Shown here piece after piece: positions 1 through 64,000 of a stretch of 64,000 nt of DNA. The position numbers were made by a program, and so were the translations under genes. The stretch comes from a virus. Below the pieces are notes generated by a model. It saw nothing but the letters and a program-made list of their open reading frames with translations, ran no database searches and was not told where the DNA came from. The stretch is from the IMG/VR virus record IMGVR_UViG_3300045988_175328, positions 160,001 through 224,000 of that record, one strand, 5' to 3'. Position 1 is the first letter of the stretch. Every line of letters begins with the position of its first letter.

Positions 1-221
1 CAAGCTAACGGTAAAAACCTAAGTCTATTTAGATATGGAAATACCGTGCCAAGCCTCATGTTGAGGAAGGTGTAACGACTATGGATGATGAGTGTAATCC
101 AGTAGAGGAACCAAGGTGAAAGACCAAATTCGAAGCGCACGACAACCATTTTGGTTGAAGAGATAGTCTACTCCCCTAAGAAATATCGGGAAACCGAGGG
201 TATCAAGGAAAAAGAAGCAAG
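1..221 (+). ncRNA. group I intron, 3' part (intron A inside the dnaE-like gene; 5' end is off-window, 3' boundary uncertain by about 20 nt)
   Basis: Shares ordered blocks with the intron at 428-771 (gctaacggta, ataccgtgccaa, gtgtaacgacta, gaagagatagtc). P7-like pairing GACTA 77-81 / TAGTC 164-168. GAAA-capped hairpin at 187-196. Followed by an in-frame DnaE exon. Confidence 0.55.
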
Positions 222-427
222 AACTAATGCCTATGCTTATTCGTTGCCATATCTATGGCAAGAAAAACATAGAAGGCCCTGAAGGGTGGGAGAACGATAG
301 CAAAGCTCCATGGTATGATCCAAAAGGTAAGTACGGACCTGAAATAAAAGGAGCTCTAGCTAACGGATATACCGAGGAAGAGATGATAAATTATTTTGAA
401 TATATCGATGGATTCAGCAGTTACGCT
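222..427 (+). CDS. dnaE: DNA polymerase III alpha (DnaE-type), internal exon (5' boundary approximate)
   Basis: The frame is open from 179. The translation ..LIRCHIYGKKN..PEIKGALANGYTEEEMINYFEYIDGFSSYA joins FNQSHAAAYS at 772 and recreates the conserved PolIII-alpha block (..F-x-x-Y-G/A-F-N-K/Q-S-H-A-A-A-Y..). The ATG at 227 is not a real start. Confidence 0.6.
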
Positions 428-771
428 TAATAATAGGGCGCATTAATAAAGAAATTTATTAATGAAAATGGGATAAACCTTTTTAGGGTGTCGATTTAAT
501 TGTCGGCTAACGGTAGAAGTTAAATAAGCAAACGACGAATACGCTTCCTAAGAGATGCTACGGTCCACATTGTGGATAGCAGCCAATACCGTGCCAATCT
601 AAAATCTTAGCCTTTAGTGATTTTAGCAGGTGTAGAGACTAACAGGTGAGTAGCTAAAACAATAAGCCTGACATGAACATCCCACATCTTAAATAGAGAT
701 GAAGAGATAGTCCGATACTCATGAATAACAGTAATGAGAGTATGAGATAAAGAGCTCATATGTAACGAATG
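428..771 (+). ncRNA. group I intron (intron B in the dnaE-like gene), 344 nt
   Basis: The 5' exon CGCT 424-427 pairs with GGCG 437-440, giving the T.G wobble at the splice site (P1). P7 is GACTA 637-641 / TAGTC 708-712 within GAAGAGATAGTCC. The terminal G is at 771. Removal joins ..SSYA to FNQSHAAAY in frame. Stop codons occur right after 427. Confidence 0.75.
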
Positions 772-1566
772 TTTAATCAGTCACATGCTGCCGCATATTC
801 ATATAATACATTTCTTACAGCATGGTTAAAGTATTATTATCCGGCCGAATTCTTTGCGGCTCATCTTTCTATGCAAGATACAAAAGATCTTTATAAATAT
901 TTACCGATCGTAAGGAAAGCTGGTATCGAAATAAAATGTCCAGATATTAATAAATCTGGAGAGAACTTTTTGCCACAAGGTAAAAGTATTTTATTCGGCT
1001 TAGGCAGTGTCAATACAATTGGAGGGAAGGCGTTAAATGCTATTATGACGAACCGCCCATTCTCTTCGATTGAAGATCTTGATAGTAAGGTATCTGGCCG
1101 TGAATTAAATAAAAGAAGTATTAATTATTTAATTCAGGCTGGTGCTTTTGATTTTGAAGATGCAAACCGAAAGGTAGTTGCTAATAAATTTGCTGATCTT
1201 CGTAAAGATACTAAAATATATCTTGAAGAACCTATGACCGAAAAAGAATACATGGAGATGGAAAGTAACAGTATTGGATTCCCTGTAACATATCTTCCAG
1301 AATGGTATCATCTTGAACTAGGAGACACTCCTTTCTTCAAGATAAAAGTAGCTGCTGTTAATGAACGAAATGATCGTTCTGGTAATTTAATGGCGTTTTT
1401 AGAACTTGATGTTGGAGGCGGCGTACTAATCGATGCCGTAGCATTTAGTTCTATATACACTACTAACTTAAGTTACCTTCGAAAAGATAGCGAGATATTT
1501 GTATCCGGCAAAAAAGATAGTGAATCTAAATTTGTTCTTAAAAAAATAAGTCTTACTGGTGAGTAA
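772..1566 (+). CDS. dnaE: DNA polymerase III alpha (DnaE-type), C-terminal exon
   Basis: FNQSHAAAYSYNTFLTAWLKYYYPAEFFAAHLS matches the conserved DnaE finger/HhH region, followed by a C-terminal OB-like tail. The ATG at 769 belongs to the intron. Confidence 0.85.
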   Translation, partial: FNQSHAAAYSYNTFLTAWLKYYYPAEFFAAHLSMQDTKDLYKYLPIVRKAGIEIKCPDINKSGENFLPQGKSILFGLGSVNTIGGKALNAIMTNRPFSSIEDLDSKVSGRELNKRSINYLIQAGAFDFEDANRKVVANKFADLRKDTKIYLEEPMTEKEYMEMESNSIGFPVTYLPEWYHLELGDTPFFKIKVAAVNERNDRSGNLMAFLELDVGGGVLIDAVAFSSIYTTNLSYLRKDSEIFVSGKKDSESKFVLKKISLTGE

Positions 1567-1570
1567 TAAA

Positions 1571-1620
1571 AGAACCGTGGAAATATATGCTTTTAAGCGT
1601 AGACTTCCACGGTTCTTTCT
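1571..1620 (+). terminator. putative intrinsic terminator
   Basis: 12-bp stem AGAACCGTGGAA 1571-1582 / TTCCACGGTTCT 1605-1616, followed by TTCT. Confidence 0.5.
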
Positions 1621-1671
1621 GTAATATAGAATCGTTATTTTTAAAATTTAATTTTTAAAGGAAATTAATAT

Positions 1672-2409
1672 ATGTCAAATATAAAAGGAAATATTGTTGT
1701 TAACGATCCCGCCTCTGGCAATAATCGGGTCTTCAATCCTAAGACTGAAGCAAGCCAAGTATATTTTGCCGACGGCGAAACGTTAGAACAAAAATTTAAA
1801 AAATGGATTCCAGATCATGCATTACTATCTGATCGTGCAGGTACTGCTGATCGTAGTGATCTAAGCGAAGATACTCGTAAATTTATGGGGCATCCTATCG
1901 AAGATTTTTTAATGCGAGAAGAATTGCTATCTGCTATCTACAAAGCTATCGATATGATGGAATGGAAACCTAGTGTTGAACACCTTGAAGATCTAGCTGT
2001 TACTTATCCCAACGCTAAAGCTGGAGATCTTGCGATGGTTCGCGGTGGAGATCCTGCTGGAAGCATTTATCGATTCGATGGAAACCATTGGGTACTAGCT
2101 GTTCGTGCTGGCGAAACTGTTATTCCAAATAATGTAATCGATAAAATTAATAAAGCCTCTGTAATTCGCAAAAAAGAATTCAGCAACGCTGATTGGATAA
2201 AACAAGGCGACAATGATTACACATTATCGATTCGATTATTCGGCGCTGAAATTTTACAAGTATATGCAAGCGATAACAATATTAATAAAATTAGCACTAT
2301 TACTCCAGAGTATAATGATAATAATGTTGTGATTCGCAGCATCGAGCCAGAGTCTGGATATATTCTTTACTACTTAAAAGATGAGCCTATTACTATCGAA
2401 AGAAATTAA
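1672..2409 (+). CDS. tail-fibre/baseplate-like structural protein
   Basis: ORF with an AGGA SD. The N-terminus (NPKTEASQVYFADGETLEQKF) is typical of Firmicutes phage fibre N-termini. First gene of the fibre module. Confidence 0.5.
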   Translation: MSNIKGNIVVNDPASGNNRVFNPKTEASQVYFADGETLEQKFKKWIPDHALLSDRAGTADRSDLSEDTRKFMGHPIEDFLMREELLSAIYKAIDMMEWKPSVEHLEDLAVTYPNAKAGDLAMVRGGDPAGSIYRFDGNHWVLAVRAGETVIPNNVIDKINKASVIRKKEFSNADWIKQGDNDYTLSIRLFGAEILQVYASDNNINKISTITPEYNDNNVVIRSIEPESGYILYYLKDEPITIERN

Positions 2410-2411
2410 CT

Positions 2412-3224
2412 ATGATTAAATTCTTAAATGGAAAATCTACATCTCACGATATTTCAATAAAGATACTCGAATTATTAAAACAAATCGATGTCGTTAAACT
2501 GTATCCGTCAGACAACATTCTAACAAAAGGTTCTGTTAAGGATTACTTCGATAATTTTAAAGATAGAATAAAAACATTTAAAGATAATGTATCTAATAAT
2601 TTTGACGCTCTTAAAGAATATATTAATTCTAAGTTAGATCTATATCCTACAAAAAAAGAAGCAGATGCAAAGTATGAAAATCTAGCAAATAAAAAAGATT
2701 TCGTTAGAAAAAATGAAATTAATTCTTTTTTTAGTACTTTATTGCTTAATACAAATCAAACATTATCTTTAAATAATACTAGCGGTCCATTAATTAAAAC
2801 TCCAGATTTTTCAATGGAAGTTAGACCTAATTTAATTAAAATAAAAAATAGCGCCGGGAAAGATTTGTTTACTATAGAAAATGGAGTGTTTAAATTAAAC
2901 GGAAAAACAGTTCTTTTAGATAAAGAAAATTTAAGTACTCCTGGCTGGACATTATTGCCAGGATCAGTTAATATTCCTCCTAAAACAAAAATACCATTAA
3001 GCGGAATTAGCTTTAATGATCTGTTAATTATTTATAAATACTGGGACGCGGAAGACAGTAATGATCATCCTTTAGTTGCGCATATTCCATATTATTCTGT
3101 TGCTGGCGATAGGATTTTTAATCAACATTTGCTTTATAAAATTGAAGTAACAAGAGATTATATTATGGAGATAAGCGATATTAAAGCGTCTGGCGCTAAA
3201 TTTTTGGGGGTATATTATCGATGA
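2412..3224 (+). CDS. fibre-like structural protein, paralog array member 1
   Basis: Contains YPTKKEADAKYENL and ends in GVYYR. Its stop overlaps the next start (CGATGA). Confidence 0.55.
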   Translation: MIKFLNGKSTSHDISIKILELLKQIDVVKLYPSDNILTKGSVKDYFDNFKDRIKTFKDNVSNNFDALKEYINSKLDLYPTKKEADAKYENLANKKDFVRKNEINSFFSTLLLNTNQTLSLNNTSGPLIKTPDFSMEVRPNLIKIKNSAGKDLFTIENGVFKLNGKTVLLDKENLSTPGWTLLPGSVNIPPKTKIPLSGISFNDLLIIYKYWDAEDSNDHPLVAHIPYYSVAGDRIFNQHLLYKIEVTRDYIMEISDIKASGAKFLGVYYR

Positions 3225-4081
3225 ATTTAAATAATAAAGACGCTCAAAATAAAGAAATAATTAAGATACATGATTTTGTCGAAGAGAATGTCGTCCCAAA
3301 AATAGAATCTATTTCAAATATCGATCGAATTAATAAATTTAAAAATGAATATGGTTCTGAAATTAAATTATTTAAATCAAAACTGCAACGTAAATTCTAT
3401 GAATTTATCGATAGTTTAAATGTTAAATTAAAAAATATTTATACAAAAATTGAATCTGATAGACTTTTCATTAGAAAAGAAGATAAAGAAAATTTTGTTG
3501 ACCGATCTACAAAGTGGACTACAAATAAAACACAATTATTTAAAGATGGTGCTTTTTTAAATATTTCAGATCGAACAGATACACTCATGCTTTTAAATGG
3601 CGTTAAGTTTGTTTTAGACGGAAACAAAATAAAATTTATTAATCCTGATGGAAGTGAAATATATTCTTACGATCCAGATACTGAAACACAATATGTTCAT
3701 GGCAAAGAAGTTGTTTCTCTTACCGAAAAAGTAGTTTCTGGTGGATTATGGAAAACAATTCCAAATTCTTCGGCTGATCAATTGAATCAGAAGATAATGT
3801 TACCTAGTTATTTTAATGATTTAATGATCGTTTATTATCGAGGTCAAAATAGTTGGTATTGGCCACCAAAAGGTCCTCTTTATGAACAACTTTGTCGACC
3901 AGAATTGCCAATAAAATTCTATACAATTTATGGGAAGTTAGGAATTGAAGTGACAAAAGAACATGTTAAGATAACATCTAAAGGCCCAGGCATGTTTGCT
4001 TCTGCATGGCCAGAAAATATAGATGGAAACAAGTTAAGTAAAAAAGATGAAGTAAAAATCTTAAAGGTGCTTTATCGATGA
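3221..4081 (+). CDS. fibre-like structural protein, paralog array member 2
   Basis: Same architecture as 2412-3224. Ends in KVLYR. CGATGA coupling at both ends. Confidence 0.55.
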   Translation: MNLNNKDAQNKEIIKIHDFVEENVVPKIESISNIDRINKFKNEYGSEIKLFKSKLQRKFYEFIDSLNVKLKNIYTKIESDRLFIRKEDKENFVDRSTKWTTNKTQLFKDGAFLNISDRTDTLMLLNGVKFVLDGNKIKFINPDGSEIYSYDPDTETQYVHGKEVVSLTEKVVSGGLWKTIPNSSADQLNQKIMLPSYFNDLMIVYYRGQNSWYWPPKGPLYEQLCRPELPIKFYTIYGKLGIEVTKEHVKITSKGPGMFASAWPENIDGNKLSKKDEVKILKVLYR

Positions 4082-5157
4082 TTGATTTTTTAAAAACTAC
4101 ATTAGAACAAATAAGAGCCTTACGGCGGCAAATCTTTTTGTTTAACAAACTAGAAAGTATTGTAAATGATCGCGGCTCTTTTAACGTTTTCAATGAAGCT
4201 GCAAAATATTTAGAAAAATTACTTACCGATACTACTTCTGATTTTTCTGATCAAATCCAAAAACTTCGAGATAAGTTTAATAATGATATGCTCAATTATT
4301 ATCAAACTTCTGAAGCTGATGAAAGATATCTTCTCAAATCAGAAGGTGAAAATTATCTTAAATTTTCAAAACCATCGATGAATAATATTATAGAAATTAA
4401 TTCAGGCGACTCTCCCGCTATTGAATTCAAGTCTAGATCTAAACCATATTTTAAAATTAAAGAGATCGAAATTACAGGATTTCCTTTTAAAATTTTAAAA
4501 AATGGTGTGCCGATATTCGAACTTGACAATCTTGGAATTAAATCTAATAAGAAAACTATTGTTACTGAAGAAAATATGTCTTCTTTTATAAAAATGACAG
4601 ATTGGAAAATAGCACAAGTAAAAGATGGTCATTTATTCGAAATTCCTTCTGATCAATTTAATGAATATTGGATGGCTCCAAAGAACAATAACTGGACTAA
4701 CTCATTCTATGTTTATGTGAAAAATACTTTATCTATGGAAATGAATTCAACTGTTTTAGATGAAGATGTTACAAAAGAAGGAAATCTTCCAATGACAGGA
4801 TCTCCATATTATGCATTCTGGTATCCTCAAAATAAAGTTCAATGGGGTTCTGTCTTAGTTAAATATGAAAAAGCATGGGACGAAATGGAATGGAAAACAA
4901 GAACTGGAGTTCCGGCAGATTATGTTTTACAACCTGGCGAGCGATATGGAACCGAATGGAAAAGAAAACATAAATGGAAAGGATATCATCCATATGAACG
5001 AAGAGACTGGGTTGATTATCAAGTATTAAAAGCTCATCATCCTGGAAAAATAACATTTGATATACGAGAGCTTTATTCTCAACGACGAAAACATCGGCAT
5101 TCTAGAAATGAACAATGGGATTATGCTGGCGGATATTATGATGTATATTGGAGATAA
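4078..5157 (+). CDS. fibre-like structural protein, paralog array member 3
   Basis: Contains YQTSEADERYLLK and ends in DVYWR. The C-terminal region is rich in W, H, K and R. Confidence 0.55.
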   Translation: MIDFLKTTLEQIRALRRQIFLFNKLESIVNDRGSFNVFNEAAKYLEKLLTDTTSDFSDQIQKLRDKFNNDMLNYYQTSEADERYLLKSEGENYLKFSKPSMNNIIEINSGDSPAIEFKSRSKPYFKIKEIEITGFPFKILKNGVPIFELDNLGIKSNKKTIVTEENMSSFIKMTDWKIAQVKDGHLFEIPSDQFNEYWMAPKNNNWTNSFYVYVKNTLSMEMNSTVLDEDVTKEGNLPMTGSPYYAFWYPQNKVQWGSVLVKYEKAWDEMEWKTRTGVPADYVLQPGERYGTEWKRKHKWKGYHPYERRDWVDYQVLKAHHPGKITFDIRELYSQRRKHRHSRNEQWDYAGGYYDVYWR

Positions 5158-5160
5158 TAA

Positions 5161-5673
5161 ATGGATTTAAAAACAATAAAAGAATATATCGATGAACTAA
5201 AACAATCGATACAAAAATTAAAAACAGAACAAATTACTTCTCCAACATATATTGCCACCGATACTGTTCGTGAAAAGCTATTTACTAAAAACCAAACTAT
5301 TGAGTTTTTACGTTCCATTAAAGCGAAACTTTCAGAGATCTCAATTAACGATCTTTCGATTGCTGATAATTCTATTCGTAAGAGTAGATTCACTATTACG
5401 TTCGGTAAAGATCTTTTAGTTAATAACAATAAAGTTCTAACCGAGAATATGAGCCGCGTCAATAAATTTAAGTATTATAAGAAAGAAGAGCTTGAAAATG
5501 GTGAATATTATTTGCTATTTAATTTAAGTCCTTTCTATGAGCCATATTTACTGTTCTTTGCTGGCGATAATATCGAAACTAATTTATTTACAATCATTGA
5601 CCGTAAAATAACTTCAAAATATACATTCACTATTCAGAAACGGGAGAATACTACTATCGATGGAAATCAATAA
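5161..5673 (+). CDS. hypothetical structural protein
   Basis: ORF tightly packed within the fibre module. Confidence 0.5.
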   Translation: MDLKTIKEYIDELKQSIQKLKTEQITSPTYIATDTVREKLFTKNQTIEFLRSIKAKLSEISINDLSIADNSIRKSRFTITFGKDLLVNNNKVLTENMSRVNKFKYYKKEELENGEYYLLFNLSPFYEPYLLFFAGDNIETNLFTIIDRKITSKYTFTIQKRENTTIDGNQ

Positions 5674-6172
5674 TCAATTATTCGACCTAGTTTCTCTAGA
5701 CAAGGAAACTCGAGAACTTGAAAAAATATTAATCGATGATATCGATTTCCTTATGAGTGAATTGTCGAATAAATATAAACAAGAACACACATTTGATCAA
5801 GATACACTTCTTAAGCAAGAAGAAGATGCAATTTGTAATATCGATACATTAATGACAAATACGACAGAAGGAAATATCACTATTACTGATGATTCCTTAA
5901 GTATTGGTAGTAATGTATTATCTTCAAAAACATATAATAATAATAAATTAGTGTTTGATACAACACCAATTTTTACGTGGACACAAGTTCCACTTAATAA
6001 AACGATTCCTTTAGGCGAGTATACCGAGATATTAATTAAAAGTGACTTTGGCGACATTTTCTTGTTAAATAAAGCTGGTCACTATAAAAAAGAAACTTTG
6101 TATCTTGAAATTCTTGGCAACTACTTAATAATCGACAACCTATCTTTAATAAAAGGAGTCTATCTACGATAA
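5660..6172 (+). CDS. fibre-like structural protein, paralog array member 4
   Basis: Ends in KGVYLR. Overlaps the upstream gene by 14 nt. Confidence 0.5.
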   Translation: MEINNQLFDLVSLDKETRELEKILIDDIDFLMSELSNKYKQEHTFDQDTLLKQEEDAICNIDTLMTNTTEGNITITDDSLSIGSNVLSSKTYNNNKLVFDTTPIFTWTQVPLNKTIPLGEYTEILIKSDFGDIFLLNKAGHYKKETLYLEILGNYLIIDNLSLIKGVYLR

Positions 6173-6173
6173 T

Positions 6174-6704
6174 ATGAAAAAACTATCGATGGATTCATTA
6201 TTTACTAGACTTCAAAAATTAGCCGCCATCTTAGATGAAATTCCCGATAAAATCATTAGTAATGAAGACATTATTATCGGGAATGACGGCTTAAAGTCAA
6301 GTAATATAAACACGGACTATGTTCCGAAAACAGCTTTCGTCGATATGATTTCGGCGTCAAAATTAAATGCAAAATCACTCGTCGTAAATCACTTCGATTT
6401 CTATGATGGTGATATACATTTCGGTCCACACACATTACATATCGACGACGAACCTGTTATCGATGAAAAAAAAGTTGTCCTTGAGAATACTGTTAAAGAA
6501 ACAACTCATTTACTTCATCAATCGATACTTAATTTAAAAGAAGAACTCATAATTCTTACGAATCATGGGTTTTTTATTTTACCAAAAAATGAAATCGTCG
6601 ACAATGCAATTATCCCGAATCTTGGTATTATCCGTCTCATAGATAATGTGATTTCGATTCGAACCGATCGCGATATCGAAATTAAAGGAGCTTTTACACG
6701 ATGA
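6174..6704 (+). CDS. fibre-like structural protein, paralog array member 5
   Basis: Ends in KGAFTR. CGATGA coupling to the next gene. Confidence 0.5.
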   Translation: MKKLSMDSLFTRLQKLAAILDEIPDKIISNEDIIIGNDGLKSSNINTDYVPKTAFVDMISASKLNAKSLVVNHFDFYDGDIHFGPHTLHIDDEPVIDEKKVVLENTVKETTHLLHQSILNLKEELIILTNHGFFILPKNEIVDNAIIPNLGIIRLIDNVISIRTDRDIEIKGAFTR

Positions 6705-7120
6705 AACATTTTATTGATCAAGCTTCATTGAACGAAACAAGTATTGAATACTTAGTCTATAAGTTAAATGAAGTCATCCGAAATCTTAATAACAAACCCG
6801 ATATTCATGATCTTGAGTACTGGGAAGATTATTTCTCTAAAATAAAAGCCCGCGAAGAAAATCTTACGTATGAAGATATTCTCGAAGGGCTTAAAAATAA
6901 GCCTAGCTTTAGCGAAGTACGCGAAGAAATTCGTGCCGAACTTACTAAGCTTATTGACGAAATTAACCAACGTATCTACCAGCCATCTCTCGAACAATTA
7001 CTTCGAGTTATCGGCGATAGTTTACAGGAACATATTCAACGAATGGCGCAACAATATCTTGATCGTTCAATCAACGATATTAAAGAACAATTAAGCGCTG
7101 AAATTATTTACTGGTCCTAG
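6701..7120 (+). CDS. hypothetical coiled-coil protein (chaperone/connector-like)
   Basis: ORF translationally coupled to the upstream gene, with helical, charged composition. Confidence 0.45.
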   Translation: MKHFIDQASLNETSIEYLVYKLNEVIRNLNNKPDIHDLEYWEDYFSKIKAREENLTYEDILEGLKNKPSFSEVREEIRAELTKLIDEINQRIYQPSLEQLLRVIGDSLQEHIQRMAQQYLDRSINDIKEQLSAEIIYWS

Positions 7121-7128
7121 GAGAACAA

Positions 7129-10100
7129 ATGCTTAAATCTAGAATCCATTTTGGCCTTTACGATCCTCGTAAAGATAGAGGTATTAATTTTAATGGTGGC
7201 AACGGTGGAAGTGTTACGCCATCTGCACCTACAACAGATTTAACTGACTTGTCTAATGCTGTTAAAGCTGCCGATCAAGCTGTTAAAGCTGCTGAACAAA
7301 AATTAGCAGAAACGAAAGCGACTGCTGATTCTAATAAAGAAAAAACGGCTGAAAATAACTCCTTAGCCAAAGCTGCTCAAGCTGCTGCTGATGTAGCAAA
7401 AGCTTCTGCAGAACTTGCGAAAGCTGAAGCAGCTGCGGCCAAGGCGAAAGGTGAAGAAGCTGTTGGTCTTGCAAATGCTGGCACAGCTAAAGCAAACGAA
7501 GTCGAAGCTAAAGCTCAAGAAGCTAAAGTTGCGGCCGATGCTGCTAAAGAAGCTGCTGATGCTGCTAAAGCTGCGATCGAAGAAGTCAAAGCATTAGCTC
7601 AAGAAGCTAAACAAAAAGCAGAACAAGCTGCTGCCGGTAATGCAACTCCAAGTGCTCCTGCATCTGATCCAGCTGCTGCTCGAAAAGCTGAAGAAGCGAA
7701 ACAAGAAGCCGCTGCCGCTAAAGCTGCTGTTGAAGAAGCTAAACCAAAAGTTGAAGCTGCAAAACAAGCTGCCGATGAAGCAAAAGCAAAAGCTGAAGAA
7801 TTAGGCCCTAAAATTGAAGAAGCCAAAACTCTTGCACGTAAAGCTCAAGAAGATGCTAACCTTGCAAAAGCTGGCCTCGAAGAAGTTAAACCTAAAATTG
7901 ATGCAGCGAAACAAACTGCTGAAGATGCTAAAACTAAAGCTGATGAAGCTAAAGCTGCAATCGACGGTCTTAAAGAAAAGAACGACGAATTAAAACAAAA
8001 AGTTAACGAAGCATTAACAGCTGTTCAAGGTCAAAACGACGGCATCTCTGAAGCTAAAACTAAAGCTGCCGATGCTCTTGGAAAAGCTAACGAAACTCTT
8101 CAAAAATTCCCAGTTCTCGATGCTAAAGTCGATACAGCAAAAGAAGTAGCGGAAGCTGCTAAAGCAAAAGCTAACGAAGTAGAAGCTATTGCTAATGCTG
8201 CGAACGAAGCTGCATTGGCAACTAATCGTGCTATCAGTGAATTAACTCCTAAAGTTGAAGAAGCTAAAACTCTTGCAACAGAAGCAAAAGAAAAAGCTAA
8301 CGAAGTCGAAGGTAAGGCTACTGAAGCTAAAACTGCAGCTGGTGAAGCTACAGCTAAAGCCGAAGCTGCCGACACTAAAGCACAAGGAGTTAAAGAAGCT
8401 GTCGACACTTTAAAACAAGAAATTGCAGCCGATAAAGAAAATATCAAAGCTACTTACTTACCTAAAACAGAAGCAGCTGCTATGTATCAACCTAAAGGTG
8501 AATACGTATCCTTAACAGAACTTGCTGAAAAGATTCGTGAAGCTAATGACGGTGATCTAAAAGCAACTGATGCTGACGCTAAATATGCGACTAAAGCTGA
8601 GATCGAAGCTCTTAATAAAGCAATGACTCCTGAAGCAGTCGCTCAAATTAAAAAAGCAATCCAAGTTCTTCAAGACAATCCTGACTTGATGGAACAAATC
8701 GCTAAGAAAGCGAATGCTGATACAGTTTATACTAAAGAACAAATGGATCACGATCTTCAAGAATTACGTAAATTAATTACTGATCTTGAAACTAAAGTTA
8801 AAGAACCAGGCGAAGCTCCTGATTTAACTCAATTCGTTAAACTTTCTGAATTAAGTGAAAAAGTATTAGCCCTTGTCGACTTAACTCCTTACTTAACAAA
8901 AGAAGAAGCTGAGCGTACATATCTTAAAAAAGTTGATCTTCCAGATATCGAAGCTATCAAAACTCAACTTGCAACTAAACTTGACGAAAGTGCATTGCAA
9001 ACAGTTACTCAAACTCTTGAGTTATTAGTGACTGATGTACAAGCTAATAAAGCTGACGTTCTTAAATATAAACAACAAATCACTGAAGCTAACGATAATG
9101 CAGCTGCTGCTAAAGCAAAAGCAGAAGGATTAGAACCTCGCGTAGCTGGTATCGAAGAAAAACAAGAATTTGTTAAACGTACCGTAATGGAAGCTTCTGC
9201 AAAAGCTGATGCCGCTGGAGGACAAATTCAATCTATTCGCGAGTTCATCGATAATTTACATGTTCCTGAAGTTAGCGGTTTCGCAACTAAAAAAGAAGTT
9301 GCAGGCAAGGCCGATAAATCTCAATTAGAAGCTCTTGCTACTAAAGAAGAATTAGGTGCTAAAGCAAATGCAAGCGACTTAACTTCTTTGGCAACTAAAG
9401 AAGAAGTAGCAGCTAAAGCAAACGCTTCTGATTTAACTTCTTTAGCCACTAAAGAAGAAGTAGCGGCTAAAGCAAACGCAAGTGACTTGACTTCTTTGGC
9501 TACTAAAGAAGAATTACAAGCTAAAGCTAATGCAAGTGATTTAACTTCTCTTGCTACAAAAGAAGAGTTAGCTACTAAAGCTAATGCATCTGACTTAACA
9601 CCTTTAGCGACAAAAGAAGAAGTTAATGCTGTCGATACTAAAGCTACTGGATTAACAACTCGCGTTGAAACTTTAGAAAATGCAACTCACTTCACAAAAG
9701 CTGAAGCTGATGAAGCATATCAACCAAAAGGCGAATATGCTCTTAAATCTCAATTAGATGCAATTGCTGGTCTTGACTCTGCAACTGTTGAAAAATTAAA
9801 AGCTATGCTTACCGATTTAGAAGCGAACGGCAACGTTGCTGCTATTGTTGAAAAACTTGGTAAAGTATACACTAAAGAAGAAGCTAATGGCTTACTTGCA
9901 GCTCTTGCTACTAAAGAAGAAATTGCTGATGTTGTTAAATCTCCAGCTCTTGCGGCTTTAAAACAAGAGTTAGAAACAGCTATCGAAGCAAATGCTACGA
10001 AAGAAGAATTAGCAGCTAAGGCAAACGCTAGTGACTTGACTCCTCTTGCTACTAAAGAAGAGCTTACTGCTAAAGCTCAAGAGTTAACAACAGTTATCGA

Positions 10101-12141
10101 AGCTAAAGCTACTAAGGAAGAATTGGCTGCTAAAGCTAATGCAAGCGACTTAACTCCTTTAGCCACTAAAGAAGAAGTTAATACTAAAGCACAAGAATTA
10201 ACGACAGCTATCGAAGCTAAAACAACTCTTGATGCAGTGAAAGCAGTATATGATCCTAAGATCGAAACTATTAATTCTAAAGATGCTGAGCAAGATGCTA
10301 AGATTCAAGCTAATACTACAGCTCTTGAAGGTAAAGCTAATACATCTGCTTTAGAAACATTAGCAACAAAAGAAGAGGTTGCTGGCAAAGCCGACAAATC
10401 TCAATTGTTAGCTCTTGCTACTAAAGAAGAATTAGCTCTTAAAGCAGATGCTGCTACATTATCTTCTTACTTAACTGGCGAACAAGCTACTGGCTTATAT
10501 GCTCCAAAAGAAGCAACAGCTAATGCTATTGAAGAAGTTAAACGAGATGTTACTACAATTCGTGATACCACAATCGATGCAAAAGTAACAGCTAAACTTG
10601 GCGAAGAATTACCAAAATACCAATTAAAAGGTAATTATGTAACTCGTGAAACTGCTGACGCTACATACCAACCTATCGGTCAATATGTAACGACAGAAAA
10701 AGCTAATGAACTTCATCAAGAAGCATTAGGTAAAGCAGCCGAAGCTAAATCTGCAGCCGATACTGTAACAAATACTGTAACGACTACTCTTCCAACTCTT
10801 GCAACTAAAGAAGAAGTTGGCACCGCTAAAACTGAAGTTCTTTCTTCTGTTGAAGCTGGATACGTTAAAAAAACTGCTCTTGCTGATTACGTTACAACTG
10901 CAAAACATACAGAAGACTTAACAACTAAAGAAACTGAGATTAAAGCCTTCGCCGAAGAAACTTATCTTAAAAAATCTGACGCTAAAAAAGTTGGTCTTAC
11001 TGAACAAGATGTTGACAGCATTGTCGATAATAAATTAGTTGATGTTAAAGAAGCTGTAAAAACAGTAACAGAAATCAAAGCTAATGTCGGTAAAAATCAA
11101 TCTAGCGTAGAAGGCATTATTGCTACTTTATCTGAAAAAGCATCGAAAGAAGAAACTAAAGATCTTGCATCTAAAGTTCTTTTAAATCAAACTAAAGAAG
11201 CATTAGAACAATCTATCCAAGCTCAAGTTCAAGCTTTAGCTGAAGCTAAACAAGCATTAGAACAAGCTATTTCTTCTCAACATGATTCTGATATCGCGGC
11301 ATTCCAAACTAAAGCTGATTTCGCGACATGGTTAACTGATACTTATACAGCAGCTATTAATCAAATCAAAACTGATATGATGACAGCTGAAAAAACTGGT
11401 ACAGCTATCGACGAAAAATTAAAAACTTTCCGCACAACATTAGATTCTGTATTCCAACCTATCGGTGATTACATTACTCGTGAAGAGTTTAATCGCAACA
11501 CTCCTGGTTATATCACTAAAACAGAATCTGATCGTTTGTATCAAGGTATTGGTAACTATGCAACAGCTACTGATGTTGAATCTCAAATCAATGCTGTTAA
11601 ACAAACTATTCAAGGTATTCAATCTGCAGCTAATAATGCATTAACTCTTGATGGAGCTAAAGCAGTATTCGCGTTGAAAGGTGATTATTTCACTCGTGCC
11701 GATCTTGAAACTATTGCTAAAGATTCTGCTTTTGCAACAGTTATCAATCAAGCGATTGCTTCTCAAAACTTCTTAGACTCTGCAACAGCAGAATCTCGTT
11801 ACCAACGTAAAGGTAATTTTGCAACAAAAGAAGAAGTTCAACAATTAATCGATGGCGCAGGATTATCCTCTGATCAAAGTGCAGCTCTTGCTAAACTTGA
11901 AGGTTTCGATAAAGCAAACTATGTTCTTAAAGAAACTTACGATACTAAAGTTCAAGCTCTTCAAGCTGAGATCGATGCTCTTAAATCTAAACCAGCAGTA
12001 GCACAATCTGGTGCAGCTGCTACTCGTCCATCTCAAAATCTAGTTGCTGGACAAATGTTCTTCAATACTGACACAAAAGCAATGGAATACTACGATGGCA
12101 CTCAATGGGTATCTCCATTAACAGCTACTCGTATTTCTTAA
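7129..12141 (+). CDS. giant fibrous protein (1670 aa), tail fibre/whisker-like
   Basis: The N-terminal ~450 aa is an A/K/E coiled coil. There are many LATKEE(L/V)xAKANASDLT(S/P) and xAD..YQPKG(E/N)Y repeats. The C-terminus TRPSQNLVAGQMFFNTDTKAMEYYDGTQWVS resembles the RP..G..FxT....W.dG..W motif of phage fibre tips. Confidence 0.7.
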   Translation: MLKSRIHFGLYDPRKDRGINFNGGNGGSVTPSAPTTDLTDLSNAVKAADQAVKAAEQKLAETKATADSNKEKTAENNSLAKAAQAAADVAKASAELAKAEAAAAKAKGEEAVGLANAGTAKANEVEAKAQEAKVAADAAKEAADAAKAAIEEVKALAQEAKQKAEQAAAGNATPSAPASDPAAARKAEEAKQEAAAAKAAVEEAKPKVEAAKQAADEAKAKAEELGPKIEEAKTLARKAQEDANLAKAGLEEVKPKIDAAKQTAEDAKTKADEAKAAIDGLKEKNDELKQKVNEALTAVQGQNDGISEAKTKAADALGKANETLQKFPVLDAKVDTAKEVAEAAKAKANEVEAIANAANEAALATNRAISELTPKVEEAKTLATEAKEKANEVEGKATEAKTAAGEATAKAEAADTKAQGVKEAVDTLKQEIAADKENIKATYLPKTEAAAMYQPKGEYVSLTELAEKIREANDGDLKATDADAKYATKAEIEALNKAMTPEAVAQIKKAIQVLQDNPDLMEQIAKKANADTVYTKEQMDHDLQELRKLITDLETKVKEPGEAPDLTQFVKLSELSEKVLALVDLTPYLTKEEAERTYLKKVDLPDIEAIKTQLATKLDESALQTVTQTLELLVTDVQANKADVLKYKQQITEANDNAAAAKAKAEGLEPRVAGIEEKQEFVKRTVMEASAKADAAGGQIQSIREFIDNLHVPEVSGFATKKEVAGKADKSQLEALATKEELGAKANASDLTSLATKEEVAAKANASDLTSLATKEEVAAKANASDLTSLATKEELQAKANASDLTSLATKEELATKANASDLTPLATKEEVNAVDTKATGLTTRVETLENATHFTKAEADEAYQPKGEYALKSQLDAIAGLDSATVEKLKAMLTDLEANGNVAAIVEKLGKVYTKEEANGLLAALATKEEIADVVKSPALAALKQELETAIEANATKEELAAKANASDLTPLATKEELTAKAQELTTVIEAKATKEELAAKANASDLTPLATKEEVNTKAQELTTAIEAKTTLDAVKAVYDPKIETINSKDAEQDAKIQANTTALEGKANTSALETLATKEEVAGKADKSQLLALATKEELALKADAATLSSYLTGEQATGLYAPKEATANAIEEVKRDVTTIRDTTIDAKVTAKLGEELPKYQLKGNYVTRETADATYQPIGQYVTTEKANELHQEALGKAAEAKSAADTVTNTVTTTLPTLATKEEVGTAKTEVLSSVEAGYVKKTALADYVTTAKHTEDLTTKETEIKAFAEETYLKKSDAKKVGLTEQDVDSIVDNKLVDVKEAVKTVTEIKANVGKNQSSVEGIIATLSEKASKEETKDLASKVLLNQTKEALEQSIQAQVQALAEAKQALEQAISSQHDSDIAAFQTKADFATWLTDTYTAAINQIKTDMMTAEKTGTAIDEKLKTFRTTLDSVFQPIGDYITREEFNRNTPGYITKTESDRLYQGIGNYATATDVESQINAVKQTIQGIQSAANNALTLDGAKAVFALKGDYFTRADLETIAKDSAFATVINQAIASQNFLDSATAESRYQRKGNFATKEEVQQLIDGAGLSSDQSAALAKLEGFDKANYVLKETYDTKVQALQAEIDALKSKPAVAQSGAAATRPSQNLVAGQMFFNTDTKAMEYYDGTQWVSPLTATRIS
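9331..9630 (+). repeat. 54-nt (18-aa) tandem repeat, about 5.5 copies, inside the 1670-aa gene
   Basis: LATKEE(V/L)xAKANASDLTS is repeated head-to-tail. Looser copies occur at about 10000-10200 and 10340-10440. Confidence 0.8.
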
Positions 12142-12156
12142 TCTAATTATTAATTA

Positions 12157-12186
12157 AGAGGCGGTTTAACTGCCGCCTCTTTTTTA
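12157..12186 (+). terminator. intrinsic terminator
   Basis: AGAGGCGG / CCGCCTCT stem followed by TTTTT. Confidence 0.75.
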
Positions 12187-12204
12187 CTTAAGAAAGGAAA
12201 TTTT

Positions 12205-13125
12205 ATGTCAGAAAAAGACGTTAAAAAAATTGCGTTCTGTTCTTTAGATGAATATAAAACAATTCAAAAAGAAGAAGGAACGGAATATATTATCGACGCT
12301 GCCGATATTTCTGAAGCGATTACAAATAGTGACGCAATTGATCCTGGGCATTCATCAGAAAGCCATACGTCTAAAGAAGAGGTATGTAAATTTCCAGTTT
12401 TTGTTAGAAGATTTTTTGTCCGAAAAGAATCTGATGAAGAAGGCGCTAGTTATTTTTGTGTAGATGTTCATAAAACTTTTGGCGGGTATAAACAAGAATT
12501 AAAAAGTGATAATTATTTTTATTTATCAAAAAGTCATTTTTCTAATATTGATTTTTCTACTAATTCTCATTTTGAACATACTGTAAAAACAATTACATCT
12601 TATGGAAAAAAATATTATATTCATTATTTTAAGATGATCCCACATTCTGGAGCAGAAAGCTCAGCCTTTACTATGGGAAGCTATAAGAGTAAATATAATA
12701 TTTATTTGTCTACTTCTTTAAATGTTCCATCTGATTATATTAAAATTTATGAATCATATAATTTAGATAACATCAGTATTTATAATGAAGAACTTGATCT
12801 TGAGCCATATATTTATCTTGATGATATGAAGTATGGTTATACTCAACCGTTTATTATAGAAGCTACCTCTGAAGAAATTCCAGAACAGTATCGAGAAAAA
12901 TTTGAAGAATATAAACATAAATTCATAGATCATTTCAATCAATCTAAAATGAAATTTTATGTTATACCAAAAGAATATGGTAAGTACATTAATATCGACG
13001 AGCGAGATTTTCAAGATTCAAAGTTATTCGAAAAAGATATTTTTTTTGATAATTACAATAACATTCCTGAAGATCAAGAGTATTTATTTTTAATGATGTA
13101 TTTTCAAGAATTTAAATTAAATTAA
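12205..13125 (+). CDS. putative receptor-binding/fibre protein with shared N-terminal cassette
   Basis: The first ~50 aa (KIAFCSLDEYKTIQKEEGTEYIIDAADISEAITNSDAI) are near-identical in pattern to 13135-14079, while the C-termini are unrelated. Confidence 0.5.
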   Translation: MSEKDVKKIAFCSLDEYKTIQKEEGTEYIIDAADISEAITNSDAIDPGHSSESHTSKEEVCKFPVFVRRFFVRKESDEEGASYFCVDVHKTFGGYKQELKSDNYFYLSKSHFSNIDFSTNSHFEHTVKTITSYGKKYYIHYFKMIPHSGAESSAFTMGSYKSKYNIYLSTSLNVPSDYIKIYESYNLDNISIYNEELDLEPYIYLDDMKYGYTQPFIIEATSEEIPEQYREKFEEYKHKFIDHFNQSKMKFYVIPKEYGKYINIDERDFQDSKLFEKDIFFDNYNNIPEDQEYLFLMMYFQEFKLN

Positions 13126-13134
13126 TAGGTAAAG

Positions 13135-14079
13135 ATGTCTCAAGATAAAGTAAATAAAATTGTATTTTGTTCTTTAGATGAGTATAAAACTCTAAGTAAG
13201 GAAGAAAATACAGGATATATAATCGATGCTAAAGATGTCTCTGAGGCTATTACAAACAGTGATACTATAGAATCTGGTGGACATAGTTCTGAAGGTCATT
13301 CTGTCGATCCGAATCAAGAACCTGATTTTATCTGGCTGCCACATCTTTATAAAAAGTTTGATTTACAAAATGTAAAAGAGCCAGCATCTTTAGAATATGA
13401 AACGAATAATCCAAGTAGAATTGGGTATGCGAAACCAGTTATTTTTCAAGGGACATTAAAAAATAAGCAAATACAATTACTCGATAATGTAATTAATTAC
13501 GATGCTTTAACTGAAGTTAATATCGGCAATATTTCAATCGACAAATTTAATAATTTGTCTCTTTTGAGGATTCCACTAAATAAAGAGAAGTTGCCCTTTT
13601 TCTTTAAAGGCAATACTCAAGAGAAAATTTTTCCTGTGTTATCTACACTTTCTGAGTCTACTTCTTCTTCTGAATTTCCAATTCCTTTTGTTTATTATTC
13701 TGTAGGAGAATCTAGTTCATTTTCCTTTTCTGCTAATGATCGGGACTATTATTTTAGCAATCCTATATATAATTCTACCGATAAAACATCTGAATGGAGT
13801 TTTTATCTTGATGAAGAAAGAAATTATTACATTCAAAGTTCTTTTATCGAAACAAAAGAAATAAAAGAAATGCAAGATGGACCAGAAAAAGAAGCAGCTA
13901 AAAAAGAAAGAAAAACAAAGCTAGTTGAAAAGCTAAAGAATCAGAATAATTTATTTTACTTCTGTGGAGTCGATTATTTCCAATTTAGTAATATTCAAGA
14001 GCCTCCTGATGCTGAAAATTTTAATTGGTTTAACATTGGAGATTTAAAAGTACGATTCAAAAAACTTCACCGTTCCTAA
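13135..14079 (+). CDS. putative receptor-binding/fibre protein with shared N-terminal cassette
   Basis: KIVFCSLDEYKTLSKEENTGYIIDAKDVSEAITNSDTI at the N-terminus, with a divergent C-terminus. Confidence 0.5.
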   Translation: MSQDKVNKIVFCSLDEYKTLSKEENTGYIIDAKDVSEAITNSDTIESGGHSSEGHSVDPNQEPDFIWLPHLYKKFDLQNVKEPASLEYETNNPSRIGYAKPVIFQGTLKNKQIQLLDNVINYDALTEVNIGNISIDKFNNLSLLRIPLNKEKLPFFFKGNTQEKIFPVLSTLSESTSSSEFPIPFVYYSVGESSSFSFSANDRDYYFSNPIYNSTDKTSEWSFYLDEERNYYIQSSFIETKEIKEMQDGPEKEAAKKERKTKLVEKLKNQNNLFYFCGVDYFQFSNIQEPPDAENFNWFNIGDLKVRFKKLHRS

Positions 14080-14098
14080 TTAATAGAAAGAGATACCG

Positions 14099-14452
14099 TT
14101 GAGCTTACTTAGTTTTACCTTCGCAGAGATTCTATCCCTCGTCATTGGTTGTATCACTATTTGCGGTACAATCATTGGGGCCTACGACAAACGGATCTCT
14201 GTCTTACGAGACAATGAAATACTTAAACTTCGTCTCGAATTAGAATCAGTTTATAAAGACAATCGACATACCGTCGAAATGAATACTGACGCTATCAATA
14301 CATTAGCTCTCAGTATTAATAAGCTTAATGAAGCCGTTGACTTAATGCAAGAAAAAATGGTTAATTTAACGGCTGAGCAAAGCGCAGTCAAAGAGTCTCT
14401 TAAAATTGCGCATAAACGTATCACAGAGCTCCACGACTATCACCATCAATAA
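14099..14452 (+). CDS. small membrane-anchored coiled-coil protein
   Basis: TTG start. N-terminal TM helix (LSLVIGCITICGTIIGAY) followed by a coiled coil. Confidence 0.4.
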   Translation: MSLLSFTFAEILSLVIGCITICGTIIGAYDKRISVLRDNEILKLRLELESVYKDNRHTVEMNTDAINTLALSINKLNEAVDLMQEKMVNLTAEQSAVKESLKIAHKRITELHDYHHQ

Positions 14453-14458
14453 TATTTC

Positions 14459-14492
14459 GGGCGGGATATTATCATATATCTCGCCCCTTTTT
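14459..14492 (+). terminator. intrinsic terminator
   Basis: GGGCGGGATAT / ATATCTCGCCC stem followed by CTTTTT. Confidence 0.65.
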
Positions 14493-14512
14493 ACTAACAA
14501 AAAGGATTGTTA

Positions 14513-16885
14513 ATGTCAGAAAATATTAAAGATATTCGATTAGTTACTGCCGAAAAATATAAAGAGTTTACGACAGATAATATATCTGACGATAACATTG
14601 CATATCTTATCAATTCTGGTGAACTTCTTCTTAAAACAGAATTTGATACGTTCAAAGAAACAGTTCCGACAAAAGAACAAGTTTCTTCGACATATGCAGA
14701 AAAAACATCTTTAGCTCCTTACGAAACTAAAGAGAATGCCGAAGCTCTTTATTTAAAAAAGAGTGACGCAGAAACTACGTATTTGCAACCAAAAGATTTA
14801 GAAAATATTCCTAAAAAATCTGACTTAAATCTATATCTTACAAAAGAATCGGCTTCTTCTGCTTACGCGACAAAAGAAGAAATAGGTACTTTTATTACGA
14901 CAGAAACTGCAGAGAGAGCTTTTCTAAAAAAAGAAACTGCCGATTCTACGTATGCAGCAAAATCTGAAATTCCAGATGTAAGCTCTTTTCTTACAAGTAA
15001 AACGGCAGAAGAAACATACGCTAAAAAAGATCAGCTCAATAATTTATTAACGACAGATGTCGCTGACTCTACGTATTTAAAACAAGACACTGCGTCTTCT
15101 ACATATGCATTAAAATCAGAGATTCCGGCTTTAGATCCGTATGTAACAAAAGATTCAGCGAACTCTACATATGCCTTAAAAACAGATCTTAACAATATAC
15201 CGACAGAAGCATCTATTTCTGAAACATACGTAAAGAAAACAGATCTTAACCTCGATACATATGTAACGAAAGATACAGCGTCTTCTACTTACGCGACAAA
15301 AGAAGAGTTAACTCCTCTTTTAAGATCTGCTTCTGCCGAAGAAACGTACCTTAAAAAAGCTGACCTTAATCTTGATCCATACTTAACTAAAGATACGGCT
15401 TCTTCCTCTTATGCGACTAAAAATGAAATCGCTAATTTCTTAACGGAAACATCTGCCGATTCTTCTTATGCTAAGAAAGAAGAGTTAACTCCTCTTTTAA
15501 CAACAGCCGCTGCCGAAGAAACATATCTTAAGAAGAATGATGTTCATCTCGATACATATCTTACAAAAGATACAGCATCTTCAACTTATGCATTAAAAAC
15601 AGATCTTACTCCATTTGTGACAACTGAATCTATTGAAGCTACTTATTTAAAGAAATCTGATAGCGAAAATTTCTTAACTAAGAATATTGCTTCTTCTACA
15701 TACTTAAGTAAAACTGATGCTGAGTCTCTTTACATTCCTAAAACAGAAGAACAATCTTTCTTAAAAACAGAAACTGCAGATTCTGTATATTTAACTAAAA
15801 ATGATGCAGAGTCTACTTATATGAAAAAAGGATCGGCGCTAACTGAAGAAGAAGCGAATTCTCTTTTCGCCAAAAAATCAGAAATCCCGACTGGTTATGC
15901 TGCGCAATCAGAAGTAGAATCGACATACTTAAAAAAATCTGATGCAGAGTCCACGTATTTAAAGACAGCAACGGCTGCTTCTACGTACGCATTAAAATCT
16001 CAGATTCCTTCTGCCGATACGTTCGTAACGAAAGAATCGGCTGAAAAAACATATTTAAAATCTGCTGATGCTGATACTAAGTATGCTTTAAAATCTGAGG
16101 TTGGTTCTTCTACAGCAAGCGGTTCTTTTACAAAAGAAATAGCCGATAACACATATTTATCGAAAGAGACTGCAGAATCTACATACTTAAAAACAGCAAC
16201 AGCTGCTTCTACGTATGCGTTAAAATCTAGTATCCCTTCCTTATCTGATTATTTAACAAAAGATTCGGCGGCATCTACATATTTAACGACCGCAAAGGCC
16301 GATGAAGTTTATCAAAAAAAATCAGAATTAATTACTGCTCTTGATAACTATGTTACAAAAAAACTTGCGAACGAAACTTTTGTTACACAAGATTCTTTAA
16401 ATAAACAAAAAGTTCTACTTCATTCTATAAAAGAAATTACTCCGCAAGGCGTTAAAGGTACTGCTAAGATTTCTTTTAATCGTACTGATAATATTGTTCA
16501 AGTAACATTTGGCGGTCTTTCTTGGGGCATGTTCAATGTTCTTCCATTTGATCAACTCAAGAAAACTCGTGAAGTAAATGGATATAAATGGTTCATGTTC
16601 ACGAAAACAAGCAACAACCGAGATTACACTCATACTCATGTTGTTCCTGAAGGATATCGATCTGAAGGTTCCGTCATTACAACAATCTGTCTCGATAGCG
16701 GCGAACCGATCGGAACTATGTATCTCGGCGGCAAAGATGATATGAATATTATTGTACTTCGTATTGCTAACGATAAAGTACAAAGTGCTCTTGACAAAGG
16801 ATTCCGAGTATCCCCAGCATTCTATCTTACTACCGATGCTCTTCCTCAAGAAACACGCGGTAATAAAATTCAGGTACCACAATAA
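14513..16885 (+). CDS. repeat-rich tail fibre (about 790 aa)
   Basis: The ATG at 14513 is preferred over the track start (SD AAAGGA). The N-terminus has the V-T-x-E-K-Y-K fibre motif. About 25 degenerate repeats of the form TK(D/E)(T/S)A(S/D)STYAxK(S/T)(D/E)(I/L) precede a globular C-terminal domain. Confidence 0.7.
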   Translation: MSENIKDIRLVTAEKYKEFTTDNISDDNIAYLINSGELLLKTEFDTFKETVPTKEQVSSTYAEKTSLAPYETKENAEALYLKKSDAETTYLQPKDLENIPKKSDLNLYLTKESASSAYATKEEIGTFITTETAERAFLKKETADSTYAAKSEIPDVSSFLTSKTAEETYAKKDQLNNLLTTDVADSTYLKQDTASSTYALKSEIPALDPYVTKDSANSTYALKTDLNNIPTEASISETYVKKTDLNLDTYVTKDTASSTYATKEELTPLLRSASAEETYLKKADLNLDPYLTKDTASSSYATKNEIANFLTETSADSSYAKKEELTPLLTTAAAEETYLKKNDVHLDTYLTKDTASSTYALKTDLTPFVTTESIEATYLKKSDSENFLTKNIASSTYLSKTDAESLYIPKTEEQSFLKTETADSVYLTKNDAESTYMKKGSALTEEEANSLFAKKSEIPTGYAAQSEVESTYLKKSDAESTYLKTATAASTYALKSQIPSADTFVTKESAEKTYLKSADADTKYALKSEVGSSTASGSFTKEIADNTYLSKETAESTYLKTATAASTYALKSSIPSLSDYLTKDSAASTYLTTAKADEVYQKKSELITALDNYVTKKLANETFVTQDSLNKQKVLLHSIKEITPQGVKGTAKISFNRTDNIVQVTFGGLSWGMFNVLPFDQLKKTREVNGYKWFMFTKTSNNRDYTHTHVVPEGYRSEGSVITTICLDSGEPIGTMYLGGKDDMNIIVLRIANDKVQSALDKGFRVSPAFYLTTDALPQETRGNKIQVPQ

Positions 16886-17145
16886 TGAAAAATCTTTTTA
16901 AAATGATGCTCTATGAAAACGATCAGTTAAGCTACACACGAATCATTTCGTTCACTTTACTTTTACTGCTTGTATTCGTAACACTTTATCTTGTAATTTC
17001 TGATACGGCTTGGCAGCATTATGAGACACTTGCCGGCATTGCTGGCGGCGGATCAACAGCTACACAAGTCGCGAATAAATTAATTAACAGTAAATACAAT
17101 TCGGCAGTTGGATCTTACGAACAAAAAAGCGATCGAGAAATATGA
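16885..17145 (+). CDS. small membrane protein, holin-like
   Basis: 86 aa with a TM segment (IISFTLLLLLVFVTLYLVI), located next to fibre and amidase genes. Confidence 0.35.
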   Translation: MKNLFKMMLYENDQLSYTRIISFTLLLLLVFVTLYLVISDTAWQHYETLAGIAGGGSTATQVANKLINSKYNSAVGSYEQKSDREI

Positions 17146-18350
17146 GAAAAATAAAAGCACCAAAATTAAAAATTAATGTGCTTTCCTCTGAAGACTTTAA
17201 GAGAGCGTCGACAAACGCTCTCTTTAAAGATAGCGAAGTATATATCCTCTCGAAGGACTCCATACTGGATCTTTACCGAGATTTAACTTCGCTCTCTCAA
17301 GGAAAGCAAACTAAATTACATCCGAAAAATACTTCGATTCTTTTATCGCCGAACGGCGAGATCGAAGCTAATATAGATTTATCTCCGTACTACACACGAT
17401 CCGAAGCGTTAAAACAATTCGTATCACGTAGCGAACAGCCCGATAATAGCTACTATTCTAATTTAGTACGGGATTTCTTTAAAGCCGATAAGATTAAAGG
17501 CGCCGGTCTTATTAATGTGACTCGGAATGAAGATGTTTACACCGTATCGTCTTCAATGCCGTTCTCGTTTGATAATAACCGCATCCATATTGGCGACGGT
17601 ACTGGCGGTAATGCCGGTACAACAATTGGCCATAACTCTTCGGCACAGCATTCTAATTCTGTAGCTCTTGGCTCCGATTCGGTTGCTACGCTTCCGAATG
17701 AAGTATCGGTTGGCAACTCTCAAACTAAACGTAAAATTACGAATGTCGATAAAGGTGTTGAACCAACTGATGTCGTAACGGTAGCTCAATTACAAGAAGC
17801 AATTAATACTGTTAAAAATAATCTTACGAATATTGCTTCTCAGCTTTATCCGATCGGGGCTGTTTACATTACAGTACTTACTCATAACCCGACCGATCTT
17901 TTCGGTGGTCAGTGGGTTAAGCTTCCGGCCGGCAAAATGCTTATTAATGAAGGCGACGGATTTAATCTTAATGAAATCGGCGGCGAGAAAGAGCATGTAT
18001 TAACTGAAGCCGAGATGCCAGGGCATGCACATGTATTAGATGGCAAAGGAAGAATTCAAACAAATACTGTTGAACTAAAGGGGAATATCTCTTATTCTCA
18101 ATCTGGTGACAATGGAGGTGGCTTAGCTAAATATAGATCATCTAATGGTATTGTTAAAGTTGAATCTTATTACGGAGAACAGACAAGAAAAGGTGATAGT
18201 GGAGATTCTGCTATTAATCTTAATATTGATGCTTCTCACTCTCATATATTAGATTTGTCTTCTCTATCAATGCAACGAGCCGGCTCCTCTGTGGCTCATA
18301 ACAATATGCCACCATATCTTGTCGTTAATATGTGGAAACGTGTCGGTTAA
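17142..18350 (+). CDS. tail fibre with YadA-like neck motif and phage tail-collar domain
   Basis: SVALGSDSVATLPNEVSVGNSQTKRKITNVDKGVEPTDVVTVAQL resembles the YadA/Hia neck. YPIGAVYITV..NPTDLFGGQWVKLPAG..GGEKEHVLTEAEMPGHAH and NMPPYLVVNMWKR match the tail-collar pattern. Confidence 0.7.
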   Translation: MRKIKAPKLKINVLSSEDFKRASTNALFKDSEVYILSKDSILDLYRDLTSLSQGKQTKLHPKNTSILLSPNGEIEANIDLSPYYTRSEALKQFVSRSEQPDNSYYSNLVRDFFKADKIKGAGLINVTRNEDVYTVSSSMPFSFDNNRIHIGDGTGGNAGTTIGHNSSAQHSNSVALGSDSVATLPNEVSVGNSQTKRKITNVDKGVEPTDVVTVAQLQEAINTVKNNLTNIASQLYPIGAVYITVLTHNPTDLFGGQWVKLPAGKMLINEGDGFNLNEIGGEKEHVLTEAEMPGHAHVLDGKGRIQTNTVELKGNISYSQSGDNGGGLAKYRSSNGIVKVESYYGEQTRKGDSGDSAINLNIDASHSHILDLSSLSMQRAGSSVAHNNMPPYLVVNMWKRVG

Positions 18351-18367
18351 TACGAAAGGATTTCTTA

Positions 18368-18925
18368 ATGCAATTAACTAAAGATCAATTACTTAATACA
18401 TGCGAAGAACAAGGCTATAATAATACAAAGATTACTCTTCATTGGTCAGCCGGCCATTATGATCAGTTATTCGATGACTATCATCTTTGTATCGATGGTA
18501 ATGGTAACTTCCATCAGATGAAAGATTTTAGTGAAGTCGGCGCCCATTGCTATCGTGAGAATACGAATAACTTCGGCATCTCGGTATGCTCGAACTACAA
18601 TTCCGGCCTCTACGAAAACTCTCCGGGATATTTTACGTACGAACCAGGACCAGAACCTGTTAATTATAATCAACTCGAATCGCTTGCACATGCTGTAGCC
18701 GTATGCTGCGTTACTTGGGGATTACCGTTATCGCAAGTATTTACTCACGGCGAACGTTGTTTAATTCGTCAAGACCTCTACGACTACGAAACAGAACGTT
18801 GGGATCTCGATATCCTCGTTCCAGAATGTCACGTACGCAAGACATCGCCAACGACAACATCTGGTGGCGACTGGATTCGTAACCGAGCACGAGAACTTGC
18901 TAAGAGCTGGGGGACGGAGCTCTAA
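18368..18925 (+). CDS. N-acetylmuramoyl-L-alanine amidase-like (amidase_2/PGRP-type), possibly virion-associated
   Basis: ITLHWSAGHY..YHLCIDGNGNFHQ..GAHCYRENTNNFGISV..THGE matches the amidase_2 pattern. The ATG at 18368 has an AAAGGA SD. The gene lies between two fibre genes. Confidence 0.55.
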   Translation: MQLTKDQLLNTCEEQGYNNTKITLHWSAGHYDQLFDDYHLCIDGNGNFHQMKDFSEVGAHCYRENTNNFGISVCSNYNSGLYENSPGYFTYEPGPEPVNYNQLESLAHAVAVCCVTWGLPLSQVFTHGERCLIRQDLYDYETERWDLDILVPECHVRKTSPTTTSGGDWIRNRARELAKSWGTEL

Positions 18926-19890
18926 TGGCTCTTAACGATTACGAGTTCTCGGTACGAGAAACCGAGCCAAAACGTGCCGAGATGCTCAATCGTCTTAAAA
19001 ACGAAATCGGAGAATTAACAAAAGATACAATTATTAATACTAATGAAGATACTCCCGATACTCAGTTTAATGACGATAAGGCATTATCGGCGGCGCTGGC
19101 CTTCTCGAAATTCCCGACAAAAGAAAAATTAAACAATGAATACTATAATAAGCCGGCGGTCGATAATTTAATTAATCAGATCCTTGCAAATAAACTCCCA
19201 GAATTAAAGGCTCTTTTTATGGAGGAGCTAAATAAGCATCGACATGCCGACCCGATCGATCATCCCGATATCCCGGGATCGAAGATCATCGATCATTCGA
19301 TCACGCGTGATAAGCTTGCATTCCAAATCTCGTTCGAGAATTCATGGCCTATCGGATCGATCTATATGACGACGGTCGATACTAACCCAGCAACTCTCTT
19401 CGGATTCGGTACGTGGACGAAAATCCCAGCCGGCAAAGTTCTCCTTTCCGAAGGTAATGATATGGGTACGATTTACACTAACGGTGAAACCGGCGGATCT
19501 AAAGAGATCTCGATCGACAAATCTTTCGTTCCGTATCACACGCACACAATGCAAGATGGAAGTGGAGCTCATACGCACACCGGTAAGGTATCGAATAACG
19601 GCGATCATTTCCACGGATTCCAAGGCGAACATTGGGAATCATATGCGCGTTTTGGAACATATGATAATAGTGAACGTGGCTATGGGTCTGCCGGAGGTAT
19701 TGATAACGACAATCTTGTCTACAAAACAACAACAGATGGCGCCCATACTCATACCCTTCAAATCGACCCGTCGACAGGATCTCATATCCACACAATTAAT
19801 CCGGCCGGAACTCAAACACAAGACGTAGTCGAAAAACACTCAATAATACAACCATATATCGTTTGCTATATGTGGAAACGCACTGCATAG
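18925..19890 (+). CDS. tail fibre with tail-collar domain and HxH repeats
   Basis: WPIGSIYMTTVDTNPATLFGFGTWTKIPAG.., several HTH/HxH motifs (YHTHT, AHTHTG, DHFHG, AHTHT, SHIHT), and an IIQPYIVCYMWKR ending. Confidence 0.7.
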   Translation: MALNDYEFSVRETEPKRAEMLNRLKNEIGELTKDTIINTNEDTPDTQFNDDKALSAALAFSKFPTKEKLNNEYYNKPAVDNLINQILANKLPELKALFMEELNKHRHADPIDHPDIPGSKIIDHSITRDKLAFQISFENSWPIGSIYMTTVDTNPATLFGFGTWTKIPAGKVLLSEGNDMGTIYTNGETGGSKEISIDKSFVPYHTHTMQDGSGAHTHTGKVSNNGDHFHGFQGEHWESYARFGTYDNSERGYGSAGGIDNDNLVYKTTTDGAHTHTLQIDPSTGSHIHTINPAGTQTQDVVEKHSIIQPYIVCYMWKRTA

Positions 19891-19901
19891 TATATCTTAA
19901 T

Positions 19902-19944
19902 CCTCCCTTACTTCTTAACTGGAGTAAGGGAGGTATTTTTTTTA
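19902..19944 (+). terminator. intrinsic terminator
   Basis: 11-bp stem CCTCCCTTACT 19902-19912 / AGTAAGGGAGG 19923-19933 followed by a T-run. Confidence 0.8.
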
Positions 19945-20202
19945 TTAGTGTTAGGTGGGGTCTAGTGACGGTTCTTTTAATAAGGAAAGAAAATGAGTAT
20001 AAATATATATAAGATGGAGAGTACAGGCTGGCCGACATTTATGTCGATCAGTTAAGTGGAAGTGTAGTTAGAATGGGGGTTGTTGGGTCTTAAAATGGAA
20101 ATAATAAAATAAAGAGAAAAATAGCAAAACATATTCTGACTGAAATTTAGGAATAGTAATAAGAGTAATTTGTTTTGGTCGAAGTATTGTTTGCGAGACG
20201 GA

Positions 20203-20403
20203 AATAAATAAATGAATTTTGATGACATAGGTCGAGTTAGCTGTGTAGGTCGATAGACGTGTTTTATACGTAAGCCAGATTTTGTGAAAAATTTAAAAAT
20301 AAATAAGAAAATAAATAAATGCTGATTTGTTGTGGTAGGTCAAGTTAGATGCGTAGGTTGACAGGCGTGTTCTGTAAGTGAACTAGAATTTTGTAGAGAA
20401 TTT
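20203..20403 (+). repeat. two direct ~95-nt units (period about 108 nt), each with two TAGGTYRA boxes
   Basis: AATAAATAAATG..TAGGTCGAGTTAGCTGTGTAGGTCGATAGACGTGTT.. versus AATAAATAAATG..TAGGTCAAGTTAGATGCGTAGGTTGACAGGCGTGTT.., located upstream of the RNAP-like gene. Confidence 0.7.
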
Positions 20404-20594
20404 GGAGGGGGAAGTGTTTTATGAAGATATTAGAGTGCTGAGAAATCATGCCCCCGGGTGCTTGATTCTCGGAACTCTCACTACTTTTGCGCCATATAGT
20501 AGCCAGGCGCATTTCTAAATGTGGTTACGACGAGCCTTTCTGACTGGAGCTCGTTTCAATCCAGTCGAATTTGTTCAGAAAAGGAGAAATTATC

Positions 20595-23500
20595 ATGAAC
20601 AAACAAAACATTCAAAACAACAAAAATTTAAAAGCTGTCGTATTGGCAGCAGTAGATGCAGCAGTAGCTGCTGATGTGCGCGTGGTTAATACCACTGCGG
20701 CGGTAACAACCGCAGAAGCAGTAGTTACTGAAACTGCAGAAACACTTGCGCGCGCAGCGGTACAGTTTCAAACATTTATCAACAATTTTGTAGTAGAAGG
20801 AGGCGAGTATCGTAGCTTCATGGGCATTCTATCTGATGTAGGATTTACACATCCAGATCTTGTTAAATGGGTGCGTAAACAAAAATGGACAGAAGCAATG
20901 TCTATTTGGAGAGAGGGTCAAGGATACACACGTAATTCTTTCCTTTGTGATGAAGACTGGAATACATTCCTCGAATTACGGGAAGCCCTCCTTCAAGCGC
21001 GCAATGCGTACAAAAACGCAAAACGTAAATTAGCTAGAAAAGAAGTCGCATTAAAAGCAGCAAAAAAAGAGGCAGCAAAAGCCTTATTAGCAGAGAAATC
21101 TGCAAACAAACAATGGAAAAAGGCGAGAAAGGATGCGAAAGAAGCAAGAGCTACTGAAGCAGCAGTAGCAGTCGAAGAGGCTCGATTAGAAAAAGCACGA
21201 AAACGTGCTGAAAAAGTGGGTCCGAAGGAACCGCCAAAACAAAGAGTGGCCGTAGCTGTTGCTGGTCTTGAGTCCATGTTAGAATGGATCGAATCTAGAA
21301 AGGTAGCTGTTACTAAAACAGTTGTATTAGAAAATACAGCTAAATTAGTAACAGAAGCTAACGCAGCTGTTGAGTACGGTTATATGGATGCTAGAACTGG
21401 AGAATTTGTTTCTACAGAAGGAACAAAAGAGTTCTCTGGTGCTAGATTCAAAACTGGTGCTATCAACATTGCCGATAAAAATACTGCTAAAGCAACAGCA
21501 AAAGCCAACGCTACTGCTAATGGTAAAGATTTAGATGGAGACGTCATAAATCGCTTCGTTAAACCTAGAAATATCCTTGATGGATTCAAACTTAAATTGC
21601 AAATGTTTGGATCTAAAGTACGTGTGCGTAACGTACTTAAAGGTAATCGTAAAGGTTTTAAAGCTGTAATGGGACCAAAAGCACAAGTTGCTATTAAGTC
21701 CATTATCGTTGACGGTAGCGACGTAATGGCTAATGGTGAAGGTGTAAAAGCTATGGCAGTAGCAACTACATCCTCCATTAGCTATATTGTACGTACAGCA
21801 ATTCGTCTTGGCGAAGAAAAAGGATGGGCTGAAGAGCTTGTTCTTAGAAATTCTTCTATTAAGACTGGCTATATGGATGGCAACATCGGTATCAACTCTC
21901 ATAGAGAGATGACATCGATGGAAGCCGATTTAACATATATGACTGCAGAAGTATCTGCTAATTATGTGTTGAATGGCTTAATCTCCATTCATATCGATAA
22001 AGAGGATGAGGAAGGCGTATCCTTCACAAAGGGCATTCGTCAAGCAGAATTCATTATCGTTGATGGAATTAAATACATTCCGTTAATGGTTGAGTCTGTT
22101 GCGAAGACTCGTCTATACGATACAGTATGGACAGCTGAGCATCTGGCTAACCAATGGCGCGAAGTGCTTCGTGTAGCGACAGGAGGAATCTCTGACAGTA
22201 TTACTCTAATGAAAGAGTTAACTAAAGCTCTTAAATTGAGAAGCCGTTTGGGAATGGGGTTCTCTCCTAGCTATGAGTTCGAAATCGATCTTGCACGTTG
22301 GGGCGTTGTGTATCTTGACGCTTCTATCGATGCAATCGACGGACAAGCTTACGGAAGCAGAGCTATGATGGAAGAGCTTCTTGAACTAGCTGGCGTGAAC
22401 TCATGGCAAGTTCGCACGAATACAGGTAAAGGACAACTCGTTCCAATGAAAAGAATGAAACGTCTACTTGCTGTATTGTGCGAACAATACGGTCTTGAAC
22501 TCGTTTACGTTTCTGACGTTGACGAAGTTCAAGCAGCTATTGATGCAGCAAGAGCTGAAGGTAAAAGAGTAGCCGTTGTTGTTGGTAACGCCGAACATAT
22601 TGGCATGATCGGCGATATGAATTTCTTTAAAGGAATTCCGACTATCAATGATGGTGGCATTGTTCGTCTAAGCGTCTTGAGAAATCTTGCACCAACAGGC
22701 AACGGCTCTCACTTCGCTTACCAGGCAGCAGTGGGTGCTTTATGCTCTTACGAATGGGATAATAAAGACCGTTTCGTAAAAGCATTGGCTATGCAAGCCG
22801 TTGAAAAATTCACAGAAGCTTTCAATGGCTGTGCTGTTAATAAATCTGTAACTGATTTGTTTGCAGCATTAGTTGGAGTAAAAGGATTGGCTGGCGAAGC
22901 TGATATCATCAGCGAATTAGCCAACGGTGCATTTACTCCAGCTATGTATGGCATTAAAGAGCTTTCCTATGCGTTAAGAAACGAGCAACAAGTTGTTCGT
23001 GGTAGTGCATGGAAAGTTTCTTGCCCAGGCATGAAGGACGAGCTATTTAACGAAGCTATTCTTGAAGGAGCTGGCCTACTTGTTGTAGAAGGAATTGTTT
23101 CTAATAACAATCCTTTACTAAAACAAGGCGATTGGGTGATGGCATTGAGATACCCACATTCCAATGGGTTCTCTTTCGTTAAAATCAGACTTGTAACAGT
23201 ATCTGAAGCTATCGAAAGAGTGAACAACTCTTCCGCGTTTGCGGCTCAAAAAGCTGTCATGATCGATGAGCTATTATCCCTTGGTGATAATAACATCATG
23301 GTAGACAGCAGCCGTGAGGTATTGGAAGCATTAGCTGGTATGGATTTTGATGGAGACGTGATCTCTGTCTTAAATCCAGAAGAAGCAGAGTTGCTTTTGC
23401 CAATGGATGAGCTACGTACAGTCATTGCTCCGATCGTAACGAAAGCTCAAGAAAAAGAGCTTGTTGTTACAGGAAACTTTGAAGATACAATGCAACATCT

Positions 23501-25397
23501 TCAAAGCGAGATGGCAGCTAATGAAACTAAGTACGTTGGCGAAATCTCCAATGGAGTAATGAAAGCAACTGAGTTCTTGGGTCTTCCTAAAGATGAACAA
23601 AGAAAAATTGTGGCAGAAATTGTCCGCAATGGAAATCTAAGCCACAATGGCTTATTGCCTACGTTCAACTGGGAGGAACAAGTAACTTGGGTTGAAGGAA
23701 AAGAAGGATTCGTACTTAGCGATGAGTCTACAACTCCTCAAGCTTTAGTTGCTATGAAAAATGCGTTCTTCGATAAAGTTGATGAACGAAACTACTCTGT
23801 AGAAAGTTTCATCAACTTCGCAGAATACGTTGTCATCATGTCTGGTCCAACGCAAGGATTCGTAATTGATGCGGCGAAAAAATTCTGTCCAATCGTAGAC
23901 TTAGCAGAAGATATCTTCTCCAACTTAAGTCTTGGATGGAAAAGATTCGCTCCAACAATGGTGCTTACATGCAATGAGTATGGAGAGTTCTCCAAAGGTA
24001 TGTCTTATAACTTTGGCGAAGAGAACTCTAGCATTACTCTTACAGTAGGCGCATGTATTCAGGTAGAAGCTTTCAAAGCGTTTGCGGTGGAAGCTTCTAA
24101 AGCTATCTTAAATGCATTTGCTGGAGAGGATGCATCTAAAGCTAACTGGAAAGCATTTGAAGACGCATTGAAAAAAGAGTCTTTAATGTCTTTGGTTGGT
24201 GGTAAGATGAACTCTGCTAGAAAGAACTGCAGAAACATTGCTGCTGGAGCTGCAGCTGCGATTAAAGTTATCGACAACCAAATCGCAGAAGCTTGCGGCG
24301 AAGAAAACATTCCTAGTAAAACAATGAAGGAATGGAGCGACGCTATCGGCTGCATGTTTGCTGCATCTGGTACAATCAATCCTCTTGGATTACGTGCTTA
24401 TGCATCCAGCAAAACATTACGTCCAGCAATCTTGAAAGCAATGCTTGACGCTGCTGAAGTAAAATCCATTCCTGTAGAAATTGGATTTACTTCTATGGCA
24501 AGAGTTGCTTTTGCGAAAGCGAATGTTGGAGAAAAAGTATTCTTCGAAAACTCTAAAGCTGCTGATGCTAACGGAGTAATTCTTCTACACTCTGGTTTAA
24601 CAGGTTACTACAAAGTATCTGTTAAAACAGAAGAAGTAGAAGAAAACGGAGAAACAATCTCTGTAGAGACATACTTCGTAGAAGTGCCTGTGTCCGAAGT
24701 ATTAGGCATCGAACCGATGAAAACAAATCGTTTCGTTGCTCACTTAGGATACGAAGGTGCCGATGCTGAAGTCGCTAGAAAGTTTAATGCTGAATTAACT
24801 AAGTTCGACTTCTGCGCGGAAGGTACGTTCGCTTTCTATGGCACGATGAAAGAACTAAACAATCTTATGATTGAAAAGTTTGGCGAAGGTGTCTTAAGAG
24901 ACGTATTGGTATCAACAATAACTGGGCTAAAAAACGGTGAAGACGTTTATAGCCAACAGTTTGTTGATTTCATCGCTCTTGCTAATGGTCACGCTACTGA
25001 TCCGAAGTATGCAGCTGATGACAAACATGACCGCGTATTCTTTGTTCGCAAAGATGAGAATGGTCGGGTTGTGGTTATGAGATCATTGCCTAACCAAGCA
25101 ATGGCTTATGGCCATGAAGCGTTTAAGCTAAGAGGCATGTTCGCTGGAGAACTAAGATTAGTTAGTTACATCTTAGAAGGAAAAGCTAAGTCTGACAAAA
25201 AGGGCTATGTTAATAGCTACTTATTGTTAGAGCACAAAACTTTAGCTCCTAAGCAAGAAATCAGTGCGTATATCAATGGTTTAATTACTAAATATGCGGC
25301 TGATTTCAAAGCAGCTGTCTTAAATAAAAAGTTCGAATTAGGTTGCCTTGGTAGCCTAGTTCAAACTGTATTATCTGATGAAGAAATCATTGGATAA
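20595..25397 (+). CDS. giant single-chain two-barrel RNA polymerase candidate (YonO / cellular-RdRP / crAss-vRNAP lineage)
   Basis: The ATG at 20595 has an AAAGGAG SD. The ordered motifs are QVRTNTGKG (22407-22433), RYPH (23148-23159) and MDFDGDVISV (DFDGD 23343-23357). The N-terminal region is A/V-rich and contains a KAE coiled coil. GC content is visibly higher than in the flanks. Confidence 0.7.
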   Translation: MNKQNIQNNKNLKAVVLAAVDAAVAADVRVVNTTAAVTTAEAVVTETAETLARAAVQFQTFINNFVVEGGEYRSFMGILSDVGFTHPDLVKWVRKQKWTEAMSIWREGQGYTRNSFLCDEDWNTFLELREALLQARNAYKNAKRKLARKEVALKAAKKEAAKALLAEKSANKQWKKARKDAKEARATEAAVAVEEARLEKARKRAEKVGPKEPPKQRVAVAVAGLESMLEWIESRKVAVTKTVVLENTAKLVTEANAAVEYGYMDARTGEFVSTEGTKEFSGARFKTGAINIADKNTAKATAKANATANGKDLDGDVINRFVKPRNILDGFKLKLQMFGSKVRVRNVLKGNRKGFKAVMGPKAQVAIKSIIVDGSDVMANGEGVKAMAVATTSSISYIVRTAIRLGEEKGWAEELVLRNSSIKTGYMDGNIGINSHREMTSMEADLTYMTAEVSANYVLNGLISIHIDKEDEEGVSFTKGIRQAEFIIVDGIKYIPLMVESVAKTRLYDTVWTAEHLANQWREVLRVATGGISDSITLMKELTKALKLRSRLGMGFSPSYEFEIDLARWGVVYLDASIDAIDGQAYGSRAMMEELLELAGVNSWQVRTNTGKGQLVPMKRMKRLLAVLCEQYGLELVYVSDVDEVQAAIDAARAEGKRVAVVVGNAEHIGMIGDMNFFKGIPTINDGGIVRLSVLRNLAPTGNGSHFAYQAAVGALCSYEWDNKDRFVKALAMQAVEKFTEAFNGCAVNKSVTDLFAALVGVKGLAGEADIISELANGAFTPAMYGIKELSYALRNEQQVVRGSAWKVSCPGMKDELFNEAILEGAGLLVVEGIVSNNNPLLKQGDWVMALRYPHSNGFSFVKIRLVTVSEAIERVNNSSAFAAQKAVMIDELLSLGDNNIMVDSSREVLEALAGMDFDGDVISVLNPEEAELLLPMDELRTVIAPIVTKAQEKELVVTGNFEDTMQHLQSEMAANETKYVGEISNGVMKATEFLGLPKDEQRKIVAEIVRNGNLSHNGLLPTFNWEEQVTWVEGKEGFVLSDESTTPQALVAMKNAFFDKVDERNYSVESFINFAEYVVIMSGPTQGFVIDAAKKFCPIVDLAEDIFSNLSLGWKRFAPTMVLTCNEYGEFSKGMSYNFGEENSSITLTVGACIQVEAFKAFAVEASKAILNAFAGEDASKANWKAFEDALKKESLMSLVGGKMNSARKNCRNIAAGAAAAIKVIDNQIAEACGEENIPSKTMKEWSDAIGCMFAASGTINPLGLRAYASSKTLRPAILKAMLDAAEVKSIPVEIGFTSMARVAFAKANVGEKVFFENSKAADANGVILLHSGLTGYYKVSVKTEEVEENGETISVETYFVEVPVSEVLGIEPMKTNRFVAHLGYEGADAEVARKFNAELTKFDFCAEGTFAFYGTMKELNNLMIEKFGEGVLRDVLVSTITGLKNGEDVYSQQFVDFIALANGHATDPKYAADDKHDRVFFVRKDENGRVVVMRSLPNQAMAYGHEAFKLRGMFAGELRLVSYILEGKAKSDKKGYVNSYLLLEHKTLAPKQEISAYINGLITKYAADFKAAVLNKKFELGCLGSLVQTVLSDEEIIG

Positions 25398-25410
25398 CAA
25401 ATAATAATAA

Positions 25411-25447
25411 AGAGAGACCTCTATATGGGGTCTCCTCTTTTTTTTTA
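25411..25447 (+). terminator. intrinsic terminator
   Basis: GAGACC 25414-25419 / GGTCTC 25429-25434 stem followed by a 10-nt T-run. Confidence 0.65.
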
Positions 25448-25576
25448 TTTTCTGGGATCCCCTCCGGGATCAGGATTCCTCCGCTACGGCTCAGCCTGCG
25501 CTCCGGAATAGGCCAGCCTATGGCTGTCCGTTAGGAGCGTTATCATTAGGTAGAGGTATAACGATAGAGGAAATAA

Positions 25577-25992
25577 AAATCCTCATTTATGAGGGTTTAT
25601 CCTTAGTAAGGAGGAAGATAGAAAGTAAAAATGTTTTTCTTCTTAAGGGGCAAGCCCCTTAACAACCCCGCCACCCCTGCGGGATGGACCGAACTGGCGG
25701 TGGATGAGGTCGTCCGAAACGACGTCAAACTAAAGGAAAAATCCTCACTTGTGAGGAAACTTGCTCCTGAGTACGAGCTAAAACTGCTTGCGAGGAAAAA
25801 TCCTCGTTGTTGAGAGCACTTGCTCTTCGAAGGCCCTGGCGGTGTCGGAGAGAGGAGTAGGTGCTGTGGTCCTGAATAAGACATTAAACTGTTTCAGAGG
25901 AGAAAATCCTCTGTTGTGAGAGAGCTCATTTAACTCTCTGTTTTAATTAAGCCAGTGTAGAAATATTTGCTGGTGTTTTCGGGCGCATGCCC
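25577..25992 (+). promoter_or_regulatory. gene-free cluster of repeated motifs (4 AAATCCTC hairpins, 2 CCTGA..TAAACTG boxes, 1 TTAAGGGGC palindrome, GCCAG..CTGG hairpin, GC clamp)
   Basis: AAATCCTC at 25577, 25739, 25798 and 25904. Boxes at 25766-25786 and 25871-25891. Hairpin at 25951-25973. GGGCGCATGCCC at 25981-25992, abutting the SD. Confidence 0.6.
25643..25669 (+). repeat. TTAAGGGGCAAGCCCCTTAACAACCCC element, copy 1
   Basis: Exact 27-mer, also found at 34215, 35218 and 38170, with a variant at 41909. Confidence 0.85.
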
Positions 25993-26004
25993 AAGGAGGT
26001 TATC

Positions 26005-26469
26005 ATGTTAACTTTAGAATTAAATCGAAAAATGGCCTATGGTTTTTTCCCAGAATTAATTCGCGATGAAGAGAAAATTGCGAATTTGAATGACTTATTT
26101 CAAGAAGTTATTATGAAAAATAATCCTAACGGAGTTAAGCTCCAATTGGATTTTAAGCACAATGTAATTGTGCATAAAACCAATGTAGGCGAAGTAACTC
26201 TAGTAGAAGAGTACTTCCCTAATGGTACTGAAAAACTTTGGGTAAATCGTTTCCGTAACAGGAAACAACTATTACCTAAAGTTCCTGCAGAATTAATTCC
26301 TGTCGCAAAAGAATGCGACGAAAGAAATTTATACAAATTTAATTATTTAAGAGAAGGAAACATTACGTTTTATCTCGCAAATAATAGAAAGGTTCTCGTA
26401 AGAGAAACTAAAATGGAGGATGGAAGTCTTTCAATCGATTTATTCTACCTAGCTGATTTGTTGGCCTAA
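26005..26469 (+). CDS. hypothetical protein
   Basis: The ATG at 26005 lies 5 nt after AAGGAGG. The track start at 25987 lies inside the GC-clamp hairpin. Confidence 0.6.
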   Translation: MLTLELNRKMAYGFFPELIRDEEKIANLNDLFQEVIMKNNPNGVKLQLDFKHNVIVHKTNVGEVTLVEEYFPNGTEKLWVNRFRNRKQLLPKVPAELIPVAKECDERNLYKFNYLREGNITFYLANNRKVLVRETKMEDGSLSIDLFYLADLLA

Positions 26470-26481
26470 GTAGAATAATCT

Positions 26482-26624
26482 CCTAAGCATGAGAATAAAC
26501 TGCTTATTTGTAACGGCTCCTGAATATGAGCATTAAACTGTTCTAGAAGAAAATCCTCTATTATGAGTTTTGTCCGTAATGACGATAAACTAATTATTAT
26601 AATTTAATTTGGCGGCAAATCGCC
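26482..26624 (+). promoter_or_regulatory. intergenic motif cluster
   Basis: Boxes at 26482-26502, 26519-26540 and 26573-26592. AAATCCTC at 26551. GGCGGCAAATCGCC at 26611-26624, before the SD. Confidence 0.6.
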
Positions 26625-26640
26625 AGAAAGGAGGCATATT

Positions 26641-26796
26641 ATGTCTCAATTAGAATTAACAAACCACTTAGCGTGGGTAGAAGAAATGGTTGCATTCGCG
26701 GAGACTGAAGAGTCCAACTACCGTGACTTCGAAGGATATCTTGCGGAGTCATTTATCGGAGGCCTGGACCTCTGGCTAGGAGACGATGAATTTTAG
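26641..26796 (+). CDS. small acidic protein (51 aa), not in the ORF track
   Basis: ATG lies 7 nt after AAAGGAGG. Sequence MSQLELTNHLAWVEEMVAFAETEESNYRDFEGYLAESFIGGLDLWLGDDEF. It has the same leader architecture as its neighbours. Confidence 0.55.
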   Translation: MSQLELTNHLAWVEEMVAFAETEESNYRDFEGYLAESFIGGLDLWLGDDEF

Positions 26797-26817
26797 ACTC
26801 TAGTTTCCTGACCAAGA

Positions 26818-26919
26818 CCTAGGTATGTCTTTAAACTGCCTAAATCCTCCCCATTGCGGGGACTGAATTGTCTGAGATGACGTTAAACTATTTAATTTAA
26901 TTCATGGCGGCAAATCGCC
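26818..26919 (+). promoter_or_regulatory. intergenic motif cluster
   Basis: Boxes at 26818-26838 and 26872-26890. AAATCCTC at 26842 with an alternative stem TCCCC/GGGGA. GGCGGCAAATCGCC at 26906-26919. Confidence 0.6.
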
Positions 26920-26934
26920 AGAAAGGAGATAAGT

Positions 26935-27225
26935 ATGCATACTTATACTCTTGAAAACACTGAGGCACTAGTTGCCTTAGTGCGTGACCTTTGTTTTAGC
27001 AATGGTCATTGTCCCAAAGAAATCTTCTCTTGGGATGAAAAACATTACATTGTAGCCGGCAACCTAGCTAGTTACGATGGACCATGGGACGGTCCTGAAG
27101 ATGTCGCTCATATCTACGTTGATGGTGTAGGCGTGGGAGAAATAGATATCTTCGGCGCCGACCAAATTGCATTCGCCGTTGCTAACTGGAACGGCGAAGA
27201 ATTGAACAGAAAGGTGGTGGCTTAA
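26935..27225 (+). CDS. hypothetical protein
   Basis: ORF with SD AAAGGAG. Confidence 0.6.
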   Translation: MHTYTLENTEALVALVRDLCFSNGHCPKEIFSWDEKHYIVAGNLASYDGPWDGPEDVAHIYVDGVGVGEIDIFGADQIAFAVANWNGEELNRKVVA

Positions 27226-27255
27226 CTGCTTTTCTGTAATCTCGTCGACCACTCG

Positions 27256-27639
27256 GTGGATGTTTACGATTTAGTAGGAAATCTAATCGTGAGCATCCCT
27301 AAGAGTGGTCGTGTAGCTCGTGTTCGGACAAGTAGCGAAAGAGTGGGCGCTATTTGTTCTAAGGATTTTAGCTATCGAAAATACAATGAAGACGGTAGCT
27401 ATGAAGATACACCACTTAAAGGGAACCCACAATCTGGGCACCTGAATATATTCAAATCTGAGTATTCAGATGTCGAAGGGTTCCCTGAAACTATAGAACA
27501 GGGTGTGTATTATATTGTCAGTTCTATGGTGGCGTCTCGTATACAGAGTCATCAGGTTATTGCGCCTGGTCAGATTATGCGGGACGCCTCCGGCAAAGCC
27601 GTAGGATGCTGCGGTCTTAGTTATACTGCCGGAAGATAA
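27256..27639 (+). CDS. hypothetical protein
   Basis: ORF with a GTG start and a weak SD. Confidence 0.45.
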   Translation: MDVYDLVGNLIVSIPKSGRVARVRTSSERVGAICSKDFSYRKYNEDGSYEDTPLKGNPQSGHLNIFKSEYSDVEGFPETIEQGVYYIVSSMVASRIQSHQVIAPGQIMRDASGKAVGCCGLSYTAGR

Positions 27640-27682
27640 ATTAATTAATTTAAATAGGGCCCGGATGCTCGAGGAGGTAATG

Positions 27683-27856
27683 ATGAAGAATATAATTATC
27701 GTATGCATGCTATCACTAATCTGCACTATAGCAATAGTGGAATTTTCAGTAGGCTTGTTCCCAGCATTAGCTGGGTATCCAGAAGCATTGGCTACAGCAG
27801 GAGCTATTTCTGTTGCAACTATTTCCTTCATGTTGTTTGACATGATAGGAGACTGA
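27683..27856 (+). CDS. small membrane protein
   Basis: The ATG at 27683 lies 5 nt after GAGGAGG. Two hydrophobic helices. Paralog-like to 27952-28122. Confidence 0.5.
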   Translation: MKNIIIVCMLSLICTIAIVEFSVGLFPALAGYPEALATAGAISVATISFMLFDMIGD

Positions 27857-27857
27857 A

Positions 27858-27938
27858 AAATCCTCGTTTATGAGGAGAAGTCCGTAATGACTGTAAACTA
27901 TTCTAATATATTTAATTAATTAAAGGGCGCAAATGCCC
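27858..27938 (+). promoter_or_regulatory. intergenic motif cluster
   Basis: AAATCCTCGTTTATGAGG at 27858-27875. Box at 27881-27900. GGGCGCAAATGCCC at 27925-27938. Confidence 0.6.
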
Positions 27939-27951
27939 GGAGGAGGTTTCT

Positions 27952-28122
27952 ATGAGAGACGAAATCATTTTATTAATTTCCAGCATTGCAGTAGGAGTGG
28001 GAATTTCTACTCTTATTAATGAGGTTTTCCCTATATTAGTGGATTATCCATTAGTAATGTCTATCTTCGGAGGAATCATCTCAGGAGCGATATATTATTT
28101 TATTCACTTGTTATCATACTAG
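27952..28122 (+). CDS. small membrane protein (56 aa), not in the ORF track
   Basis: SD GGAGGAGG. Sequence MRDEIILLISSIAVGVGISTLINEVFPILVDYPLVMSIFGGIISGAIYYFIHLLSY. Confidence 0.5.
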   Translation: MRDEIILLISSIAVGVGISTLINEVFPILVDYPLVMSIFGGIISGAIYYFIHLLSY

Positions 28123-28129
28123 TAGAATA

Positions 28130-28278
28130 AAATCCTCAGACCTCAGCAAGTCTTTAAACTACTCTTTCCTGACAGTTCCTAAGTATGAACATAAAACTGC
28201 TTATCTTTTAAAAATCCTCGCTTGTGAGGTGCTTGCGTAGAAATAGCAAGCTATATTATTTTAATTAGGCCTTAGGCC
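28130..28278 (+). promoter_or_regulatory. intergenic motif cluster
   Basis: AAATCCTC at 28130 and 28212. Boxes at 28141-28161 and 28178-28199. GCTTGCGTAGAAATAGCAAGC at 28231-28251. GGCCTTAGGCC at 28268-28278. Confidence 0.6.
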
Positions 28279-28295
28279 AGAAATGGAGTTTTATC

Positions 28296-28766
28296 ATGAA
28301 AACACAAAAATCTACAGAACGCAAATTAGTTAATTTTTCTAGCTACTTTAAACAAAAAGACGACAAAGTCTTTGGTGCTGCTGTATTGCACTGCGGCAAG
28401 GAAGTGCAAGTTGCTGCTTACAATGGCGGCAAAGCCCTTCATTCTATTGAAGGAGCTGTGTGTGCAGCAGCATGCGCAGCTACAGTAAATATGAAGAAGG
28501 GAGACCTCTTCACCATGATTGTTGACTTGAAGACATTACGCCAATTATGGTCTGCTATTAAAACTGGCAATGTAACTGATGACTTCGCAGGCAATGAGGC
28601 GGAACGCAATGCCGTTATCAAAATGGCCGAACGCGTTCCAGCCCTTCGGGCTCGCGGCATTATTGTGAACATTCGTGCTCATAAAGATGTCTATGCAAGT
28701 GGAGGATACTTAGCAGGGCAACTCCCAATTTGGAGCCGTATGGCTACCAAAGCTATGAACATCTAA
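28296..28766 (+). CDS. hypothetical protein
   Basis: ORF with an SD. Possibly a distant paralog of 52009-52662. Confidence 0.55.
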   Translation: MKTQKSTERKLVNFSSYFKQKDDKVFGAAVLHCGKEVQVAAYNGGKALHSIEGAVCAAACAATVNMKKGDLFTMIVDLKTLRQLWSAIKTGNVTDDFAGNEAERNAVIKMAERVPALRARGIIVNIRAHKDVYASGGYLAGQLPIWSRMATKAMNI

Positions 28767-28839
28767 ATCCTCTGACCTGAGCATGTCGGTAAACTGCTCA
28801 ATTATTTAATTTAATTTAATTAAGGGCGGCAAATCGCCC
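28765..28839 (+). promoter_or_regulatory. intergenic motif cluster
   Basis: AAATCCTC at 28765, fused to the box at 28776-28796. GGGCGGCAAATCGCCC at 28824-28839. Confidence 0.6.
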
Positions 28840-28851
28840 GAGGAGGTTTAT

Positions 28852-29337
28852 ATGCAAACTTTGAAAATTAACAATCCTACAAGAAACTTAATTGAGATGA
28901 CTTTAGAGGTCACAAAATTAAACGGCACTATTGAACAAGACGGCAATGCTGTTATCATTAATTTGCCAGAAGAACAGGTGTCTGCCTTTGTAGAATGGTA
29001 CGGTGGTACTGGACTTAAGGAGACTGCCCTTGCCATCGCAAAGAAAGCAGGAGCATTAACTGCCAAAGCAGGAGACCTTACGAAAGTAGGGACTGTTGCT
29101 TTAGGAAAATTATCTTTCAAGACAGCCTTCGGTATGACTCGCAGAGCCATTGAGGCGACCGCGGGGATCACAGCTGCGGCCGTTAATGGCGCCAAAGAAG
29201 CTTATAGCGAAATGGTAAGTTCTGACGAGTTCAGAGCTGTTAAAGAATCTTTTAGTTCTGGACGCGGCAACGGCATTGAATTTGTCGAAATGACACCGGT
29301 TGTTCAAGCTGAAGTAGCAGAAGTTGTAGAAGGATAG
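28852..29337 (+). CDS. hypothetical protein, GC-rich paralog of 50581-51096
   Basis: Shared pattern A.L..K..DL.K..G.L.FKT.FG..RR..E..AG..KE.Y..M..S.EF..F...NG. Confidence 0.65.
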   Translation: MQTLKINNPTRNLIEMTLEVTKLNGTIEQDGNAVIINLPEEQVSAFVEWYGGTGLKETALAIAKKAGALTAKAGDLTKVGTVALGKLSFKTAFGMTRRAIEATAGITAAAVNGAKEAYSEMVSSDEFRAVKESFSSGRGNGIEFVEMTPVVQAEVAEVVEG

Positions 29338-29369
29338 AAATCCTCAGACCTGAGCAAGTCGTTAAACTG
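29338..29369 (+). promoter_or_regulatory. AAATCCTC hairpin fused to a TAAACTG box
   Basis: AAATCCTCAGACCTGAGCAAGTCGTTAAACTG, near-identical to the copies at 28765 and 28130. Confidence 0.6.
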
Positions 29370-29409
29370 CTTAATTTAAATTGAATTATATTTTATGGAG
29401 GGAACTGTC

Positions 29410-29523
29410 ATGAATAAAGAAGTTAAACAAATTATTGCATCTATCGGAGTATTAGGATTGTGTTACGCAGTCGGATACGCTATTGGCTATTTCGGATTTA
29501 ATCTTGTTAAGAAAATTAAATAA
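29410..29523 (+). CDS. small membrane peptide (37 aa), not in the ORF track
   Basis: SD GGAGGG. Sequence MNKEVKQIIASIGVLGLCYAVGYAIGYFGFNLVKKIK. Confidence 0.45.
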   Translation: MNKEVKQIIASIGVLGLCYAVGYAIGYFGFNLVKKIK

Positions 29524-29533
29524 AGGAGGCTAC

Positions 29534-29794
29534 ATGACTATTTCTGAACTTGAGGGCGCCATTAAAATGATGTTCATCATTTACGGCGAGCCGACCGCAA
29601 CGAATATTGGCTACGGTGTTTTCAGAGTCACCGCTAGTGATGCTGAAATCCTTATTGAGAGGATTGATACTACTGGTGGATCTAGTATTAAACTGACTGG
29701 TCCGTCTGGTTCTATTGAAAAAGACGAGCCGTCTTTAGAATTTAGATTGTTGGTTGACCGTCTAGAGCGAGTTGTAGACGGTTATAATTATTAG
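29534..29794 (+). CDS. small acidic protein
   Basis: The ATG at 29534 follows AAAGGAGG. The track start at 29483 overlaps the upstream peptide. Confidence 0.55.
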   Translation: MTISELEGAIKMMFIIYGEPTATNIGYGVFRVTASDAEILIERIDTTGGSSIKLTGPSGSIEKDEPSLEFRLLVDRLERVVDGYNY

Positions 29795-29816
29795 TTTATC
29801 TGTAAGGAGAAACATT

Positions 29817-30302
29817 ATGGAATTACAAGTAATTAAAGGTATGGTTATTGCGGCAAAATTAGCAAACAAATTTATGGGCGGCGCCTTGGAAAACAATCGT
29901 GCCGAGCTCCAAATCGGTGACGTGAATTTAGTTATTTACAGCGCTGGCGGAAACGAGGTAGTAATTGCTCCAACTTCTATGGAGATGTGGTATGACCCAA
30001 TCCATGTTGAAGGAACTTTGGAAACTGTCTTCGATACCATCGGAGAGATGCTAAAAGAAGCTGTCGAAGATGACGAAGACTCTCCATATCGTTACGAGTT
30101 TCCTAACTTAGAGCGCCTTGTCGAGTATATCGAGAAAGAAACAGGTGTCGTAGCTAACGAACATCCTAAATGCTATACTAAAGAATGGGACGGTATTATG
30201 GAATTCGACGAGTTCAAAATCGTTTTCTTTGGGCCATACCATGGTACTGTATATGTGCCGGAAGATTACAAACTTAACTTTGTGTTGAAAGAGTTACCAT
30301 AA
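29817..30302 (+). CDS. small acidic protein, paralog of 30582-31061
   Basis: Shared IKG(M/L)(V/I)(I/M)AAKLANK.. and FGPYHGTVY(V/A)PEDY(K/Q)LNFVL(K/D)ELP. Confidence 0.65.
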   Translation: MELQVIKGMVIAAKLANKFMGGALENNRAELQIGDVNLVIYSAGGNEVVIAPTSMEMWYDPIHVEGTLETVFDTIGEMLKEAVEDDEDSPYRYEFPNLERLVEYIEKETGVVANEHPKCYTKEWDGIMEFDEFKIVFFGPYHGTVYVPEDYKLNFVLKELP

Positions 30303-30313
30303 GGAGAAATATT

Positions 30314-30568
30314 ATGGAATTAATTAAAGGATTATTCATTGGCGCCGCCTTACTAGGCAAACCAGTTCTCGTTAAGAAAGAACGGAAGGGCGTATACAAT
30401 TTTATTATCGGGCCGATCACAGTTTTTATCTATGATTGGGATGACAGTCGCACTATCGTCGGTATTGATGGACCAGAAGGTTCATACGAATCTTACAAAA
30501 TCGACGGGGATGTGAGAACAGTATTACACTACCTTGTAGATGTCAACAATAATATCGAGATTAAATAG
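30314..30568 (+). CDS. small protein related to the N-terminal half of 29817-30302
   Basis: MELIKGLFIGAALLGK.. aligns with MELQVIKGMVIAAKLANK.. Confidence 0.55.
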   Translation: MELIKGLFIGAALLGKPVLVKKERKGVYNFIIGPITVFIYDWDDSRTIVGIDGPEGSYESYKIDGDVRTVLHYLVDVNNNIEIK

Positions 30569-30581
30569 GAGTATTATTGCT

Positions 30582-31061
30582 ATGAAAATTATTGAAGGTT
30601 TAATTATGGCTGCAAGATTAGCAAATAAAGATATAACATATCGACTAGAAATTAATTATGCCGAATTTAAGATTGGAGATATTACTTTAGATATCTACAT
30701 AAAAGATAAAAATATAGTTATGATTACTCCGACTTGTGAGAACATGTGGGGACAGCCACTCTATATCGAAGGAACAGTCGGGTCTGTTTTCTCTGATATC
30801 TTAGACATGGTAAACGAATCAGATGTCGATTCTGAGAATTCTCCGTATCGTCAGCGCTTTTCAAATTTAAAATCTTTGGTTGAGTACATCGTAAAAGAAA
30901 CGGGAGCTATTGCAGGAGAACATCCCAAACGTTATATCGAAGAGTGCGCTGACGTTATCGAATTCATTGAATTTAAAGTTGTATTATTCGGGCCATATCA
31001 TGGAACAGTGTATGCTCCCGAAGATTACCAACTGAACTTTGTTTTAGACGAATTACCGTAA
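30582..31061 (+). CDS. small acidic protein, paralog of 29817-30302
   Basis: The ATG at 30582 is preferred (SD TAGGAG). Confidence 0.65.
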   Translation: MKIIEGLIMAARLANKDITYRLEINYAEFKIGDITLDIYIKDKNIVMITPTCENMWGQPLYIEGTVGSVFSDILDMVNESDVDSENSPYRQRFSNLKSLVEYIVKETGAIAGEHPKRYIEECADVIEFIEFKVVLFGPYHGTVYAPEDYQLNFVLDELP

Positions 31062-31070
31062 GGAGAATTT

Positions 31071-31295
31071 ATGATGGTATTATATTTCGATACAGTTGAG
31101 GAGCTTATCGAATATTTTAAAAAGAAATCTGGATTCGAGCCGGGGCCTGTGAAAATTATTCGTTATTCTGATGGCGCATTCGATATTGTATATGGAGATA
31201 TCGAGCTAGAATTCGAGAATAAGATTAAAGGTTCCGTCTTGTTCTGTGGCGACTTTATGGTTCGCTTCGAACTTGGCACTCCCGTCGTAATCTAA
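31071..31295 (+). CDS. small acidic protein
   Basis: ORF with SD AAGGAG. Confidence 0.55.
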   Translation: MMVLYFDTVEELIEYFKKKSGFEPGPVKIIRYSDGAFDIVYGDIELEFENKIKGSVLFCGDFMVRFELGTPVVI

Positions 31296-31296
31296 A

Positions 31297-31314
31297 AAAT
31301 CCTCGTTGGCGAGG
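31297..31314 (+). promoter_or_regulatory. AAATCCTC hairpin copy
   Basis: AAATCCTCGTTGGCGAGG, with a perfect CCTCG/CGAGG stem (compensatory change relative to CCTCA/TGAGG). Confidence 0.6.
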
Positions 31315-31347
31315 TCGTATTTAAAATTTAATTAAGGAGGAATTATT

Positions 31348-31611
31348 ATGAACATGTCTTATTACGGAAGCTTATTTGATTTGGTAGAAGATATTAAAAA
31401 AGACTGCGGCGGATGGGAAACGTACAGTTATAAAGCCAAAGGCAATCAGTTAGACATTGAATTCTTTTTGGGCGACGATATCGTATGTAAGGCTGTCTTC
31501 GTGTTCGAGAAAAACTTAATCGAAGGATCTTATGTTGTCGACGAAGATATTTATGACTTCTCGGTTAAAACGGATGAAGTATTACACCATTTGTTTGCAC
31601 GTTTAGGTTAG
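31348..31611 (+). CDS. small acidic protein
   Basis: ORF with SD AAGGAGG. Confidence 0.55.
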   Translation: MNMSYYGSLFDLVEDIKKDCGGWETYSYKAKGNQLDIEFFLGDDIVCKAVFVFEKNLIEGSYVVDEDIYDFSVKTDEVLHHLFARLG

Positions 31612-31657
31612 TTGCTTGGGTCCTTCGGGACCCTTATTCTTTTATCTGGAGGTTACT

Positions 31658-31891
31658 ATGTCTATTGAATGGATTAAAGATATGTTTATTAAATTAAAAG
31701 ATGAGGCCGGAGCTATTGTCGGCATTGGTAATATGCATGACTATGATTTCGGGAAGATGTCTTTTAATTTTATCGACATGGACTTTGGAGTTGTCGGCGT
31801 CTCTTTCTGGGAAGGAGATGACGTATTTAATTTTGACGTATGCGCCGACTATGAAGAATTAATTAATGAACTTAATAGTATTCTAGGATAA
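31658..31891 (+). CDS. small acidic protein
   Basis: The ATG at 31658 follows GGAGG. The track start lies inside the GGGTCC-TTCG-GGACCC hairpin at 31617-31634. Confidence 0.55.
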   Translation: MSIEWIKDMFIKLKDEAGAIVGIGNMHDYDFGKMSFNFIDMDFGVVGVSFWEGDDVFNFDVCADYEELINELNSILG

Positions 31892-31901
31892 GGAGAACTA
31901 T

Positions 31902-32135
31902 ATGGAAAACTTGTGCGAATTATTAATGGAAGAAAAAGAAATAGGATTAGTTCAGTCTGTCGAGATTGAAGACGACTTATATCTATATGAATATCCAAGC
32001 GGCCGAGCACTCGTTAAAGAAATAGACGGGTACGCTACTTGTGACGTAGAGGTGGACGGAAGAAGATTCTTTTCAGATATCCATCTGCCATATAAAGATG
32101 TGGTGCGAGAATTAAACAGAGTCGTAGAATTATAA
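31902..32135 (+). CDS. small acidic protein
   Basis: ORF with SD AAGGAG. Confidence 0.55.
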   Translation: MENLCELLMEEKEIGLVQSVEIEDDLYLYEYPSGRALVKEIDGYATCDVEVDGRRFFSDIHLPYKDVVRELNRVVEL

Positions 32136-32140
32136 TAATA

Positions 32141-32700
32141 AGGGGTGCCCGAGCGAAGCGAGGGGTTAACGCCCCTTTTATTTTTTTCTAATAACCGTCT
32201 CCAACGGATCTAGCGAGCGAAGCGAGCGATTAACGAACCTACTATGTTTAAAGGGCGAGCGAATGCGAGCCCTTGTTAATGGACTTGTTTATATGAGGCG
32301 AGCGAAGCGAGCCGTTAATGTACCTATCTTAAGTTTAGTAAGGGCGAGCGAAGCGAGCCCATTAAAGAACTAACTTAAAGATAGTAGCGATGCGAACGAA
32401 GTGAGCCGAGCTGTTGGTCCTTACTATAGTATAGTCGGCGAGTGAAACGAGCCGTTATAGTATAGTACTTATATATAGTATTAATAGAAAGAACCCGAAG
32501 GGTTATTATGTATAATAGTATATATAAGCGAAAAAGGGAGCGTGAGCGACAGAAGGAGAGGCGGCGAACGAAGTGAGCCGTTGTTTGTTTCTTTGTTCCT
32601 GTATATATAAGAAAAGACAAGACAATTTGTTTTCGTCTTTTTGTTATATATAGTATAAAGAAAAAGAATAAATGGGCGCGAGCGGCAGCGAGCGATTGTT
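32141..32700 (+). repeat. array of at least 9 GCGAGCGAAGCGAGC-type hairpin repeats
   Basis: Perfect GCGAAGC cores at 32153, 32217, 32302 and 32348. Degenerate copies near 32253, 32386, 32437, 32560 and 32674. Spacing is irregular at about 45-115 nt. The first copy is embedded in the terminator of the upstream gene (GGGG..CCCC plus a T-run, 32162-32187). Confidence 0.8.
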
Positions 32701-32827
32701 TGTTCTTGTATACTATATAATAGTATAAGAAAGACAAGAATTTTTTTGTTTGTCTTATAGTACTATATAGTATTAATAGTAAAAGAAATAAAAAAAAGAA
32801 TGCCGGAAGTGGTCTTGAAGAGATTTA

Positions 32828-33481
32828 TGGTAATATAAGTCATGGTACATGACTTAACCCGTGGGAATTGTGGACGACCCTTCCTTCCGGTGCATGTACC
32901 TTTTTTATTTTTTGTCGCTGGCTCTTATTTAATTTTTGTTCTTGTTATATACTATATATATAATAATAAAAGAAATTAAAATAAGAATCGGCGCCGAGAA
33001 AATTTTGAGTAATATAAGTCTCGAAGAGACTTAACCGTGAGGTAGAATGGCCGGATGAATTGCTATTGTCTTATACTATATATATAGTAAGACACATAAC
33101 ATATCGCCGCCCGAACCCTTTAAAAAATTTTATTATTAAATTAATTTATATTTTTTAATTTTTTCGCCCCTGGTATTTTATTATAGTACTATATAGTAAT
33201 AATATATAAACATAACAACATAATAATAATCGCCCGGGCTTCCTGAAAAAATTTTTGGTAATATAAGTCTCGAAGAGACTTAACTCCTTACCCCCGGTAT
33301 CTTGATCCCGTAGGGGTCTTATTGTACTGTATCTACACTATAGTACTTACCGAACAAAATGTTTCTTATCTTACTTTTTATTCGGTTGTACATAGGGTTA
33401 GACACTTCGGTACATTAAAAAATTTTTTTTCTAAAAAAATGACTAACGTAACTTTTATGAGTAATATAACTAACGTTAGTT
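32828..33481 (+). repeat. four tandem ~200-nt units, each with a TG(G/AG)TAATAT extended -10-like box directly followed by a perfect hairpin
   Basis: Units at 32828-32855 (AAGTCATG-GTA-CATGACTT), 33006-33032 and 33256-33281 (AAGTCTC-GAA-GAGACTT), and 33458-33481 (AACTAAC/GTTAGTT). Each is preceded by an A/T run, a GC palindrome (CGGCGCCG, GCCCGGGC) and TATAGTACTATA-type palindromes. Confidence 0.7.
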
Positions 33482-33540
33482 TTCTTCGAAGAGAAGTAAG
33501 CTGAAACTGCAAGGCTGCCTGCTCTACGACTGCCCGTACG

Positions 33541-34200
33541 GTTTTTTATAGAAGAATGGTAGTGTATTAATACTGTACTGTTAGTACTACTAGTACTGTA
33601 CTACTCGACCCACACCTTTTGTGGCTGTGCCCTAAAAGGACGGGCCACTCTAATAGTTTTTTTACAGAAATTGTAGTTAATTTGTACTATTTCTAATGCA
33701 ATATTAATAGTAAAACTGCATTGGTTTTTCTGTACTTATAGATATACTAATTGCATTAGTTTTACAGATACAATTGTATTGGTTTTACAGTACCAACAGT
33801 TAACTAACACTACAGTACTTACAGTACTAATAAGACCGTACCAATGGTTTTAATGGTACTATAGTAAGATTGTACCATTGCCAATACAGCACTGCAAATA
33901 AAACCGTACTGTTTTGCAGTACTAAATGGTAATTAAATTGGTATGTTAATACAGTACTAACAAAACTGAACCAATGCTATTAATAGTACTACAGTTAAAC
34001 TGTATCAACAAGACAGTACCTATAGTACTATCAGAACTATAGTTAGATTGTATCAATAAGACAGAACCAATAGAACTATTGAAGCTATAGAAAGACTGTA
34101 CTAATTAAACTGTACTAATAGTATTAACAGTACATATAGTAAAGTAGTATTATATTAATAATTGTAATAGTAGTATTAATAATAAGAAGAATAAAGAAAA
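33541..34200. repeat. GTAC-rich iteron-like array
   Basis: I count 21 GTAC (8 of them AGTACT) between 33575 and 34133. A degenerate ~13-nt unit A(A/G)A(C/T)TGTA(C/T)(C/T)AAT recurs every 20-35 nt. There is no ORF. Confidence 0.7.
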
Positions 34201-34214
34201 GAAAAATTTTTTTC

Positions 34215-34241
34215 TTAAGGGGCAAGCCCCTTAACAACCCC
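34215..34241 (+). repeat. TTAAGGGGCAAGCCCCTTAACAACCCC element, copy 2
   Basis: Exact 27-mer preceded by GAAAAATTTTTTTC. Confidence 0.85.
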
Positions 34242-34462
34242 AAGTTGGTGAAGTTTAAAACAGCAGTAATATAAAGACTGTGTTTTTTGTATCACCTCCA
34301 ATACCGAAACACACATCATAATGTTTCCTCCTTTCTAAAATGATGAGAACTGAGAGCTCGGTTGAAACTTAGACCGAGCCTTGGTCTTATCGCGTTTACG
34401 CGTAATATACGAGTCCTGTAAGGACTCGATAACTGGAAACGATGTTAATTTATAGGAATATA

Positions 34463-34487
34463 GCCGCCCGTTTGGGCGGCTTTTTTT
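34463..34487 (+). terminator. intrinsic terminator
   Basis: GCCGCCC-GTTT-GGGCGGC followed by TTTTTTT. It closes a ~250-nt hairpin-rich ORF-free stretch (34242-34487). Confidence 0.8.
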
Positions 34488-34508
34488 GTTTTATTTGAGG
34501 TGTTATTT

Positions 34509-35237
34509 ATGGGATTTGATGGAAACTATAAAGACGAAAAATGGATTGTTTCGATAAACCGAGAGAAGAATCTTATTATCGAAGAACGAGGTGAGTTGTA
34601 TGAAGTTCAATGTATCGGAATGAATGGCAATGTGTTAGTCGACAGAGTATTCTTTATGGGCCCGATTAGCGAAGAAGAAGTTTGGGAACTTATCTGGAGA
34701 CTGAGATTGGAAGGTATAGACGGAGAACTAACGATAGAAGAAAGTGGTTTGAACTATAAGGATTGGTTTGACGGGTTCGGTTTATACGAAAGCGATTTGT
34801 TATTTGGAGGATCCTGTTTATGGAGAAGAACTGTCGGAGATGTTATTATCGATATCGGTATATCAGGTAACGGTAGAAATATTATGTACGAGAGAAAAGA
34901 AGATAGTTTCTTTGAAGTTTTAGTATATAGTGGTAACAGTAAAATTAGAAGTGAAATTAGTCAAAGTAAGAGCTTTGGTATTGGTAGTCCTTATAATAAT
35001 AGTGATATTCTTAGTAATAGTATAGATAGTGTTATTATTGATAATAGTAATAGTAGTAATAATAGTGGAGATGGTAATAATGGTATATATAGTTATAACT
35101 ATAGTGGATTACCTTGTTATTATAGAGGATATATTAGTTACTATATAGTATTAGAGATTATAGATATGTTTATTAGAGAGTATGGAGGAGTTAAAGAGAA
35201 AAGAAAAATTTTTTTTCTTAAGGGGCAAGCCCCTTAA
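34509..35237 (+). CDS. two-module paralog (N-terminal module plus WF/YYIVLEII module)
   Basis: The ATG at 34509 follows GAGGTG. It aligns with 37057-37665 and 37655-38173 (LYDV/LYEV, EEE(V/M)(L/W)ELIW.LR.E, YKDWF.GF, YYIVLEII). It contains an N/S-rich low-complexity insert. Confidence 0.6.
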   Translation: MGFDGNYKDEKWIVSINREKNLIIEERGELYEVQCIGMNGNVLVDRVFFMGPISEEEVWELIWRLRLEGIDGELTIEESGLNYKDWFDGFGLYESDLLFGGSCLWRRTVGDVIIDIGISGNGRNIMYERKEDSFFEVLVYSGNSKIRSEISQSKSFGIGSPYNNSDILSNSIDSVIIDNSNSSNNSGDGNNGIYSYNYSGLPCYYRGYISYYIVLEIIDMFIREYGGVKEKRKIFFLKGQAP

Positions 35238-35244
35238 CAACCCC
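35218..35244 (+). repeat. TTAAGGGGCAAGCCCCTTAACAACCCC element, copy 3
   Basis: Exact 27-mer overlapping the stop of 34509-35237. Confidence 0.85.
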
Positions 35245-35281
35245 AAGTTGACGTAGGTTTAAAGTGCTACGTTAGCAAATA

Positions 35282-35299
35282 AAATCCTCATTAGTGAGG
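35282..35299 (+). promoter_or_regulatory. AAATCCTC hairpin copy
   Basis: AAATCCTCATTAGTGAGG. Confidence 0.6.
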
Positions 35300-35353
35300 C
35301 ACATTTAATGCTATCTATAGAACATACGTTCTTATTAATAAGGAGGTGATCTT

Positions 35354-35665
35354 ATAAGATATCAAAGCTGTGAAGAATTTGAAAGCTACTTCGACGGTCG
35401 ATTTTATCTATTAAAAGATCTTATTCGTGGAAATAAATTATTATGGGAAGTTGAAATAGATAAGTATACTGTTATAAATATATTAACTGAAGGAGACAGG
35501 TATGGAATAATATATCCCGAGAAAGAACGGAACTATTTTGAAGTAGGTATAATGTATGAGTCAGAAGGAAGCAATGATATTACACATCAAACTATATTAA
35601 ATGTTCCTTATTATGTGGCGCTTGAAATAATAAAGAGCTTAAAAGAAGATACTTTAAAGGAGTAG
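35354..35665 (+). CDS. WF/VPYY-family paralog with a probable non-canonical (ATA) start, not in the ORF track
   Basis: Frame open from 35342. AAGGAGG lies 7 nt upstream of the ATA at 35354. The product ..FESYFDGRFYLLKDLIRGNKLLWEVEIDKYTVINILTEGDRYG..NYFEV..VPYYVALEIIKSL aligns along its length with 40432-40734. Confidence 0.55.
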   Translation: MRYQSCEEFESYFDGRFYLLKDLIRGNKLLWEVEIDKYTVINILTEGDRYGIIYPEKERNYFEVGIMYESEGSNDITHQTILNVPYYVALEIIKSLKEDTLKE

Positions 35666-35669
35666 TTTA

Positions 35670-36005
35670 ATGAATGCAGAAGAGATATTTGATAAATATT
35701 CAAAATGGTTCGACGGAGATTTCTCTATACGTTCAAATGTTATCGAAGGACATTTTATTATAGAAGGATATAATTATATATGGAACGTCAGAATCGGCAA
35801 GGACCTTATTATGGAAATCATGACTAATGGTAAAAGTTTAGGAAGAATTTATTCTAAAAAAGAAGATAGCAGCTTTGAACTAAAGATTATTAATATTCAA
35901 AAGAAAGAAGATGAAGAATATCCATCTCAAACAATTGAAGATTTTTATAGCTATGTTCCTTACCATGTAGTGCTTGAATTAATTTATGCCTACCGTAATA
36001 ATTAA
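35670..36005 (+). CDS. WF/VPYY-family paralog
   Basis: YSKWFDGDF..W.V.I....MEI.T.G..KKEDSSFEL..VPYHVVLELIYAY. Confidence 0.6.
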   Translation: MNAEEIFDKYSKWFDGDFSIRSNVIEGHFIIEGYNYIWNVRIGKDLIMEIMTNGKSLGRIYSKKEDSSFELKIINIQKKEDEEYPSQTIEDFYSYVPYHVVLELIYAYRNN

Positions 36006-36038
36006 TATTCATTAATTTGCGTATTTATGTATCGGCAA

Positions 36039-36094
36039 AAATCCTCATTTGTGAGTTATTTTTATGTTCTGCCAGTGTAGAAATATTTGCTGGC
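36039..36094 (+). promoter_or_regulatory. AAATCCTC hairpin plus GCCAG-TGTAGAAATATTTG-CTGGC leader hairpin
   Basis: The same pair is found at 25904/25951. A related hairpin lies at 38538-38563. Confidence 0.55.
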
Positions 36095-36116
36095 TGTGTT
36101 ATTATAGGAGGTACTT

Positions 36117-36374
36117 ATGTATTATCGTGATTGGTTTAAAGATTCTTATTTTGAAGAACCATTTGATGGTGGTTTGCGCTGGCATATTGAAGGTAAAAAG
36201 TATACTATTAGTATCGTTACCGGCGCATTCGTAATGGGTAAGAAGTCTTTTTGTCGTGAAACAAGTACTTATGAAGTTGCTCTATTACGAAAAGATGGTA
36301 CTGTTATTTATGACAGTATTGAAGGTTATTTAGATTATAATGAAGTATTAGGATTTATTGAAAAATATGTATAA
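36117..36374 (+). CDS. WF-family paralog (short)
   Basis: YRDWFKDSYF..RWHIEG..YTISIVTG..YEVALL..YNEVLGFIEKYV. Confidence 0.55.
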   Translation: MYYRDWFKDSYFEEPFDGGLRWHIEGKKYTISIVTGAFVMGKKSFCRETSTYEVALLRKDGTVIYDSIEGYLDYNEVLGFIEKYV

Positions 36375-36687
36375 TACTGAATTTTTTAATATAAATGATT
36401 ATGAAGATTGGTTTTTCGGCGCCGATATTTATTTCGATAATTTTATCGGCGGCGACAAACTAAGATGGATTGTCTTTTACAGAAAAGGCTTTTATTTAAA
36501 TATTAGTATTCTTATTGAAGATATTTTAAAGAATAAAGAATCTAATATATTTGATCTTAGTATGAACAAATTAAATGAATACAAGGGCGAATTATTATTT
36601 GATAGTATTGATGATGTTCCTTATTATTTAGTCCTCGAAATAATAAAAGCTTTAGAGAATTTTAATGAAAGAATGCGATTGGGTTGA
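36367..36687 (+). CDS. WF/VPYY-family paralog
   Basis: YEDWFFGADIYF..LRWIV..VPYYLVLEIIKAL. The ATG at 36367 overlaps the upstream stop. Confidence 0.55.
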   Translation: MYNTEFFNINDYEDWFFGADIYFDNFIGGDKLRWIVFYRKGFYLNISILIEDILKNKESNIFDLSMNKLNEYKGELLFDSIDDVPYYLVLEIIKALENFNERMRLG

Positions 36688-36698
36688 AGAAGGTTTTT

Positions 36699-37034
36699 AT
36701 GGATAAGAAAGATTGGTTTGATAATTGTTATTTCTATAGCTGGGAAAAAATAATGTGTTGTGAAGACGAACATATATGGAGAATCAGAATGGGTGATGGA
36801 ACATATATTGAAATACAAGTCGGCGGCTATTCTGAGAGATCTTATTTAGGCGATAGCCGAGAAGAGAGTTGTTTCGACATGAGTCTTTATAATGATGATC
36901 AATATGATTTTGTGAATAGAGTAAGAAGCTTTATTCCTAAGGGTATTTTTGATAATGGCCCATTAGAGGATGTTCCTTATGATGATTGTATTAAAATCAT
37001 AGAAAAACAAAAAAAAGAATGCGGCTTTATTTAA
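36699..37034 (+). CDS. WF-family paralog
   Basis: KKDWFDNCYF..IWRIRMGDGTYIEIQVGG..VPYDDCIKIIEK. Confidence 0.55.
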   Translation: MDKKDWFDNCYFYSWEKIMCCEDEHIWRIRMGDGTYIEIQVGGYSERSYLGDSREESCFDMSLYNDDQYDFVNRVRSFIPKGIFDNGPLEDVPYDDCIKIIEKQKKECGFI

Positions 37035-37056
37035 TTTCTTTTTTTGTGGAGGCACT

Positions 37057-37665
37057 ATGATATTTAATGGAACTGAATATGAAGGAGAAGCTAAGATTAG
37101 GATATCCGATGATCATTATCTTTTAGTTCGAGAAGAAGATGGTCTATATGATGTCTCATCTACTTCTGAAAATAACAGAATAATTGCAGATAAAACATAT
37201 AATCTTGGTCTGATTGAAGAAGACGAAGTACTTGAATTAATATGGACATTGCGGCAAGAAAAGATCCGTAGTGATATTTGTCTCAAAGAAAGATTTAAAA
37301 TATATTCTAAATGGTTCCCTGGCTTTGAAATGTATAAAGAAGATTATATTTACGAAGGATATTATACATGGATGAAATTAATTAGTGGCCCCGAAGGATT
37401 AAATATTGTTATTAATATGTGCGGCAAAACTGGCAGCTTAATATATGAACGTAAAGAAGATAGTTTCTTTCAAGTTAGTCTATGTTGTCATAATGACAAA
37501 ATGAAAGAACCTATTTATAAATTATTTAATATCGATAATAATAAAAAAAATAGTATTGGTGGCAATAATTTTTATGAAACCTATGGCATTTATTCTTGTA
37601 ATTATGTCAATTACTATATAGTTCTAGAAATAATAAAAGTAATAAAGAGGTTATATGATATTTAA
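37057..37665 (+). CDS. two-module paralog
   Basis: MIFNGTEYEGEAKIRISDDHYL..DGLYDV..YSKWFPGFE..YYIVLEIIKV. Confidence 0.6.
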   Translation: MIFNGTEYEGEAKIRISDDHYLLVREEDGLYDVSSTSENNRIIADKTYNLGLIEEDEVLELIWTLRQEKIRSDICLKERFKIYSKWFPGFEMYKEDYIYEGYYTWMKLISGPEGLNIVINMCGKTGSLIYERKEDSFFQVSLCCHNDKMKEPIYKLFNIDNNKKNSIGGNNFYETYGIYSCNYVNYYIVLEIIKVIKRLYDI

Positions 37666-38173
37666 CGGAGTTTTATATAAAAGAAATAAAATTAAAAAAA
37701 GAATATCTGATGACAAATATCTTTCGATTCAAGAAAAAGACGGTCTATATGATGTAACTTGTATTTCTGATACAGGAAATGTATTTGTAAATAGATCCAA
37801 ATACTTTAATTTATTGGAAGAAGATGAAATGCTCGATTTATTATGGGACTTGCGGATTGAAGAAGCTCGTAACAGTATTCGCATTAAAAAAAGATTTAAA
37901 ATATACTCTAAATGGTTTTCTGGTTTTAAGTTAGATGTTGATGACTATATATATGAAGGTTTCTATATGTGGCAAAAAACTATTGGAGATTATTCTATTC
38001 TTATTAATACTTTAAGAGATACTAGTAGTATTATGTATGAAGATAAAGAGATTAGTTTCTTTGATGTTGATATACATTATTGTAGTAAAGATAATAGTAT
38101 TTCTTATTATTATAGAGGTGTTAATTATTATATAGTAAGAGAAATAATAAGAGAAATAAAAAAGTTTTCTTAA
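37655..38173 (+). CDS. two-module paralog
   Basis: MIFNGVLYKRNKIKKRISDDKYL..DGLYDV..YSKWFSGFK..YYIVREIIRE. Confidence 0.6.
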   Translation: MIFNGVLYKRNKIKKRISDDKYLSIQEKDGLYDVTCISDTGNVFVNRSKYFNLLEEDEMLDLLWDLRIEEARNSIRIKKRFKIYSKWFSGFKLDVDDYIYEGFYMWQKTIGDYSILINTLRDTSSIMYEDKEISFFDVDIHYCSKDNSISYYYRGVNYYIVREIIREIKKFS

Positions 38174-38196
38174 GGGGCAAGCCCCTTAACAACCCC
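38170..38196 (+). repeat. TTAAGGGGCAAGCCCCTTAACAACCCC element, copy 4
   Basis: Exact 27-mer. Its TTAA supplies the stop codon of 37655-38173. Confidence 0.85.
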
Positions 38197-38214
38197 TTGG
38201 AGAGGAATGATTGA

Positions 38215-38526
38215 ATGGACGTGCTAGGCGTGTTCAAAGAATATGCAGAATGGTTTGGAGGCGATTTTACTTATAACACTAACAGTATGAAAGGAGACAG
38301 GTATATATGGCGGATTAGAGTTCGTATGAGTACTTTCGTCGAAGTCATAACATATGGCAATCGATTTAAAGACAGGTATCCTGAGAAAAAAACTTGTACC
38401 TTTGAAATAAAAGTTATTAATATTATGAAAGATGGCGAACGTACTGGTAAAATAATTGAAAAAGAATATACTGGTGTCCCTTATTATTTAGTGCTTGAAC
38501 TTATTCGTGCTTATCATAATAGTTAG
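38215..38526 (+). CDS. WF/VPYY-family paralog
   Basis: YAEWFGGDFTY..YIWRIRV..FVEVITYG..VPYYLVLELIRAY. Confidence 0.6.
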   Translation: MDVLGVFKEYAEWFGGDFTYNTNSMKGDRYIWRIRVRMSTFVEVITYGNRFKDRYPEKKTCTFEIKVINIMKDGERTGKIIEKEYTGVPYYLVLELIRAYHNS

Positions 38527-38579
38527 TTTTTAAGTGCAGCCGGTATAGAAATATTTGCCGGCTATAAAGAGGTGAAGGT

Positions 38580-39152
38580 GTGATTAGTAGTATAACCGCC
38601 ACTAGACTCGTTAGTATGATGAGTCGTGGTGACGTTTTTTATTTTGTCAGATACATGAATGGCGAATATGAGATTATAGCTCAAATTGTTAAAGGTGTCG
38701 CTAACTCTTTATATACACGCACTGAACATTTTTATTTTAAAGGCGCCAAAATATATTATTGGGAGTTTATGTCTTGGACAAAAGAAAATAAAAGAAGAGT
38801 CGGCAATTTGTATGAGATAAACATAGATGATGATATTATTACAGATATATTTTATCAAATGCACGATGAATTAAAGGACAAAGTTGGCGCCAAATATTCT
38901 AATGCATTTATGACAAGAGCTGATACTTTACTTGGTAAATTTATTAATCAGGATGATGATTATGATTACTCTTATAATAAAAAAGATTTTTATGGTTTAG
39001 AATATATTGATGAAGTAAAATCAGATACTATACCTAATAGTATTAAAAGAACTAAAATTAAAACTATTAGTAGTATGTTCTTAGATGTTTTATGCGGCGA
39101 ATGGTACTATAATATAGATCCTAAATTAATAGATATTAAGAAAGTAAAGTAA
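38580..39152 (+). CDS. YMNG/YYWE-family paralog (~190 aa)
   Basis: GTG start after GAGGTGAAG. RLVSMMSRGDVFYFVRYMNGEYEII..HFYFKGAKIYYWE..LYEINID..IKRTKIKTI. Confidence 0.6.
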   Translation: MISSITATRLVSMMSRGDVFYFVRYMNGEYEIIAQIVKGVANSLYTRTEHFYFKGAKIYYWEFMSWTKENKRRVGNLYEINIDDDIITDIFYQMHDELKDKVGAKYSNAFMTRADTLLGKFINQDDDYDYSYNKKDFYGLEYIDEVKSDTIPNSIKRTKIKTISSMFLDVLCGEWYYNIDPKLIDIKKVK

Positions 39153-39166
39153 GAAAGGAGTAATCG

Positions 39167-39766
39167 ATGGAAGATATTAATAGATTCTATAAACATTTTG
39201 ACGGCACTTTAAAGAACGGCCTTAAATTTGTCGATCTTGCTTTATTCGTATCTTTAATTAACAATAAAGATTATACTACAATATATTTCTATGAGAATAG
39301 CGATATTGAAATTAAAACTTTTAGATACGTTGTTTCAGGAGAGCGGTTATATTCTTATGAAGACATGTATATTGTTAAAGATAACTTATATTGTATAGAA
39401 AGAGTAAGAAGCAGCAATCATTCTAATGATGATACTGTTCTTATTTCGAAACGTGTGTTTAAATATAATATATCTAATAATGATATTATTAGCGCCTATT
39501 TAGAATATAGTAGAGAATATGACCCTAAATTAATTAAAGAATCGGCTCGAAATATAGCAAGAGCTCTTAGCTTAAAAGGAAGTATCTTTGCTTTTGAAGA
39601 AGACACATTGTCTATTGAAATATGTCCTGGAATTGAAAGATGCAAGAAAATTGTACGAAGTACTCCATCTATTATTTCAGATATTCCGGATGTATTAATA
39701 AATAAAGAATACTTTAAGCCTGAACTTATATGGAGCGACGAAAGAGCATCAACGTTTGGCAAATAA
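39167..39766 (+). CDS. distant YYWE-family paralog
   Basis: Similar length and architecture (..IYFYENSDIEI..MYIVKDNLYCIE..). Confidence 0.5.
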   Translation: MEDINRFYKHFDGTLKNGLKFVDLALFVSLINNKDYTTIYFYENSDIEIKTFRYVVSGERLYSYEDMYIVKDNLYCIERVRSSNHSNDDTVLISKRVFKYNISNNDIISAYLEYSREYDPKLIKESARNIARALSLKGSIFAFEEDTLSIEICPGIERCKKIVRSTPSIISDIPDVLINKEYFKPELIWSDERASTFGK

Positions 39767-39805
39767 AAATCCTCATTTGTGAGGCGTATTTAAAGAGCAT
39801 ATATT
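39767..39805 (+). promoter_or_regulatory. AAATCCTC hairpin doubling as a sigma-A-like promoter
   Basis: -35 TTGTGA at 39777-39782, a 17-nt spacer, and -10 TATATT at 39800-39805. The gene start is at 39833. Confidence 0.55.
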
Positions 39806-39832
39806 TGTATTAATTCATAAGGAGAAATAATT

Positions 39833-40417
39833 ATGAGAACAGAAGAAGCGTTAGCTATGTTAATTGCTATGGTTAGTCATATGTATAGTGCTAAACGTTA
39901 TGATTATGAATTTAGCAAAGAAATTGTATTAAATAAAAGAGTCGGCGATACTATTATTGAAGATCACTTTTTAATTGAAGGCGAAAGTGATGTATATTAT
40001 TGGCGCGAAAGTAAAGATATTGTTGACGTAGAGAACGGCTTCTTTATTTATGGAAATATTGAATATAGTAAGATCACTTCCTTTGGAAAAGATATTAATG
40101 TATTTATTTCTGAATTTAATGAATTATGCTTAGGTGGCGATAAAGAATTATTAATGGTGCGTTACAATGCAATTAAAGAATTATTATCTGAACGCCGCAG
40201 CTCTAGAATTTATTATTTATCTGGCGATCCGTTCGAAGATTTAGGCGGACGCAATCTCCCAAATGGTATTTCTAGATATGGATGCCGATATGGTGTTTTA
40301 GAGAAATATGCATATTTCGAAACTAAAGGCAATTCTATCGATAAAGTATATGATTTTAAATATATTGTACCTAAAGTTGTCAATAAAAATACTAATTATG
40401 TATTTATTCTTAAGTAA
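39833..40417 (+). CDS. distant YYWE-family paralog
   Basis: ..HFLIEGESDVYYWRESK.. Confidence 0.5.
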   Translation: MRTEEALAMLIAMVSHMYSAKRYDYEFSKEIVLNKRVGDTIIEDHFLIEGESDVYYWRESKDIVDVENGFFIYGNIEYSKITSFGKDINVFISEFNELCLGGDKELLMVRYNAIKELLSERRSSRIYYLSGDPFEDLGGRNLPNGISRYGCRYGVLEKYAYFETKGNSIDKVYDFKYIVPKVVNKNTNYVFILK

Positions 40418-40431
40418 AAAGAAGGTTTTAT

Positions 40432-40734
40432 ATGATCAGCAAAGCTTGGCAGAAATATATATATTGGTTTGATGGTCGATTTTATGTATTAGAAGACCCT
40501 ATTCGTGGAAATAAAGGATTCTGGGAAATTGAAATCGATGAAGATACTTTTGTAAATATATTAACTGATGGATATAGATGTCAAAAATTATATTCCAAAA
40601 AAGAACATAATTATTTTGAAGTTAGCGTCTCTTATGAAACAGAAGATAGCGATAATTTTGTAACTCATACCTTATTATATGTTCCTTACTACGTAGTTTT
40701 AGAGATAATAGAAGGATTGAAGGAATCATTATGA
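40432..40734 (+). CDS. WF/VPYY-family paralog
   Basis: YIYWFDGRFYVLEDPIRGNKGFWEIEID..VPYYVVLEIIEGL. Confidence 0.6.
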   Translation: MISKAWQKYIYWFDGRFYVLEDPIRGNKGFWEIEIDEDTFVNILTDGYRCQKLYSKKEHNYFEVSVSYETEDSDNFVTHTLLYVPYYVVLEIIEGLKESL

Positions 40735-41291
40735 TTAATATAATGCCCGCAATGAATCTTGTTAGTATGATGACAGATGCTGAATATTATATTTTAGTTA
40801 AATATATGAATAGTGATTTTGAAATCATATCTGGAATAAATAAATATATATCTGATTCAATGTATGGTTATGATAAACATTTTTACTTTAAAGATAATAC
40901 TATATACTATTGGGAAACTAATATTTTTACATCTAAAGCAAAAACCAATATAAATGTCAGTGATTTATATGAAATAGATATCGATGAAAAACAAATTAAT
41001 AAATTGTTTAAAAATATGTATCATGAATTATCAGATAAATTAGGCTCTAAATATTCAGATGCTTTTGTTGAAAGAAGAAATAGATTGTATAATAAATTTA
41101 CTTCTAAGGAATCAGTTCCTATTTCTTGTCCAGAAAATAGATTAGAAATTCTTGAGATTGGAGAGAGAACTATTCCTAATAAAATAAAAAGAACTGAAAT
41201 AGAAACTGTTTATAGTATTGTCTTAGAAATATTAGATACTAGATGGAATTATACTATTGATTATAATTTAATAGATATGATTAAAGCCTAA
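40731..41291 (+). CDS. YMNG/YYWE-family paralog
   Basis: NLVSMMTDAEYYILVKYMNSDFEII..HFYFKDNTIYYWE..IKRTEIETV. Confidence 0.6.
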   Translation: MINIMPAMNLVSMMTDAEYYILVKYMNSDFEIISGINKYISDSMYGYDKHFYFKDNTIYYWETNIFTSKAKTNINVSDLYEIDIDEKQINKLFKNMYHELSDKLGSKYSDAFVERRNRLYNKFTSKESVPISCPENRLEILEIGERTIPNKIKRTEIETVYSIVLEILDTRWNYTIDYNLIDMIKA

Positions 41292-41320
41292 TAATTATTT
41301 CGTATAAAAGGAGGTTTTTT

Positions 41321-41902
41321 ATGCTAAGAGAAATGGAACTTATTAGACTTGTAAGTCTTATGAGTAATGCTAATTTTTATATCTTTATTAAATATATGAA
41401 TGGCAATTATGAGATTGTGGCAGAAACTTCTATTACTATGTCTGCTCATATTTATTTACATAATAAACATTTTTATTTAAAAAATGGGCAATTATATTAT
41501 TGGGAAACTAAAATTAATTCAAATACTGAAACAGGAGTAGAATATAAAGAGGTTTACAATCTATATGAAATAAATATAAATAAAGATCGAATTAATCAAT
41601 TATATGAGATGATGCATAACAATTTATTAGAAAAACTTGGTTCTGATTATTCACATCAATTTGTTAAAAGAACTGATCGTTTATTCGACAGATTTACTTC
41701 TAATGAATTATATGGTCTTTATATTTATAATCATAAAAATGGAGACATGGGAAAAATGCCTTTAGAAATTAGTAATGGAACTATTCCCAGTAAACTAAAA
41801 AGAACTAAGATTAAAATTATTAACAGTATATTATTATCTTATTCTAGTAACATATGGAAGTATTGTATAGATTACAAGTTAATTAATATGAATAAAATAT
41901 AA
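41321..41902 (+). CDS. YMNG/YYWE-family paralog
   Basis: RLVSLMSNANFYIFIKYMNGNYEIV..HFYLKNGQLYYWE..LKRTKIKII. Confidence 0.6.
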   Translation: MLREMELIRLVSLMSNANFYIFIKYMNGNYEIVAETSITMSAHIYLHNKHFYLKNGQLYYWETKINSNTETGVEYKEVYNLYEININKDRINQLYEMMHNNLLEKLGSDYSHQFVKRTDRLFDRFTSNELYGLYIYNHKNGDMGKMPLEISNGTIPSKLKRTKIKIINSILLSYSSNIWKYCIDYKLINMNKI

Positions 41903-41908
41903 GTTTTT

Positions 41909-41933
41909 TTAAGGGGCTCCGCCCCTTAACAAC
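41909..41933 (+). repeat. TTAAGGGGC..GCCCCTTAACAAC element, variant copy 5
   Basis: TTAAGGGGCTCCGCCCCTTAACAAC. The stem is conserved and the loop differs. Confidence 0.75.
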
Positions 41934-41967
41934 TTCGATATTTGTATTTGATATAAGGAGAAATATT

Positions 41968-42381
41968 ATGGACATCAAACAAATCTCACGATTAATTTGT
42001 ATGACAAGTCAAGGAAATAGTGTTAAAACATCTTTTTTTGAAAATGCTATTTTCATGACAGTAGTTAAAAATAAAATTCTTTGTGGCACTGAATGTATTC
42101 ATCAATATCATTATAAAATTAAAGATAATGAACTTGAGTTTTTTGAAAATTTTATAGGGCCAAATGAATTTGAATTAAAATCTCCATCTTTAAAACTAAA
42201 ATATAGTTTAAACGATTGGATGGAATACTCTGAAATTATTGGTGAAGGATATGCTGAATATCGATCTGAAGAGATTGAATCAATTCTTCTAGAATATAAG
42301 AATGATCAAGAGATATTTAATCGATCTGATTCTATTGCAGATACTGATTTCTCAATGAACATTCCTTACCATAAAAAGTAA
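41968..42381 (+). CDS. distant family member / hypothetical protein
   Basis: ORF with SD AAGGAG. Confidence 0.5.
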   Translation: MDIKQISRLICMTSQGNSVKTSFFENAIFMTVVKNKILCGTECIHQYHYKIKDNELEFFENFIGPNEFELKSPSLKLKYSLNDWMEYSEIIGEGYAEYRSEEIESILLEYKNDQEIFNRSDSIADTDFSMNIPYHKK

Positions 42382-42382
42382 C

Positions 42383-42411
42383 TTGACAGAGAATATAGTA
42401 TTTGTTACAAT
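42383..42411 (+). promoter_or_regulatory. sigma-A-type promoter
   Basis: TTGACA at 42383-42388, a 17-nt spacer, and TACAAT at 42406-42411. Confidence 0.7.
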
Positions 42412-42461
42412 TTAATTGTCCAATACAATAACACATTGTTTTTCTCCTGTAATTTTGCGTA

Positions 42462-42490
42462 AGCTGGCTTTATGCCAGCTTTTATGTTTT
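42462..42490 (+). terminator. leader hairpin plus T-run between promoter and SD (attenuator or 5' stabiliser)
   Basis: AGCTGGC-TTTAT-GCCAGCT followed by TTTATGTTTT, directly before the SD AGAAGGTGAG. Confidence 0.5.
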
Positions 42491-42502
42491 AGAAGGTGAG
42501 TT

Positions 42503-43006
42503 ATGTTACATGAACATTGGAAGCGATTGCAAGAACCTGTTGATGAGTTAATGCAAGAAGAATTATTGAAACACATAAAAGAATATTGTAAAGAAAATAA
42601 ATCTTTAGAAGCTCAATGTTTAAATGACATACTTAATAATACTTCTAAAGAAAATATATTAGATTATTATACTTCTTTTGCTGGAGAAGACTTTAAAGAA
42701 ACGAATTTAATATTTAAATCAGTTAATGGCGCGATAGCTGCTATGATTCGATATAAAATAACTAATAACACACTAGTAACAGTTGGTATTATTGTTGCTG
42801 ATAAATATAATAATAGTTCTTTCATTTATAATCTAATTAAATCTTTAAATATTCTTTTAATTAATAGATATAAATTAGATTTTACTTATGTTTTAAAAAT
42901 AATCAAACAAGATCTTATCAAAGAATTTGAAAATATCAAAGATTTTAGAAATGCGTCGATTAATAAAAAAGAATTTGCTTTGTTTTTATGTTATCTTGAC
43001 ATGTAA
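42503..43006 (+). CDS. hypothetical protein
   Basis: ORF with an SD. Confidence 0.55.
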   Translation: MLHEHWKRLQEPVDELMQEELLKHIKEYCKENKSLEAQCLNDILNNTSKENILDYYTSFAGEDFKETNLIFKSVNGAIAAMIRYKITNNTLVTVGIIVADKYNNSSFIYNLIKSLNILLINRYKLDFTYVLKIIKQDLIKEFENIKDFRNASINKKEFALFLCYLDM

Positions 43007-43058
43007 AATATTATATGTTATTATAATAGTGTAAGCACGCAACACTCTATTCAAAAGA

Positions 43059-43103
43059 AACAGCCCCATGCAGTATAATTCTGTATGGGGCTGTTTCTTA
43101 TTT
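43059..43103 (+). terminator. intrinsic terminator
   Basis: AACAGCCCCAT 43059-43069 / ATGGGGCTGTT 43085-43095, followed by TCTTATTT. Confidence 0.7.
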
Positions 43104-43121
43104 ATGAAAGAAGGTGAGATT

Positions 43122-43688
43122 ATGATTGATTTCATGTATATAGCTAAACTTATTAGTATTATGACTTCTAGTGATTTTTATTATGTCATTAAATATGTAA
43201 ATAAAGATTATGAAGTTATATCTCAAACAGGAAATGAAGTAGGAGATTCAGTCTATACATATAATAAACATTTTTATTTTAAAAAGAATAAAATATACTA
43301 TTGGGAATCTAAAATATTTCATTTAAATAAAGCGACAGAAACAAAAATAGAAGTTAATGATTTATATGAGATTAAAAATAATGCTCATGGAATTAATAAA
43401 CGATATGAAATGATGTATGATGATTTATTAGAAGAACTAGGTCCTGAATATTCAGAGCTCTTAGAAAAAAGAACGGATAAATTATTTGAACATCTTGTTT
43501 CTAAAGAGCCTATAGGGCTTTATTGTTATTATATCGAATCTGCTCCTGAAATTGAAAATAATATGATTCCTCCTAAATTAAAAAGAACTAAAATTAAAAC
43601 TATTAATAGTTTGTTCTTAGGATTTTCTGATATTAAATATGATTATTGTATTACTTATGGATTATTAGATATAATTAAAGTTAACTAA
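43122..43688 (+). CDS. YMNG/YYWE-family paralog
   Basis: The ATG at 43122 follows GAAGGTGAG. The track start at 43068 lies inside the terminator hairpin. KLISIMTSSDFYYVIKYVNKDYEVI..HFYFKKNKIYYWE..LKRTKIKTI. Confidence 0.6.
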   Translation: MIDFMYIAKLISIMTSSDFYYVIKYVNKDYEVISQTGNEVGDSVYTYNKHFYFKKNKIYYWESKIFHLNKATETKIEVNDLYEIKNNAHGINKRYEMMYDDLLEELGPEYSELLEKRTDKLFEHLVSKEPIGLYCYYIESAPEIENNMIPPKLKRTKIKTINSLFLGFSDIKYDYCITYGLLDIIKVN

Positions 43689-43714
43689 TAATTATACATT
43701 AAGGGGGTGCGACT

Positions 43715-44179
43715 ATGCTTAGTAATCATTATATTTCAATGCTTGTTGCATTATTATCAATAGGCGATAAAATTAATGTTCAAGAACATGAAGATTGTCT
43801 TCTTGTTTCAGTCGTAAAGACTGAAAAAGTTCAAGATAAAACATGGAAAGACATATATACTTTTGAATTTAGAGACGATATTATTTTTTTAGCAACTCAT
43901 AGTACGTATAATGATAAAGATACGTCTTTAAAAATAACTAAAGATAAAGTAATTCATTCTATTAAAATAGAGCCAAAAGAAATAGAAAACTTATATGATG
44001 AAATGTTCGATAAGTTATTTCATTTTAATAAGAAAGAGGCTCAAAAATTCATGGCGAGACGAATACAAATATGCAATTTCTTGCGACGCAAAGACTATTT
44101 AGATGGGTCTATCCAATTAAAATATCCTGAATTTAATTATGTTATGTTAAGAGAAATGTTTAACATGGAAAGATTATAG
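43715..44179 (+). CDS. distant family member / hypothetical protein
   Basis: ORF with SD AAGGGGG. Confidence 0.5.
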   Translation: MLSNHYISMLVALLSIGDKINVQEHEDCLLVSVVKTEKVQDKTWKDIYTFEFRDDIIFLATHSTYNDKDTSLKITKDKVIHSIKIEPKEIENLYDEMFDKLFHFNKKEAQKFMARRIQICNFLRRKDYLDGSIQLKYPEFNYVMLREMFNMERL

Positions 44180-44187
44180 GCAATTAA

Positions 44188-44826
44188 ATGAGCAAAGAAC
44201 CAAAAAAACTAAAAATAAATACAGAGCGCGCTTTTGATAATATGTTTAAAAATAATTTTAATAATACCATGTTAAATAATGGCATGGAATTATCGTATGC
44301 CATGGCTTTGTTTACTATTGTGAATACTACGAATATAATCAATATCTATACTTATAATAACGGAGATATTGAATTAATTGGTGAGAATAAGCATATTTTT
44401 AATTCTAGAACAAGAATATTTAAAATTCATTTATATTTTGGCGATAAAATTTATTACTGGAAGGATTCTAGTTTAAAAGAATCTAAAGATGAAAATACTG
44501 TTCAAAAATATGCCGATGAATACTATGAAATCTGTTTAGATAAAGAAGGAATACTTAAATTATTTAAAGAAGTTCTTAATGAATATAGCAAAGCAGAGCT
44601 CATTGAAGAAAGTATTTCATTCTTGTATCGTTTTCAAGAAGGATTAAATAAAATAACTTATGCTAATAAATATGGCGAAGTCAGAAAACATAATGTCGAT
44701 CCAAATTCCAAGATTAAAATTAGACGAGGTTCCACATATACTTCTGTCCGAGCATTTTTTAATGATCCAAATAGACGAGAAACATCTTCTATTAATGAAT
44801 CGTTTTTAAATCTACGAATTGTTTAA
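44188..44826 (+). CDS. distant YYWE-family paralog
   Basis: ..IHLYFGDKIYYWKDSS..YYEICLDKEGI.. Confidence 0.5.
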   Translation: MSKEPKKLKINTERAFDNMFKNNFNNTMLNNGMELSYAMALFTIVNTTNIINIYTYNNGDIELIGENKHIFNSRTRIFKIHLYFGDKIYYWKDSSLKESKDENTVQKYADEYYEICLDKEGILKLFKEVLNEYSKAELIEESISFLYRFQEGLNKITYANKYGEVRKHNVDPNSKIKIRRGSTYTSVRAFFNDPNRRETSSINESFLNLRIV

Positions 44827-44897
44827 TTTTATATTTCCATTAATATCTCATGTAATGATATAATAAAGTGATAAATACTTTTTTAAAGGAGACATAA

Positions 44898-45338
44898 ATG
44901 GAAACATATTATTCTACACGCGATTTTTGTGAAGAAGTATTGCGAAGCTTACCATTAGAAGAATCCACTAAAATTAATTTTGGAAAAGGCAAGGGAAATT
45001 TTGGTGGATTTGAATTTAGAAATAAAGACAATCGAATTGGATATTTAACGATTGAAAATTTAGAAAATCGTACTTATTTCTATTGTCTTTTTTTCTTTAT
45101 GTTTGAAGATCAATATGTGTATAGAAAAATAAAAGTCGATAAAAAGCCAAATGAAATTCTTAAAACTAAAAATCCTCCAATGCATGAAGATCCATTAGAT
45201 AGAATTTTGTATGTAATGGAGAAAACTCTTTTAGATTTTAAAAGAAAGAAAACAATCATGTATACTTTAGAAGAATTAAATGGTTTATTATTCGACGCGA
45301 GTAATTATCCAAATGGGGGGGGATTTTATGAAAATTAA
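44898..45338 (+). CDS. hypothetical protein (small paralog group with 45328-45675)
   Basis: INFGKGKGNFGGFEF aligns with INVSKGKNKFKFNFE. Confidence 0.5.
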   Translation: METYYSTRDFCEEVLRSLPLEESTKINFGKGKGNFGGFEFRNKDNRIGYLTIENLENRTYFYCLFFFMFEDQYVYRKIKVDKKPNEILKTKNPPMHEDPLDRILYVMEKTLLDFKRKKTIMYTLEELNGLLFDASNYPNGGGFYEN

Positions 45339-45675
45339 ATACGAAACAATAGATGAGTTAAGTCTATCTTTAAATATATTGCTTAAATATCACTATTTAG
45401 AACCTGATAATATTAATGTTTCTAAAGGAAAAAATAAGTTTAAATTTAATTTTGAAAAAGACAAACTTAGCTTAATGCAACTTGAAATGAAGATTTTAAA
45501 TAAGAAAGCATCAGGCGAATTTTTCTTTCAAGGATGCAAAGGAACTTATTATTTTACTGTGGATCAAGAAATAGATTCATTCTATCCATTCATTGAGTAT
45601 TTTGCTAAATACTATAAATTAAATGGTCATGATAAATTATCTTTAAAATTGGAGCCAGAAAATGCAAGATTTTGA
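45328..45675 (+). CDS. hypothetical protein
   Basis: The ATG at 45328 follows a G-run SD. Confidence 0.5.
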   Translation: MKIKYETIDELSLSLNILLKYHYLEPDNINVSKGKNKFKFNFEKDKLSLMQLEMKILNKKASGEFFFQGCKGTYYFTVDQEIDSFYPFIEYFAKYYKLNGHDKLSLKLEPENARF

Positions 45676-45976
45676 TTTTTTAGAAATCGATTATGCTGTC
45701 GATGAAGAAGATCCTAGATGGATAAATATTAAAAAATTAAATTTCAATAAGAATTTAAGTTGGCATAAATTTCCTGAAGATTGCCGATACAATAGTTATA
45801 TTCATTTTTATAATAACGAAATAGCTATTGCTATGTACACCGAAGATGACGCTCATACTTGTATGTATATAGAAGAAGGAAAGGACGTTAACATCGTTTT
45901 GTTCGATGAGTTTAAAAAGGTTTTAAATCAACAATCTGAAGAAATAAGAAAGGTGGCATTTAATTCAAATGATTGA
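45662..45976 (+). CDS. hypothetical protein
   Basis: ORF overlapping and coupled to its neighbours. Confidence 0.5.
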   Translation: MQDFDFLEIDYAVDEEDPRWINIKKLNFNKNLSWHKFPEDCRYNSYIHFYNNEIAIAMYTEDDAHTCMYIEEGKDVNIVLFDEFKKVLNQQSEEIRKVAFNSND

Positions 45977-46325
45977 CGATGAAATATTCCAAAAGATGCT
46001 TGTTCGATATAGAAATTACACTGACTTAAGTCAAGATTTCATCGAAAAAATTGAAGAATCTAACAAACAAAAAGTAATTGAACTAGAAGTTGTTGGTGTT
46101 CAAGAACCTGGAGTTTTTCATTTACAGTTCTTCGGAGAAAGAAGTAATGTAATTGGCGAAGCCAGTATCGTATATCATCAAGGATTAATTACCGGAATTT
46201 TAGATTTCGGAAGAAAAAACGAAGAAGTGTTTCCTTTCGAAGTATCTAATAAAAGTTTAAAGATTAATAATTTAATCCAAGAATTTGAAAAATACATTCA
46301 AGTTGATTTTATTAATGAAATTTAG
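45969..46325 (+). CDS. hypothetical protein
   Basis: ORF overlapping and coupled to its neighbours. Confidence 0.5.
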   Translation: MIDDEIFQKMLVRYRNYTDLSQDFIEKIEESNKQKVIELEVVGVQEPGVFHLQFFGERSNVIGEASIVYHQGLITGILDFGRKNEEVFPFEVSNKSLKINNLIQEFEKYIQVDFINEI

Positions 46326-46326
46326 C

Positions 46327-46353
46327 AGCCGCCCTTCGGGGCGGCTTATTTTT
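46327..46353 (+). terminator. intrinsic terminator
   Basis: AGCCGCCC-TTCG-GGGCGGCT followed by TATTTTT. Confidence 0.8.
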
Positions 46354-46387
46354 ATTTTCAACCGTCTCCAACGGAACAAGATGAATT

Positions 46388-46834
46388 ATGCAGAACGAAA
46401 AAAGAGCGTATCTGATCTTAGAGATGTTCTATCAAACAGGGAATGAAATTGTTTTCAGTGCCTTCAATAGAACCAATCAAGTGTCTTCCAGATATACAAA
46501 TTGCTATTATCGAAATGGTTTTTGTCAAAGACAAATTTTATTTGACGGAGGCAAGGTTTATCGATACGAAGTAGTCGAAGATTTAGATACAAAAATTAAT
46601 CATGTGGCTCATCAATCTTGTATTAGATATAAAGACTATGACCACATTAAACCTATTATGGAAAAAGAATTGATCGCTCGATATGGTATAACTAAATATG
46701 AGCGATATCTTAATTTAATTGACAGAGCCTGCAATGAAACATACGGCTCATTTACAACAGAATTTTATTCCTTTTCAATTCCTCCAATTGGAGAATATGA
46801 CGATACATTAGAAGACATAGAGGTGATATTTTGA
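46388..46834 (+). CDS. hypothetical protein (possibly a distant YYWE-family member)
   Basis: ..RQILFDGGKVYRYEVVED.. Confidence 0.5.
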   Translation: MQNEKRAYLILEMFYQTGNEIVFSAFNRTNQVSSRYTNCYYRNGFCQRQILFDGGKVYRYEVVEDLDTKINHVAHQSCIRYKDYDHIKPIMEKELIARYGITKYERYLNLIDRACNETYGSFTTEFYSFSIPPIGEYDDTLEDIEVIF

Positions 46835-46926
46835 GTCCGGCATTTGTTGTTTTTGGATATATTTTAGTATTATTATTAATTGCGGCCATTTTATGGGCGC
46901 TAGAAATACTATTATTTAACAAGTAA
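46831..46926 (+). CDS. small membrane peptide (31 aa, TTG start), not in the ORF track
   Basis: The TTG overlaps the upstream TGA, with SD AGAGGTGA 4 nt upstream. Sequence MSPAFVVFGYILVLLLIAAILWALEILLFNK. Confidence 0.35.
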   Translation: MSPAFVVFGYILVLLLIAAILWALEILLFNK

Positions 46927-46952
46927 TTTATTCTTTAAAAAGGAGAACTCTC

Positions 46953-47408
46953 ATGAACTTAGTAACTAAAGAAATAATCTTAACTCGACTCGATAAAAAA
47001 GGTGCACTAAGTGCACTTGAATCAACTATTGAAAAATTTCATGAAGAATATCATAATAATAAATATAATTTTAAAGATGTCGATAATCATATTGAAGAAT
47101 TTAAATTATATAATGGAGAGTTATTCTATCGCTCTACTAACGATATTAATATTGACTTAAATACATTAAAAAATAGTAACGATGAGTATGTAATTAATGA
47201 TTTAATGCGATTAAAATCTTCAGTAAATCTAGCTCTTCTATTAAAAGAAAAGAATTTTAATATGATTCCAGTACCAGAAGATCTTTTAGATAATCTATAT
47301 CTTAATATAAAACTATTCTTAAAAACAATTGAACGAATCGAGTTAGCATTAGAAGCTCTCAATCGAGCCGATACTATTCTTAATGGAGAGGATGGCTTCC
47401 GAGTCTAA
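46953..47408 (+). CDS. hypothetical protein
   Basis: ORF with SD AAAGGAG. Confidence 0.55.
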   Translation: MNLVTKEIILTRLDKKGALSALESTIEKFHEEYHNNKYNFKDVDNHIEEFKLYNGELFYRSTNDINIDLNTLKNSNDEYVINDLMRLKSSVNLALLLKEKNFNMIPVPEDLLDNLYLNIKLFLKTIERIELALEALNRADTILNGEDGFRV

Positions 47409-47630
47409 TGAAATACCGTCAAATTGTTAAAACGGTAGCACATGCTTGTATTAACTATAAATTAAGTCTTCCTATAGACTTTAAATTAATTTTAACAAGA
47501 ACTTCGTGCATGTTGTATGCTAAAGGAGAGAATGATGCTACATTTAAAGGTCGACTAATTTTATTGAAATTCAGAACTAACACTCGTGATTTTAATCATG
47601 AGATACAGTTTTGGAAATTAGTAAGCCTGT
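47408..47630 (+). CDS. hypothetical protein, exon 1 (interrupted by the IStron)
   Basis: The ORF runs into the intron, and the apparent TAG stop at 47630-47632 spans the predicted 5' splice site. Confidence 0.5.
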
Positions 47631-48127
47631 AGGGAAACTTGCAGGTAGAAATAGCTTTTAGCTATTCAACGAAGAAACTGAATTGCTGGGAACCCCTAAA
47701 GCTCAATTAACTACAATATAGATTTGAAATATAATCAAGTATGAATGTGGCGAAAGCAGAAAAAATAATTGAGATAAGATATGGTTAAACCCTAAGTCTT
47801 AAGATAATGGGCAATCAGCAGCGAAGCTCCGAATAGGAGAACGTTCAACGACTATTCCTCGTGAGGGAAGTACACCGTAAGCGATTGACGGTGGAAGTGG
47901 TGTCGCCTAAGTCGCAATAGCGATATGGATAAGATATAGTCTGTGCTTATGCGAAAGTATAAGATGCGCGTAATGGCGCTGGTTAGGAATAGCGATCCTG
48001 ATTGAACGAGACCTCACAAAACATGGTTCTAAAATGTCCTGTAAAAGTTTTACTGAAAAGTTGTTTTTTAGTAAAAGTATGTTATAATAATCTCGTAATA
48101 TAGTAATTAGAAAGCGAGGTGATAATA

Positions 48128-49378
48128 ATGTATGTAAATATGAAGCAACAGGTAAAACATCTAACAAAAGAAAAATACAATATCCTAAGAGAATTATGTA
48201 GGACTGCTAAGAATTTAAAAAATGAAGCAATTTATAATATTCGACAACATTATTTTCAAGAAAAACAATACTTGAGATATGAGTCGAATTATCATGAACT
48301 AAAGTATTCTGAAAATTATAAGCTTTTAAATTCTAATATGGCACAACAAACTCTCAAGGAAGTTGATACAATGTTTAAATCATTCTTTGCTTTGATTAAA
48401 ATGGCAAAGCAAGGAAAGTACAGTTTTAAGCATATACGATTACCTAAGTATCTGCCTAAAAATGGATATTCAAATTTAATCATTGCACAATTTAAAATTA
48501 AAGATGGTATTTTAACTATTCCAGTTTCTAATGCTTTTAAGGAAAAGCATGATATGAAAATTCAGATCAAAATTCCCAAAGCATTAGAAGGTAAAAAGAT
48601 TAAACAGATTCAAATTATACCTAAATTTAATGCTAGGTTCTTCGAGATTCAATATATATATGAAGTTCAAGAAGAAGATTTAAAATTAGATACCAACAAT
48701 GCACTGGCTATTGATTTGGGAGTTAATAATTTGTGTACTTGCGTTACAAACGCTGGTAGATCTTTTATTATCGACGGAAGGAAGTTAAAATCTGTTAATC
48801 AATTCTTTAACAAGAATTATGCTAAACTACAATCTATTAAAGACAAACAGCGTATCAAAAGACAGACGAAACAACAATATTTAATTTCTCTTAAGAGAAA
48901 GAATAGGGTTAACGATTATATCAATAAAACATGTCGATATATCATAAACTATTGCTTATCTAATAATATCGGAACTTTAGTTATTGGTTATAATCAGTCA
49001 TTTCAATGTAAAACTAATTTAGGTAGGAGAAACAATCAAATTTTTACTCAATTGCCATTTGGTAAGATTCGAGAAAAATTAGAATATTCGTGCAAACGAT
49101 ATGGTATTAATTATATCTTACAAGAAGAATCTTACACTTCTAAAGCTAGTTTTTTTGATAATGATGAGTTACCTATTTATAATGCTGACAATCCACAGGA
49201 ATATGAGTTCAGTGGAAAGCGTGTTAAAAGAGGATTATACCAGACTAAAGATGGTTATCTTTTTAATGCAGATTGTAACGGCGCATTAAATATTCTTCGT
49301 AAAAGTAGCGTTGTAGACCTTAGTGTCTTATACAGTAGGGGCGATCTGGACACGCCTAAAAGAATAAGGATCTTTTAA
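48128..49378 (+). CDS. tnpB: TnpB-like RNA-guided endonuclease (IS200/IS605 OrfB family)
   Basis: The RuvC triad contexts are ALAIDLGVNN, LQEESYTSKASF and FNADCNGALNILRK. The KRVKRGLY variant lacks the CxxC zinc finger. The ATG at 48128 follows GAGGTGA. The gene has its own extended -10 promoter, TGTTATAAT, at about 48081-48089. Confidence 0.85.
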   Translation: MYVNMKQQVKHLTKEKYNILRELCRTAKNLKNEAIYNIRQHYFQEKQYLRYESNYHELKYSENYKLLNSNMAQQTLKEVDTMFKSFFALIKMAKQGKYSFKHIRLPKYLPKNGYSNLIIAQFKIKDGILTIPVSNAFKEKHDMKIQIKIPKALEGKKIKQIQIIPKFNARFFEIQYIYEVQEEDLKLDTNNALAIDLGVNNLCTCVTNAGRSFIIDGRKLKSVNQFFNKNYAKLQSIKDKQRIKRQTKQQYLISLKRKNRVNDYINKTCRYIINYCLSNNIGTLVIGYNQSFQCKTNLGRRNNQIFTQLPFGKIREKLEYSCKRYGINYILQEESYTSKASFFDNDELPIYNADNPQEYEFSGKRVKRGLYQTKDGYLFNADCNGALNILRKSSVVDLSVLYSRGDLDTPKRIRIF

Positions 49379-49449
49379 GATCAAACTTCTTAATAAAATA
49401 ACTTTAAGTTATTTTTAGAACCATGTGATTTTAATCATGTGAGGTTCAG
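49290..49449 (+). ncRNA. candidate omega RNA (reRNA) scaffold overlapping the tnpB 3' end and the intron 3' end
   Basis: The position is inferred by analogy with characterised TnpB systems. Hairpin TGATT-TT-AATCA lies at 49426-49437. The boundaries are not determined. Confidence 0.35.
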
Positions 49450-49592
49450 TGAATCGAGATATTGATCTTAATGAATATAGCGCTTACGACCAAATTGTGT
49501 ATAAAACAGTAGAATCATATTTAATTAAAAATCAGGAGGCATTCTCTAAGTTTAATACATTAGTCGGCACTATTGAATCTGAAGTAGAATAA
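49450..49592 (+). CDS. hypothetical protein, exon 2
   Basis: Joining T at 47630 to TG at 49450-49451 gives a Leu codon and the continuous frame ..KLVSL-L-NRDIDLNEYSAYDQIVYKTVESYLIKNQEAFSKFNTLVGTIESEVE*. Confidence 0.5.
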
Positions 49593-49635
49593 AAAAGATG
49601 ACCCTGTATTTTTAAATTACAGAGTCATCTTTTTA
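49593..49635. terminator. bidirectional intrinsic terminator
   Basis: An A-run, then GATGACCCTGTA 49597-49608 / TACAGAGTCATC 49618-49629, then a T-run. It serves the converging plus-strand gene and the minus-strand HU gene. Confidence 0.75.
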
Positions 49636-49670
49636 GTCTATAGTAACGAGCTGATATTTGTATGTCAGGA

Positions 49671-49949
49671 TTATTTATTTAAAGCTTCTTTTAAAGCTTT
49701 AGCTGGTTTGAAAGCTACAGCTTTTTTTGCAGCGACTTTCATTTTTTCGCCAGTTTGTGGATTACGGCATTCGCGAGCTTTACGTTCACGAGATTCGAAA
49801 ATGCCGAAACCATGTAAGCTAACTTTATCTCCTTTTACAAGAGATGTAGTTACTGTTGCTAATACATCTTCAACTAAAGCTGTAATAGCTTTTAAAGTTA
49901 ATTCAGGATGTTTAGCAGCAACTGCTTTAATTAATTCTTGTTTATTCAT
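49671..49949 (-). CDS. hup: HU-type DNA-binding protein
   Basis: MNKQELIKAVA...GFGIFESRERKARECRNPQTGEKMKVAAKKAVAFKPAKALKEALN is the full HU/IHF signature (GFG.F..R.R.AR.GRNP.TGE). SD AAAGGAG. Confidence 0.9.
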   Translation of the reverse strand: MNKQELIKAVAAKHPELTLKAITALVEDVLATVTTSLVKGDKVSLHGFGIFESRERKARECRNPQTGEKMKVAAKKAVAFKPAKALKEALNK

Positions 49950-50124
49950 TTGTATCTCCTTTCTTATAAGTCAATAAGTAGCATGAGAAATACCTATTAT
50001 AGATTAAAATGTTTCTTGCAAGAAGAGTAGCACATAGGCACTAAACATACTACTTATTGCTTATATATTGTATTACAACGCTATTATATATCATTTAATT
50101 AGCTTTGTAAATAGCTAAATTTAA

Positions 50125-50195
50125 AAATCCTCTTTTTTGAGGCTATCATTTGCTATTCATTTAATATGTTAGCAAAATAAATCCTCATTTATGAC
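50125..50195 (+). promoter_or_regulatory. two AAATCCTC copies upstream of 50243
   Basis: AAATCCTCTTTTTTGAGG at 50125-50142 and AAATCCTCATTTATGAC at 50179-50195. Confidence 0.5.
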
Positions 50196-50242
50196 GTATT
50201 CGTCAATGTACGGCTTAGTATTATTTATCATGGAGGTTTTAT

Positions 50243-50581
50243 ATGATTGAAAAGGAAATATTAGTCCCAAGACTTGCAGCACTCACTTTCGACAATAAAA
50301 ATGATTTCGAAATTGAAGTAACTCAATGGGATGAAGTGCTTGTCAAAATTGAAGGCAAGACGGGAAATAAAGATGAATTCGCCCAGACTATTTTTAATTT
50401 AGAAACTGGTATAGTTATTTATGAAGTAGATGGTGAAGAAATAGATTCACAACTTATTGAGCCACAGTCTTTTGAAGAATGGGACTACGAGAATTGGCAA
50501 TGTGCCCATGACGATTATTCTAAATGGGTAGATTATATTAAAGAACAAGTTAATTATTTGTATACAGAAAGGGAATTTTAA
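50243..50581 (+). CDS. hypothetical acidic protein
   Basis: ORF with SD GGAGG. Confidence 0.55.
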   Translation: MIEKEILVPRLAALTFDNKNDFEIEVTQWDEVLVKIEGKTGNKDEFAQTIFNLETGIVIYEVDGEEIDSQLIEPQSFEEWDYENWQCAHDDYSKWVDYIKEQVNYLYTEREF

Positions 50582-51096
50582 TGTTAAACGTAACAGTAAA
50601 TAAAGAAATTTTAGGACAAGAAAATTTAATGAATATTATGGCTCAAACAGGAGCCACTATCGTTTCTCAAGAAGGAGACGATATTGTATTAGGCGTTAAT
50701 CCTGAACAAAAAGAAAATTTTGTAAAATTGTATGATGACGCCACTAAATTTAGTGGCGTTTATAAAGCTTCTAAGTTTGCAGGCTCTCTTATCGGGAAGA
50801 CAGCTGACTTAGGAAAGAAAGCTTTAGTTGGTACCGGCCAACTAGCCTTTAAAACTACTTTTGGTGTAGGTCGTCGCTGTGTTGAAACAGTGGCTGGTCT
50901 TGGTGCTAAAATGGTTAAAGAAGGGAAAGAAAGCTATGGTCAAATGATGGACTCTGAAGAGTTTAATGATTTACGAAATCAATTTGGTGGCTCTTCTGAT
51001 AATGGATTATCATGGAATTCTGTAGAACAGAAAGAAACTCCTACTCAAGAAGAAATTTTAGAAGAAGCCACAAGACTCAATGAGGAGCAAGGTTAA
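50581..51096 (+). CDS. hypothetical protein, AT-rich paralog of 28852-29337
   Basis: See 28852-29337. Start and stop are overlap-coupled. Confidence 0.65.
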   Translation: MLNVTVNKEILGQENLMNIMAQTGATIVSQEGDDIVLGVNPEQKENFVKLYDDATKFSGVYKASKFAGSLIGKTADLGKKALVGTGQLAFKTTFGVGRRCVETVAGLGAKMVKEGKESYGQMMDSEEFNDLRNQFGGSSDNGLSWNSVEQKETPTQEEILEEATRLNEEQG

Positions 51097-51716
51097 TGAA
51101 ATACCTATTAACTATTCTCGAAAATGAGTCTAATGAAGGAGAAGTAGCACTCCATTGTCTTAATGACAATGGAGTCTATCTTCCATTTCTTAGAAGAGAA
51201 AAATATCAATCTCTCGATCATTTAAATATATTAGTTGGCAATTTTCTTAAAAATGTAACTTCTATAGAAAATTATGTCGGCATTTTTCTGAGCGAGAATT
51301 TAATTCGATTAGATTTCAATGAAAAAATCTATAAAAAAGAAATTGAAAAATTTCTTAAATTAAATCCTCAATATGTTAATGAGCACTATACTGTCCAAAC
51401 TGGACAACATGGTAGCGTTATTACCAATGTATTCATTGACAAAAGAAGATTTCTAAAATTAGCAAAAAGCAAAGTAGGCAAAACATGGGCTTCTAAAGAT
51501 TTTAAGGTCAAAAATATAGTTAGCTACAATTTGCTTTTGGCCAGCGAAGCTGAAAAAGAAATCATTAAAATAAACCCTCTATTGTCTAGAAATGATATCA
51601 ATCATTTAATTCTTTGCCATGCAATAGTAAAGACTGAATTTGGCGATAAGGCATTTGAAGAGCTTGTAAGAAATTCTTCTCTTAATAATCACTCTTCATC
51701 ATCATTAATGCACTAA
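51096..51716 (+). CDS. hypothetical protein
   Basis: Translationally coupled ORF. Confidence 0.55.
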   Translation: MKYLLTILENESNEGEVALHCLNDNGVYLPFLRREKYQSLDHLNILVGNFLKNVTSIENYVGIFLSENLIRLDFNEKIYKKEIEKFLKLNPQYVNEHYTVQTGQHGSVITNVFIDKRRFLKLAKSKVGKTWASKDFKVKNIVSYNLLLASEAEKEIIKINPLLSRNDINHLILCHAIVKTEFGDKAFEELVRNSSLNNHSSSSLMH

Positions 51717-51733
51717 GTATATTTAGCAAATTA

Positions 51734-51774
51734 AAATCCTCACATTTGACATTTTCATAATATTAGCATATAAT
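51734..51774 (+). promoter_or_regulatory. consensus sigma-A-type promoter preceded by AAATCCTCA
   Basis: TTGACA at 51746-51751, a 17-nt spacer, and TATAAT at 51769-51774. Confidence 0.8.
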
Positions 51775-51780
51775 ATATTT

Positions 51781-51960
51781 ATTAAATGTTGGCATTAGTA
51801 ATACGGTTTGGTTAATTTCCCCTTTAACCTTACCGTATTATTAATTTTACAGGATGCTCCTGTAGTGAGTCTATCAAATTACGCACCCCTCGGTTTACAT
51901 GTTCTCTCTCATGTGTAATTTTACAGATAGGCTTACTAGAGGAGCATCCTCTTTTTTTTT
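51781..51960 (+). ncRNA. ~180-nt structured RNA or leader ending in an intrinsic terminator
   Basis: TAATACGGT/ACCGTATTA stem. A long helix AGGATGCTCCT 51851-51861 / AGGAGCATCCT 51940-51950 is followed by a 9-nt T-run. There is no ORF. The unit sits between the promoter and gene 52009. Confidence 0.55.
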
Positions 51961-52008
51961 ATTATTTTTTTATTTTAATGAGGCGAGGCCTCAGAAAAGG
52001 AGACTACT

Positions 52009-52662
52009 ATGTTAGTACAAGTAAATTATGTAACAAAAGAATTAGAAGGTAAAACACAATTCGCACGTGCCGTACAAATCGGTGACAAAGTGAAAGCAAC
52101 CGCTCTCGATGTTCACAACAATAAGTTTGAAGGCATTATGACTGAATGTGCAAATATGTTAAAAGCAGTTGATTCTTTAAAAATGAATCCATCTGCTAAA
52201 AACATTTTGTCGGTAACATTACCTGATTTCTATATGGCAAAAGTATTACGCGGCTATTCTTTAGCTAAAAATGGTACTGCCATTAATAAAGAAACGGCTA
52301 TGTTTAAAGGCGAAATTGATTTAGCACCGACTGTAGCTTTTGTACAAGAATTAACAGCTATTCTTAAAAAAGGATGGAGCGTACGCTTCCAATCTTATAG
52401 CTCTTTACAATATTTTGTAGTAGATGCTCAAGGATATGCTGGTCAAACAGAAGCTACTTTTGAAAACGGTGTTTCTAAAGAAGGTTTCGCATTAGCTGGC
52501 GGCAATAAAGCATCTGGTACTTATGTATTGAAAGAAGAAAAAGGACAAGTATTAGCTGTTCGCCCAGATAGTAAAACACAAAAAGAAAGCCGTGCTCGCT
52601 TTGCAGCAGCAATGGGAACACTTAATAAATTTGATGCGAATATTTTACTTAATGCATTCTAA
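52009..52662 (+). CDS. hypothetical protein
   Basis: ORF with SD AAAGGAG, preceded by the hairpin TGAGGC-GA-GCCTCA at 51979-51993. Confidence 0.6.
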   Translation: MLVQVNYVTKELEGKTQFARAVQIGDKVKATALDVHNNKFEGIMTECANMLKAVDSLKMNPSAKNILSVTLPDFYMAKVLRGYSLAKNGTAINKETAMFKGEIDLAPTVAFVQELTAILKKGWSVRFQSYSSLQYFVVDAQGYAGQTEATFENGVSKEGFALAGGNKASGTYVLKEEKGQVLAVRPDSKTQKESRARFAAAMGTLNKFDANILLNAF

Positions 52663-52683
52663 TTTAGTTTAATTGGTATAAAG

Positions 52684-52717
52684 CCTGCTGACATTAGTCA
52701 GCAGGTATTTATTTTTT
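52684..52717 (+). terminator. intrinsic terminator
   Basis: CCTGCTGAC-ATTA-GTCAGCAGG followed by TATTTATTTTTT. Confidence 0.8.
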
Positions 52718-52734
52718 AAGAAAGGATTATTTAA

Positions 52735-53142
52735 ATGGGAAACAGAGCTGTAATTACCTGGAGCGACACGAAACAACCTAAAGTTAGTAATGATTTAGGA
52801 ATCTATTTACATTGGAATGGAGGTATTGAATCTGTTCAAGCATTTTTAGAATATGCAAAAGAGAATGGATTACCTAATCCTAGTGATGATGAACAATATG
52901 GACTTGCTCGCATGGTTCAAATGATTGGTAACTTTTTAGGTGATTATTCCGGTATTGGAATTGGCCCATTAAAAGAGTTAGATCTCGACAATTGGGACAA
53001 TGGTACATATTTCTGTAAAGATTTTAATATTGTTCGTCGAATGTATTGCGATGATCGCGAACATGTTTTGTCGACTGATAAAGATCTTGAAGATATGAAA
53101 GATCAAATCTATCGCAAACAACCTGAATCTTACAAAAAATAG
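52735..53142 (+). CDS. hypothetical protein
   Basis: ORF with SD AAAGGA. Confidence 0.55.
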   Translation: MGNRAVITWSDTKQPKVSNDLGIYLHWNGGIESVQAFLEYAKENGLPNPSDDEQYGLARMVQMIGNFLGDYSGIGIGPLKELDLDNWDNGTYFCKDFNIVRRMYCDDREHVLSTDKDLEDMKDQIYRKQPESYKK

Positions 53143-53150
53143 GTGAGATT

Positions 53151-53393
53151 ATGAGCCCGTTATTCGGACTCGATTATTTGATGGATACTCTCGACGACCG
53201 TTCTTTAATTCTTTTATATAATGAATGGCGCCGAGAGTATAATCTATCTAATCGAGGATTCTTTAGACAATGTGAAGGTATAATTGTACATAGAAATAAT
53301 ACATATTATACAAGCTTAAACAAAAAATTAATTCCATTAAAAGATTTAAGAAAGTATATTAAAGATAATGTACTCCAAGTACATTCTTGGTAG
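53151..53393 (+). CDS. hypothetical protein
   Basis: ORF with SD AGGTGAG. Confidence 0.5.
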   Translation: MSPLFGLDYLMDTLDDRSLILLYNEWRREYNLSNRGFFRQCEGIIVHRNNTYYTSLNKKLIPLKDLRKYIKDNVLQVHSW

Positions 53394-53401
53394 GTGATAC
53401 A

Positions 53402-53872
53402 ATGATCAGATACTGTGATAAGTGCAAGAAAGAAATTGAAACAGAAGTAATTTTTAGAAAAGAAATATACGAAGTTCTTGGAGAAGACATTGAAGTTGAT
53501 TCTCAAATACTTGTTTGTTCTAAATGCGGCAATAATTTTTACTACGAAGATTTTGATAAAGTTACACTAATAGTTGCCTATAATAAATATAGAAAAAAAC
53601 ATAATTTACTTTTTCCTATAGAAATAGAGTCAATTAGAAGAATGTATTGTCTTAGTCAAATAAACTTCGCTAAACTTCTTAATTGGAGCGATAAAGCTAT
53701 TCGAAAATATGAAAGCGGTACAATTCAAAGCAAAGAGCACAATGATTTATTAGTATATTTAAAAGATCCAAGAAATATGAAATCTTATCTATCAAAAAAT
53801 AAAGTTAATTTAGATGAAAAAACTTTAGATAAATTAACATATTTAGTAGATAGATTAATTTTAAAACTATGA
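53402..53872 (+). CDS. MqsA/YgiT-type zinc-ribbon plus XRE-HTH protein (antitoxin-like regulator)
   Basis: CDKC..(26 aa)..CSKCG zinc ribbon, followed by IESIRRMYCLSQINFAKLLNWSDKAIRKYESG, an HTH pattern. Confidence 0.6.
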   Translation: MIRYCDKCKKEIETEVIFRKEIYEVLGEDIEVDSQILVCSKCGNNFYYEDFDKVTLIVAYNKYRKKHNLLFPIEIESIRRMYCLSQINFAKLLNWSDKAIRKYESGTIQSKEHNDLLVYLKDPRNMKSYLSKNKVNLDEKTLDKLTYLVDRLILKL

Positions 53873-53901
53873 GTAGTAGTTTAAAATGAAAGGCCAAAAA
53901 T

Positions 53902-54225
53902 ATGCCAGATATATATGTTCCTGATTTAACAATATTTGATATTATTAAAGAAAAAGATAAAATTAAAACAAGAGATGAATTTATTGAATCTTTGTCAACA
54001 GCTCAATCTGCTTATATTCTAGGATTAAAAATTCAAGCAGTTGATTCCGCTAGTTATTGGCTTGATAAATATAAAGAAACAAAAGATAAGAAATATTTAA
54101 CGAAAGTAAATAAATATTTAATTCAAGCCAACACTGTAGAATTTTTCACAAATTTAGATGTACTTTCAGAAGAATATGAAGACATAAAAAAAGAATATAA
54201 TAAAGTAATTAAGGATGTGATTTAA
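53902..54225 (+). CDS. hypothetical protein
   Basis: ORF. Confidence 0.5.
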   Translation: MPDIYVPDLTIFDIIKEKDKIKTRDEFIESLSTAQSAYILGLKIQAVDSASYWLDKYKETKDKKYLTKVNKYLIQANTVEFFTNLDVLSEEYEDIKKEYNKVIKDVI

Positions 54226-54518
54226 TGCCGAATAATTATAATGATTGGGGCGAGTTCGCCGCAAGTTTAGGATTAAGACAAGAAGGATTTCTTGAAGACT
54301 TAATTAAAGGACACATTGAAGAATGTAATTGTTTTCTTAAAGAATATAGCGAAAGTAATGATGTTTATTTATTTTATTTAGTGCAAGACTCTTTAGTTCA
54401 AATGCGATTATTATATTGTTTGTTGAATAAAAATGCTGATGAGGAATATAAAAGAATCTATTTATCATACAAAAATATTAAAGAACACCTTATAGAAGGA
54501 GGAAGATTAAATGGCTAA
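54225..54518 (+). CDS. hypothetical protein
   Basis: Translationally coupled ORF. Confidence 0.5.
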   Translation: MPNNYNDWGEFAASLGLRQEGFLEDLIKGHIEECNCFLKEYSESNDVYLFYLVQDSLVQMRLLYCLLNKNADEEYKRIYLSYKNIKEHLIEGGRLNG

Positions 54519-55200
54519 CTGTTGTATGAATACATTAATCTTCTATTGTAATAAAGAAGATGATAAATCAAAAAGATCTTTAAAAAAATTGTTTAATTCT
54601 TTTGTTAAATTAAGAGAAAAATATAATTCTAATTTACATAAAATGATGTGTGACCAATTTAATAAACAATATGTAATTCCATCCTTTAAAAGAGCTGAAC
54701 TCGATTATATTTCAGAAAACATTTCTGTATTAGAAGAAAGTGATAATGCTTCTTTTATTATGGAAGTTGTTTCAGCATGGATTCCTATTATTAGAAATAT
54801 GGAACATATTGTAAATATGTGGAATCAGAATAATACTAATTCTTTGATCAAAGTTGTAGGCATGGCCGAAGAAACTGGCTGTGATGTTTATGTAAACACA
54901 GATAAAGAAGGAGATTTTTTCATTGATCGATACAAATTTGTATTTGTAAAAGAAAATGAAGATGAAGATATTTATTCTGACAGCTTTGCTGCATCTAAAA
55001 GAGTTATTTCTAAAAAACTAAGAGAGTATGGTTATCATTTTTCAGAAGAAATTATTTTTAATACAGACAATGAAGAAAAGCTACAGACTATTGTAAATAG
55101 TATTATTGAAAAAGAAGATTTAGAATTAATTAGATTCTTTTGTTTTAAATATGAAGAAGAAGATGACTGTCCAGTTACATGGATAAGTCCAAAGGAATAA
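54511..55200 (+). CDS. hypothetical protein (the N-terminus MANCCMNTLIFY is reminiscent of DUF1281/YubB-like MPNWC starts; weak)
   Basis: ORF. The N-terminal motif is recalled from memory only. Confidence 0.45.
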   Translation: MANCCMNTLIFYCNKEDDKSKRSLKKLFNSFVKLREKYNSNLHKMMCDQFNKQYVIPSFKRAELDYISENISVLEESDNASFIMEVVSAWIPIIRNMEHIVNMWNQNNTNSLIKVVGMAEETGCDVYVNTDKEGDFFIDRYKFVFVKENEDEDIYSDSFAASKRVISKKLREYGYHFSEEIIFNTDNEEKLQTIVNSIIEKEDLELIRFFCFKYEEEDDCPVTWISPKE

Positions 55201-55202
55201 TC

Positions 55203-56075
55203 ATGAATGTAGGATTTTTTATATTTGCAGATAATCATAATCGCAAAGAACGAGTTCCTGTCTATAAAGTCTGGAACTTATTAAATAAAGCATATTCTGA
55301 GGCTTCCAATAACTGTCAAGATTTAACATTAAAAGATGCATATCGTGCCATGTTTCCTATTGATAACTGGCACGATATTCTTGTATCCCAAGGAGTCATT
55401 GAAACAATTGGAAATGTAAATGAAGATTTAGTCGGTTTCGAAATTGTAGTTGAAAGCGACAGTACTGATATTCTAAAAGAATTTGAATTGGCTATGAATC
55501 GATATTTTAATATGGCCGGACTTAATTTAGAAATTGTTGGTCGAGCTGTTGATTACGATAAAAGAATATCGATGAGTACAGATTACCATCATGTTTATTA
55601 CAAAGAAGCTTTAATTATTTCTGGCGAAATAGAAGGAAGTGACTTTTATTGTGACTATGATAATTTGGAACAGGTTCAAAGACTTTTAGTCGATTTTTTA
55701 GAATCGGATACTAGATTAAATGAAGAAGAAATAGTTACTCATGTAGAAGCTACTGGGTATGATTTAAATGATATGGAAGGTTTAGAAAAAGCCTTCAAAG
55801 TTGCTATGAAACATTTTAATGTTAATGGTGATTTTAAAATTGAAAAAATTAAAATTGATGAAAGGAAAAAATATACAATGAATTATAAAGCGAAATTTTT
55901 AATTGACACTTTAAGTCAATCTATCAAAACACTAGAAATGCACGAAGAAAGAAACGGACGAGATTATCTTATTGGTTCCGTTCTTGCAAATTTATATTTG
56001 GTACGAAACGATTTTGAAGACTATCTTCATGAGGAACATGAAGTTAATCTAATATCTGAAGAAATTCCATTTTAA
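55203..56075 (+). CDS. hypothetical protein
   Basis: The ATG at 55203 is preferred. Similar overall pattern to 54511-55200. Confidence 0.5.
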   Translation: MNVGFFIFADNHNRKERVPVYKVWNLLNKAYSEASNNCQDLTLKDAYRAMFPIDNWHDILVSQGVIETIGNVNEDLVGFEIVVESDSTDILKEFELAMNRYFNMAGLNLEIVGRAVDYDKRISMSTDYHHVYYKEALIISGEIEGSDFYCDYDNLEQVQRLLVDFLESDTRLNEEEIVTHVEATGYDLNDMEGLEKAFKVAMKHFNVNGDFKIEKIKIDERKKYTMNYKAKFLIDTLSQSIKTLEMHEERNGRDYLIGSVLANLYLVRNDFEDYLHEEHEVNLISEEIPF

Positions 56076-56087
56076 GGGAAATTTATT

Positions 56088-56528
56088 ATGGCTACAGCAT
56101 CAAGAATTGCAAAATATATAGTTAAAGAGGCATTAAAAAGAAAAATGCCAGTTACTAATTTAAAATTACAAAAATTATTATATTTTGTTCAAGGCGTCCA
56201 TTTGTTTATGCATGAAAAAGTCGCATTCCTAGATGAAATTATTGCTTGGCAATATGGACCTGTAGTAAAAGATGTTTACTATGAATATTCTATTTATGGA
56301 GCAAATGACATTATTCCAATCGATAAGAATGAAAAAATAATTTTATCTATGCGATTAAAGAAACTTGTAAGTTTCGTATTAGATGATTTGTTAAGATATT
56401 CAGATATTGCATTAGTCAAAGAAACAAAAAAGGAAGGCTCTCCATGGAGCCAAGTATCTTTAAATGAAGTAATCGACGAAAAAGATATATATGAATATTT
56501 CTTAAAGAACTATATACATTTTAAATAA
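56088..56528 (+). CDS. Panacea/DUF4065 (SocA/GepA-like) antitoxin-domain protein
   Basis: TNLKLQKLLYFVQGVHL....FLDEIIAWQYGPVVKDVYYEY matches the DUF4065 pattern K-L-x-K-L-L-Y-x-x-Q...W..GPV. Confidence 0.65.
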   Translation: MATASRIAKYIVKEALKRKMPVTNLKLQKLLYFVQGVHLFMHEKVAFLDEIIAWQYGPVVKDVYYEYSIYGANDIIPIDKNEKIILSMRLKKLVSFVLDDLLRYSDIALVKETKKEGSPWSQVSLNEVIDEKDIYEYFLKNYIHFK

Positions 56529-56553
56529 TAATTAATTAAATGAGGGAACAACT

Positions 56554-56877
56554 ATGAGAATGATTAAAATGAAAAAAGAAGTTTTTGAAGCTAAAAAAAG
56601 ATGTCTTATCACTAAAACTATTATCCTAACAAGCGTTTTCTGGCTTTTAATTACACTTACATTTGAATTTTTAAATACTCCAAAATATCATGAGGCATAT
56701 AAGATTCATACCATTCAAAACAATGAAACTGTTTGGGATGTCGCCGATAAATATAGTCATAATTTAGTCGACAAACGAATCTTAGTTAACGAAATCATTC
56801 AAGATAATGATCTCGGAAAAGATGCGATTACGTATAATGGTATGAAACTAATTGTTCGTGAACGTATCTCTAAATAG
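56554..56877 (+). CDS. small membrane protein with a LysM-like C-terminal domain
   Basis: TM helix IILTSVFWLLITLTF, followed by YKIHTIQNNETVWDVADKY..NDL..I..G.KLIV, a LysM-like pattern. Confidence 0.45.
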   Translation: MRMIKMKKEVFEAKKRCLITKTIILTSVFWLLITLTFEFLNTPKYHEAYKIHTIQNNETVWDVADKYSHNLVDKRILVNEIIQDNDLGKDAITYNGMKLIVRERISK

Positions 56878-56887
56878 AGGTGATATT

Positions 56888-57163
56888 ATGATTATCGAAA
56901 CAGAAACTAATTTAATTGTGCCGCCAGGCGAAACAATTAAAGAACAAATGAAGCAAAAGAATATTTCTTTAAAAGAATTAGCTAAAGCTATTGATGAAGA
57001 TGAAGAACGAACTCAAGAATTACTTGAAGGTGATATTCGCATGCAGCGAAAACATATGGAAGGACTAGAGCAAATTCTAGGAATACCATTTAGATTTTGG
57101 CGCAATCTTGAAGACAACTATCGTAACGAACTAGATGAATGGGAAGATGAGGCCTGGTCATGA
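56888..57163 (+). CDS. HigA/VapI-like XRE-HTH antitoxin-type protein
   Basis: PPGETIKEQMKQKNISLKELAKAI..GD..M....EGLEQILGIPFRFWRNLEDNY. The ATG at 56888 follows AGAGGTGA. Confidence 0.55.
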   Translation: MIIETETNLIVPPGETIKEQMKQKNISLKELAKAIDEDEERTQELLEGDIRMQRKHMEGLEQILGIPFRFWRNLEDNYRNELDEWEDEAWS

Positions 57164-57615
57164 GTCTTGAAGAAGAATTAAATGCATACAAACTAGATCT
57201 TTTAGAGAATACTAAATACTTCACGATAGAAGAATTAGCTGATTTGTATGAGAATGGTCAGCTAGATGTCCACTACAATGCAGACAAAACTGAACATTGG
57301 ACTAATAAAAAACAAGATAAATTAATTAAAAATATTCTCTTAGGATTTCCGATTCCTACAATCTTCTTACAAGAGAAAGATGGAGAATATCTTGTTATAG
57401 ATGGGTATAATAGACTTTTTACTATTTTAAGATTTTTGAATGTAATCGTAGCATGGAATGCACATGTATATAGATTCCCATACAAAGTTGAAATGTATCA
57501 TCCAAAATTGCCATCTTTTAAAGAGACAACTTGGGATAATGGCGGCAAAAGACTTTCGAAAAAATTAAAAGAAAAGTTTTTAAATTATCGAATACCAGTA
57601 TATTTTATAAAATAA
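57160..57615 (+). CDS. short DUF262 (ParB/Srx-like) domain protein
   Basis: KLIKNILLGFPIPTIFLQEKDGEYLVIDGYNRLFTILRFL matches the DUF262 core (LI.SIL.G.PIP.I.L....Y.VIDGQQR) with YNR in place of QQR. ATGA-coupled to the HTH gene. Confidence 0.55.
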   Translation: MSLEEELNAYKLDLLENTKYFTIEELADLYENGQLDVHYNADKTEHWTNKKQDKLIKNILLGFPIPTIFLQEKDGEYLVIDGYNRLFTILRFLNVIVAWNAHVYRFPYKVEMYHPKLPSFKETTWDNGGKRLSKKLKEKFLNYRIPVYFIK

Positions 57616-57642
57616 TTTTTGTTATTTTTCATTTATTTACTC

Positions 57643-57671
57643 TTGTATTTTTTGTAATATAGGAGTATAAT
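57643..57671 (+). promoter_or_regulatory. sigma-A-type promoter
   Basis: TTGTAT at 57643-57648, a 17-nt spacer, and TATAAT at 57666-57671. Confidence 0.6.
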
Positions 57672-57677
57672 ATTTGT

Positions 57678-58952
57678 TGAATAAATATTGTTTGTAGTTT
57701 TATATTATTTTTTTAATTTTTAGATGTCCCATACGTCTTAAAATCATATTTTATATAATAAAAGACAGTAGTTTAACTATTGTTTCTGTGATTTACAATG
57801 AAGAAATACCCCTATGTTTCTTCTCAATGCAAAACTACAATCCCATCTAAGTTAGGTTAGGATAACGTGACCTAACAGTTCGCTCCAAAATCCTTACACC
57901 AGGATGGCTTAGTCTCTACAAGAGCTTGCGACTCTTGAATAGTGGACAGGCATGGGAGGGTGTCCTTGTACTTTAATTTTAATTTGTTTTTAGTATTTTA
58001 ATACTGATTATGTAACAAAAACGATTTTTATAACAAAAAAACGAATCATTAACACTTTAAAGTACATGTAGGCTATATGTAAGACCTAAAGGGAATACCT
58101 GGCTACCTTCTGTAACCGTATCTGAAAGCCGGAGAAAGCATTGCTACGGATTCGTCATGTAGTAGCGTTTGCAGTCCTTACCTGGACTTTAAATAGCGGG
58201 TGTTGCGAGCCCATGTAAGCGAAATCAGCAAAGGTACCCGTACTTAGTCTTCCTGAGTACGGATCCTACAAACGGGATGAAGGAACTACTGAATCCCTTA
58301 TAGTATTACACTGTAATGGTAATTAGTAAGGTAAACATAAGAAATAGTGTCTCGCAAGCATGAGTTACCGAACGTTGCATTAATATAGCTATATTAGCTG
58401 TGAATTGGATCTTTCGCCACAGTTTACACTGTAAATGTAGATCTGGAGCTAATATATAGGCGGCCTGTGTTAATGAGTAGTAGCTATGATTAAATGAGTT
58501 CGGGGGTATCAACTGGACGAGCTAATGAAGACGTAAGTCTTTGTTAGTATGTTGAGGTTGGCTTCCGTATGGACGATATCGGAGCCGGATTCCGTTCGAT
58601 AGGCAAGGTGCGAGAGATCGTGAACCCTACCTAGCATGTAGAAGTAGAACCTAGACGCATGGTAAGAACGGTTATTATTTTTCTAGCTGTTGTATCTGAA
58701 TATGTCGTAAGACATTGGAAGGATATATGCAAAAGCAGTACAGTTGTTAAATAAAACTGGAAGTAGAGATCTAATAAAGTATAGGAAGACGCCTTAGGGC
58801 AAAACTTAATTTTTTAATCCAGTAGGATTAGTCTGCCCAAAAGGAGTTAACTTACCCCCGTACGAAGAATATAAGCTGTTATCTTAAGATAGCTGGCGTA
58901 AACTGATTAGATCGGTTTGTCAGAACTGTCTTAGGATAACAGCTATTTTTTT
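57678..58952 (+). ncRNA. ~1.27-kb ORF-free, GC-richer, hairpin-dense transcription unit (large structured RNA candidate, class unknown)
   Basis: No plus-strand ORF of 60 aa or more. Many perfect 7-10-bp hairpins (57791-57814, 57850-57875, 58238-58262 and others). It ends in a 15-bp stem at 58874-58888/58930-58944 followed by a T-run. Confidence 0.5.
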
Positions 58953-59198
58953 ATACTGAAATTGATACTGTAGAACTGATACTTATTATCTGACTTAACT
59001 CTAATGGTAACTGCGTCCTATTTATATTTAATAAGGCTTTAGATAGGGGGCGTGAAAATAGAGCTGAATCTTTATCAAAAGCAGAGTAATCTCTGCGCGT
59101 TGATAATCAGTTAGTATCGGTAATACAGAATTAAGATAGAATTAGTGCTATGTTTGTAGCTTCGGTAATTTGCAGATACAGAAAGGACAGGACGAGAA

Positions 59199-59633
59199 TT
59201 GAGTAAGGCTAAAGAACAAGAATTAGAACGAGTAATTACAGAGTTATTAGAATGTTATGATTTCGAGGCTAATACCGATCTATTGATTCGAGCCATGAAT
59301 ACAGAATTAGTAGGATTATATGATGATAATGGTGACTCTTTTACTATCGGCAATCTTACAAGAGGTGCTATGCGAGTACTGTTATCTAACTGGGACAAAT
59401 GGAGAATTACAGAAGAACAGCCTGAAATTGTAGGGATGTTTGTCATATCAGTTATTAAGAACTATATCGGAATGAGAGCATATGATCCTAGAGCGGCCGA
59501 ACGAATCAACTTATACATGCAAATGTTTCTAGCAGAAGATGAAGCAGATGTTTATCAATTACACTTAGATTTCATACTAGGAGTAGACGATTGCGACTGT
59601 GAGGAACTAGACGAAGTAGAGGTGTTACATTAA
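59199..59633 (+). CDS. hypothetical protein, paralog of 59711-60163
   Basis: TTG start. Shared pattern ..G(D/E)S(F/L)T(I/L)GNL..GA...L......GM(F/Y)....(I/L)......DP...ER...Y......F(I/I)LG. Confidence 0.5.
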   Translation: MSKAKEQELERVITELLECYDFEANTDLLIRAMNTELVGLYDDNGDSFTIGNLTRGAMRVLLSNWDKWRITEEQPEIVGMFVISVIKNYIGMRAYDPRAAERINLYMQMFLAEDEADVYQLHLDFILGVDDCDCEELDEVEVLH

Positions 59634-59710
59634 GATATCATGGCTGCCTCTAGTTCTGAAAGGGAGGAGTCTGCCCAAAATTAAGTATTATTAAAATAGG
59701 AGTATTTAAA

Positions 59711-60163
59711 ATGAGTGCCGATAAAGAGTTAAATATACTCAAGCTAATAAAAGATATCAGTAAAAATGATTTTAGTATTTTACAAGATAAAGATAAAATG
59801 GCTCGTTATATGAAAATAAAATTGCTTGATACAGATGAAGGTGAATCACTTACGCTTGGCAATTTAATAGAAGGAGCCTTAAAACTTGCAAAACGAGATC
59901 ATAATATCCATCGTCTTATGAAACAAGATATGAAAACAGCTGGAATGTATTTTTTAGGTGTCCTTAGCGTTCATGCTAAATTGTATGTTAAAAGAGATCC
60001 AGAAACAGATGAAAGATTCTTCTCTTATATTCATGCATATAAAGCTAAGACTAATGAAGAAATTGATTTCATGAGAGATAATTTTATATTAGGACAAATT
60101 AGTGATATTAGTGATGATGAAATTTTAAATAGAGATGAAATTTTTAATTTAATCAATAGCTAA
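59711..60163 (+). CDS. hypothetical protein, paralog of 59199-59633
   Basis: ORF with SD TAGGAG. Confidence 0.55.
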   Translation: MSADKELNILKLIKDISKNDFSILQDKDKMARYMKIKLLDTDEGESLTLGNLIEGALKLAKRDHNIHRLMKQDMKTAGMYFLGVLSVHAKLYVKRDPETDERFFSYIHAYKAKTNEEIDFMRDNFILGQISDISDDEILNRDEIFNLINS

Positions 60164-60239
60164 TATTAAATCTTAGTTCTCGATAATTAAAGCTAATTGT
60201 GATATAATAGGATCAGATTCTTAAAGAAAGGAGGTCAGT

Positions 60240-60836
60240 ATGAATAGGAAATTTAGAGTGCCATTTAACCCTAAGAAGTTATTACGGGAGCTTCAACAAG
60301 AGCGACAACGAACTATTGAAGCAGCGCGGATTAAGATTACGATTCCTGAAGAAAAACCGAAGGTCGTCGATATTGAGCCTAAGGTTACTGTCTTTGATGA
60401 AGAAATGAAACAGACTTCTCAAGTAGCTGATGACAAGCTTAAGAAGATTAGCTGTCCAGAGCATAACGAGAAATACACTAAAGAAGAGCTTATCGAAATG
60501 TTAGTTCGCGGCAAGGAAGCTTTAGTATATATTCACAACAATTATAATAATTGGGGCGAAATCGTTAACGAATCTGATCAAGCCATTGGCGATATTAGAC
60601 ATTATGTCGAGCTTAATTATCCAGAAGATGCTGAGTCGCAACAATTAGTCTGTGAGTTAATACGAGATTATTCAAAGCGCCGCCGCATGTATAAAGACAT
60701 GCAATGCATCTTTGAATCAGTTCTCGATATCAACAAGGATATCTATGAGAAGATTAACAAAGTTAAAACAGTATCTTTTAGACAAGAATCTGGACGAGTC
60801 TATCGTCCACGAGTATTAAGCGAGCTCTTTGAATGA
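60240..60836 (+). CDS. hypothetical protein
   Basis: ORF with SD AAAGGAGG. Confidence 0.6.
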   Translation: MNRKFRVPFNPKKLLRELQQERQRTIEAARIKITIPEEKPKVVDIEPKVTVFDEEMKQTSQVADDKLKKISCPEHNEKYTKEELIEMLVRGKEALVYIHNNYNNWGEIVNESDQAIGDIRHYVELNYPEDAESQQLVCELIRDYSKRRRMYKDMQCIFESVLDINKDIYEKINKVKTVSFRQESGRVYRPRVLSELFE

Positions 60837-60840
60837 GGTG

Positions 60841-61044
60841 ATGGTTGTGAGCTTACTAAAAAGAAATGATTCTGATACTGTCGTCGATTATGTAAAAGAA
60901 GATAATCAGCGGCGCATGTGTCAGAAAGCCGGAGTTGTCTTCGGATCGGTACTTAATGTGTCGATTATCACAGGGAAAGCGTTTCTTAAGGCTGCCGGAG
61001 AAGAGCTTAAGAAACTTCCTTATGAACTATCCAAGATCCGGTAA
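60841..61044 (+). CDS. hypothetical small protein (start uncertain: TTG 60829, ATG 60841 or GTG 60847)
   Basis: ORF with the SD GAGGTG overlapping the upstream stop. Confidence 0.4.
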   Translation: MVVSLLKRNDSDTVVDYVKEDNQRRMCQKAGVVFGSVLNVSIITGKAFLKAAGEELKKLPYELSKIR

Positions 61045-61086
61045 TATTAGAGCAGTAAATTTGTTCTAATAAAGGAAATTAGTATT

Positions 61087-61416
61087 ATGTTTGAACATGC
61101 TACGATTATAAAACTCGATGGCGCGATTCAAATACGTCCGAATGATAAGACAGAAGAACTTAATCTGTATATCGAGACGCTATTTAATTTAGTTCGCCGA
61201 AAGAAAGGCGCTGCACAAGGCCCGTTCTTACAGAATAATTTAATTAAACTATTCTGGCACGGCAATGCGATTGAAGCTTATATCGGCGAAACTCATATCG
61301 AAGTTTTTAAAAATCTAATCAAACTCTATGTCGACGTCGAATCGAAAGACCATCGCCATATTGTTAACACATTTAAATCAGTGTTTGTATTCTTAAAGAA
61401 CGCACTGATTAGTTAA
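61087..61416 (+). CDS. hypothetical protein
   Basis: ORF with SD AAAGGA. Confidence 0.55.
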   Translation: MFEHATIIKLDGAIQIRPNDKTEELNLYIETLFNLVRRKKGAAQGPFLQNNLIKLFWHGNAIEAYIGETHIEVFKNLIKLYVDVESKDHRHIVNTFKSVFVFLKNALIS

Positions 61417-61421
61417 AGGTA

Positions 61422-61447
61422 AGCTCCGGGTAATACCGGGGCTTTTT
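61422..61447 (+). terminator. intrinsic terminator
   Basis: AGCTCCGG-GTAATA-CCGGGGCT followed by TTTTC. Confidence 0.65.
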
Positions 61448-61465
61448 CTATTTCTGGAGGTCTGA

Positions 61466-61579
61466 ATGCGAGAAATAAAAATTCGTTTAAATCCCACTAG
61501 AATGATTCTTTTAGACATTCTGATTGCGGTCGGATGGTTTGTCGTAGGATATTATACTGCTAAAGCGGGGTTATTATAA
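61466..61579 (+). CDS. small membrane peptide (37 aa), not in the ORF track
   Basis: SD GGAGG. Sequence MREIKIRLNPTRMILLDILIAVGWFVVGYYTAKAGLL. The stop overlaps the next ATG. Confidence 0.45.
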   Translation: MREIKIRLNPTRMILLDILIAVGWFVVGYYTAKAGLL

Positions 61580-62031
61580 TGGAACTTGTGTATCAAATAA
61601 CTACATCAGGATTATTGTTTGCCTTAGTGTTTGTTGTAGCTTATTCTATTAAAACTTTTTACGAGCTATTCCAAGAGAATACTAAATTACGCAAAATTAT
61701 TGATCGTCAGAACGCTGCCGTTAATGCTTTTTCACTCGTTAAAGCTAGAGAACGATATGAATCAATTTATGGTCCGACTAATTATACTAATATTATCCAT
61801 CTAGCATCAGAATACAAACATGGTTTTAAAATCCCAGAAGAAATGCAAGCTTTAGCTTGGCAAATTAAAACAGGATTTTTATATACGACATATGTATTTG
61901 AAGACGATGAATATAAAATTAAGATGTATTTTTTAACAGATGTCGAAGACTATAAAAATACAGATTTCTATCGTGAATATGAAGCATTAACAGCTTCTGT
62001 TGTTATCGGTAAGAACATTGAAAAAGATTAA
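61579..62031 (+). CDS. membrane-anchored hypothetical protein
   Basis: N-terminal TM helix LLFALVFVVAYSI. Confidence 0.55.
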   Translation: MELVYQITTSGLLFALVFVVAYSIKTFYELFQENTKLRKIIDRQNAAVNAFSLVKARERYESIYGPTNYTNIIHLASEYKHGFKIPEEMQALAWQIKTGFLYTTYVFEDDEYKIKMYFLTDVEDYKNTDFYREYEALTASVVIGKNIEKD

Positions 62032-62491
62032 TCTTTACTGGGTCGGTAATATTACAGTATTAAAATTCCTCGGGGAATTTGATTCGAGCAAGAAAGCACT
62101 TGCTAGTATTGATGATTATCTCGATAATTGTTTAAATAGCCGCTTTCATGCGAACAGATTGTATCGATTTATCGGTGATGAATCAGATGGAGAAATTACG
62201 ATAGATTACGGTCCATATACTTGTTTCTATCATATGTTCTTCAACGAAGATAGACCGAAACGATACTGGATCCAAGCATCTCATAATCCTCATACCGATA
62301 CATTTATTTTACGATGTATTTATCTCGATGATCAATTCAAGTATTTTTACGACGGAAATAAAAATTGTATCACTATCGAAGGTTTTAAGATATACTATGA
62401 TCGAGAGTATTCAATTAAATTTTATAATAAATTAATTAATCATCTCGAAAGGTATTATCAAAAATACTGGCCTGAATTTGCTAAAAAGTAG
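62000..62491 (+). CDS. hypothetical protein (start uncertain, no early ATG)
   Basis: Long ORF. TTG at 62000 or 62018. Confidence 0.45.
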   Translation: MLSVRTLKKINLYWVGNITVLKFLGEFDSSKKALASIDDYLDNCLNSRFHANRLYRFIGDESDGEITIDYGPYTCFYHMFFNEDRPKRYWIQASHNPHTDTFILRCIYLDDQFKYFYDGNKNCITIEGFKIYYDREYSIKFYNKLINHLERYYQKYWPEFAKK

Positions 62492-62506
62492 ATTTTAAGG
62501 TATAAT
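62478..62506 (+). promoter_or_regulatory. sigma-A-type promoter
   Basis: TTGCTA at 62478-62483, a 17-nt spacer, and TATAAT at 62501-62506. A second GTATAATCTAAT copy lies at about 62563. Confidence 0.55.
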
Positions 62507-62595
62507 CTAATTGTAACGAAATATTTAGTTTAAAGAGTATAGGCAAGCTTTTGAACTAACAGAGTATAATCTAATCCCGAAAGGAGTATTCTACT

Positions 62596-62922
62596 ATGTT
62601 TACTAAAATTGTTTCTGCATTAAGTCTTTCTGTCCTGTGCCTTCTTGGCACAGTTACTACAGCACACGCATCACAAATCATGAATGTAAGTGCTTATGTT
62701 GCGACTGGTAATCCAATGGCTAACGGCGAATATCCTTATGAAGGCGCTGTAGCCAGTGATGATTTGCCATTCGGAACGCGGCTACTTATCGCTGGACGAG
62801 AATATGTCGTTAAGGACCGTTTTGGCGGCGGTTACACCGATAGAATTGATATCTTCATGGATTCCTATGATGATGCAATTAATTTCGGACGCCAATATTT
62901 ACCTGTCGAAATTATTAGTTAG
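62596..62922 (+). CDS. secreted 3D-domain protein (cell-wall active, MltA/RlpA-like barrel)
   Basis: Signal peptide ..LLGTVTTAHA. Then VSAYVATGNPMANGEYPYEGAVASDDLPFGTRLLIAGREYVVKDRFGGGYTDRIDIFMDS, which fits the 3D-domain pattern with its conserved Asp residues. Confidence 0.65.
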   Translation: MFTKIVSALSLSVLCLLGTVTTAHASQIMNVSAYVATGNPMANGEYPYEGAVASDDLPFGTRLLIAGREYVVKDRFGGGYTDRIDIFMDSYDDAINFGRQYLPVEIIS

Positions 62923-62945
62923 AATAAAGGAGGCCTGAGATCCAA

Positions 62946-63365
62946 TTGGATCACCTCGAGGATTTTAAAACAAAATTATCATTTGGCTCGCTAATATTAG
63001 CAGTCATATCTCCATTAACAGTATTCGGACATATCGATTACTTAATTGGATTTGCAATTGTGGCTTCATTAATGCTACCATTGTTTTTAATAGTAGCTTT
63101 TATGCTAACACTATTAATCTATATCGTTCTTCGGAAACAAGATATTGATCCTGAGAAGAAACGATATGTGCTTTACAAGCCAGTTATCCTGGCTATTGTT
63201 TCAGGAATAGGTTTAATCGTTAATTTTATAATGGCACTACGAATTTACGAGCCAGCAATCGATATTTATATCATGATGGCGATTGTCGTATATTCTATCT
63301 GCTTTAATATTGTTAATAGTATTAGCCTATTTCGATCTATTGTTAAAGTCTCGTTTAGAGAATAA
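62946..63365 (+). CDS. integral membrane protein (about 4 TM helices)
   Basis: TTG start with several hydrophobic segments. Confidence 0.5.
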   Translation: MDHLEDFKTKLSFGSLILAVISPLTVFGHIDYLIGFAIVASLMLPLFLIVAFMLTLLIYIVLRKQDIDPEKKRYVLYKPVILAIVSGIGLIVNFIMALRIYEPAIDIYIMMAIVVYSICFNIVNSISLFRSIVKVSFRE

Positions 63366-63370
63366 TTAAA

Positions 63371-63745
63371 ATGGATTACGACATATACTTTAAGAGGCCG
63401 ACTTCATCTAAAAAAGAGATGAGAGTTTCAGTGCCTCATACGTTACAGGAACCAAAGTTTTCCGATAAATGGAAAGCTTTTTGTGAGGGCCGCAAACTAG
63501 AATTTTTAAATTATCTTGAACTCGAAGAATTGTATCGTTACGTTACATTCCATGGAGTAAGAATTACACTTATCGGGCTCGATATACTACTTCTTGATCA
63601 CAAGAAATTTACGTTAATCGATGCCTACAAATTCCTATCAGAATATTTTAAGATTGATGAGTATCAGCCCGGTAAGATTTACGAAGATGATTACATTAAA
63701 AACGATAGTTGCGGAAAGGGGTGCAATCGATGCAAACCGATGTGA
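63371..63745 (+). CDS. hypothetical protein with a C-terminal Cys cluster (CGKGCNRC)
   Basis: ORF. Confidence 0.5.
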   Translation: MDYDIYFKRPTSSKKEMRVSVPHTLQEPKFSDKWKAFCEGRKLEFLNYLELEELYRYVTFHGVRITLIGLDILLLDHKKFTLIDAYKFLSEYFKIDEYQPGKIYEDDYIKNDSCGKGCNRCKPM

Positions 63746-64000
63746 TGTACAACAACATACTCACAACTCACAACATCATCGTTAAGCTGAATAATTCAGG
63801 TTATGATTACGATGAAAAAACAATCGATCTCTTAAAAGAGATTATCCTTCTTCATGTGATGAGTTATACTAGTTATAGTATTATTAACAGAGATAGCCCA
63901 CTTGAAGAAGAATCGAGTAGTTTGATTGCTACGATGAAACAGATTATCGATAAGGAGTATAATAAACCCGTGTTCGATAAAGATATGTTAGATCGTATTA
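63730..64000 (+). CDS. hypothetical protein, 5' part (runs off the window)
   Basis: The frame is open from the ATG at 63730 to the window end (MQTDVMYNNILTTHNIIVKLNNSGYDYDEK..) and overlaps the upstream gene end. Confidence 0.45.
   Translation, partial: MQTDVMYNNILTTHNIIVKLNNSGYDYDEKTIDLLKEIILLHVMSYTSYSIINRDSPLEEESSSLIATMKQIIDKEYNKPVFDKDMLDRI

Follow-up and report, generated by a model that had tools for sequence, protein, structure and literature searches.

Very small DNA hairpins are known from several phage and plasmid control sites, and the closest relative of the element described here is the mini-hairpin d(GCGAAGC), studied with its d(GCGNAGC) and d(GCGNNAGC) variants by Hirao and colleagues. 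The melting temperature is 76.5 °C for d(GCGAAGC) and 70 °C for d(GCGAATGC), but 39 °C for r(GCGAAAGC); the structure is formed by GNA triloops only, needs two closing G-C pairs (GC..GC or CC..GG), is bound poorly by SSB and is a fold that standard nearest-neighbour parameters fail to capture, and its sequences occur at the complementary-strand origins of G4, St-1 and alpha3, in RSF1010 ssiA and in the N4 promoters (PMC13037366). An earlier note on the present DNA had mentioned the stability of d(GCGAAGC) and its presence at phage origins, correctly according to that paper. A second structural precedent is the NMR-defined DNA “CGAG block”, a tandem G.A in a C-GA-G context; in hairpins of the human AUTS2 promoter it consists of a C:G, a sheared G:A, a sheared A:G and a G:C pair, formed by two 5′-CGAG-3′ segments of one strand and capped by GNA or GNNA loops (PMC10085684). 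In phage N4, the promoters of the virion RNA polymerase are hairpins of 5–7 bp with a cGNAg loop. Their extrusion and stability depend on the closing C:G pair and on the G and A of the loop, and it is the template-strand hairpin that SSB leaves intact (PMC4496689).

Two further classes of element invite comparison at the level of function or layout. The single-strand-initiation signals (the G4, St-1 and alpha3 origins, ssiA and ssiB of RSF1010, and sso of rolling-circle plasmids) are strand-specific, SSB-resistant ssDNA hairpins in noncoding DNA that contain mini-hairpin sequences. REP elements and the BIMEs that they form are short, imperfect, GC-rich extragenic palindromes, often placed after genes and often clustered.

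Here we describe an array of ten hairpins in an uncultured phage with a genome of about 220 kb. The array occupies positions 32148–32694 of the window, by which we mean the whole stretch of 64,000 nucleotides that was analyzed. Judged from sequence, each unit is a predicted CGAG block clamping a d(GCGNAGC)-type mini-hairpin, with a variable short Watson-Crick stem outside. The inner 7–8 nt of most copies read GC-GNA-GC or GC-GNNA-GC, with the GC..GC stem that the mini-hairpin requires, and the loops (GAA, then GGA, GCA and GTA, also GAAT) match proven formers of the mini-hairpin (PMC13037366). The array differs from the described mini-hairpin in that tandem G.A pairs and a variable outer stem clamp every copy, and in that some copies carry AC/GT or GT/AC inner stems that fall outside the published melting data. 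The clamp corresponds to the AUTS2 block, but where the AUTS2 hairpins have a run of CGAG repeats, a unit here has one block; it is viral or prokaryotic, and it belongs to hairpins that are arrayed with spacers of 40–130 nt and conserved via compensatory change. Whereas the known ssi and sso signals are single, larger, multi-hairpin structures recognized by a defined primase or RNA polymerase, the array, located in a dsDNA phage, comprises ten units that are small and nearly identical, and for it we infer a priming role. Our preferred reading, to which we assign a probability of roughly 0.4, is that these are ssDNA-folding hairpins that resist SSB and mark a priming or origin-type site.

The hairpin array and its relatives

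A structure-aware scan recovered the ten copies, all on the + strand, with the consensus unit N2-6/GA/2 bp/G-N-A loop/2 bp/GA/N2-6 and with the 5′-C-GA-G-3′ of the CGAG block in register on both arms. The block would comprise a C:G pair, two tandem G.A pairs of predicted sheared geometry and a G:C pair. Seven copies have triloops (GA starts at 32151, 32215, 32300, 32346, 32394, 32440 and 32566) and three have four-base loops (GA starts at 32257, GAAT; 32538, GTGA; and 32680, GGCA). The earlier note had counted at least nine hairpins; all nine of its positions are real, and the copy at 32538 is the tenth. A search with GCGAGCGAAGCGAGC, allowing up to three mismatches, gives seven matches in the window (32149–32578, all on the + strand), against 0.50 ± 0.77 in shuffled sequence, with none of 100 shuffles reaching seven. 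The bare GCGAAGC heptamer is weakly enriched in the window (10 observed, 4.9 expected), four of the 10 occurrences lying inside the array. This array is the single locus of the hairpins in the 64 kb. Successive hairpins lie about 42–126 nt apart with no helical phasing, the spacers are partly homologous to one another, and the repeats are degenerate. Their 3′ flank, RTTAAY/GTTGTTTG, is conserved, which bears out the GTTAA-type sequence already noticed after the units, and their 5′ flanks lack conservation. The minus-strand ORF of 120 aa at 32375–32737, with all other genes on the opposite strand, is likewise built from the repeats as had been noticed; it is mechanical and has no support as a gene.

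Relatives were reached through a protein of 1608 aa and one of 77 aa, and then through the contigs that encode them. Megablast of the 31–35 kb segment and tblastn of two proteins against GenBank phages gave no match, and neither did a comparison of two flanking proteins with IMG/VR; an exact look-up of a window protein was likewise without success. The array was found in all six related metagenomic genomes (L121, L124, L127, L131, L132 and L133), which are about 215–225 kb in size and carry 9 to 11 copies. The earlier note had held that absence or lack of conservation of the array in close relatives would speak against its proposal; the array is kept in six, and this test therefore fails to refute it.

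Individual copies have diverged to different extents among these genomes. Copy 1 (CCC-GA-GC-GAA-GC-GA-GGG, 32148–32164) is treated below. Copy 2 (32213–32227, +; GC-GA-GC-GAA-GC-GA-GC then ATTAACG) is identical in five relatives. Copy 3 (32251–32274, +; AAGGGC-GA-GC-GAAT-GC-GA-GCCCTT, with a 4-nt GAAT loop) is missing from L124, and copy 4 (32297–32313, +; GGC-GA-GC-GAA-GC-GA-GCC then GTTAAT) is deleted in L127 and L132, a loss that looks like the outcome of recombination between copies 3 and 4. Copy 5 (32342–32360, +; GGGC-GA-GC-GAA-GC-GA-GCCC then ATTAAAG) has the outer stem GGGGC/GCCCC and the loop GGA in L124. The inner stem of copy 6 (32392–32406, +; GC-GA-AC-GAA-GT-GA-GC) is AC/GT, a compensating change; in its orthologues it is GT/AC (L124) or GC/GC (L127 and L131). 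Copy 7 (32436–32454, +; CGGC-GA-GT-GAA-AC-GA-GCCG), with a GT/AC inner stem, has orthologues with GC-GGAT-GC or GC-GAAT-GC. Copy 8 (32537–32550, +; G-GA-GC-GTGA-GC-GA-C), in which the flanking pair is inverted to G-C, is kept in all relatives, and its variant type (GGAGC-NNNN-GCGAC) is also present in the unrelated phage locus L057. Copy 9 (32562–32580, +; CGGC-GA-AC-GAA-GT-GA-GCCG then TTGTTTG) has a GC/GC inner stem in L124 and L127 and is preceded by an extra partial copy just upstream in L121 and L131. Copy 10 (32677–32694, +; CGC-GA-GC-GGCA-GC-GA-GCG then ATTGTTTG) has the loop GTCA in L127 and L132 and the outer stem CCGC/GCGG in L124 and L127. L124 also has one extra copy near the array.

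Copy 1 lies inside a terminator-like structure at 32140–32189 (+). An 8-bp outer stem pairs 32140–32147 with 32170–32177, GTTAA (32165–32169) forms a 3′ bulge, and a U-run follows at 32178–32189. The minimum-free-energy fold of the RNA shows terminator architecture (−18.1 kcal/mol), a terminator scan also flags the site, and copy 1 of L124 has the same architecture with a compensating, different outer stem, GGGTAC/GTACCC (−20.7 kcal/mol, z −3.6). In RNA, copy 1 clearly belongs to an intrinsic terminator, that of the operon upstream, and forms its tip. The features of a Rho-independent terminator, a GC-rich hairpin and a U-run, are found together at copy 1 only. Because copy 1 also caps this terminator, a role in RNA is a real rival to the ssDNA reading: transcripts of the + strand operon upstream would read through into the array, and the hairpins would act as serial terminators, as 3′ exonuclease barriers, or as insulators for late mRNAs and the downstream region, much as bacterial REP/BIME elements are supposed to act. 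Such a role is conceivable but, in our estimate, doubtful. It draws on the canonical terminator apex of copy 1 with its compensated outer stem in L124, on the position of the array immediately behind a long run of co-oriented genes, and on the sense-strand placement of all copies both in the array's phage family and in that of L057; moreover, REP elements stabilise mRNA. It is weakened by copies 2–10, which lack a U-run, and by the loop and strand evidence given in the following sections.

Several other classes of repeat were considered and rejected. Iterons of a dsDNA, iteron-type origin were set aside because the changes compensate between the two arms, and the spacing is unphased; a CRISPR array, solitary CRISPR-like repeats or ToxI-like RNA repeats, because the units are degenerate and irregularly spaced; sponges of GGA sites of the CsrA type, since GAA predominates among the loops; Chi-like sites, because they leave the pairing constraint unexplained; and a K-turn, because there is no asymmetric bulge.

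Covariation, loop rules and strand asymmetry

Among 40 distinct copies, which were selected for Watson-Crick inner stems, changes on both sides were seen at all six stem pairs. Paired cells amount to 86.7% as against 69% after shuffling, and the covariation score is 0.367 as against 0.119; 0 of 500 shuffles reached the observed value in either measure, and slid registers score 0.10 or less. An unconstrained listing of copies contained none that was in register and had a broken inner stem. The GA..GA dinucleotides are invariant in 40/40 copies, of which 35 have C-G as the flanking pair and 5 have G-C. The inner stem is GC..GC in 36/40, with AC..GT in four and GT..AC in two (one pair each). Between genomes, orthologous copies differ by double substitutions among GC/GC, AC/GT and GT/AC, and the retention of pairing in this manner after the genomes diverged implies selection at each site. 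Hairpin columns are 84% conserved, as against 72% for the intervening spacers. Thus, with its stems covarying and its GA..GA invariant, the fold proposed in the earlier note is real as a single-strand hairpin.

Thermodynamic prediction is less discriminating. With DNA nearest-neighbour parameters the energies are weak (−0.7 to −6.6 kcal/mol) and no better than those of shuffles, and the proposed fold is the minimum in 7/10 copies; with RNA parameters it is the minimum in 10/10 copies (−1 to −12.5 kcal/mol), a point in favor of action in RNA. Copy 3 folds as proposed under both (DNA −6.6 kcal/mol, z −2.9; RNA −12.5 kcal/mol, z −4.0). Since single-copy z-scores are mostly not significant with either set of parameters, we relied on covariation as evidence.

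The hairpin structure is formed by the + (gene-sense) strand only; the complementary strand would have C.T mismatches and a TTC loop. The loops in the phage family are GAA, GGA, GAAT, GGAT, GGCA, GTCA, GTGA and one CAA, and all but the CAA follow a GNA or GNNA rule (with GAAB tolerated). Near the seeded copies of 228 viral loci, which were found with a GAA-loop seed, non-GAA triloops are GNA in 45 of 78 cases, and tetraloops are GNNA in 27 of 34 and GNRA in 6 of 34, with GAAA absent. The loops thus obey the rules of DNA mini-hairpins (GNA, GNNA) and not the GNRA rules of RNA. For hairpins acting in RNA one has to set against the favorable folding that GNRA is not preferred, and that the RNA mini-hairpin is far less stable than its DNA counterpart (39 °C against 76.5 °C).

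With the ssDNA reading preferred, the following course of events can be envisaged. The surrounding DNA is very AT-rich, and the hairpins would fold when it becomes single-stranded, whether because a replication fork passes or because supercoiling opens the duplex; should forks travel in the direction of the genes, lagging-strand synthesis would use the + strand as its template. Once folded, the hairpins would resist melting by single-strand-binding protein and could act as fixed landmarks at which complementary-strand or lagging-strand synthesis starts. The array would then be a single-strand-initiation (ssi/sso-type) or origin-associated zone comparable to the G4 complementary-strand origin or RSF1010 ssiA, while copy 1 additionally tips, in RNA, the terminator of the upstream operon. 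Like ssi-type signals, the array has a strand- and orientation-specific ssDNA structure in noncoding DNA, as seen in its formation by one strand, its covariation and its noncoding position. The fold, the strand asymmetry, the compensated conservation, the DNA-type loop rules and a virion-strand bias in ssDNA viruses (see below) are observations, and from them we infer that the array acts as ssDNA in its phage and has a priming or origin role.

Occurrence in viruses and cellular genomes

The 13-base core of the hairpin, CGAGCGAAGCGAG, is found well beyond this phage. We counted tandem pairs of it in 117 stretches of unrelated viral contigs, and at least 120 contigs of bacteria or archaea have them as well. 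For cultured phages, a short BLAST search brought up 12 records, and none of these came from a model phage whose origins or ends have been mapped. Among CRESS-DNA contigs, 10 have an identifiable ori stem-loop, and in 9 of these 10, on which the strand bias rests, the hairpin shares the strand of the Rep nonanucleotide. Its place is next to the ori or else in the spacer where the two genes face each other with their 3′ ends. One microvirus has seven GNA mini-hairpins, one of them GA-clamped, on the virion strand of its long intergenic region. The same hairpin is thus found on the virion strand in CRESS viruses and a microvirus, in keeping with ssi-type signals. In tailed phages, the hairpins are on the same strand as terL at 14 loci, on the opposite strand at 21 and on both at 4, and this mixed orientation argues against a role confined to sense RNA. 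Such a role also has to contend with the CRESS hairpins, which follow the virion strand and adjoin the ori stem-loop in four contigs.

Clustering of the neighboring proteins yielded no dedicated partner: around the viral hairpins it recovered terminase, portal and Rep, and around the bacterial ones a set of unrelated housekeeping genes. Because the same core recurs in unrelated phages, ssDNA viruses, and bacterial and archaeal chromosomes, the hairpin looks like a general single-strand DNA signal. By way of a tentative generalization, which we hold to be possible rather than probable, the GA-clamped mini-hairpin could be a convergently reused strand-specific ssDNA signal across ssDNA viruses, tailed and jumbo phages, large eukaryotic-virus-like genomes and prokaryotic chromosomes. 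Where it occurs, the exposed single strand would resist SSB, and complementary-strand synthesis or another ssDNA transaction would start there; the array would be a multi-copy version of it in an origin or control region. If so, a sequence of 13–17 nt would predict single-stranded DNA action in replicons that have no genes in common, and would offer a sequence-only handle on complementary- and lagging-strand initiation sites, which are almost never annotated in uncultured ssDNA viruses and large phages. The REP-like hairpin arrays of many bacteria would likewise appear in a new light. The asymmetric design, with a stable purine strand and an unstable complement, is a simple physical rule that can be tested and reused in engineering.

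The cellular copies also bring up the possibility of selfish elements, namely REP- or MITE-like hairpins that spread locally, perhaps by means of an HUH/Y1 transposase acting on ssDNA, without a function for the phage. In bacterial chromosomes the hairpin makes up REP-like arrays set among housekeeping genes, which also counts against the ssDNA reading, and arrays of this kind occur with the same core in many bacteria and archaea. Its very wide distribution would suit a selfish nature, as would the inverted pairs 50–300 nt apart in some viral contigs, the differing copy number of the relatives (9 to 11) and a gene for an IS605-type TnpB in the window. We nevertheless consider this highly improbable, given that the repeats occupy one locus in 64 kb, that orthologous copies keep their pairing by double substitutions indicative of selection at each site, that all copies are co-oriented, unlike those of BIMEs, and that no Y1 transposase or RAYT was found among the neighboring genes at viral or cellular loci. 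REP elements are species-specific, about 35 nt long, usually alternating in BIMEs and equipped with a 5′ GTAG for RAYT, whereas the hairpin core is shared across phyla and viruses, spans 17–24 nt and is co-oriented in the phage array. None of the array copies has a 5′ GTAG of the REP type, and many dispersed copies in alternating orientation, as expected of REP/BIME elements, were not found within the 64 kb.

Neither the wide occurrence of the motif in viruses and cellular genomes nor the place of copy 1 at the tip of a terminator had been mentioned in the earlier note.

The tailed phages bear in addition on a role in genome handling, in which extruded hairpins or cruciforms would serve as a packaging signal (pac- or cos-proximal), a T5-like pause in ejection or a gyrase-type architectural signal. 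Where terL is recognizable, the hairpins lie 0.06–5 kb upstream of it at 36 of 40 loci, though this bias may reflect only where intergenic space exists, and there is no fixed orientation relative to terL. The injection-stop region of phage T5 is a noncoding block rich in repeats and palindromes, and REP elements bind gyrase, both of which would fit. Among the relatives, one contig stops 18 nt before the array and another inside the noncoding region; against this, contigs of 214–225 kb read through the region and end elsewhere, at varying places, so that the end or packaging signal entertained in the earlier note gains no support from contig ends in the phage family. Moreover, no terminase gene was recognized among the ORFs scanned. 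We therefore regard genome handling as very unlikely, and return to the ssDNA priming or origin-type reading in considering the surroundings of the array.

The noncoding region and the candidate RNA polymerase

The array forms the first 560 bp of a noncoding control region of 2.4 kb (32136–34499), recognized from the ORF list and the sequence and bounded by the last small + strand gene (31902–32135) and the first AT-rich gene (34500–35237); it is thus the left edge of what is a dense control region in this phage family. The region is kept in L121, L124, L127, L131 and L132, with a mean pairwise identity of 79%. Within it the hairpins are GC-rich islands amid AT-rich palindromes and a field of TA(T/C)AGTACT repeats. 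An imperfect AT-rich palindrome between copies 7 and 8 (32468–32528; inverted repeat I6, 29-nt arms, 76% complementary) has TATATAGTA cores flanking an AACCC-GAA-GGGTT hairpin, and motifs of the TATAGTACT type are concentrated in it; a second AT-rich palindrome (32710–32773; inverted repeat I2, 31-nt arms, 84% complementary) comes right after copy 10. The same layout is found in an unrelated phage of 230 kb (L057). GC skew is positive on both sides of the noncoding region and hence gives no hint of a bidirectional origin, and next to the region we could recognize no gene for an initiator, primase or helicase; both observations count against the origin-type reading. Neither a tRNA nor a tmRNA was found. 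Rfam gave no match at the gathering score and has no family that we found for the hairpin element, a permissive scan of 32.0–34.6 kb returning chance matches to the AT-rich palindromes. A literature search brought up no description of the element and no relevant occurrence of its 11–15-mers.

The other function entertained in the earlier note was that of hairpin promoters. In this scenario the hairpins, extruded or in ssDNA, would be N4-like promoters for a virion-borne phage RNA polymerase, the candidate being a 1608-aa DFDGD protein encoded at 20571–25397. Its RYPH..(62 aa)..DFDGD motifs point to an enzyme of the two-barrel rather than the T7-like kind, and its gene has tail-fibre/amidase genes on one side and, on the other, the block of small genes that leads up to the array. 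The N4 promoters are themselves short cGNAg-triloop hairpins with a sheared G:A, stable on one strand and tolerant of SSB (PMC4496689), and a three-nt cGNAg loop on one strand is present in 7/10 copies of the window. Likewise, the crAss-like virion RNA polymerase gp66 prefers ssDNA, and its most transcribed early targets are long intergenic regions (10.1101/2020.03.07.982082).

The geometry, however, fits poorly. The N4 hairpin is on the template strand; the GNA strand of the array is the + (sense) strand, and N4 geometry would therefore give leftward transcription, antisense to every gene. N4 promoters have a conserved −4..+1 segment on the 5′ side, for which the array offers nothing comparable, its conserved flank RTTAAY being on the other, 3′ side. 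N4 has three dispersed promoters before early genes, each with a perfect 5–7-bp stem and conserved −8G and +1C, whereas the array has ten clustered copies in 560 bp with GA mismatches in the stem, none of them before a gene and none upstream of any of the many downstream genes. Furthermore, an identical hairpin is present in CRESS viruses, a microvirus, bacteria and archaea, and the distant relatives of the polymerase candidate (L363-365) have no array within 10 kb. The polymerase assignment itself rests on motifs: relaxed scans of Pfam and PHROG and a profile search of PDB sequences gave no match, and an AlphaFold model of residues 470–1330 from 8 sequences reached a pLDDT of 41 and was unusable. 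The strand-specific fold that underlies the functions suggested in the earlier note stands; promoters of the N4 kind are unlikely, and a priming or origin-type signal in ssDNA is the reading that we favor.

Small-RNA-like units and further repeat fields are also present in the 2.4-kb region, which is adjoined by the candidate novel RNA polymerase.

Structure and conservation of the hairpin array

The description in the earlier note of 32141–32700 as a run of GCGAAGC-type hairpins matches the sequence, and its nine copies all lie in the array; the count, however, has to be raised to ten, as a scan for the frame GA/2 bp/loop/2 bp/GA also recovers a copy at 32538 that had gone unlisted. All ten are on the + strand: seven have triloops (GA starts at 32151, 32215, 32300, 32346, 32394, 32440 and 32566) and three have four-base loops, namely those at 32257 (GAAT), 32538 (GTGA) and 32680 (GGCA). 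With up to three mismatches, the 15-mer GCGAGCGAAGCGAGC has 7 matches in the 64-kb window versus 0.5 in shuffles, all of them on the + strand at 32149–32578. The array stands at the start of a 2.4-kb region (32136–34499) devoid of credible ORFs, which is flanked on the left by a block of small + strand genes and on the right by a long series of very AT-rich small + strand genes; its GC-rich hairpins are surrounded by DNA with a very high AT content and many palindromes. The 120-aa minus-strand ORF that spans the repeats is mechanical, being built from them.

No near relative of the phage was found among GenBank phages, or in IMG/VR when searched by proteins near the array. Homologues of a 1608-aa candidate RNA polymerase and of the 77-aa protein adjoining the array led to metagenomic contigs of 214–225 kb. 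Upstream of the array the phage codes for a DNA-polymerase fragment, large structural proteins, Gp10_C tail-fibre proteins, an amidase (seen in the relatives) and the 1608-aa protein. All six related loci covering the region (L121, L124, L127, L131, L132 and L133) retain the array with unchanged position and strand and with 9–11 copies. The variation in number looks like the outcome of inter-copy recombination events. L124 has an extra copy (at its position 11857) further upstream by one intergenic spacer, where it precedes the ribosome-binding site of the next gene by 30 nt; L121 (20306) and L131 (4658) have a partial duplicate preceding copy 9; and in L127 and L132 copies 3 and 4 are fused. 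Mean pairwise identity is 84% in hairpin columns versus 72% in the inter-hairpin spacers.

The hairpin fold is real. In an alignment of 40 distinct copies from this phage and its relatives, which were chosen for Watson–Crick inner stems, both-side changes occur at 6/6 proposed pairs, standard pairs fill 86.7% of cells versus 69% in shuffled alignments (0/500 reaching the observed value), and the covariation score is 0.367 versus 0.119 in shuffles (again 0/500) and at most 0.10 in slid registers. Both GA dinucleotides are invariant, and in an unconstrained listing the inner stem is intact in every in-register copy. From one genome to another, orthologous copies are set apart by double substitutions: in copy 6, the inner stem reads AC/GT for the window and L121, GT/AC for L124 and GC/GC for both L127 and L131; the outer stem occurs as CCC/GGG, GGC/GCC, GGGGC/GCCCC and CCGC/GCGG. 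This maintenance of pairing at orthologous sites disfavors an origin of the array as selfish REP-like repeats, which we consider very improbable. Direct-repeat protein sites (GCGAGC twice) were also considered and rejected, as such a model leaves the paired changes unexplained.

Loop rules and the chemistry of the unit

Several lines of evidence point to DNA as the chemistry of the unit. The inner 7 or 8 bases have the form d(GC-GNA-GC) or d(GC-GNNA-GC). The DNA mini-hairpin requires a GC..GC stem and is formed by GNA triloops only, with stability falling in the order A > G > C > T for the middle loop base; it melts at 76.5 °C versus 39 °C for its RNA counterpart, GCGAATGC still melting at 70 °C, and is poorly bound by SSB (2026 review, PMC13037366). 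Standard thermodynamic parameters do not capture such hairpins (PMC13037366), and hence the nearest-neighbor DNA energies of the array copies are weak. The flanking C-GA-G/C-GA-G element corresponds to the “CGAG block”, whose structure in DNA hairpins is known from NMR (PMC10085684). In a census of the neighbors of seeded copies at 228 viral loci, using the frame CGAGC-N3/4-GCGAG, 45/78 non-GAA triloops are GNA (~5% by chance), and 27/34 tetraloops are GNNA, with GNRA in only 6 and GAAA in none. These loop statistics agree with DNA chemistry.

They also bear on the alternative that the units work in RNA as terminators, stabilizers or insulators. RNA parameters yield the proposed fold for 10/10 copies, 10/10 lie on the sense strand, and copy 1 forms the tip of an intrinsic terminator (8-bp outer stem, GUUAA bulge, U-run), an architecture that L124 retains with a different, compensating outer stem. 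However, the loop rules, the absence of U-runs from copies 2–10 and the orientation of the hairpin in other viruses speak against this explanation, and we regard it as doubtful.

Occurrence and placement in other genomes

The building blocks are already known, namely the mini-hairpin, the CGAG block, hairpin-type ssi signals, N4 promoters and REP arrays. In the literature we found no account of the GA-clamped mini-hairpin as a composite that recurs, of phage genomes carrying it in arrays or of ssDNA viruses having it on their virion strand, nor the hairpin sequence in a relevant context; Rfam has no family for it. The main interest of the element lies in its breadth of occurrence, which extends beyond this phage. 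Exact matches to the 16-mer GCGAGCGAAGCGAGCC come from at least 120 IMG/VR stretches, whose GC contents span 28–69% and which show no other similarity to the window; 78% of the matches are intergenic by a crude ORF call, and most have a preceding G that lengthens the stem. Two exact 13-mers 15–45 nt apart (26 specified bases, for which our arithmetic gives a chance expectation of roughly 10^-3 in 10^11 bases) are found in 117 IMG/VR stretches and at least 120 bacterial or archaeal contigs, the cellular genomes bearing REP-like arrays of the hairpin amid unrelated housekeeping genes. Variants with AC/GT inner stems and variants with GCA or GTA loops lie beside these exact matches.

Clustering of neighboring proteins identifies the viral carriers as tailed phages (by terminase and portal genes), a clade of ~215–230-kb low-GC phages, genomes with an NCLDV- or polinton-type capsid protein, and 16 small CRESS-DNA virus contigs. 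In one unrelated phage locus, L057 (from a 229,888-bp IMG/VR contig), the whole layout is repeated independently: + strand genes are followed by an array of the same hairpins, interleaved with TATATA palindromes and including GCGAGC-GTCA-GCGAGC and GGAGC-NNNN-GCGAC variants, then by a noncoding stretch of ~3.8 kb containing small promoter-plus-hairpin units, and then by AT-rich small genes.

Of ten CRESS contigs whose ori stem-loop is clear, nine have the hairpin on the nonanucleotide strand, placed either within ~50–650 nt of the ori or between the two genes, in the spacer separating their 3′ ends. A GenBank microvirus has seven GNA mini-hairpins, one of them GA-clamped, on the virion strand in its long intergenic region. 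Among tailed phages, 36/40 loci have the hairpins upstream of terL, a bias that may partly reflect mere location of intergenic space; they are on the same strand as terL in 14 loci, the opposite strand in 21 and both in 4. This mixed orientation misfits both a role in sense RNA only and one tied to packaging direction. For the array, a packaging, ejection or architectural signal is, to our mind, quite improbable. In five other IMG/VR stretches (L077, L071, L031, L112 and L003) the hairpin occurs as inverted pairs 50–300 nt apart, often preceded by C-runs like CCCCCATACCCCC; in L031 and L112 the pair precedes terL by 140–350 nt. Such pairs may be structures resembling MITEs or cos sites.

Possible function and neighboring features

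We propose, with a probability of about 40%, that the hairpins act in + strand single-stranded DNA as priming or primosome-entry landmarks. This is suggested by selection for a hairpin on one strand, by loops that obey DNA-type rules, by the position of the hairpin on the virion strand of ssDNA viruses and by the location of GC-rich hairpins in AT-rich, palindrome-rich DNA. Were forks to move with the genes, the + strand would be the lagging-strand template and transiently single-stranded; folded hairpins would outlast its coating by SSB and mark fixed points at which primers are made or primosomes enter, and they could also keep the adjoining AT-rich DNA open. G4-type complementary-strand origins and RSF1010 ssiA furnish precedents (PMC13037366). 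Against this proposal, no direct tie of the site to replication, GC-skew sign change at the array or adjoining replication gene was found.

Alternatively, the copies could be N4-like promoters for a candidate virion RNA polymerase. The 1608-aa protein (20571–25397, +), encoded directly after tail-fibre and amidase genes, has an invariant RYPHxNG, LAGMDFDGD 62 aa later and VRTNTGKGQ upstream; distant IMG/VR relatives retain KYPKxH..NMLAGMDFDGD. It has no Pfam, PHROG or PDB match, and judged by these motifs it resembles the single-chain two-barrel RNA polymerases exemplified by crAss gp66, YonO and QDE-1. N4 promoters use cGNAg hairpins that are SSB-resistant (PMC4496689), and the crAss-like gp66 polymerase favors ssDNA and transcribes long intergenic regions early (10.1101/2020.03.07.982082). 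Yet N4 geometry would direct antisense transcription at the array, conservation is seen in the flank opposite to that expected, no genes directly follow the copies, and the identical hairpin also occurs where no such enzyme exists; hence, we deem this role improbable.

In L126–L130, which are otherwise near-identical genomes, the polymerase gene is swapped for a 35–40% identical version. Four independent assemblies (L124, L127, L129 and L130) end 0.9–1.8 kb upstream of this gene, inside a variable cassette stretching from the tail-fibre gene to it, which suggests a hypervariable region and not a physical genome end. In L128–L130, with the most divergent polymerase, the gene is followed by one for a 658-aa protein with AAA_33, PolyA_pol, PolyA_pol_RNAbd and HD domains, which looks like an RNA-repair or CCA-adding type enzyme.

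Beyond the array, five units (32813–32910, 32996–33100, 33245–33320, 33440–33560 and 34240–34490) share the order A/T-rich run, (T)GAGTAATATAAG, hairpin with a cGNAg-type loop, TTAAC. The 11-mer TGAGTAATATA followed by a cGAAg hairpin is also present in L057 (7900–8260, opposite strand), and its complement TATATTAC is the phiKZ early-promoter consensus quoted in PMC7058600. The units may be rightward-read small-RNA genes or leftward-read phage-RNAP promoters. The last contains, within 34275–34490, CACCTCC and CCTCCTTTCTAA, which we take to match the anti-Shine-Dalgarno region at the 3′ end of Firmicute 16S rRNA. Immediately ahead of the first AT-rich gene, this unit ends in a strong terminator (34462–34481 with a following T-run), and it could specify a small RNA mimicking the anti-SD sequence. 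A dense field of TA(T/C)AGTACT sites (32461–34041) holds 24 of the 52 one-mismatch matches in the window within 1.6 kb, and a 570-bp stretch (33560–34130) has many GTACT repeats; kept in relatives, both look like operator or iteron sites for a putative DNA-binding protein.

Within the AT-rich small-gene block, an IS605-type OrfB/TnpB gene (48119–49378, +; OrfB_IS605 plus a Cas12f1-like TNB domain) is the one sampled ORF with a PHROG or Pfam family match. The same block includes a series of similar-sized small ORFs at 38580–44826 (186–212 aa, 24–28% GC), which may constitute a paralogous early-gene family.

What the first reader, a model, noticed from the sequence alone, without database searches (positions are those of the whole stretch)
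47631..49449. IStron-like element in a phage: a group I intron carrying TnpB that splits a small gene, with derivable in-frame splice sites
Seen in sequence: (i) There is a group I core. Exon CCTGT (47626-47630) pairs with GCAGG (47641-47645), putting the obligatory U.G wobble at the 5' splice site. A P2 hairpin AATAGC/GCTATT follows. CTGGGAACCCCTAAAGCTC..ACTACAATATAG resembles the T4 td intron P3-P4 region. P7 is GACTA 47850-47854 / TAGTC 47937-47941, inside the hallmark AAGATATAGTC. (ii) A complete TnpB ORF (48128-49378) has D-E-D RuvC contexts and its own TGTTATAAT promoter. It is looped out by two long-range helices, 48022-48031 with 49416-49425 (10 bp) and 48011-48018 with 49438-49445 (8 bp). 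(iii) Splicing after T47630 and after G49449 fuses the flanking ORFs in frame into a 121-aa product, ..FWKLVSL-L-NRDIDLNEY... Established knowledge: IStrons, which are group I introns fused to IS200/IS605-type elements, were first described in Clostridioides difficile. Recent work shows interplay between splicing and omega RNA production. Inference: an active or recently active IStron sits inside a phage gene. This links RNA-guided TnpB homing with self-splicing to limit the cost to the phage.
Basis: partly seen in the sequence, partly recalled or inferred. Interest (0 to 1): 0.8.

Follow-up and report, generated by a model that had tools for sequence, protein, structure and literature searches.

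The report
TnpB-carrying IStron splitting a phage gene

Summary
The element is a group A (IS200/IS605-type) IStron at 47565-49449 (1885 nt).

Five uninterrupted 99-aa homologs and their empty-site DNA show that the gene reads ...GRLILL|NRDIDL.... The element lies after TTTAT (47560-47564) and ends in TCAG (49446-49449). The true P1 pairs the TTTAT exon with GUAAG (47621-47625).

RF00028 scores the core at 55.9 bits, but only when the region is searched alone. A 117-pair structure is 95.8% paired across 14 copies, and 60 pairs show compensatory changes.

TnpB is intact and under purifying selection (dN/dS 0.17). It belongs to a rearranged-RuvC, zinc-finger-less type.

Related ~230-kb phages carry copies at six or more other in-gene sites, always NTTAT|...TCAG|, and precise removal restores the ORF each time. 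Natural empty alleles exist, one with a perfect TAM and 20-nt target.

Caveats: the window copy has an A.G mismatch in P3, no TnpA was found, and splicing and cleavage are untested. It is a new member of a known kind. Phage IStrons were previously reported only for group B.

The parts
47408..47564 (+). 5' exon of the interrupted 99-aa gene (codons 1-52 plus the first base of codon 53)
   Evidence: Intact 99-aa homologs P0001-P0005 align up to ...GRLIL(L). Empty-site DNA in L005/L006 matches up to ATTTTAT.
47560..47564 (+). TTTAT: insertion target / TAM and the exon strand of P1. U47564 is the 5' splice-site U (U.G with G47621).
   Evidence: All full copies follow NTTAT. TTTAT is a published group A IStron target (PMC4227781). 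P1 pairs are counted.
47565..49449 (+). The whole IStron (1885 nt), which is both the intron and the IS element. There is a 4-nt boundary ambiguity: TGAA at 47565-68 equals 49450-53.
47572..47613 (+). P1 extension. Helix P1a is 47572-78/47607-13. It encloses the left-end subterminal hairpin 47585-90/47595-600, which lies within the direct-repeat copy 47586-47603.
   Evidence: 18-nt direct repeat with 49425-49442 (D2). The helices covary (helices 2-4).
47621..47625 (+). Internal guide sequence GUAAG, pairing with exon UUUAU
   Evidence: TAM-IGS covariation: TTAT/GTAAG versus TTGAT/GTCAG or GTTAG (col 6-71 UA10 GC2 GU2).
47626..48001 (+). Ribozyme core P2-P9.2, IA2-like with P7.1/P7.2. P2 47626-31/47640-45; P2.1 47650-55/47661-66; P3 47674-80/47898-904 (A47676.G47902 mismatch); P4 47684-89/47815-20; P5 47694-96/47809-11; P6 47821-23/47842-44; P7 47850-54/47937-41; P9 47946-52/47957-63; P9.1 47966-69/47976-79; P9.2 47983-88/47996-48001.
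   Evidence: RF00028 55.9 bits. Structure coordinates. Pair counts.
48011..48034 (+). 5' strands of the two long-range helices that loop out the TnpB cassette: 48011-18 with 49438-45, and 48021-34 with 49413-26
   Evidence: I5. (helices 21-23). The same pairings occur with different sequence in the L001 family.
48061..48122 (+). Internal promoter-like region and RBS for tnpB: TTG-type -35 near 48061-66, -10 TATAAT 48083-88, RBS GAAAGCGAGGTGA 48110-22
   Evidence: Conserved across copies. Not listed by the consensus promoter scan. Inferred, not shown.
48128..49378 (+). tnpB (416 aa). RuvC-I D196, relocated RuvC-II E334 (G287 at the canonical position), RuvC-III D382 in NADCN. No CxxC zinc finger.
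   Evidence: dN/dS 0.17.
49210..49449 (+). Candidate omega-RNA scaffold: conserved multi-hairpin fold overlapping the tnpB 3' end, including the right-end hairpin ~49421-49444. The element ends in TCAG, with omega-G = G49449.
   Evidence: Consensus fold has 60 pairs, 10 compensatory. Synonymous divergence drops at the 3' end. Nucleotide conservation is 0.89-0.94. The extent is inferred.
49450..49592 (+). 3' exon (last two bases of codon 53 through the stop). Its first ~16-20 nt (49450-49469) would be the omega-RNA guide / target.
   Evidence: The guide role is inferred from published TnpB/IStron biology (PMC10690162, PMC13565253).

Best explanation
This is a TnpB-only group A IStron: an IS200/IS605-type insertion sequence whose left part is a group IA2-like ribozyme. 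It is inserted in the sense strand of a 99-aa phage gene.

DNA level. The element has IS200/IS605-type ends: it is inserted 3' of TTTAT, ends in TCAG, and has similar subterminal hairpins about 20 nt inside the left end and about 5-10 nt inside the right end. It encodes no TnpA, so any transposition to new TTAT sites would need a Y1 transposase supplied in trans.

RNA level, host-gene transcript. The TAM/exon UUUAU pairs with GUAAG (47621-25) to form P1 across a 56-nt P1 extension. Two long-range helices bring the 3' end back to the core. The ribozyme would splice at U47564|...G49449| and restore the 99-aa ORF.

RNA level, omega-RNA. From an internal promoter, or by processing, the 3' ~240 nt plus ~16-20 nt of 3' exon would form the omega-RNA. 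TnpB would use it to cut empty TTTAT+target alleles, for example in a co-infecting phage or after excision, so that repair copies the element back in (homing/retention). The right-end RNA can fold either into the intron helices or into its own hairpin, but not both. That is the splicing-versus-guide conflict published for IStrons.

Shown here: boundaries, ribozyme structure, TnpB integrity and selection, multiple insertion sites, and natural empty sites. Inferred: splicing, omega-RNA production, cleavage and homing.
For: - Boundaries: intact 99-aa alleles and empty-site DNA. Ten sibling copies at 6 other sites all show NTTAT|...GGTTCAG|, sit in the sense strand of ORFs, and restore ORFs on exact removal.
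- Ribozyme: RF00028 scores 55.9 bits for the window, 69.2 for sibling L017, and 85-96 for homologs in phage genes with split portal or HEG contexts.
- Structure: 95.8% of cells pair versus 36-42% in slid controls; 60 of 117 pairs are compensatory versus 8-18; 0 of 500 shuffles reach the observed values.
- P1: TAM-IGS covariation.
- Ends: LE/RE 18-nt repeat and a 14-bp perfect long-range helix.
- TnpB: Pfam and NCBIfam hits; invariant D196/E334/D382; mapping onto solved TnpB/Cas12f structures; dN/dS 0.17 with all ORFs intact; more than 120 clusters at 83-93% identity on 225-238-kb contigs.
- 3' RNA: a conserved fold that excludes the intron helices.
- Target: empty allele L055 has TTTAT plus a 20/20 guide match.
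- Literature: group A hallmarks and the splicing/guide conflict.
Against: - The window copy has an A.G mismatch in P3 (A47676.G47902). It is absent from all 13 other copies and shared by all 7 contigs with this insertion. The RF00028 score is 13 bits below a sibling's. Splicing could therefore be impaired.
- No TnpA was found in the window or in any locus (weak test, and only 64 kb of ~227 kb was seen).
- The TnpB type (Gly at the canonical RuvC-II position, relocated Glu, no zinc finger) is predicted to be active, but the census paper (PMC10691335) says it has not been tested.
- No Rfam omega-RNA family matches the 3' end.
- Nothing here shows spliced RNA, omega-RNA or cleavage.
Confidence: 0.85

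Rival explanations
1. One reading: 5' splice site after T47630, with P1 = CCTGT/GCAGG, giving a 121-aa spliced protein.
For: Joining after 47630 and after 49449 is arithmetically in frame. RF00028 aligns its first hairpin to CCTGT...GCAGG.
Against: Five intact homologs are 99 aa and lack exactly the 22 residues KFRTNTRDFNHEIQFWKLVSL. Empty-site DNA joins after ATTTTAT. All siblings have NTTAT at the junction and restore their ORFs only with that boundary. The CCTGT/GCAGG helix lies within the element in every copy and covaries as an internal hairpin (helix 5).
Confidence: 0.02
2. A decaying relic. The element is a correctly delimited IStron, but this copy no longer splices efficiently because of the P3 mismatch. 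The 99-aa gene is then effectively disrupted and dispensable, and only TnpB is maintained.
For: The P3 A.G mismatch is unique to this insertion lineage and fixed in all 7 contigs. The RF00028 score is lower than a sibling's. Ribozyme-less siblings show that the TnpB module persists without a ribozyme. The host gene has no known function.
Against: P3 keeps 6 of 7 pairs. Every other helix, P7 and the J-regions are intact. The element is identical across several metagenomic samples. Both exon parts remain open and about 90% conserved relative to intact alleles.
Confidence: 0.2
3. An ordinary mobile group I intron whose TnpB simply plays the role of a homing endonuclease. The IS200/IS605 ends are vestigial, and spread occurs only by homing between co-infecting phages, not by TnpA transposition.
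For: No copy has a TnpA. Homologous ribozymes in other phages carry classical GIY-YIG endonucleases. The 2026 review proposes homing for TnpB-only IStrons. Empty alleles with a perfect target exist.
Against: At least 7 unrelated insertion sites share only NTTAT. That needs target-independent transposition at some point. The LE/RE hairpins are conserved with compensatory changes (helix 4), which is expected if a Y1 transposase still recognises them.
Confidence: 0.3

Closest known systems
Group A IStrons (CdISt1 of Clostridioides difficile and relatives; Tourasse et al. 2014, PMC4227781)
   Same: 5' IA2-type ribozyme with P7.1/P7.2 and an extended P9. 3' IS200/IS605 module. Insertion after a T-rich pentanucleotide (TTTAT is a listed target). 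3' terminus TCAG. U.G at the 5' splice site within an IGS stem. No target duplication. TnpB-only (ORF B only) variants are common. The ribozyme is 75% identical, and the right end nearly identical, to a CdISt1-like copy in Clostridioides phage ES-S-0173-01.
   Different: The TnpB cassette is unrelated at pairwise level to the one in the CdISt1-like relative. It is a rearranged-RuvC, zinc-finger-less type, and the RAGATH-18-like block is absent. The element resides in, and has multiplied within, a ~227-kb uncultivated phage lineage. Ribozyme-less siblings of the same IS module exist, whereas the 2014 survey found no separate components.
Group B IStrons (BcISt1, C. botulinum CboIStron; Zedaveinyte et al., PMC10690162)
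   Same: Triple function (splicing, transposition, TnpB-omega-RNA homing). Mutually exclusive intron and omega-RNA folds at the 3' end. Previously reported in C. botulinum phages.
   Different: Group B uses an IS607 serine recombinase, inserts after GG (TGGG TAM), ends in CGG, has G-C at the 5' splice site, and uses RAGATH-18-type reRNA. None of these applies to the window element.
HEG-carrying and ORF-less group I introns of Firmicute phages (Twort/K/Sep1-like Staphylococcus phages, SPO1-like phages)
   Same: Homologous ribozyme core: 172 phage records hit, for example inside the annotated two-piece tail-lysin CDS of phiIBB-SEP1, and with an I-TevI-like gene in Enterocloster phages. They interrupt phage protein-coding genes.
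   Different: Those introns carry protein-guided homing endonucleases or no ORF. They lack IS200/IS605 ends and have a compact P1 without the left-end hairpin insert.
Derived / RIIr-5-type TnpB (Altae-Tran et al. 2023, PMC10691335)
   Same: NADxN RuvC-III motif, Gly replacing the canonical RuvC-II Glu, and an alternative conserved Glu.
   Different: Clade assignment is by motif only; no phylogenetic placement was done. The paper does not mention IStrons or group I introns (0 occurrences).

Membership tests
Group I intron (Rfam RF00028) | Covariance-model score at or above the curated gathering score | tested here: met
   55.9 bits versus a gathering score of 50, E 1.3e-13, full model 1-253, when 47555-48045 is searched. 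Larger searches missed it through filters. Positive controls score 85-96 bits.
Group I intron | Conserved P3-P9 core with the P3/P7 pseudoknot, supported by covariation | tested here: met
   117 pairs, 95.8% paired, 60 compensatory, 0 of 500 shuffles reach this; slid controls give 36-42%. P4 and P7 are invariant. The window copy has one A.G mismatch in P3.
Group I intron | 5' exon ends in U paired to G of an internal guide (P1); the intron ends in G | tested here: met
   U47564.G47621 is UG in 14 of 14 copies. G49449 is terminal in 13 of 14 copies (L014 ends in A). TAM-IGS covariation.
Group I intron | Self-splicing activity (GTP-dependent) | not testable with these tools
   No RNA data or biochemistry available.
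Group A IStron | [quoted passage not shown] | tested here: met
   TTTAT|...TCAG| in the window; NTTAT|...TCAG| in all full siblings. Criteria from PMC4227781.
Group A IStron | IA2-class ribozyme at the 5' end fused to an IS200/IS605-family ORF B (TnpB) at the 3' end, with boundaries coinciding | tested here: met
   P7.1/P7.2 and extended P9.0-9.2 are present. TnpB by Pfam/NCBIfam. Precise removal restores the host ORF at 7 sites.
IS200/IS605 insertion sequence | Subterminal hairpins at LE and RE recognised by a Y1 (HUH) TnpA | tested here: inconclusive
   Similar hairpins lie about 20 nt inside LE and about 5-10 nt inside RE. No TnpA was found (weak probe), and no recognition test is possible.
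TnpB RNA-guided nuclease | RuvC D-E-D catalytic triad | tested here: met
   D196, E334 and D382 are invariant in 41 homologs at 33-56% identity. D196 aligns to RuvC-I of solved TnpB. E334 is at a relocated position, with G287 at the canonical site. This matches the rearrangement described in PMC10691335. Activity of this type is untested.
TnpB RNA-guided nuclease | Omega-RNA from the 3' end of the element plus a flanking guide | tested here: inconclusive
   Conserved 3' fold with 10 compensatory pairs and reduced synonymous divergence. No matching Rfam family and no RNA data.
Group B IStron | GG-ending target, CGG 3' end, IS607 serine recombinase / RAGATH-18 reRNA | tested here: not met
   The target is TTTAT and the end is TCAG. 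There is no RAGATH-18 hit in the window.

The most novel reading that the evidence does not exclude
This IStron family is a naturally occurring RNA-guided gene drive in a phage population. TnpB-only IStrons spread between co-infecting ~230-kb phages by omega-RNA-guided cleavage of empty TTAT+target alleles. Filled, susceptible (perfect TAM plus 20/20 target) and synonymously 'immunised' (TAM TTTAC or seed mismatches) alleles coexist. The ribozyme is kept only where an ORF must be restored and is deleted elsewhere. The same intron/ends chassis has also swapped in an unrelated, rearranged-RuvC TnpB with its own un-catalogued omega-RNA.
Probability: 0.3. Interest if true: 0.8.

Novelty: new member of a known kind. 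Interest (0 to 1): 0.55.

Why it matters
IStrons are the only known elements that combine a ribozyme, a transposon and an RNA-guided nuclease in one sequence. A 2026 review (PMC13565253) describes homing by TnpB-only IStrons as plausible but awaiting validation.

A phage lineage offers a natural system to test RNA-guided intron homing directly, by co-infection. This one has many IStron copies at different in-gene sites, natural empty alleles (one a perfect TAM+target match), and ribozyme-less siblings. It could also be used to test the activity of the rearranged-RuvC TnpB type.

There are two practical points. Gene callers split the host gene into 74-aa and 47-aa fragments. And the default Rfam scan misses the intron in a 64-kb search. 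Elements like this are probably under-annotated in phage genomes. Bacillus phage LY2 (split portal gene) and Clostridioides phage ES-S-0173-01 are two more examples.

Tried and rejected
- Whole-window Rfam search at gathering score and a 2.5-kb permissive search found no group I hit. I first took this as evidence against an intron. The positive control and the short-region search showed it was a filter loss.
- Megablast of the locus against GenBank phages found nothing.
- phmmer of TnpB against the PDB found nothing. A profile was needed.
- tblastn with an IS608 TnpA sequence recalled from memory found no TnpA. This is only weak negative evidence.
- I considered the 18-nt direct repeat as a target duplication or co-conversion scar. 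I rejected that in favour of IS200/IS605 LE/RE hairpins, because it lies inside both ends in all copies.
- I considered that the ribozyme-less siblings are all intergenic. This was only partly true: L016 splits a long open frame.
- I looked for a signature of selection or co-conversion around the insertion site in empty alleles. Local identity (0.82-0.95) is no different from the gene-wide level (0.84-0.94), so no claim is made.
- I did not build my own covariance model. The ~400-column model would have exceeded the calibration limit, so I used pair counting instead.
Full report
OBSERVATION. The region 47400-49600 was read directly. The TnpB ORF at 48128-49378 is confirmed: Pfam OrfB_IS605 at E 3.5e-30 plus the Cas12f1-like TNB domain, and NCBIfam guided_TnpB at 197 bits. 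The two flanking ORFs (47408-47632, 74 aa; 49449-49592, 47 aa) have no family hits.

At first this seemed to be met. Rfam found nothing in the whole window at gathering score and no group I hit at E<=10 in 47300-49800. A positive control showed the model itself works: RF00028 scored homologous cores in Bacillus phage LY2 and an Enterocloster phage at 85 and 96 bits. When only 47555-48045 was searched, RF00028 hit 47621-47963 at 55.9 bits (gathering score 50, E 1.3e-13, full model 1-253). The earlier negatives were therefore losses to the speed filters.

BOUNDARIES. It returned five uninterrupted homologs that cover the whole query but are only 99 aa long. In the alignment they read ...KGRLILL|NRDIDL... 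and lack exactly the 22 residues encoded by 47567-47632.

Empty-site DNA from two contigs reads ...CTGATTTTAT|TAAATAGAGAT.... The window reads ...CTAATTTTAT(47564)|TGAAATTCAG... at the 5' junction and ...GAGGTTCAG(49449)|TGAATCGAGAT... at the 3' junction. The element is therefore 47565-49449 (1885 nt), with a 4-nt TGAA ambiguity. It lies after TTTAT and ends in TCAG.

These are the published hallmarks of group A (IS200/IS605-type) IStrons (PMC4227781; PMC13565253). The spliced CDS is 300 nt and encodes 99 aa. Its 5' splice site, its P1 and its 121-aa product are not.

RELATED COPIES. The 5' 400 nt has homologs in 172 GenBank phage records. Examples:
- It lies inside the annotated two-piece tail-lysin CDS of phiIBB-SEP1.
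- It lies next to an I-TevI-type endonuclease in Enterocloster phages.
- It sits between halves of the portal gene, followed by 'transposase' ORFs, in Bacillus phage LY2.
- It sits in a split ORF with a TnpB in Clostridioides phage ES-S-0173-01.

IMG/VR holds 18 loci with TnpBs 61-89% identical to the window's. One 227,762-bp contig carries two of them. Nine of these loci hold full copies, which align end to end with the window's element. With the window, that makes ten ribozyme-bearing copies. All ten sit after NTTAT and end in GGTTCAG. The nine siblings occupy six distinct sites, none of them the window's. All ten are in the sense strand of ORFs, and exact removal restores long reading frames. 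One site lies just before a ClpP-like GxCASMASFLL motif. This validates the corrected splice sites independently and shows that the family has been mobile within this phage lineage.

The window is identical to part of a 227,241-bp ENA contig. PHROGs tail and tail-fibre hits and 'Caudoviricetes' names on homologs support a phage origin. No GenBank phage is close to it.

RIBOZYME STRUCTURE. I built 14 'mini-IStrons' with the TnpB cassette removed. Ten came from the window's family and four from the more distant TTGAT/TCGAT family. I aligned them (A3), mapped a hand-built structure onto the alignment and counted pairs.
- 95.8% of cells form standard pairs, against 36-42% when partners are slid by 1-3 columns.
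- 60 of 117 pairs have changes on both sides, against 8-18 in the slid controls.
- The covariation score is 0.434 against 0.05-0.09, and 0 of 500 shuffles reach the observed values.

P1 is exon UUUAU (47560-64) paired with GUAAG (47621-25). Its central pair is U-A in the TTAT family and G-C or G.U in the TTGAT family, so the TAM covaries with the guide sequence.

Between the 5' splice site and the guide sequence lies a 56-nt P1 extension. It contains helix P1a and a hairpin that is one copy of an 18-nt direct repeat (47586-47603 and 49425-49442). I interpret these two copies as the IS200/IS605 left-end and right-end subterminal hairpins. The geometry I compare them to is from my own knowledge of IS608.

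P3, P5, P6, P7.1, P7.2, P9, P9.1 and P9.2 all covary. P4 and P7 are invariant. The presence of P7.1/P7.2 and an extended P9 fits the IA2 class.

The pair 48021-34/49413-26 is 14 bp and perfect, and it covaries. The pair 48011-15/49441-45 is conserved.

One caveat is specific to the window. P3 reads GAAACUG/UGGUGUC, giving an A47676.G47902 mismatch where all 13 other copies pair. All seven contigs with this insertion share it. A sibling scores 69.2 bits with RF00028 against the window's 55.9.

TnpB. phmmer against the PDB found nothing. I aligned 41 homologs at 33-56% identity, taken from the representative search. D196, G198, G287, E334, S338, R365, R368, G369 and D382 are invariant.

The profile of that alignment matches ISDra2 TnpB (8EXA/8H1J) and several Cas12f structures. 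D196 aligns with the RuvC-I aspartate. G287 lies where canonical enzymes have the RuvC-II glutamate. E334 (QEESYTSK) aligns with DPxYTSQ. RuvC-III reads NADCN, and there is no CxxC zinc finger.

This matches the 'derived' and RIIr-5 descriptions of Altae-Tran et al. (PMC10691335): Glu replaced by Gly, with a compensating alternative glutamate. Such enzymes are predicted to be active but had not been tested experimentally in that paper.

Across 14 copies all ORFs are intact. Median dN/dS is 0.17 at dS ~0.5. More than 120 clusters at 83-93% identity exist, mostly on 225-238-kb contigs.

The TnpB of the closest-ribozyme relative (L001) has no significant pairwise similarity to the window's (E 0.36). 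Yet the ribozymes are 75% identical and the right ends nearly identical. The same intron/ends chassis thus carries unrelated TnpB cassettes, bounded by the long-range helix.

3' RNA. Nucleotide conservation rises to 0.89-0.94 over 49265-49449. Synonymous divergence falls to 0.15 in the last 19 codons, against 0.33-0.54 through most of the gene. The last 240 nt have a consensus fold of 60 pairs, 10 with compensatory changes, and part of it lies inside the coding sequence.

In that fold the right end forms its own hairpin (CAUGUGAU/AUCAUGUG). This hairpin uses the same nucleotides as the intron's long helix and its P9.0-like helix, so the two folds exclude each other. That is the splicing-versus-omega-RNA conflict shown experimentally for other IStrons (PMC10690162; PMC13565253).

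RAGATH-18 is the published reRNA of IS607 TnpBs (PMC11061315). It hits the 3' ends of the LY2 and Clostridioides-phage IStrons but not the window. The window family has a ~70-nt deletion at that position.

A -10 TATAAT (48083-88), a TTG-type -35 and an RBS are conserved upstream of tnpB.

TARGETS. Natural empty alleles differ at the insertion site:
- L055 has TTTAT and a 20/20 match to the would-be guide.
- L056 has one distal mismatch (position 18).
- L005 has mismatches at positions 2 and 6.
- L057 and L058 have TTTAC and further mismatches.

All of these changes are synonymous. Local identity is no different from the gene-wide level, so I draw no conclusion about selection.

WHAT IS MISSING. 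No TnpA was found in the window or in any locus (weak test). Only 64 kb of the ~227-kb genome was available. Splicing, omega-RNA production and cleavage cannot be tested here.

RIBOZYME-LESS SIBLINGS. Four loci carry the same TnpB module and right end but no ribozyme, and their left junctions differ from one another.
- L011/L012 lie two codons before a stop codon. Their left end repeats 10 nt, which restores the last two codons and the stop.
- L014 is intergenic.
- L016 splits an open frame of 375+500 codons, with GAGG of the right end 7 nt before an ATG.

L016 retains the first ~19 nt of the IStron left end, including an orphaned P1a strand. These copies therefore look like independent deletions of the ribozyme rather than ancestors. 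[quoted passage not shown]

VERDICT. It is a new member of a known kind. Notable features are that it is phage-borne (phage IStrons were previously reported only for group B in C. botulinum phages), that it is multi-copy within a ~230-kb phage lineage, that it carries a rearranged-RuvC TnpB, and that filled and empty alleles coexist in nature.

Noticed in passing
L011/L012 (LE near 2870, RE 4327), L014, L016 (LE near 2856, RE 4330): Ribozyme-less siblings of the same TnpB module and right end, each with a different left junction. L011/12 repeat 10 nt (TGGAATTAAA), which restores the last two codons and stop of the upstream gene. L016 splits a 375+500-codon open frame, and GAGG of the right end sits 7 nt before an ATG, so it may allow translational restart.
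   Followed up: partly
L052 (same insertion site as the window): The 5' half of the ribozyme is identical to the window's, including the P3 mismatch. From ~47876 onward, P7.2, P8, P9 and P9.2 and the downstream sequence differ. This suggests recombination between IStron copies.
   Followed up: no
L002 = Bacillus phage vB_BceH_LY2 ON366411.1 111537-115010; L001 = Clostridioides phage ES-S-0173-01 CP067352.1 ~63166-65067: Two GenBank phages carry IStrons that are not annotated as such. In LY2 the portal gene is split by an RF00028 intron, 'transposase' ORFs and a RAGATH-18 RNA. In L001 a split ORF pair (262 + 328 aa) is interrupted by a TTGAT|...TCAG| IStron with a canonical zinc-finger TnpB.
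   Followed up: partly
window 48046-48078: A conserved hairpin (TTTTACTGAAAA / TTTTTAGTAAAA) overlaps the -35 region of the tnpB promoter. Siblings show compensatory changes by eye (e.g. GCTGAAAA/TTTTTAGC). Its function is unknown.
   Followed up: no
whole window (method): The default Rfam gathering scan of 64 kb, and even a 2.5-kb permissive scan, missed a group I intron that scores 55.9 bits when searched in a 491-nt slice. Negative Rfam results on long, AT-rich phage sequence should not be trusted for this family.
   Followed up: yes
window 49671-49949 (-): An HU-type DNA-binding protein gene (Pfam Bac_DNA_binding 1.7e-31) lies convergent with, and immediately downstream of, the interrupted gene. 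It is conserved in the same position in relatives. A perfect bidirectional terminator-like hairpin sits at ~49584-49641.
   Followed up: no
window 47565-47568 versus 49450-49453: The window's left end starts TGAA, identical to the first 4 nt of the 3' exon, whereas siblings start TAAG/TAAA. L011 shows a 10-nt version of the same phenomenon. The left-end start may be prone to conversion towards the 3' flank.
   Followed up: no

Follow-up and report, generated by a model that had tools for sequence, protein, structure and literature searches.

The 64,000-nt window (the whole stretch of phage DNA analysed here) probably encodes a large structured non-coding RNA that is restricted to one clade of phages, would be transcribed from a start within 57643-57759 to a terminator at 58874-58952, and likely acts in trans as an accessory folded RNA. 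As judged by comparison of homologous sequences, the locus is shown to be non-coding, conserved beyond the neutral level, covarying in its base pairs and structured specifically on the + strand. It belongs to no RNA family described in Rfam 15. An earlier note on this DNA had proposed a non-coding, structured + strand unit; stop codons, fold asymmetry and conserved signals all support that proposal, and we infer that the unit is transcribed.

The gene-free locus and its neighbours

The window comes from an uncultivated phage of ~220-228 kb and ~28% GC, called a jumbo phage. Its gene-free interval spans 57616-59198 and encloses the RNA locus of ~1.3 kb. The + strand is free of substantial open reading frames, as had been claimed, the largest ORF on this strand within 57616-59198 being 31 aa long. 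Each of the six frames holds 28-51 stops of all three kinds, so that stop-codon recoding cannot rescue a gene. Gene callers left the gap empty in every relative, and the translated searches proposed earlier, together with stop-codon analysis, revealed no degraded protein gene. The 31-aa ORF (58659-58754) was considered as a toxin-like peptide and rejected: it has no Shine-Dalgarno sequence and carries non-conservative changes at expected wobble sites, with I/F-to-S changes exactly where the RNA model alternates between U-G and C-G. The raised GC content remarked on previously is borne out (0.38-0.43 over 57900-58800 vs 0.23-0.30 in the flanks).

The gap is flanked by two complete, unrelated genes, each with its own stop and start. 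The upstream neighbours encode a Panacea-domain protein, a protein with a weak HTH match and a protein with only a GmrSD_N domain; the gene for the latter adjoins the gap and shows 59-95% amino-acid identity among relatives. Downstream, on the same strand, lie paralogous genes of 144 and 150 aa (26% identity, E = 9e-12). The region 58962..59198 (+), which lies outside the RNA, comprises a promoter (TTGATA, 16-nt spacer, TATTAT) and ~200 nt of 5' UTR belonging to the 144-aa gene, and is 0.86-0.91 identical to its relatives. The nearest tnpB gene in the window (48119-49378) is 8.7 kb from the RNA, and no paralogue of the RNA was found elsewhere in the 64 kb.

Architecture and variants of the RNA

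The product would consist of a ~190-nt 5' module followed by a body of ~0.8-0.9 kb (58063-58872). In the body, a long-range helix zips together domain D1, the near-invariant domain D2, which is rich in GNRA loops, and the hypervariable hairpin between them. The 5' module, unit 1 (57800..57970, +), is a multi-stem RNA of about 170-190 nt that includes two hairpins of the earlier note, at 57800-57823 and 57851-57876. Helix GTTAGGT/ACCTAAC is present at 57851-57857 / 57870-57876, as is CCGTACT/AGTACGG at 58238-58244 / 58256-58262; helix GAAGAAA/TTTCTTC is equally real, at 57800-57806 / 57817-57823, about 9 nt from the position first given for it. Unit 1 is joined to the body by an AT-rich linker with indels (57971..58057, +), in which variants L001, L023 and L019 have deletions of 5 and about 18-21 nt.

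D1 (58063..58383, +) is a multi-helix domain with a GC content of 0.42. The 5' strand of the long-range helix lies at 58298..58309 (+) and pairs with the 3' strand at 58477..58489 (+), linking D1 to D2. The palindrome TTACACTGTAA does occur twice, at 58306-58316 and about 58424-58434. Between the two domains stands the hypervariable hairpin (58384..58466, +), into which L027, L023, L019 and L084 have a 15-nt insertion, and whose 5' edge at 58382/58383 is the breakpoint between two kinds of loci, types A and B. D2, the near-invariant core (58490..58872, +), is closed by helix 58498-58508 / 58853-58863 and contains several GNRA-type tetraloops, e.g. GUAA at 58534-58537 and 58708-58711 and GAGA/GGGA at 58614-58617. 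Little of the type A 3' half is kept in type B, one such piece being the hairpin at 58558..58588 (+) with loop AUGGACGAUAU. This loop may form a 5-bp loop-loop contact (GACGA/UCGUC) with UCGUC at 58153-58157; both loops are invariant. The 13-mer AGTCTGCCCAAAA (58830..58842, +), whose GCCC end falls in the 3' strand of helix 58788-58801/58834-58848, recurs at 59668-59680, as was noticed earlier. Both copies are found in 9 loci and the repeat is mildly unexpected, 16/100 shuffles giving >=3 matches at <=2 mismatches. Type B loci have part of the motif adjoining the 13-mer, in inverted orientation.

In the type B loci (L020, L024, L026, L080), homology ends at 58382: D2 is absent and replaced by an AT-rich module with an orphan RAGATH-18 reRNA (59-76 bits). 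A second kind of disruption affects L020/L021/L022 and L083, two lineages, where a 1.43-kb IS605-type TnpB element with a RAGATH-18 reRNA at its 3' end is inserted at CTAC (58286..58289, +), in the loop that caps helix 58274-58297. RAGATH-18 RNAs serve as guides for IS607 TnpBs (PMC11061315). Phages with a replaced D2 or an interrupted D1 are evidently viable, and because TnpB sits inside D1 or D2 is replaced in some lineages, the RNA is dispensable.

Promoters and terminator

Transcription would start at one or more tandem sigma-70-type promoters between 57643 and 57759. The promoter described earlier can be read in the sequence on the + strand (P1, 57643..57671): TTGTAT at 57643-57648, a 17-nt spacer and TATAAT at 57666-57671. 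It is kept in 9/9 aligned variants, several of which have TGATATAAT, and is absent from the consensus-scan list because its -35 element matches TTGACA at only 3/6 positions. Considered as a repeated phage promoter type, P1 has no further copies within the window. A second promoter-like site (57677..57706, +; TTGAAT, 18-nt spacer, TATATT) reaches 9/12 matches in the scan and is conserved in sequence among variants. The third, P3, is a promoter-like -10 element, TTTTATATAAT (57749..57759, +), whose TATAAT is invariant in 8/9 variants. An extra RNA cassette of ~200 nt begins directly 3' of the P1 -10 element in L012 and L027, and unrelated RNA cassettes are inserted 2 nt 3' of P3 in L024 and L026; given these latter insertions, P3 may mark a cassette or start boundary. 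The consensus scan flagged no promoter in the linker 57971..58057 and none directly upstream of D1.

Transcription would stop at an intrinsic terminator (58874..58952, +), a 32-pair hairpin (58874-58944) followed by a T7 run. The 15-bp stem at 58874-58888/58930-58944, noted before as closing the unit, forms the base of this hairpin. Across the nine full-length variants, the terminator helix (helix 37) retains 32 pairs, 100% paired, with 4 one-sided wobble changes, and type B loci keep its positional homologue.

Folding and covariation

The + strand of 58050-58960 folds at -276.6 kcal/mol (z = -4.8 vs dinucleotide shuffles), the - strand at -225.5 (z = -3.1). These z-scores are those of the folding tool; separate shuffle z-scores were not relied on, the coding control reaching -3.4. 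At the divergence of these sequences, an all-against-all column covariation scan was swamped by false pairs arising from transitions and was replaced by structure-based counts with slid controls.

In the consensus fold of 9 full-length variants (alignment A4), which comprises 277 pairs, 99.4% of cells are paired. Both sides have changed in nineteen of these pairs (53 cells), against 0-2 double-change pairs in six slid registers and 0/500 shuffles, the structure tested having been derived from the same sequences. The covarying structure expected of homologous loci is thus found, and it rests on few independent events, all homologues coming from one tight clade. For D1, aligned over 9 variants including type B (A3), 84 pairs have 98.7% of cells paired, and 8 double-change pairs compare with 0-1 in slid controls and 0/500 shuffles. 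Of the 56 pairs in unit 1, aligned over 13 variants (A5), 7 show compensatory double changes. The long-range helix (helix 11) has 12 pairs with 100% of cells paired in 9 variants and three double changes (U-A/C-G, C-G/U-A, U-A/C-G). A possible counterpart in type B is palindromic in sequence, and L024 and L026 show mismatches there. The stem of the hypervariable hairpin (helices 15-17) is maintained through 8 double-change pairs. D2, the largest part, has 0 double changes; a G-U or standard pair survives at 10 sites changed on one side, mostly G-U compatible on the + strand, and only 3 cells are broken. The modelled D2 fold draws its support from energy and wobble-compatible changes.

Conservation and distribution

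At least 13 sequence variants from one tight clade of ~220-kb metagenomic phages have the gap in the corresponding position, where it is 90-97% identical between them; for the RNA, identity within the clade is put at 85-97%. Samples with these phages include ERZ27276323, ERZ28633780 and the ERR99689xx runs. With respect to five relatives, D2 is 0.95-0.96 identical, D1 0.90-0.96 and unit 1 0.95-0.97 with one outlier at 0.79; the hypervariable hairpin reaches only 0.70-0.98. Four-fold degenerate sites in 15 flanking genes show identities of 0.77-0.83. Relative to synonymous sites, the RNA changes 3-5 times more slowly, and its identity above that of four-fold sites in flanking genes indicates purifying selection. 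Recent recombinational spread in these mosaic genomes could partly explain the high RNA identity.

The RNA is found in one narrow phage clade by the searches as run. The proteins encoded next to it share at least 83% identity among clade members, and a search for homologues via these proteins (2 clusters for the 144-aa protein, 6 for the GmrSD_N protein and 7 for a 198-aa protein) led back to this clade throughout. No similar DNA was found by blastn against GenBank phages. Queries of IMG/VR with two flanking proteins and five DNA motifs gave nothing or chance matches to coding sequences, and the hairpin motif searched in JGI metagenomes and GTDB genomes gave only chance coding matches in high-GC genomes. 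One of the chance matches in IMG/VR is a 21-nt identity within a probable methyltransferase gene.

Comparison with known RNA families

GOLLD, ROOL and OLE, which we take to be RF01998, RF03087 and RF01071, respectively, are the nearest points of comparison. The suggestion that the present RNA might be a member of the GOLLD or ROOL class fails: cmscan of the whole window against Rfam 15 gave 0 matches at gathering thresholds. At E<=10, the region gave nothing beyond noise, namely RT-16 at E = 5 and a miRNA model at E = 4.8; as a positive control, the same cmscan scores RAGATH-18 at the above bit scores in relatives. No covariance-model match was obtained in the window for OLE or the raiA motif RNA, nor were there matches for RNase P RNA, tmRNA, 6S, SRP or rRNA fragments, and no tRNA or tmRNA was found in the 64 kb (ARAGORN for tRNA). 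The other possibility raised earlier, that of a new class, is the reading that survives. What characterizes a large structured ncRNA in general was found: non-coding sequence conserved beyond the neutral level, with compensatory pairs on one strand.

Self-splicing introns are recognized by different marks. Group I introns have a P3-P9 core with the P7 G-binding site and interrupt a host gene; group II introns have a domain V/VI hairpin with an AGC triad and a GUGYG 5' end. The region matched neither the group I model (RF00028) nor the group II models (RF00029, D1-D4), even at E<=10. The only D5-like candidate is the hairpin 58558-58588, in whose sequence a pentaloop and a 5' bulge can be read.

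ROOL often occurs in phages and prophages of low-GC bacteria. Like the present RNA it is large (~580 nt), ornate and of unknown function, but it differs in size and architecture, and the present RNA is narrowly distributed and has no match to its covariance model. GOLLD is likewise large (~800 nt), highly structured, ORF-less, often phage- or prophage-borne and of unknown function. It shares with the present RNA its many helices and a most conserved 3' part, which is a likeness of kind (general background and PMC12286853), and it forms multimeric cages (PMC12286853). However, GOLLD usually adjoins tRNA genes, absent from the window, and is widespread, whereas the present RNA is known from one phage clade. 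The scaffold mechanism proposed below is modelled on OLE, a large, ornate and highly expressed ncRNA with a scaffolding role in an RNP (PMC3413148). OLE is chromosomal, in extremophilic Firmicutes, and its partner proteins are encoded adjacent to it; the present RNA is phage-borne, and the paralogues downstream of it persist where D2 is lost. Finally, a RAGATH-18 reRNA holds the equivalent position in type B, within the module that replaces D2. TnpB elements target the RNA locus, but the RNA itself has no similarity to them, has no tnpB gene beside it and exceeds the length of an reRNA scaffold 5-10 times.

Alternative explanations

The strongest rival, rather unlikely on balance, is that the locus holds several independent RNAs of small or medium size (unit 1, D1, the variable hairpin and D2), each of them a cassette that is made or processed on its own. 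It would account for the ~200-nt hairpin cassettes after P1 (L012/L027) and P3 (L026), the different one after P3 in L024, the several promoter-like sites, the indel-rich AT linker that parts unit 1 from D1, and the exchange of D2 for another module at 58382/58383 while D1 stays. Against it, the long-range helix spans the A/B breakpoint and stays 100% paired through its 3 double changes, the recombinant L083 included, no promoter or terminator was seen between D1 and D2, and one strong terminator closes the unit. The two-RNA alternative of the earlier note accordingly holds in part: the separate ~190-nt 5' module (57800-57970) stands, but the body at 58.06-58.95 kb is tied together by the covarying long-range helix and is probably a single molecule.

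The RNA lies directly upstream of the two paralogous genes, on the same strand, and the 13-mer AGTCTGCCCAAAA recurs between them, as might be expected of a cis-acting leader or attenuator controlling read-through into the 144-aa and 150-aa genes. This is very unlikely: the 32-bp terminator and T7 end the unit, the 144-aa gene has a separate promoter at 58962-58989 with 10/12 consensus matches in the scan, type B phages without D2 retain the downstream genes, and 0.9 kb is far above the size of known leaders. Nor is the locus at all likely to be a decaying, functionless remnant of a mobile element, such as an IS605/IS607 end or reRNA or an ORF-less intron, even if TnpB elements are active in these phages, one of them inside D1, and the type B module carries an orphan reRNA. 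The window region has no match to RAGATH-18 (RF03064), HEARO-type omega RNA or introns, tblastn found no TnpB coding remnant and sensitive blastn no DNA similarity to TnpB elements, and neither slow evolution nor compensatory changes are expected of a decaying remnant.

An ORF-free, hairpin-rich and conserved region could also be a DNA-level element, for example a replication origin or packaging site. This is highly improbable, for the structure is strand-asymmetric (alifold energy of -258 kcal/mol on the + strand vs -200 for the reverse complement), on the opposite strand many of the conserved G-U pairs and one-sided changes would turn into C-A mismatches, the locus is dispensable and GC-rich rather than AT-rich, no iterons were found, and a much better origin candidate exists at 32136-34499 (GCGAGCGAAGCGAGCC x6 and 48-nt tandem repeats). 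That the locus is a protein-coding gene, degraded or recoded, is scarcely credible: the three short consecutive - strand ORFs that might hint at one (68, 42 and 33 aa, at 58306-58732) occupy three different frames, stops and empty gene calls are as described above, and the conservation pattern tracks helices, not codons.

Possible function and significance

For the clade-restricted trans-acting RNA preferred here, the most likely mode of action during infection would be that of a protein-binding scaffold or decoy. The benefit would be accessory and dispensable, and might concern host takeover or counter-defence. A more far-reaching version, which we regard as tentative, has a new class of ornate phage RNAs, ~0.9-1.2 kb long, begin with this RNA as its first member. 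Its 3' core would enter a tertiary or quaternary assembly like those of GOLLD and ROOL and serve host takeover or counter-defence, and its locus would be a 'non-coding RNA island' of exchanged, TnpB-targeted, promoter-linked cassettes, one of them a stand-alone TnpB guide RNA.

Very few RNAs of bacteria and phages exceed ~500 nt, have a complex conserved structure and lack a known function: OLE, GOLLD, ROOL and a handful more. Narrow distribution and the uncultivated status of the phages limit immediate use of the present example. Earlier large RNAs each led to unexpected biology, the latest case being RNA-only multimeric cages (PMC12286853), and a further one offers another case in which to test the role of large phage RNAs. 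It is an RNA clearly under selection yet dispensable, its neighbours in the jumbo phage are putative counter-defence genes, and its natural knock-out variants (TnpB insertion, core replacement) provide a ready-made comparative design.

Genomic setting of the locus

The gap between a 151-aa gene ending at 57615 and a 144-aa gene starting at 59199, both on the plus strand, is a non-coding, structured element of that strand under selection, and very probably specifies a functional structured RNA. It belongs to a jumbo phage, uncultivated and with a GC content of about 28%, since the window proteins are carried by metagenomic contigs of 218–228 kb (exact-protein look-ups; ENA and Logan assemblies); one of these, k141_26322 (227 kb), has virtually the same sequence as the window. 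Every long ORF lies on the plus strand, and the genes include tail proteins. No DNA match was found among GenBank phages, and searches of IMG/VR with two flanking proteins and five DNA motifs yielded no relative.

The 151-aa gene (57160–57615) lies upstream of the RNA, and its product is limited to the N-terminal (DUF262) domain of a restriction enzyme of the GmrSD type. This GmrSD_N protein is hypervariable among otherwise similar phages (59–95% amino-acid identity, homologues P0003–P0008), and its gene neighbours encode a Panacea-domain (antitoxin-like) protein and another that weakly matches an HTH. Such a pattern fits an arms-race locus, and this upstream gene set suggests an accessory region for host takeover or counter-defence.

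Much of what an earlier note had read in the gap holds: the promoter P1 (57643–57671; TTGTAT, 17-nt spacer, TATAAT, read in sequence), the scarcity of reading frames (plus-strand ORFs reach at most 31 aa), the raised GC content (0.38–0.43 over 57.9–58.8 kb, against 0.23–0.30 in the flanks) and the closing hairpin, a long stem (58874–58944) followed by T7. The local helices it named are all present, with GAAGAAA/TTTCTTC at 57800–57823 rather than 57791–57814.

Conservation and consensus fold

Homologues of the GmrSD_N protein and of a 198-aa protein all fall within one tight clade, whose contigs present the locus in at least 13 sequence variants. Type A loci (window type, L001, L012/13, L027/29, L023, L019, L082, L084 and L083) keep the whole 57616–59198 interval at 86–95% identity; homology of type B loci (L020–22, L024/25, L026 and L080) extends only as far as 58382. 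For five relatives, identity is 0.77–0.83 at the four-fold degenerate sites in 15 flanking genes, against 0.95–0.96 for the near-invariant 3' core D2 (58466–58872), 0.90–0.96 for the 5' domain D1 (58058–58383) and 0.95–0.97, with one outlier at 0.79, for the 5' module, unit 1 (57800–57970). The excess points to purifying selection on the gap; the clade's genomes are mosaics, and recent exchange could explain part of the identity.

The plus strand of 58050–58960 folds at -276.6 kcal/mol (z = -4.8) and the minus strand at -225.5 (z = -3.1). Alignment of the body in nine type A variants gave an RNAalifold consensus of 277 pairs, with standard pairs in 99.4% of cells (one pair in one variant). Consensus energy is -258 kcal/mol for the plus strand versus -200 for the reverse complement. 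Covariation, which the note had proposed looking for at homologous loci, is indeed found there: both sides are changed at 19 pairs (53 cells), compared with 0–2 pairs in six register-shifted controls, and all 500 column shuffles fell short of the observed values. The D1 alignment (nine variants, type B included) has 8 such pairs versus 0–1 in shifted registers, and that of unit 1 (thirteen variants) has 7 compensatory pairs, among them GAAGAAA/UUUCUUC to GAAGAGA/UCUCUUC or UGAAGA/UCUUCA, and AUCC/GGAU to GCCC/GGGC. These counts are to be read with the fold having been derived from the very sequences used to test it, and with closely related variants offering few independent covariation events.

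A hypervariable hairpin (58384–58466) evolves at about the neutral rate, its stem being maintained via many compensatory changes and through a 15-nt insertion. The most informative structural feature is a long-range helix of 12 pairs (58298–58309 with 58477–58489), three of them double-changed in the body alignment, which is fully paired in all nine variants, including the recombinant L083. The modelled helix bridges both this hairpin and the type A/B breakpoint, and speaks for D1 and D2 being parts of a single molecule. Covariation support for D2 is thin: among the nine type A variants it has no double changes, ten one-sided changes that preserve a G-U or standard pair, and three broken cells. 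Its fold is supported by these pair-preserving changes, by folding energy and by several GNRA-type tetraloops, one alternating GAGA/GGGA.

Comparison with known RNA families

None of the 4227 models of Rfam 15 reached its gathering score anywhere in the window, the RNA region gave only noise at E<=10, and ARAGORN found nothing. The same Rfam search scores RAGATH-18 RNAs at 59–76 bits in relatives. With this control working, the RNA falls outside GOLLD, ROOL, OLE, raiA, group I and II introns, RNase P, tmRNA, HEARO and TnpB reRNA. Of the note's two suggestions, a GOLLD/ROOL-like class or a new one, the second stands: the RNA adds a new family to a known kind, the large ornate phage-borne RNAs.

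Several repeats were recorded besides. The 13-mer AGTCTGCCCAAAA (58830–58842) recurs at 59668–59680, as reported previously; both sites are kept in nine loci, and type B loci L024 and L026, without D2, retain the copy between the downstream genes. At 25398–25986, immediately 3' of a terminator-like hairpin, lies a stretch with no plus-strand ORFs, the highest GC of the window (0.46) and four copies of a hairpin-like motif, AAAATCCTC-N-TTGTGAGR, separated by GC-rich segments; it has no Rfam match and could represent a further structured RNA or an array of repeats. An IMG/VR record (L085, IMGVR_UViG_3300029316_000313; 1058–1078, reverse strand) is identical to window 58116–58136 over 21 nt, within a likely DNA methyltransferase coding sequence. 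Similarity ends there, and the identity was therefore judged chance.

Natural variants and alternative explanations

In type B (L020–22) and type A (L083) backgrounds alike, the apical loop of helix 58274–58297 has taken up a 1.43-kb IS605-type TnpB element, directly following CTAC (58286–58289). TnpB (OrfB_IS605/Cas12f1-like) genes lie at differing positions across the clade (window 48119–49378, plus strand; L012 7206–8300; L020 3486–4574 and 7654–8811; L023 1149–2240; L082 7751 onward; L083 687–1844), and the elements are thus actively moving within these genomes. Type B loci carry a 415–530-nt AT-rich module in place of D2, which still has the hairpin looped by AUGGACGAUAU, the 58811–58837 motif in inverted orientation and a terminator homologue. 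It also has a RAGATH-18 RNA with no adjoining tnpB, downstream of a promoter-like TATAAT (L024 2784–2860; L026 7999–8076; L020 9312–9387). IS607 TnpBs use RAGATH-18 RNAs as guide RNAs (PMC11061315); the orphan copy is possibly a stand-alone guide that serves, in trans, a TnpB from another part of the phage genome. Other relatives have extra multi-hairpin non-coding cassettes of about 130–200 nt exactly after promoter -10 elements: that of P1 (L012 10492–10700; L027 about 6920–7125) or the promoter-like P3 (57749–57759 in the window; L026 about 6990–7150, and a differing cassette in L024, 1858–1984). They gave no Rfam match at E<=1. An inverted P1 copy (AAAAAATACAAGAG) 3' of the cassette in L012 and L027 places it between convergent promoters.

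These naturally occurring insertions, D2 replacements and extra cassettes show that the locus is modular and that phage viability does not depend on the RNA. A cassette island, giving several RNAs instead of one, is a serious rival, though an improbable one. A mobile-element remnant is unlikely, the window gap having neither a TnpB coding remnant nor similarity to TnpB elements, and so is a leader or attenuator. A replication origin or packaging site at the RNA locus is likewise unlikely, given a far better iteron-rich origin candidate at 32.1–34.5 kb. There, 2.4 kb without a plus-strand ORF of at least 70 aa (32136–34499) are packed with six GCGAGCGAAGCGAGCC-type units at spacings of 46–126 nt, 48-nt tandem repeats, TATAGTACTATATAGTA palindromes and many inverted repeats, and look like an iteron-type origin or regulatory array. 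As for a degraded gene, also unlikely, the 28–51 stops per frame, with TAA, TAG and TGA each frequent across all six frames, rule out a recoded or recently broken one.

Proposed function and significance

One large trans-acting RNA is, on balance, the favoured full reading. It would be transcribed from the tandem promoters through to the terminator at 58952 and would act in trans as a folded RNA. That it serves as a scaffold or decoy in a host-takeover or counter-defence region is speculation, and doubtful. Known from a single narrow clade, the RNA owes its interest to its size, the clear selection upon it, its near-invariant core and the existence of natural knock-out variants.
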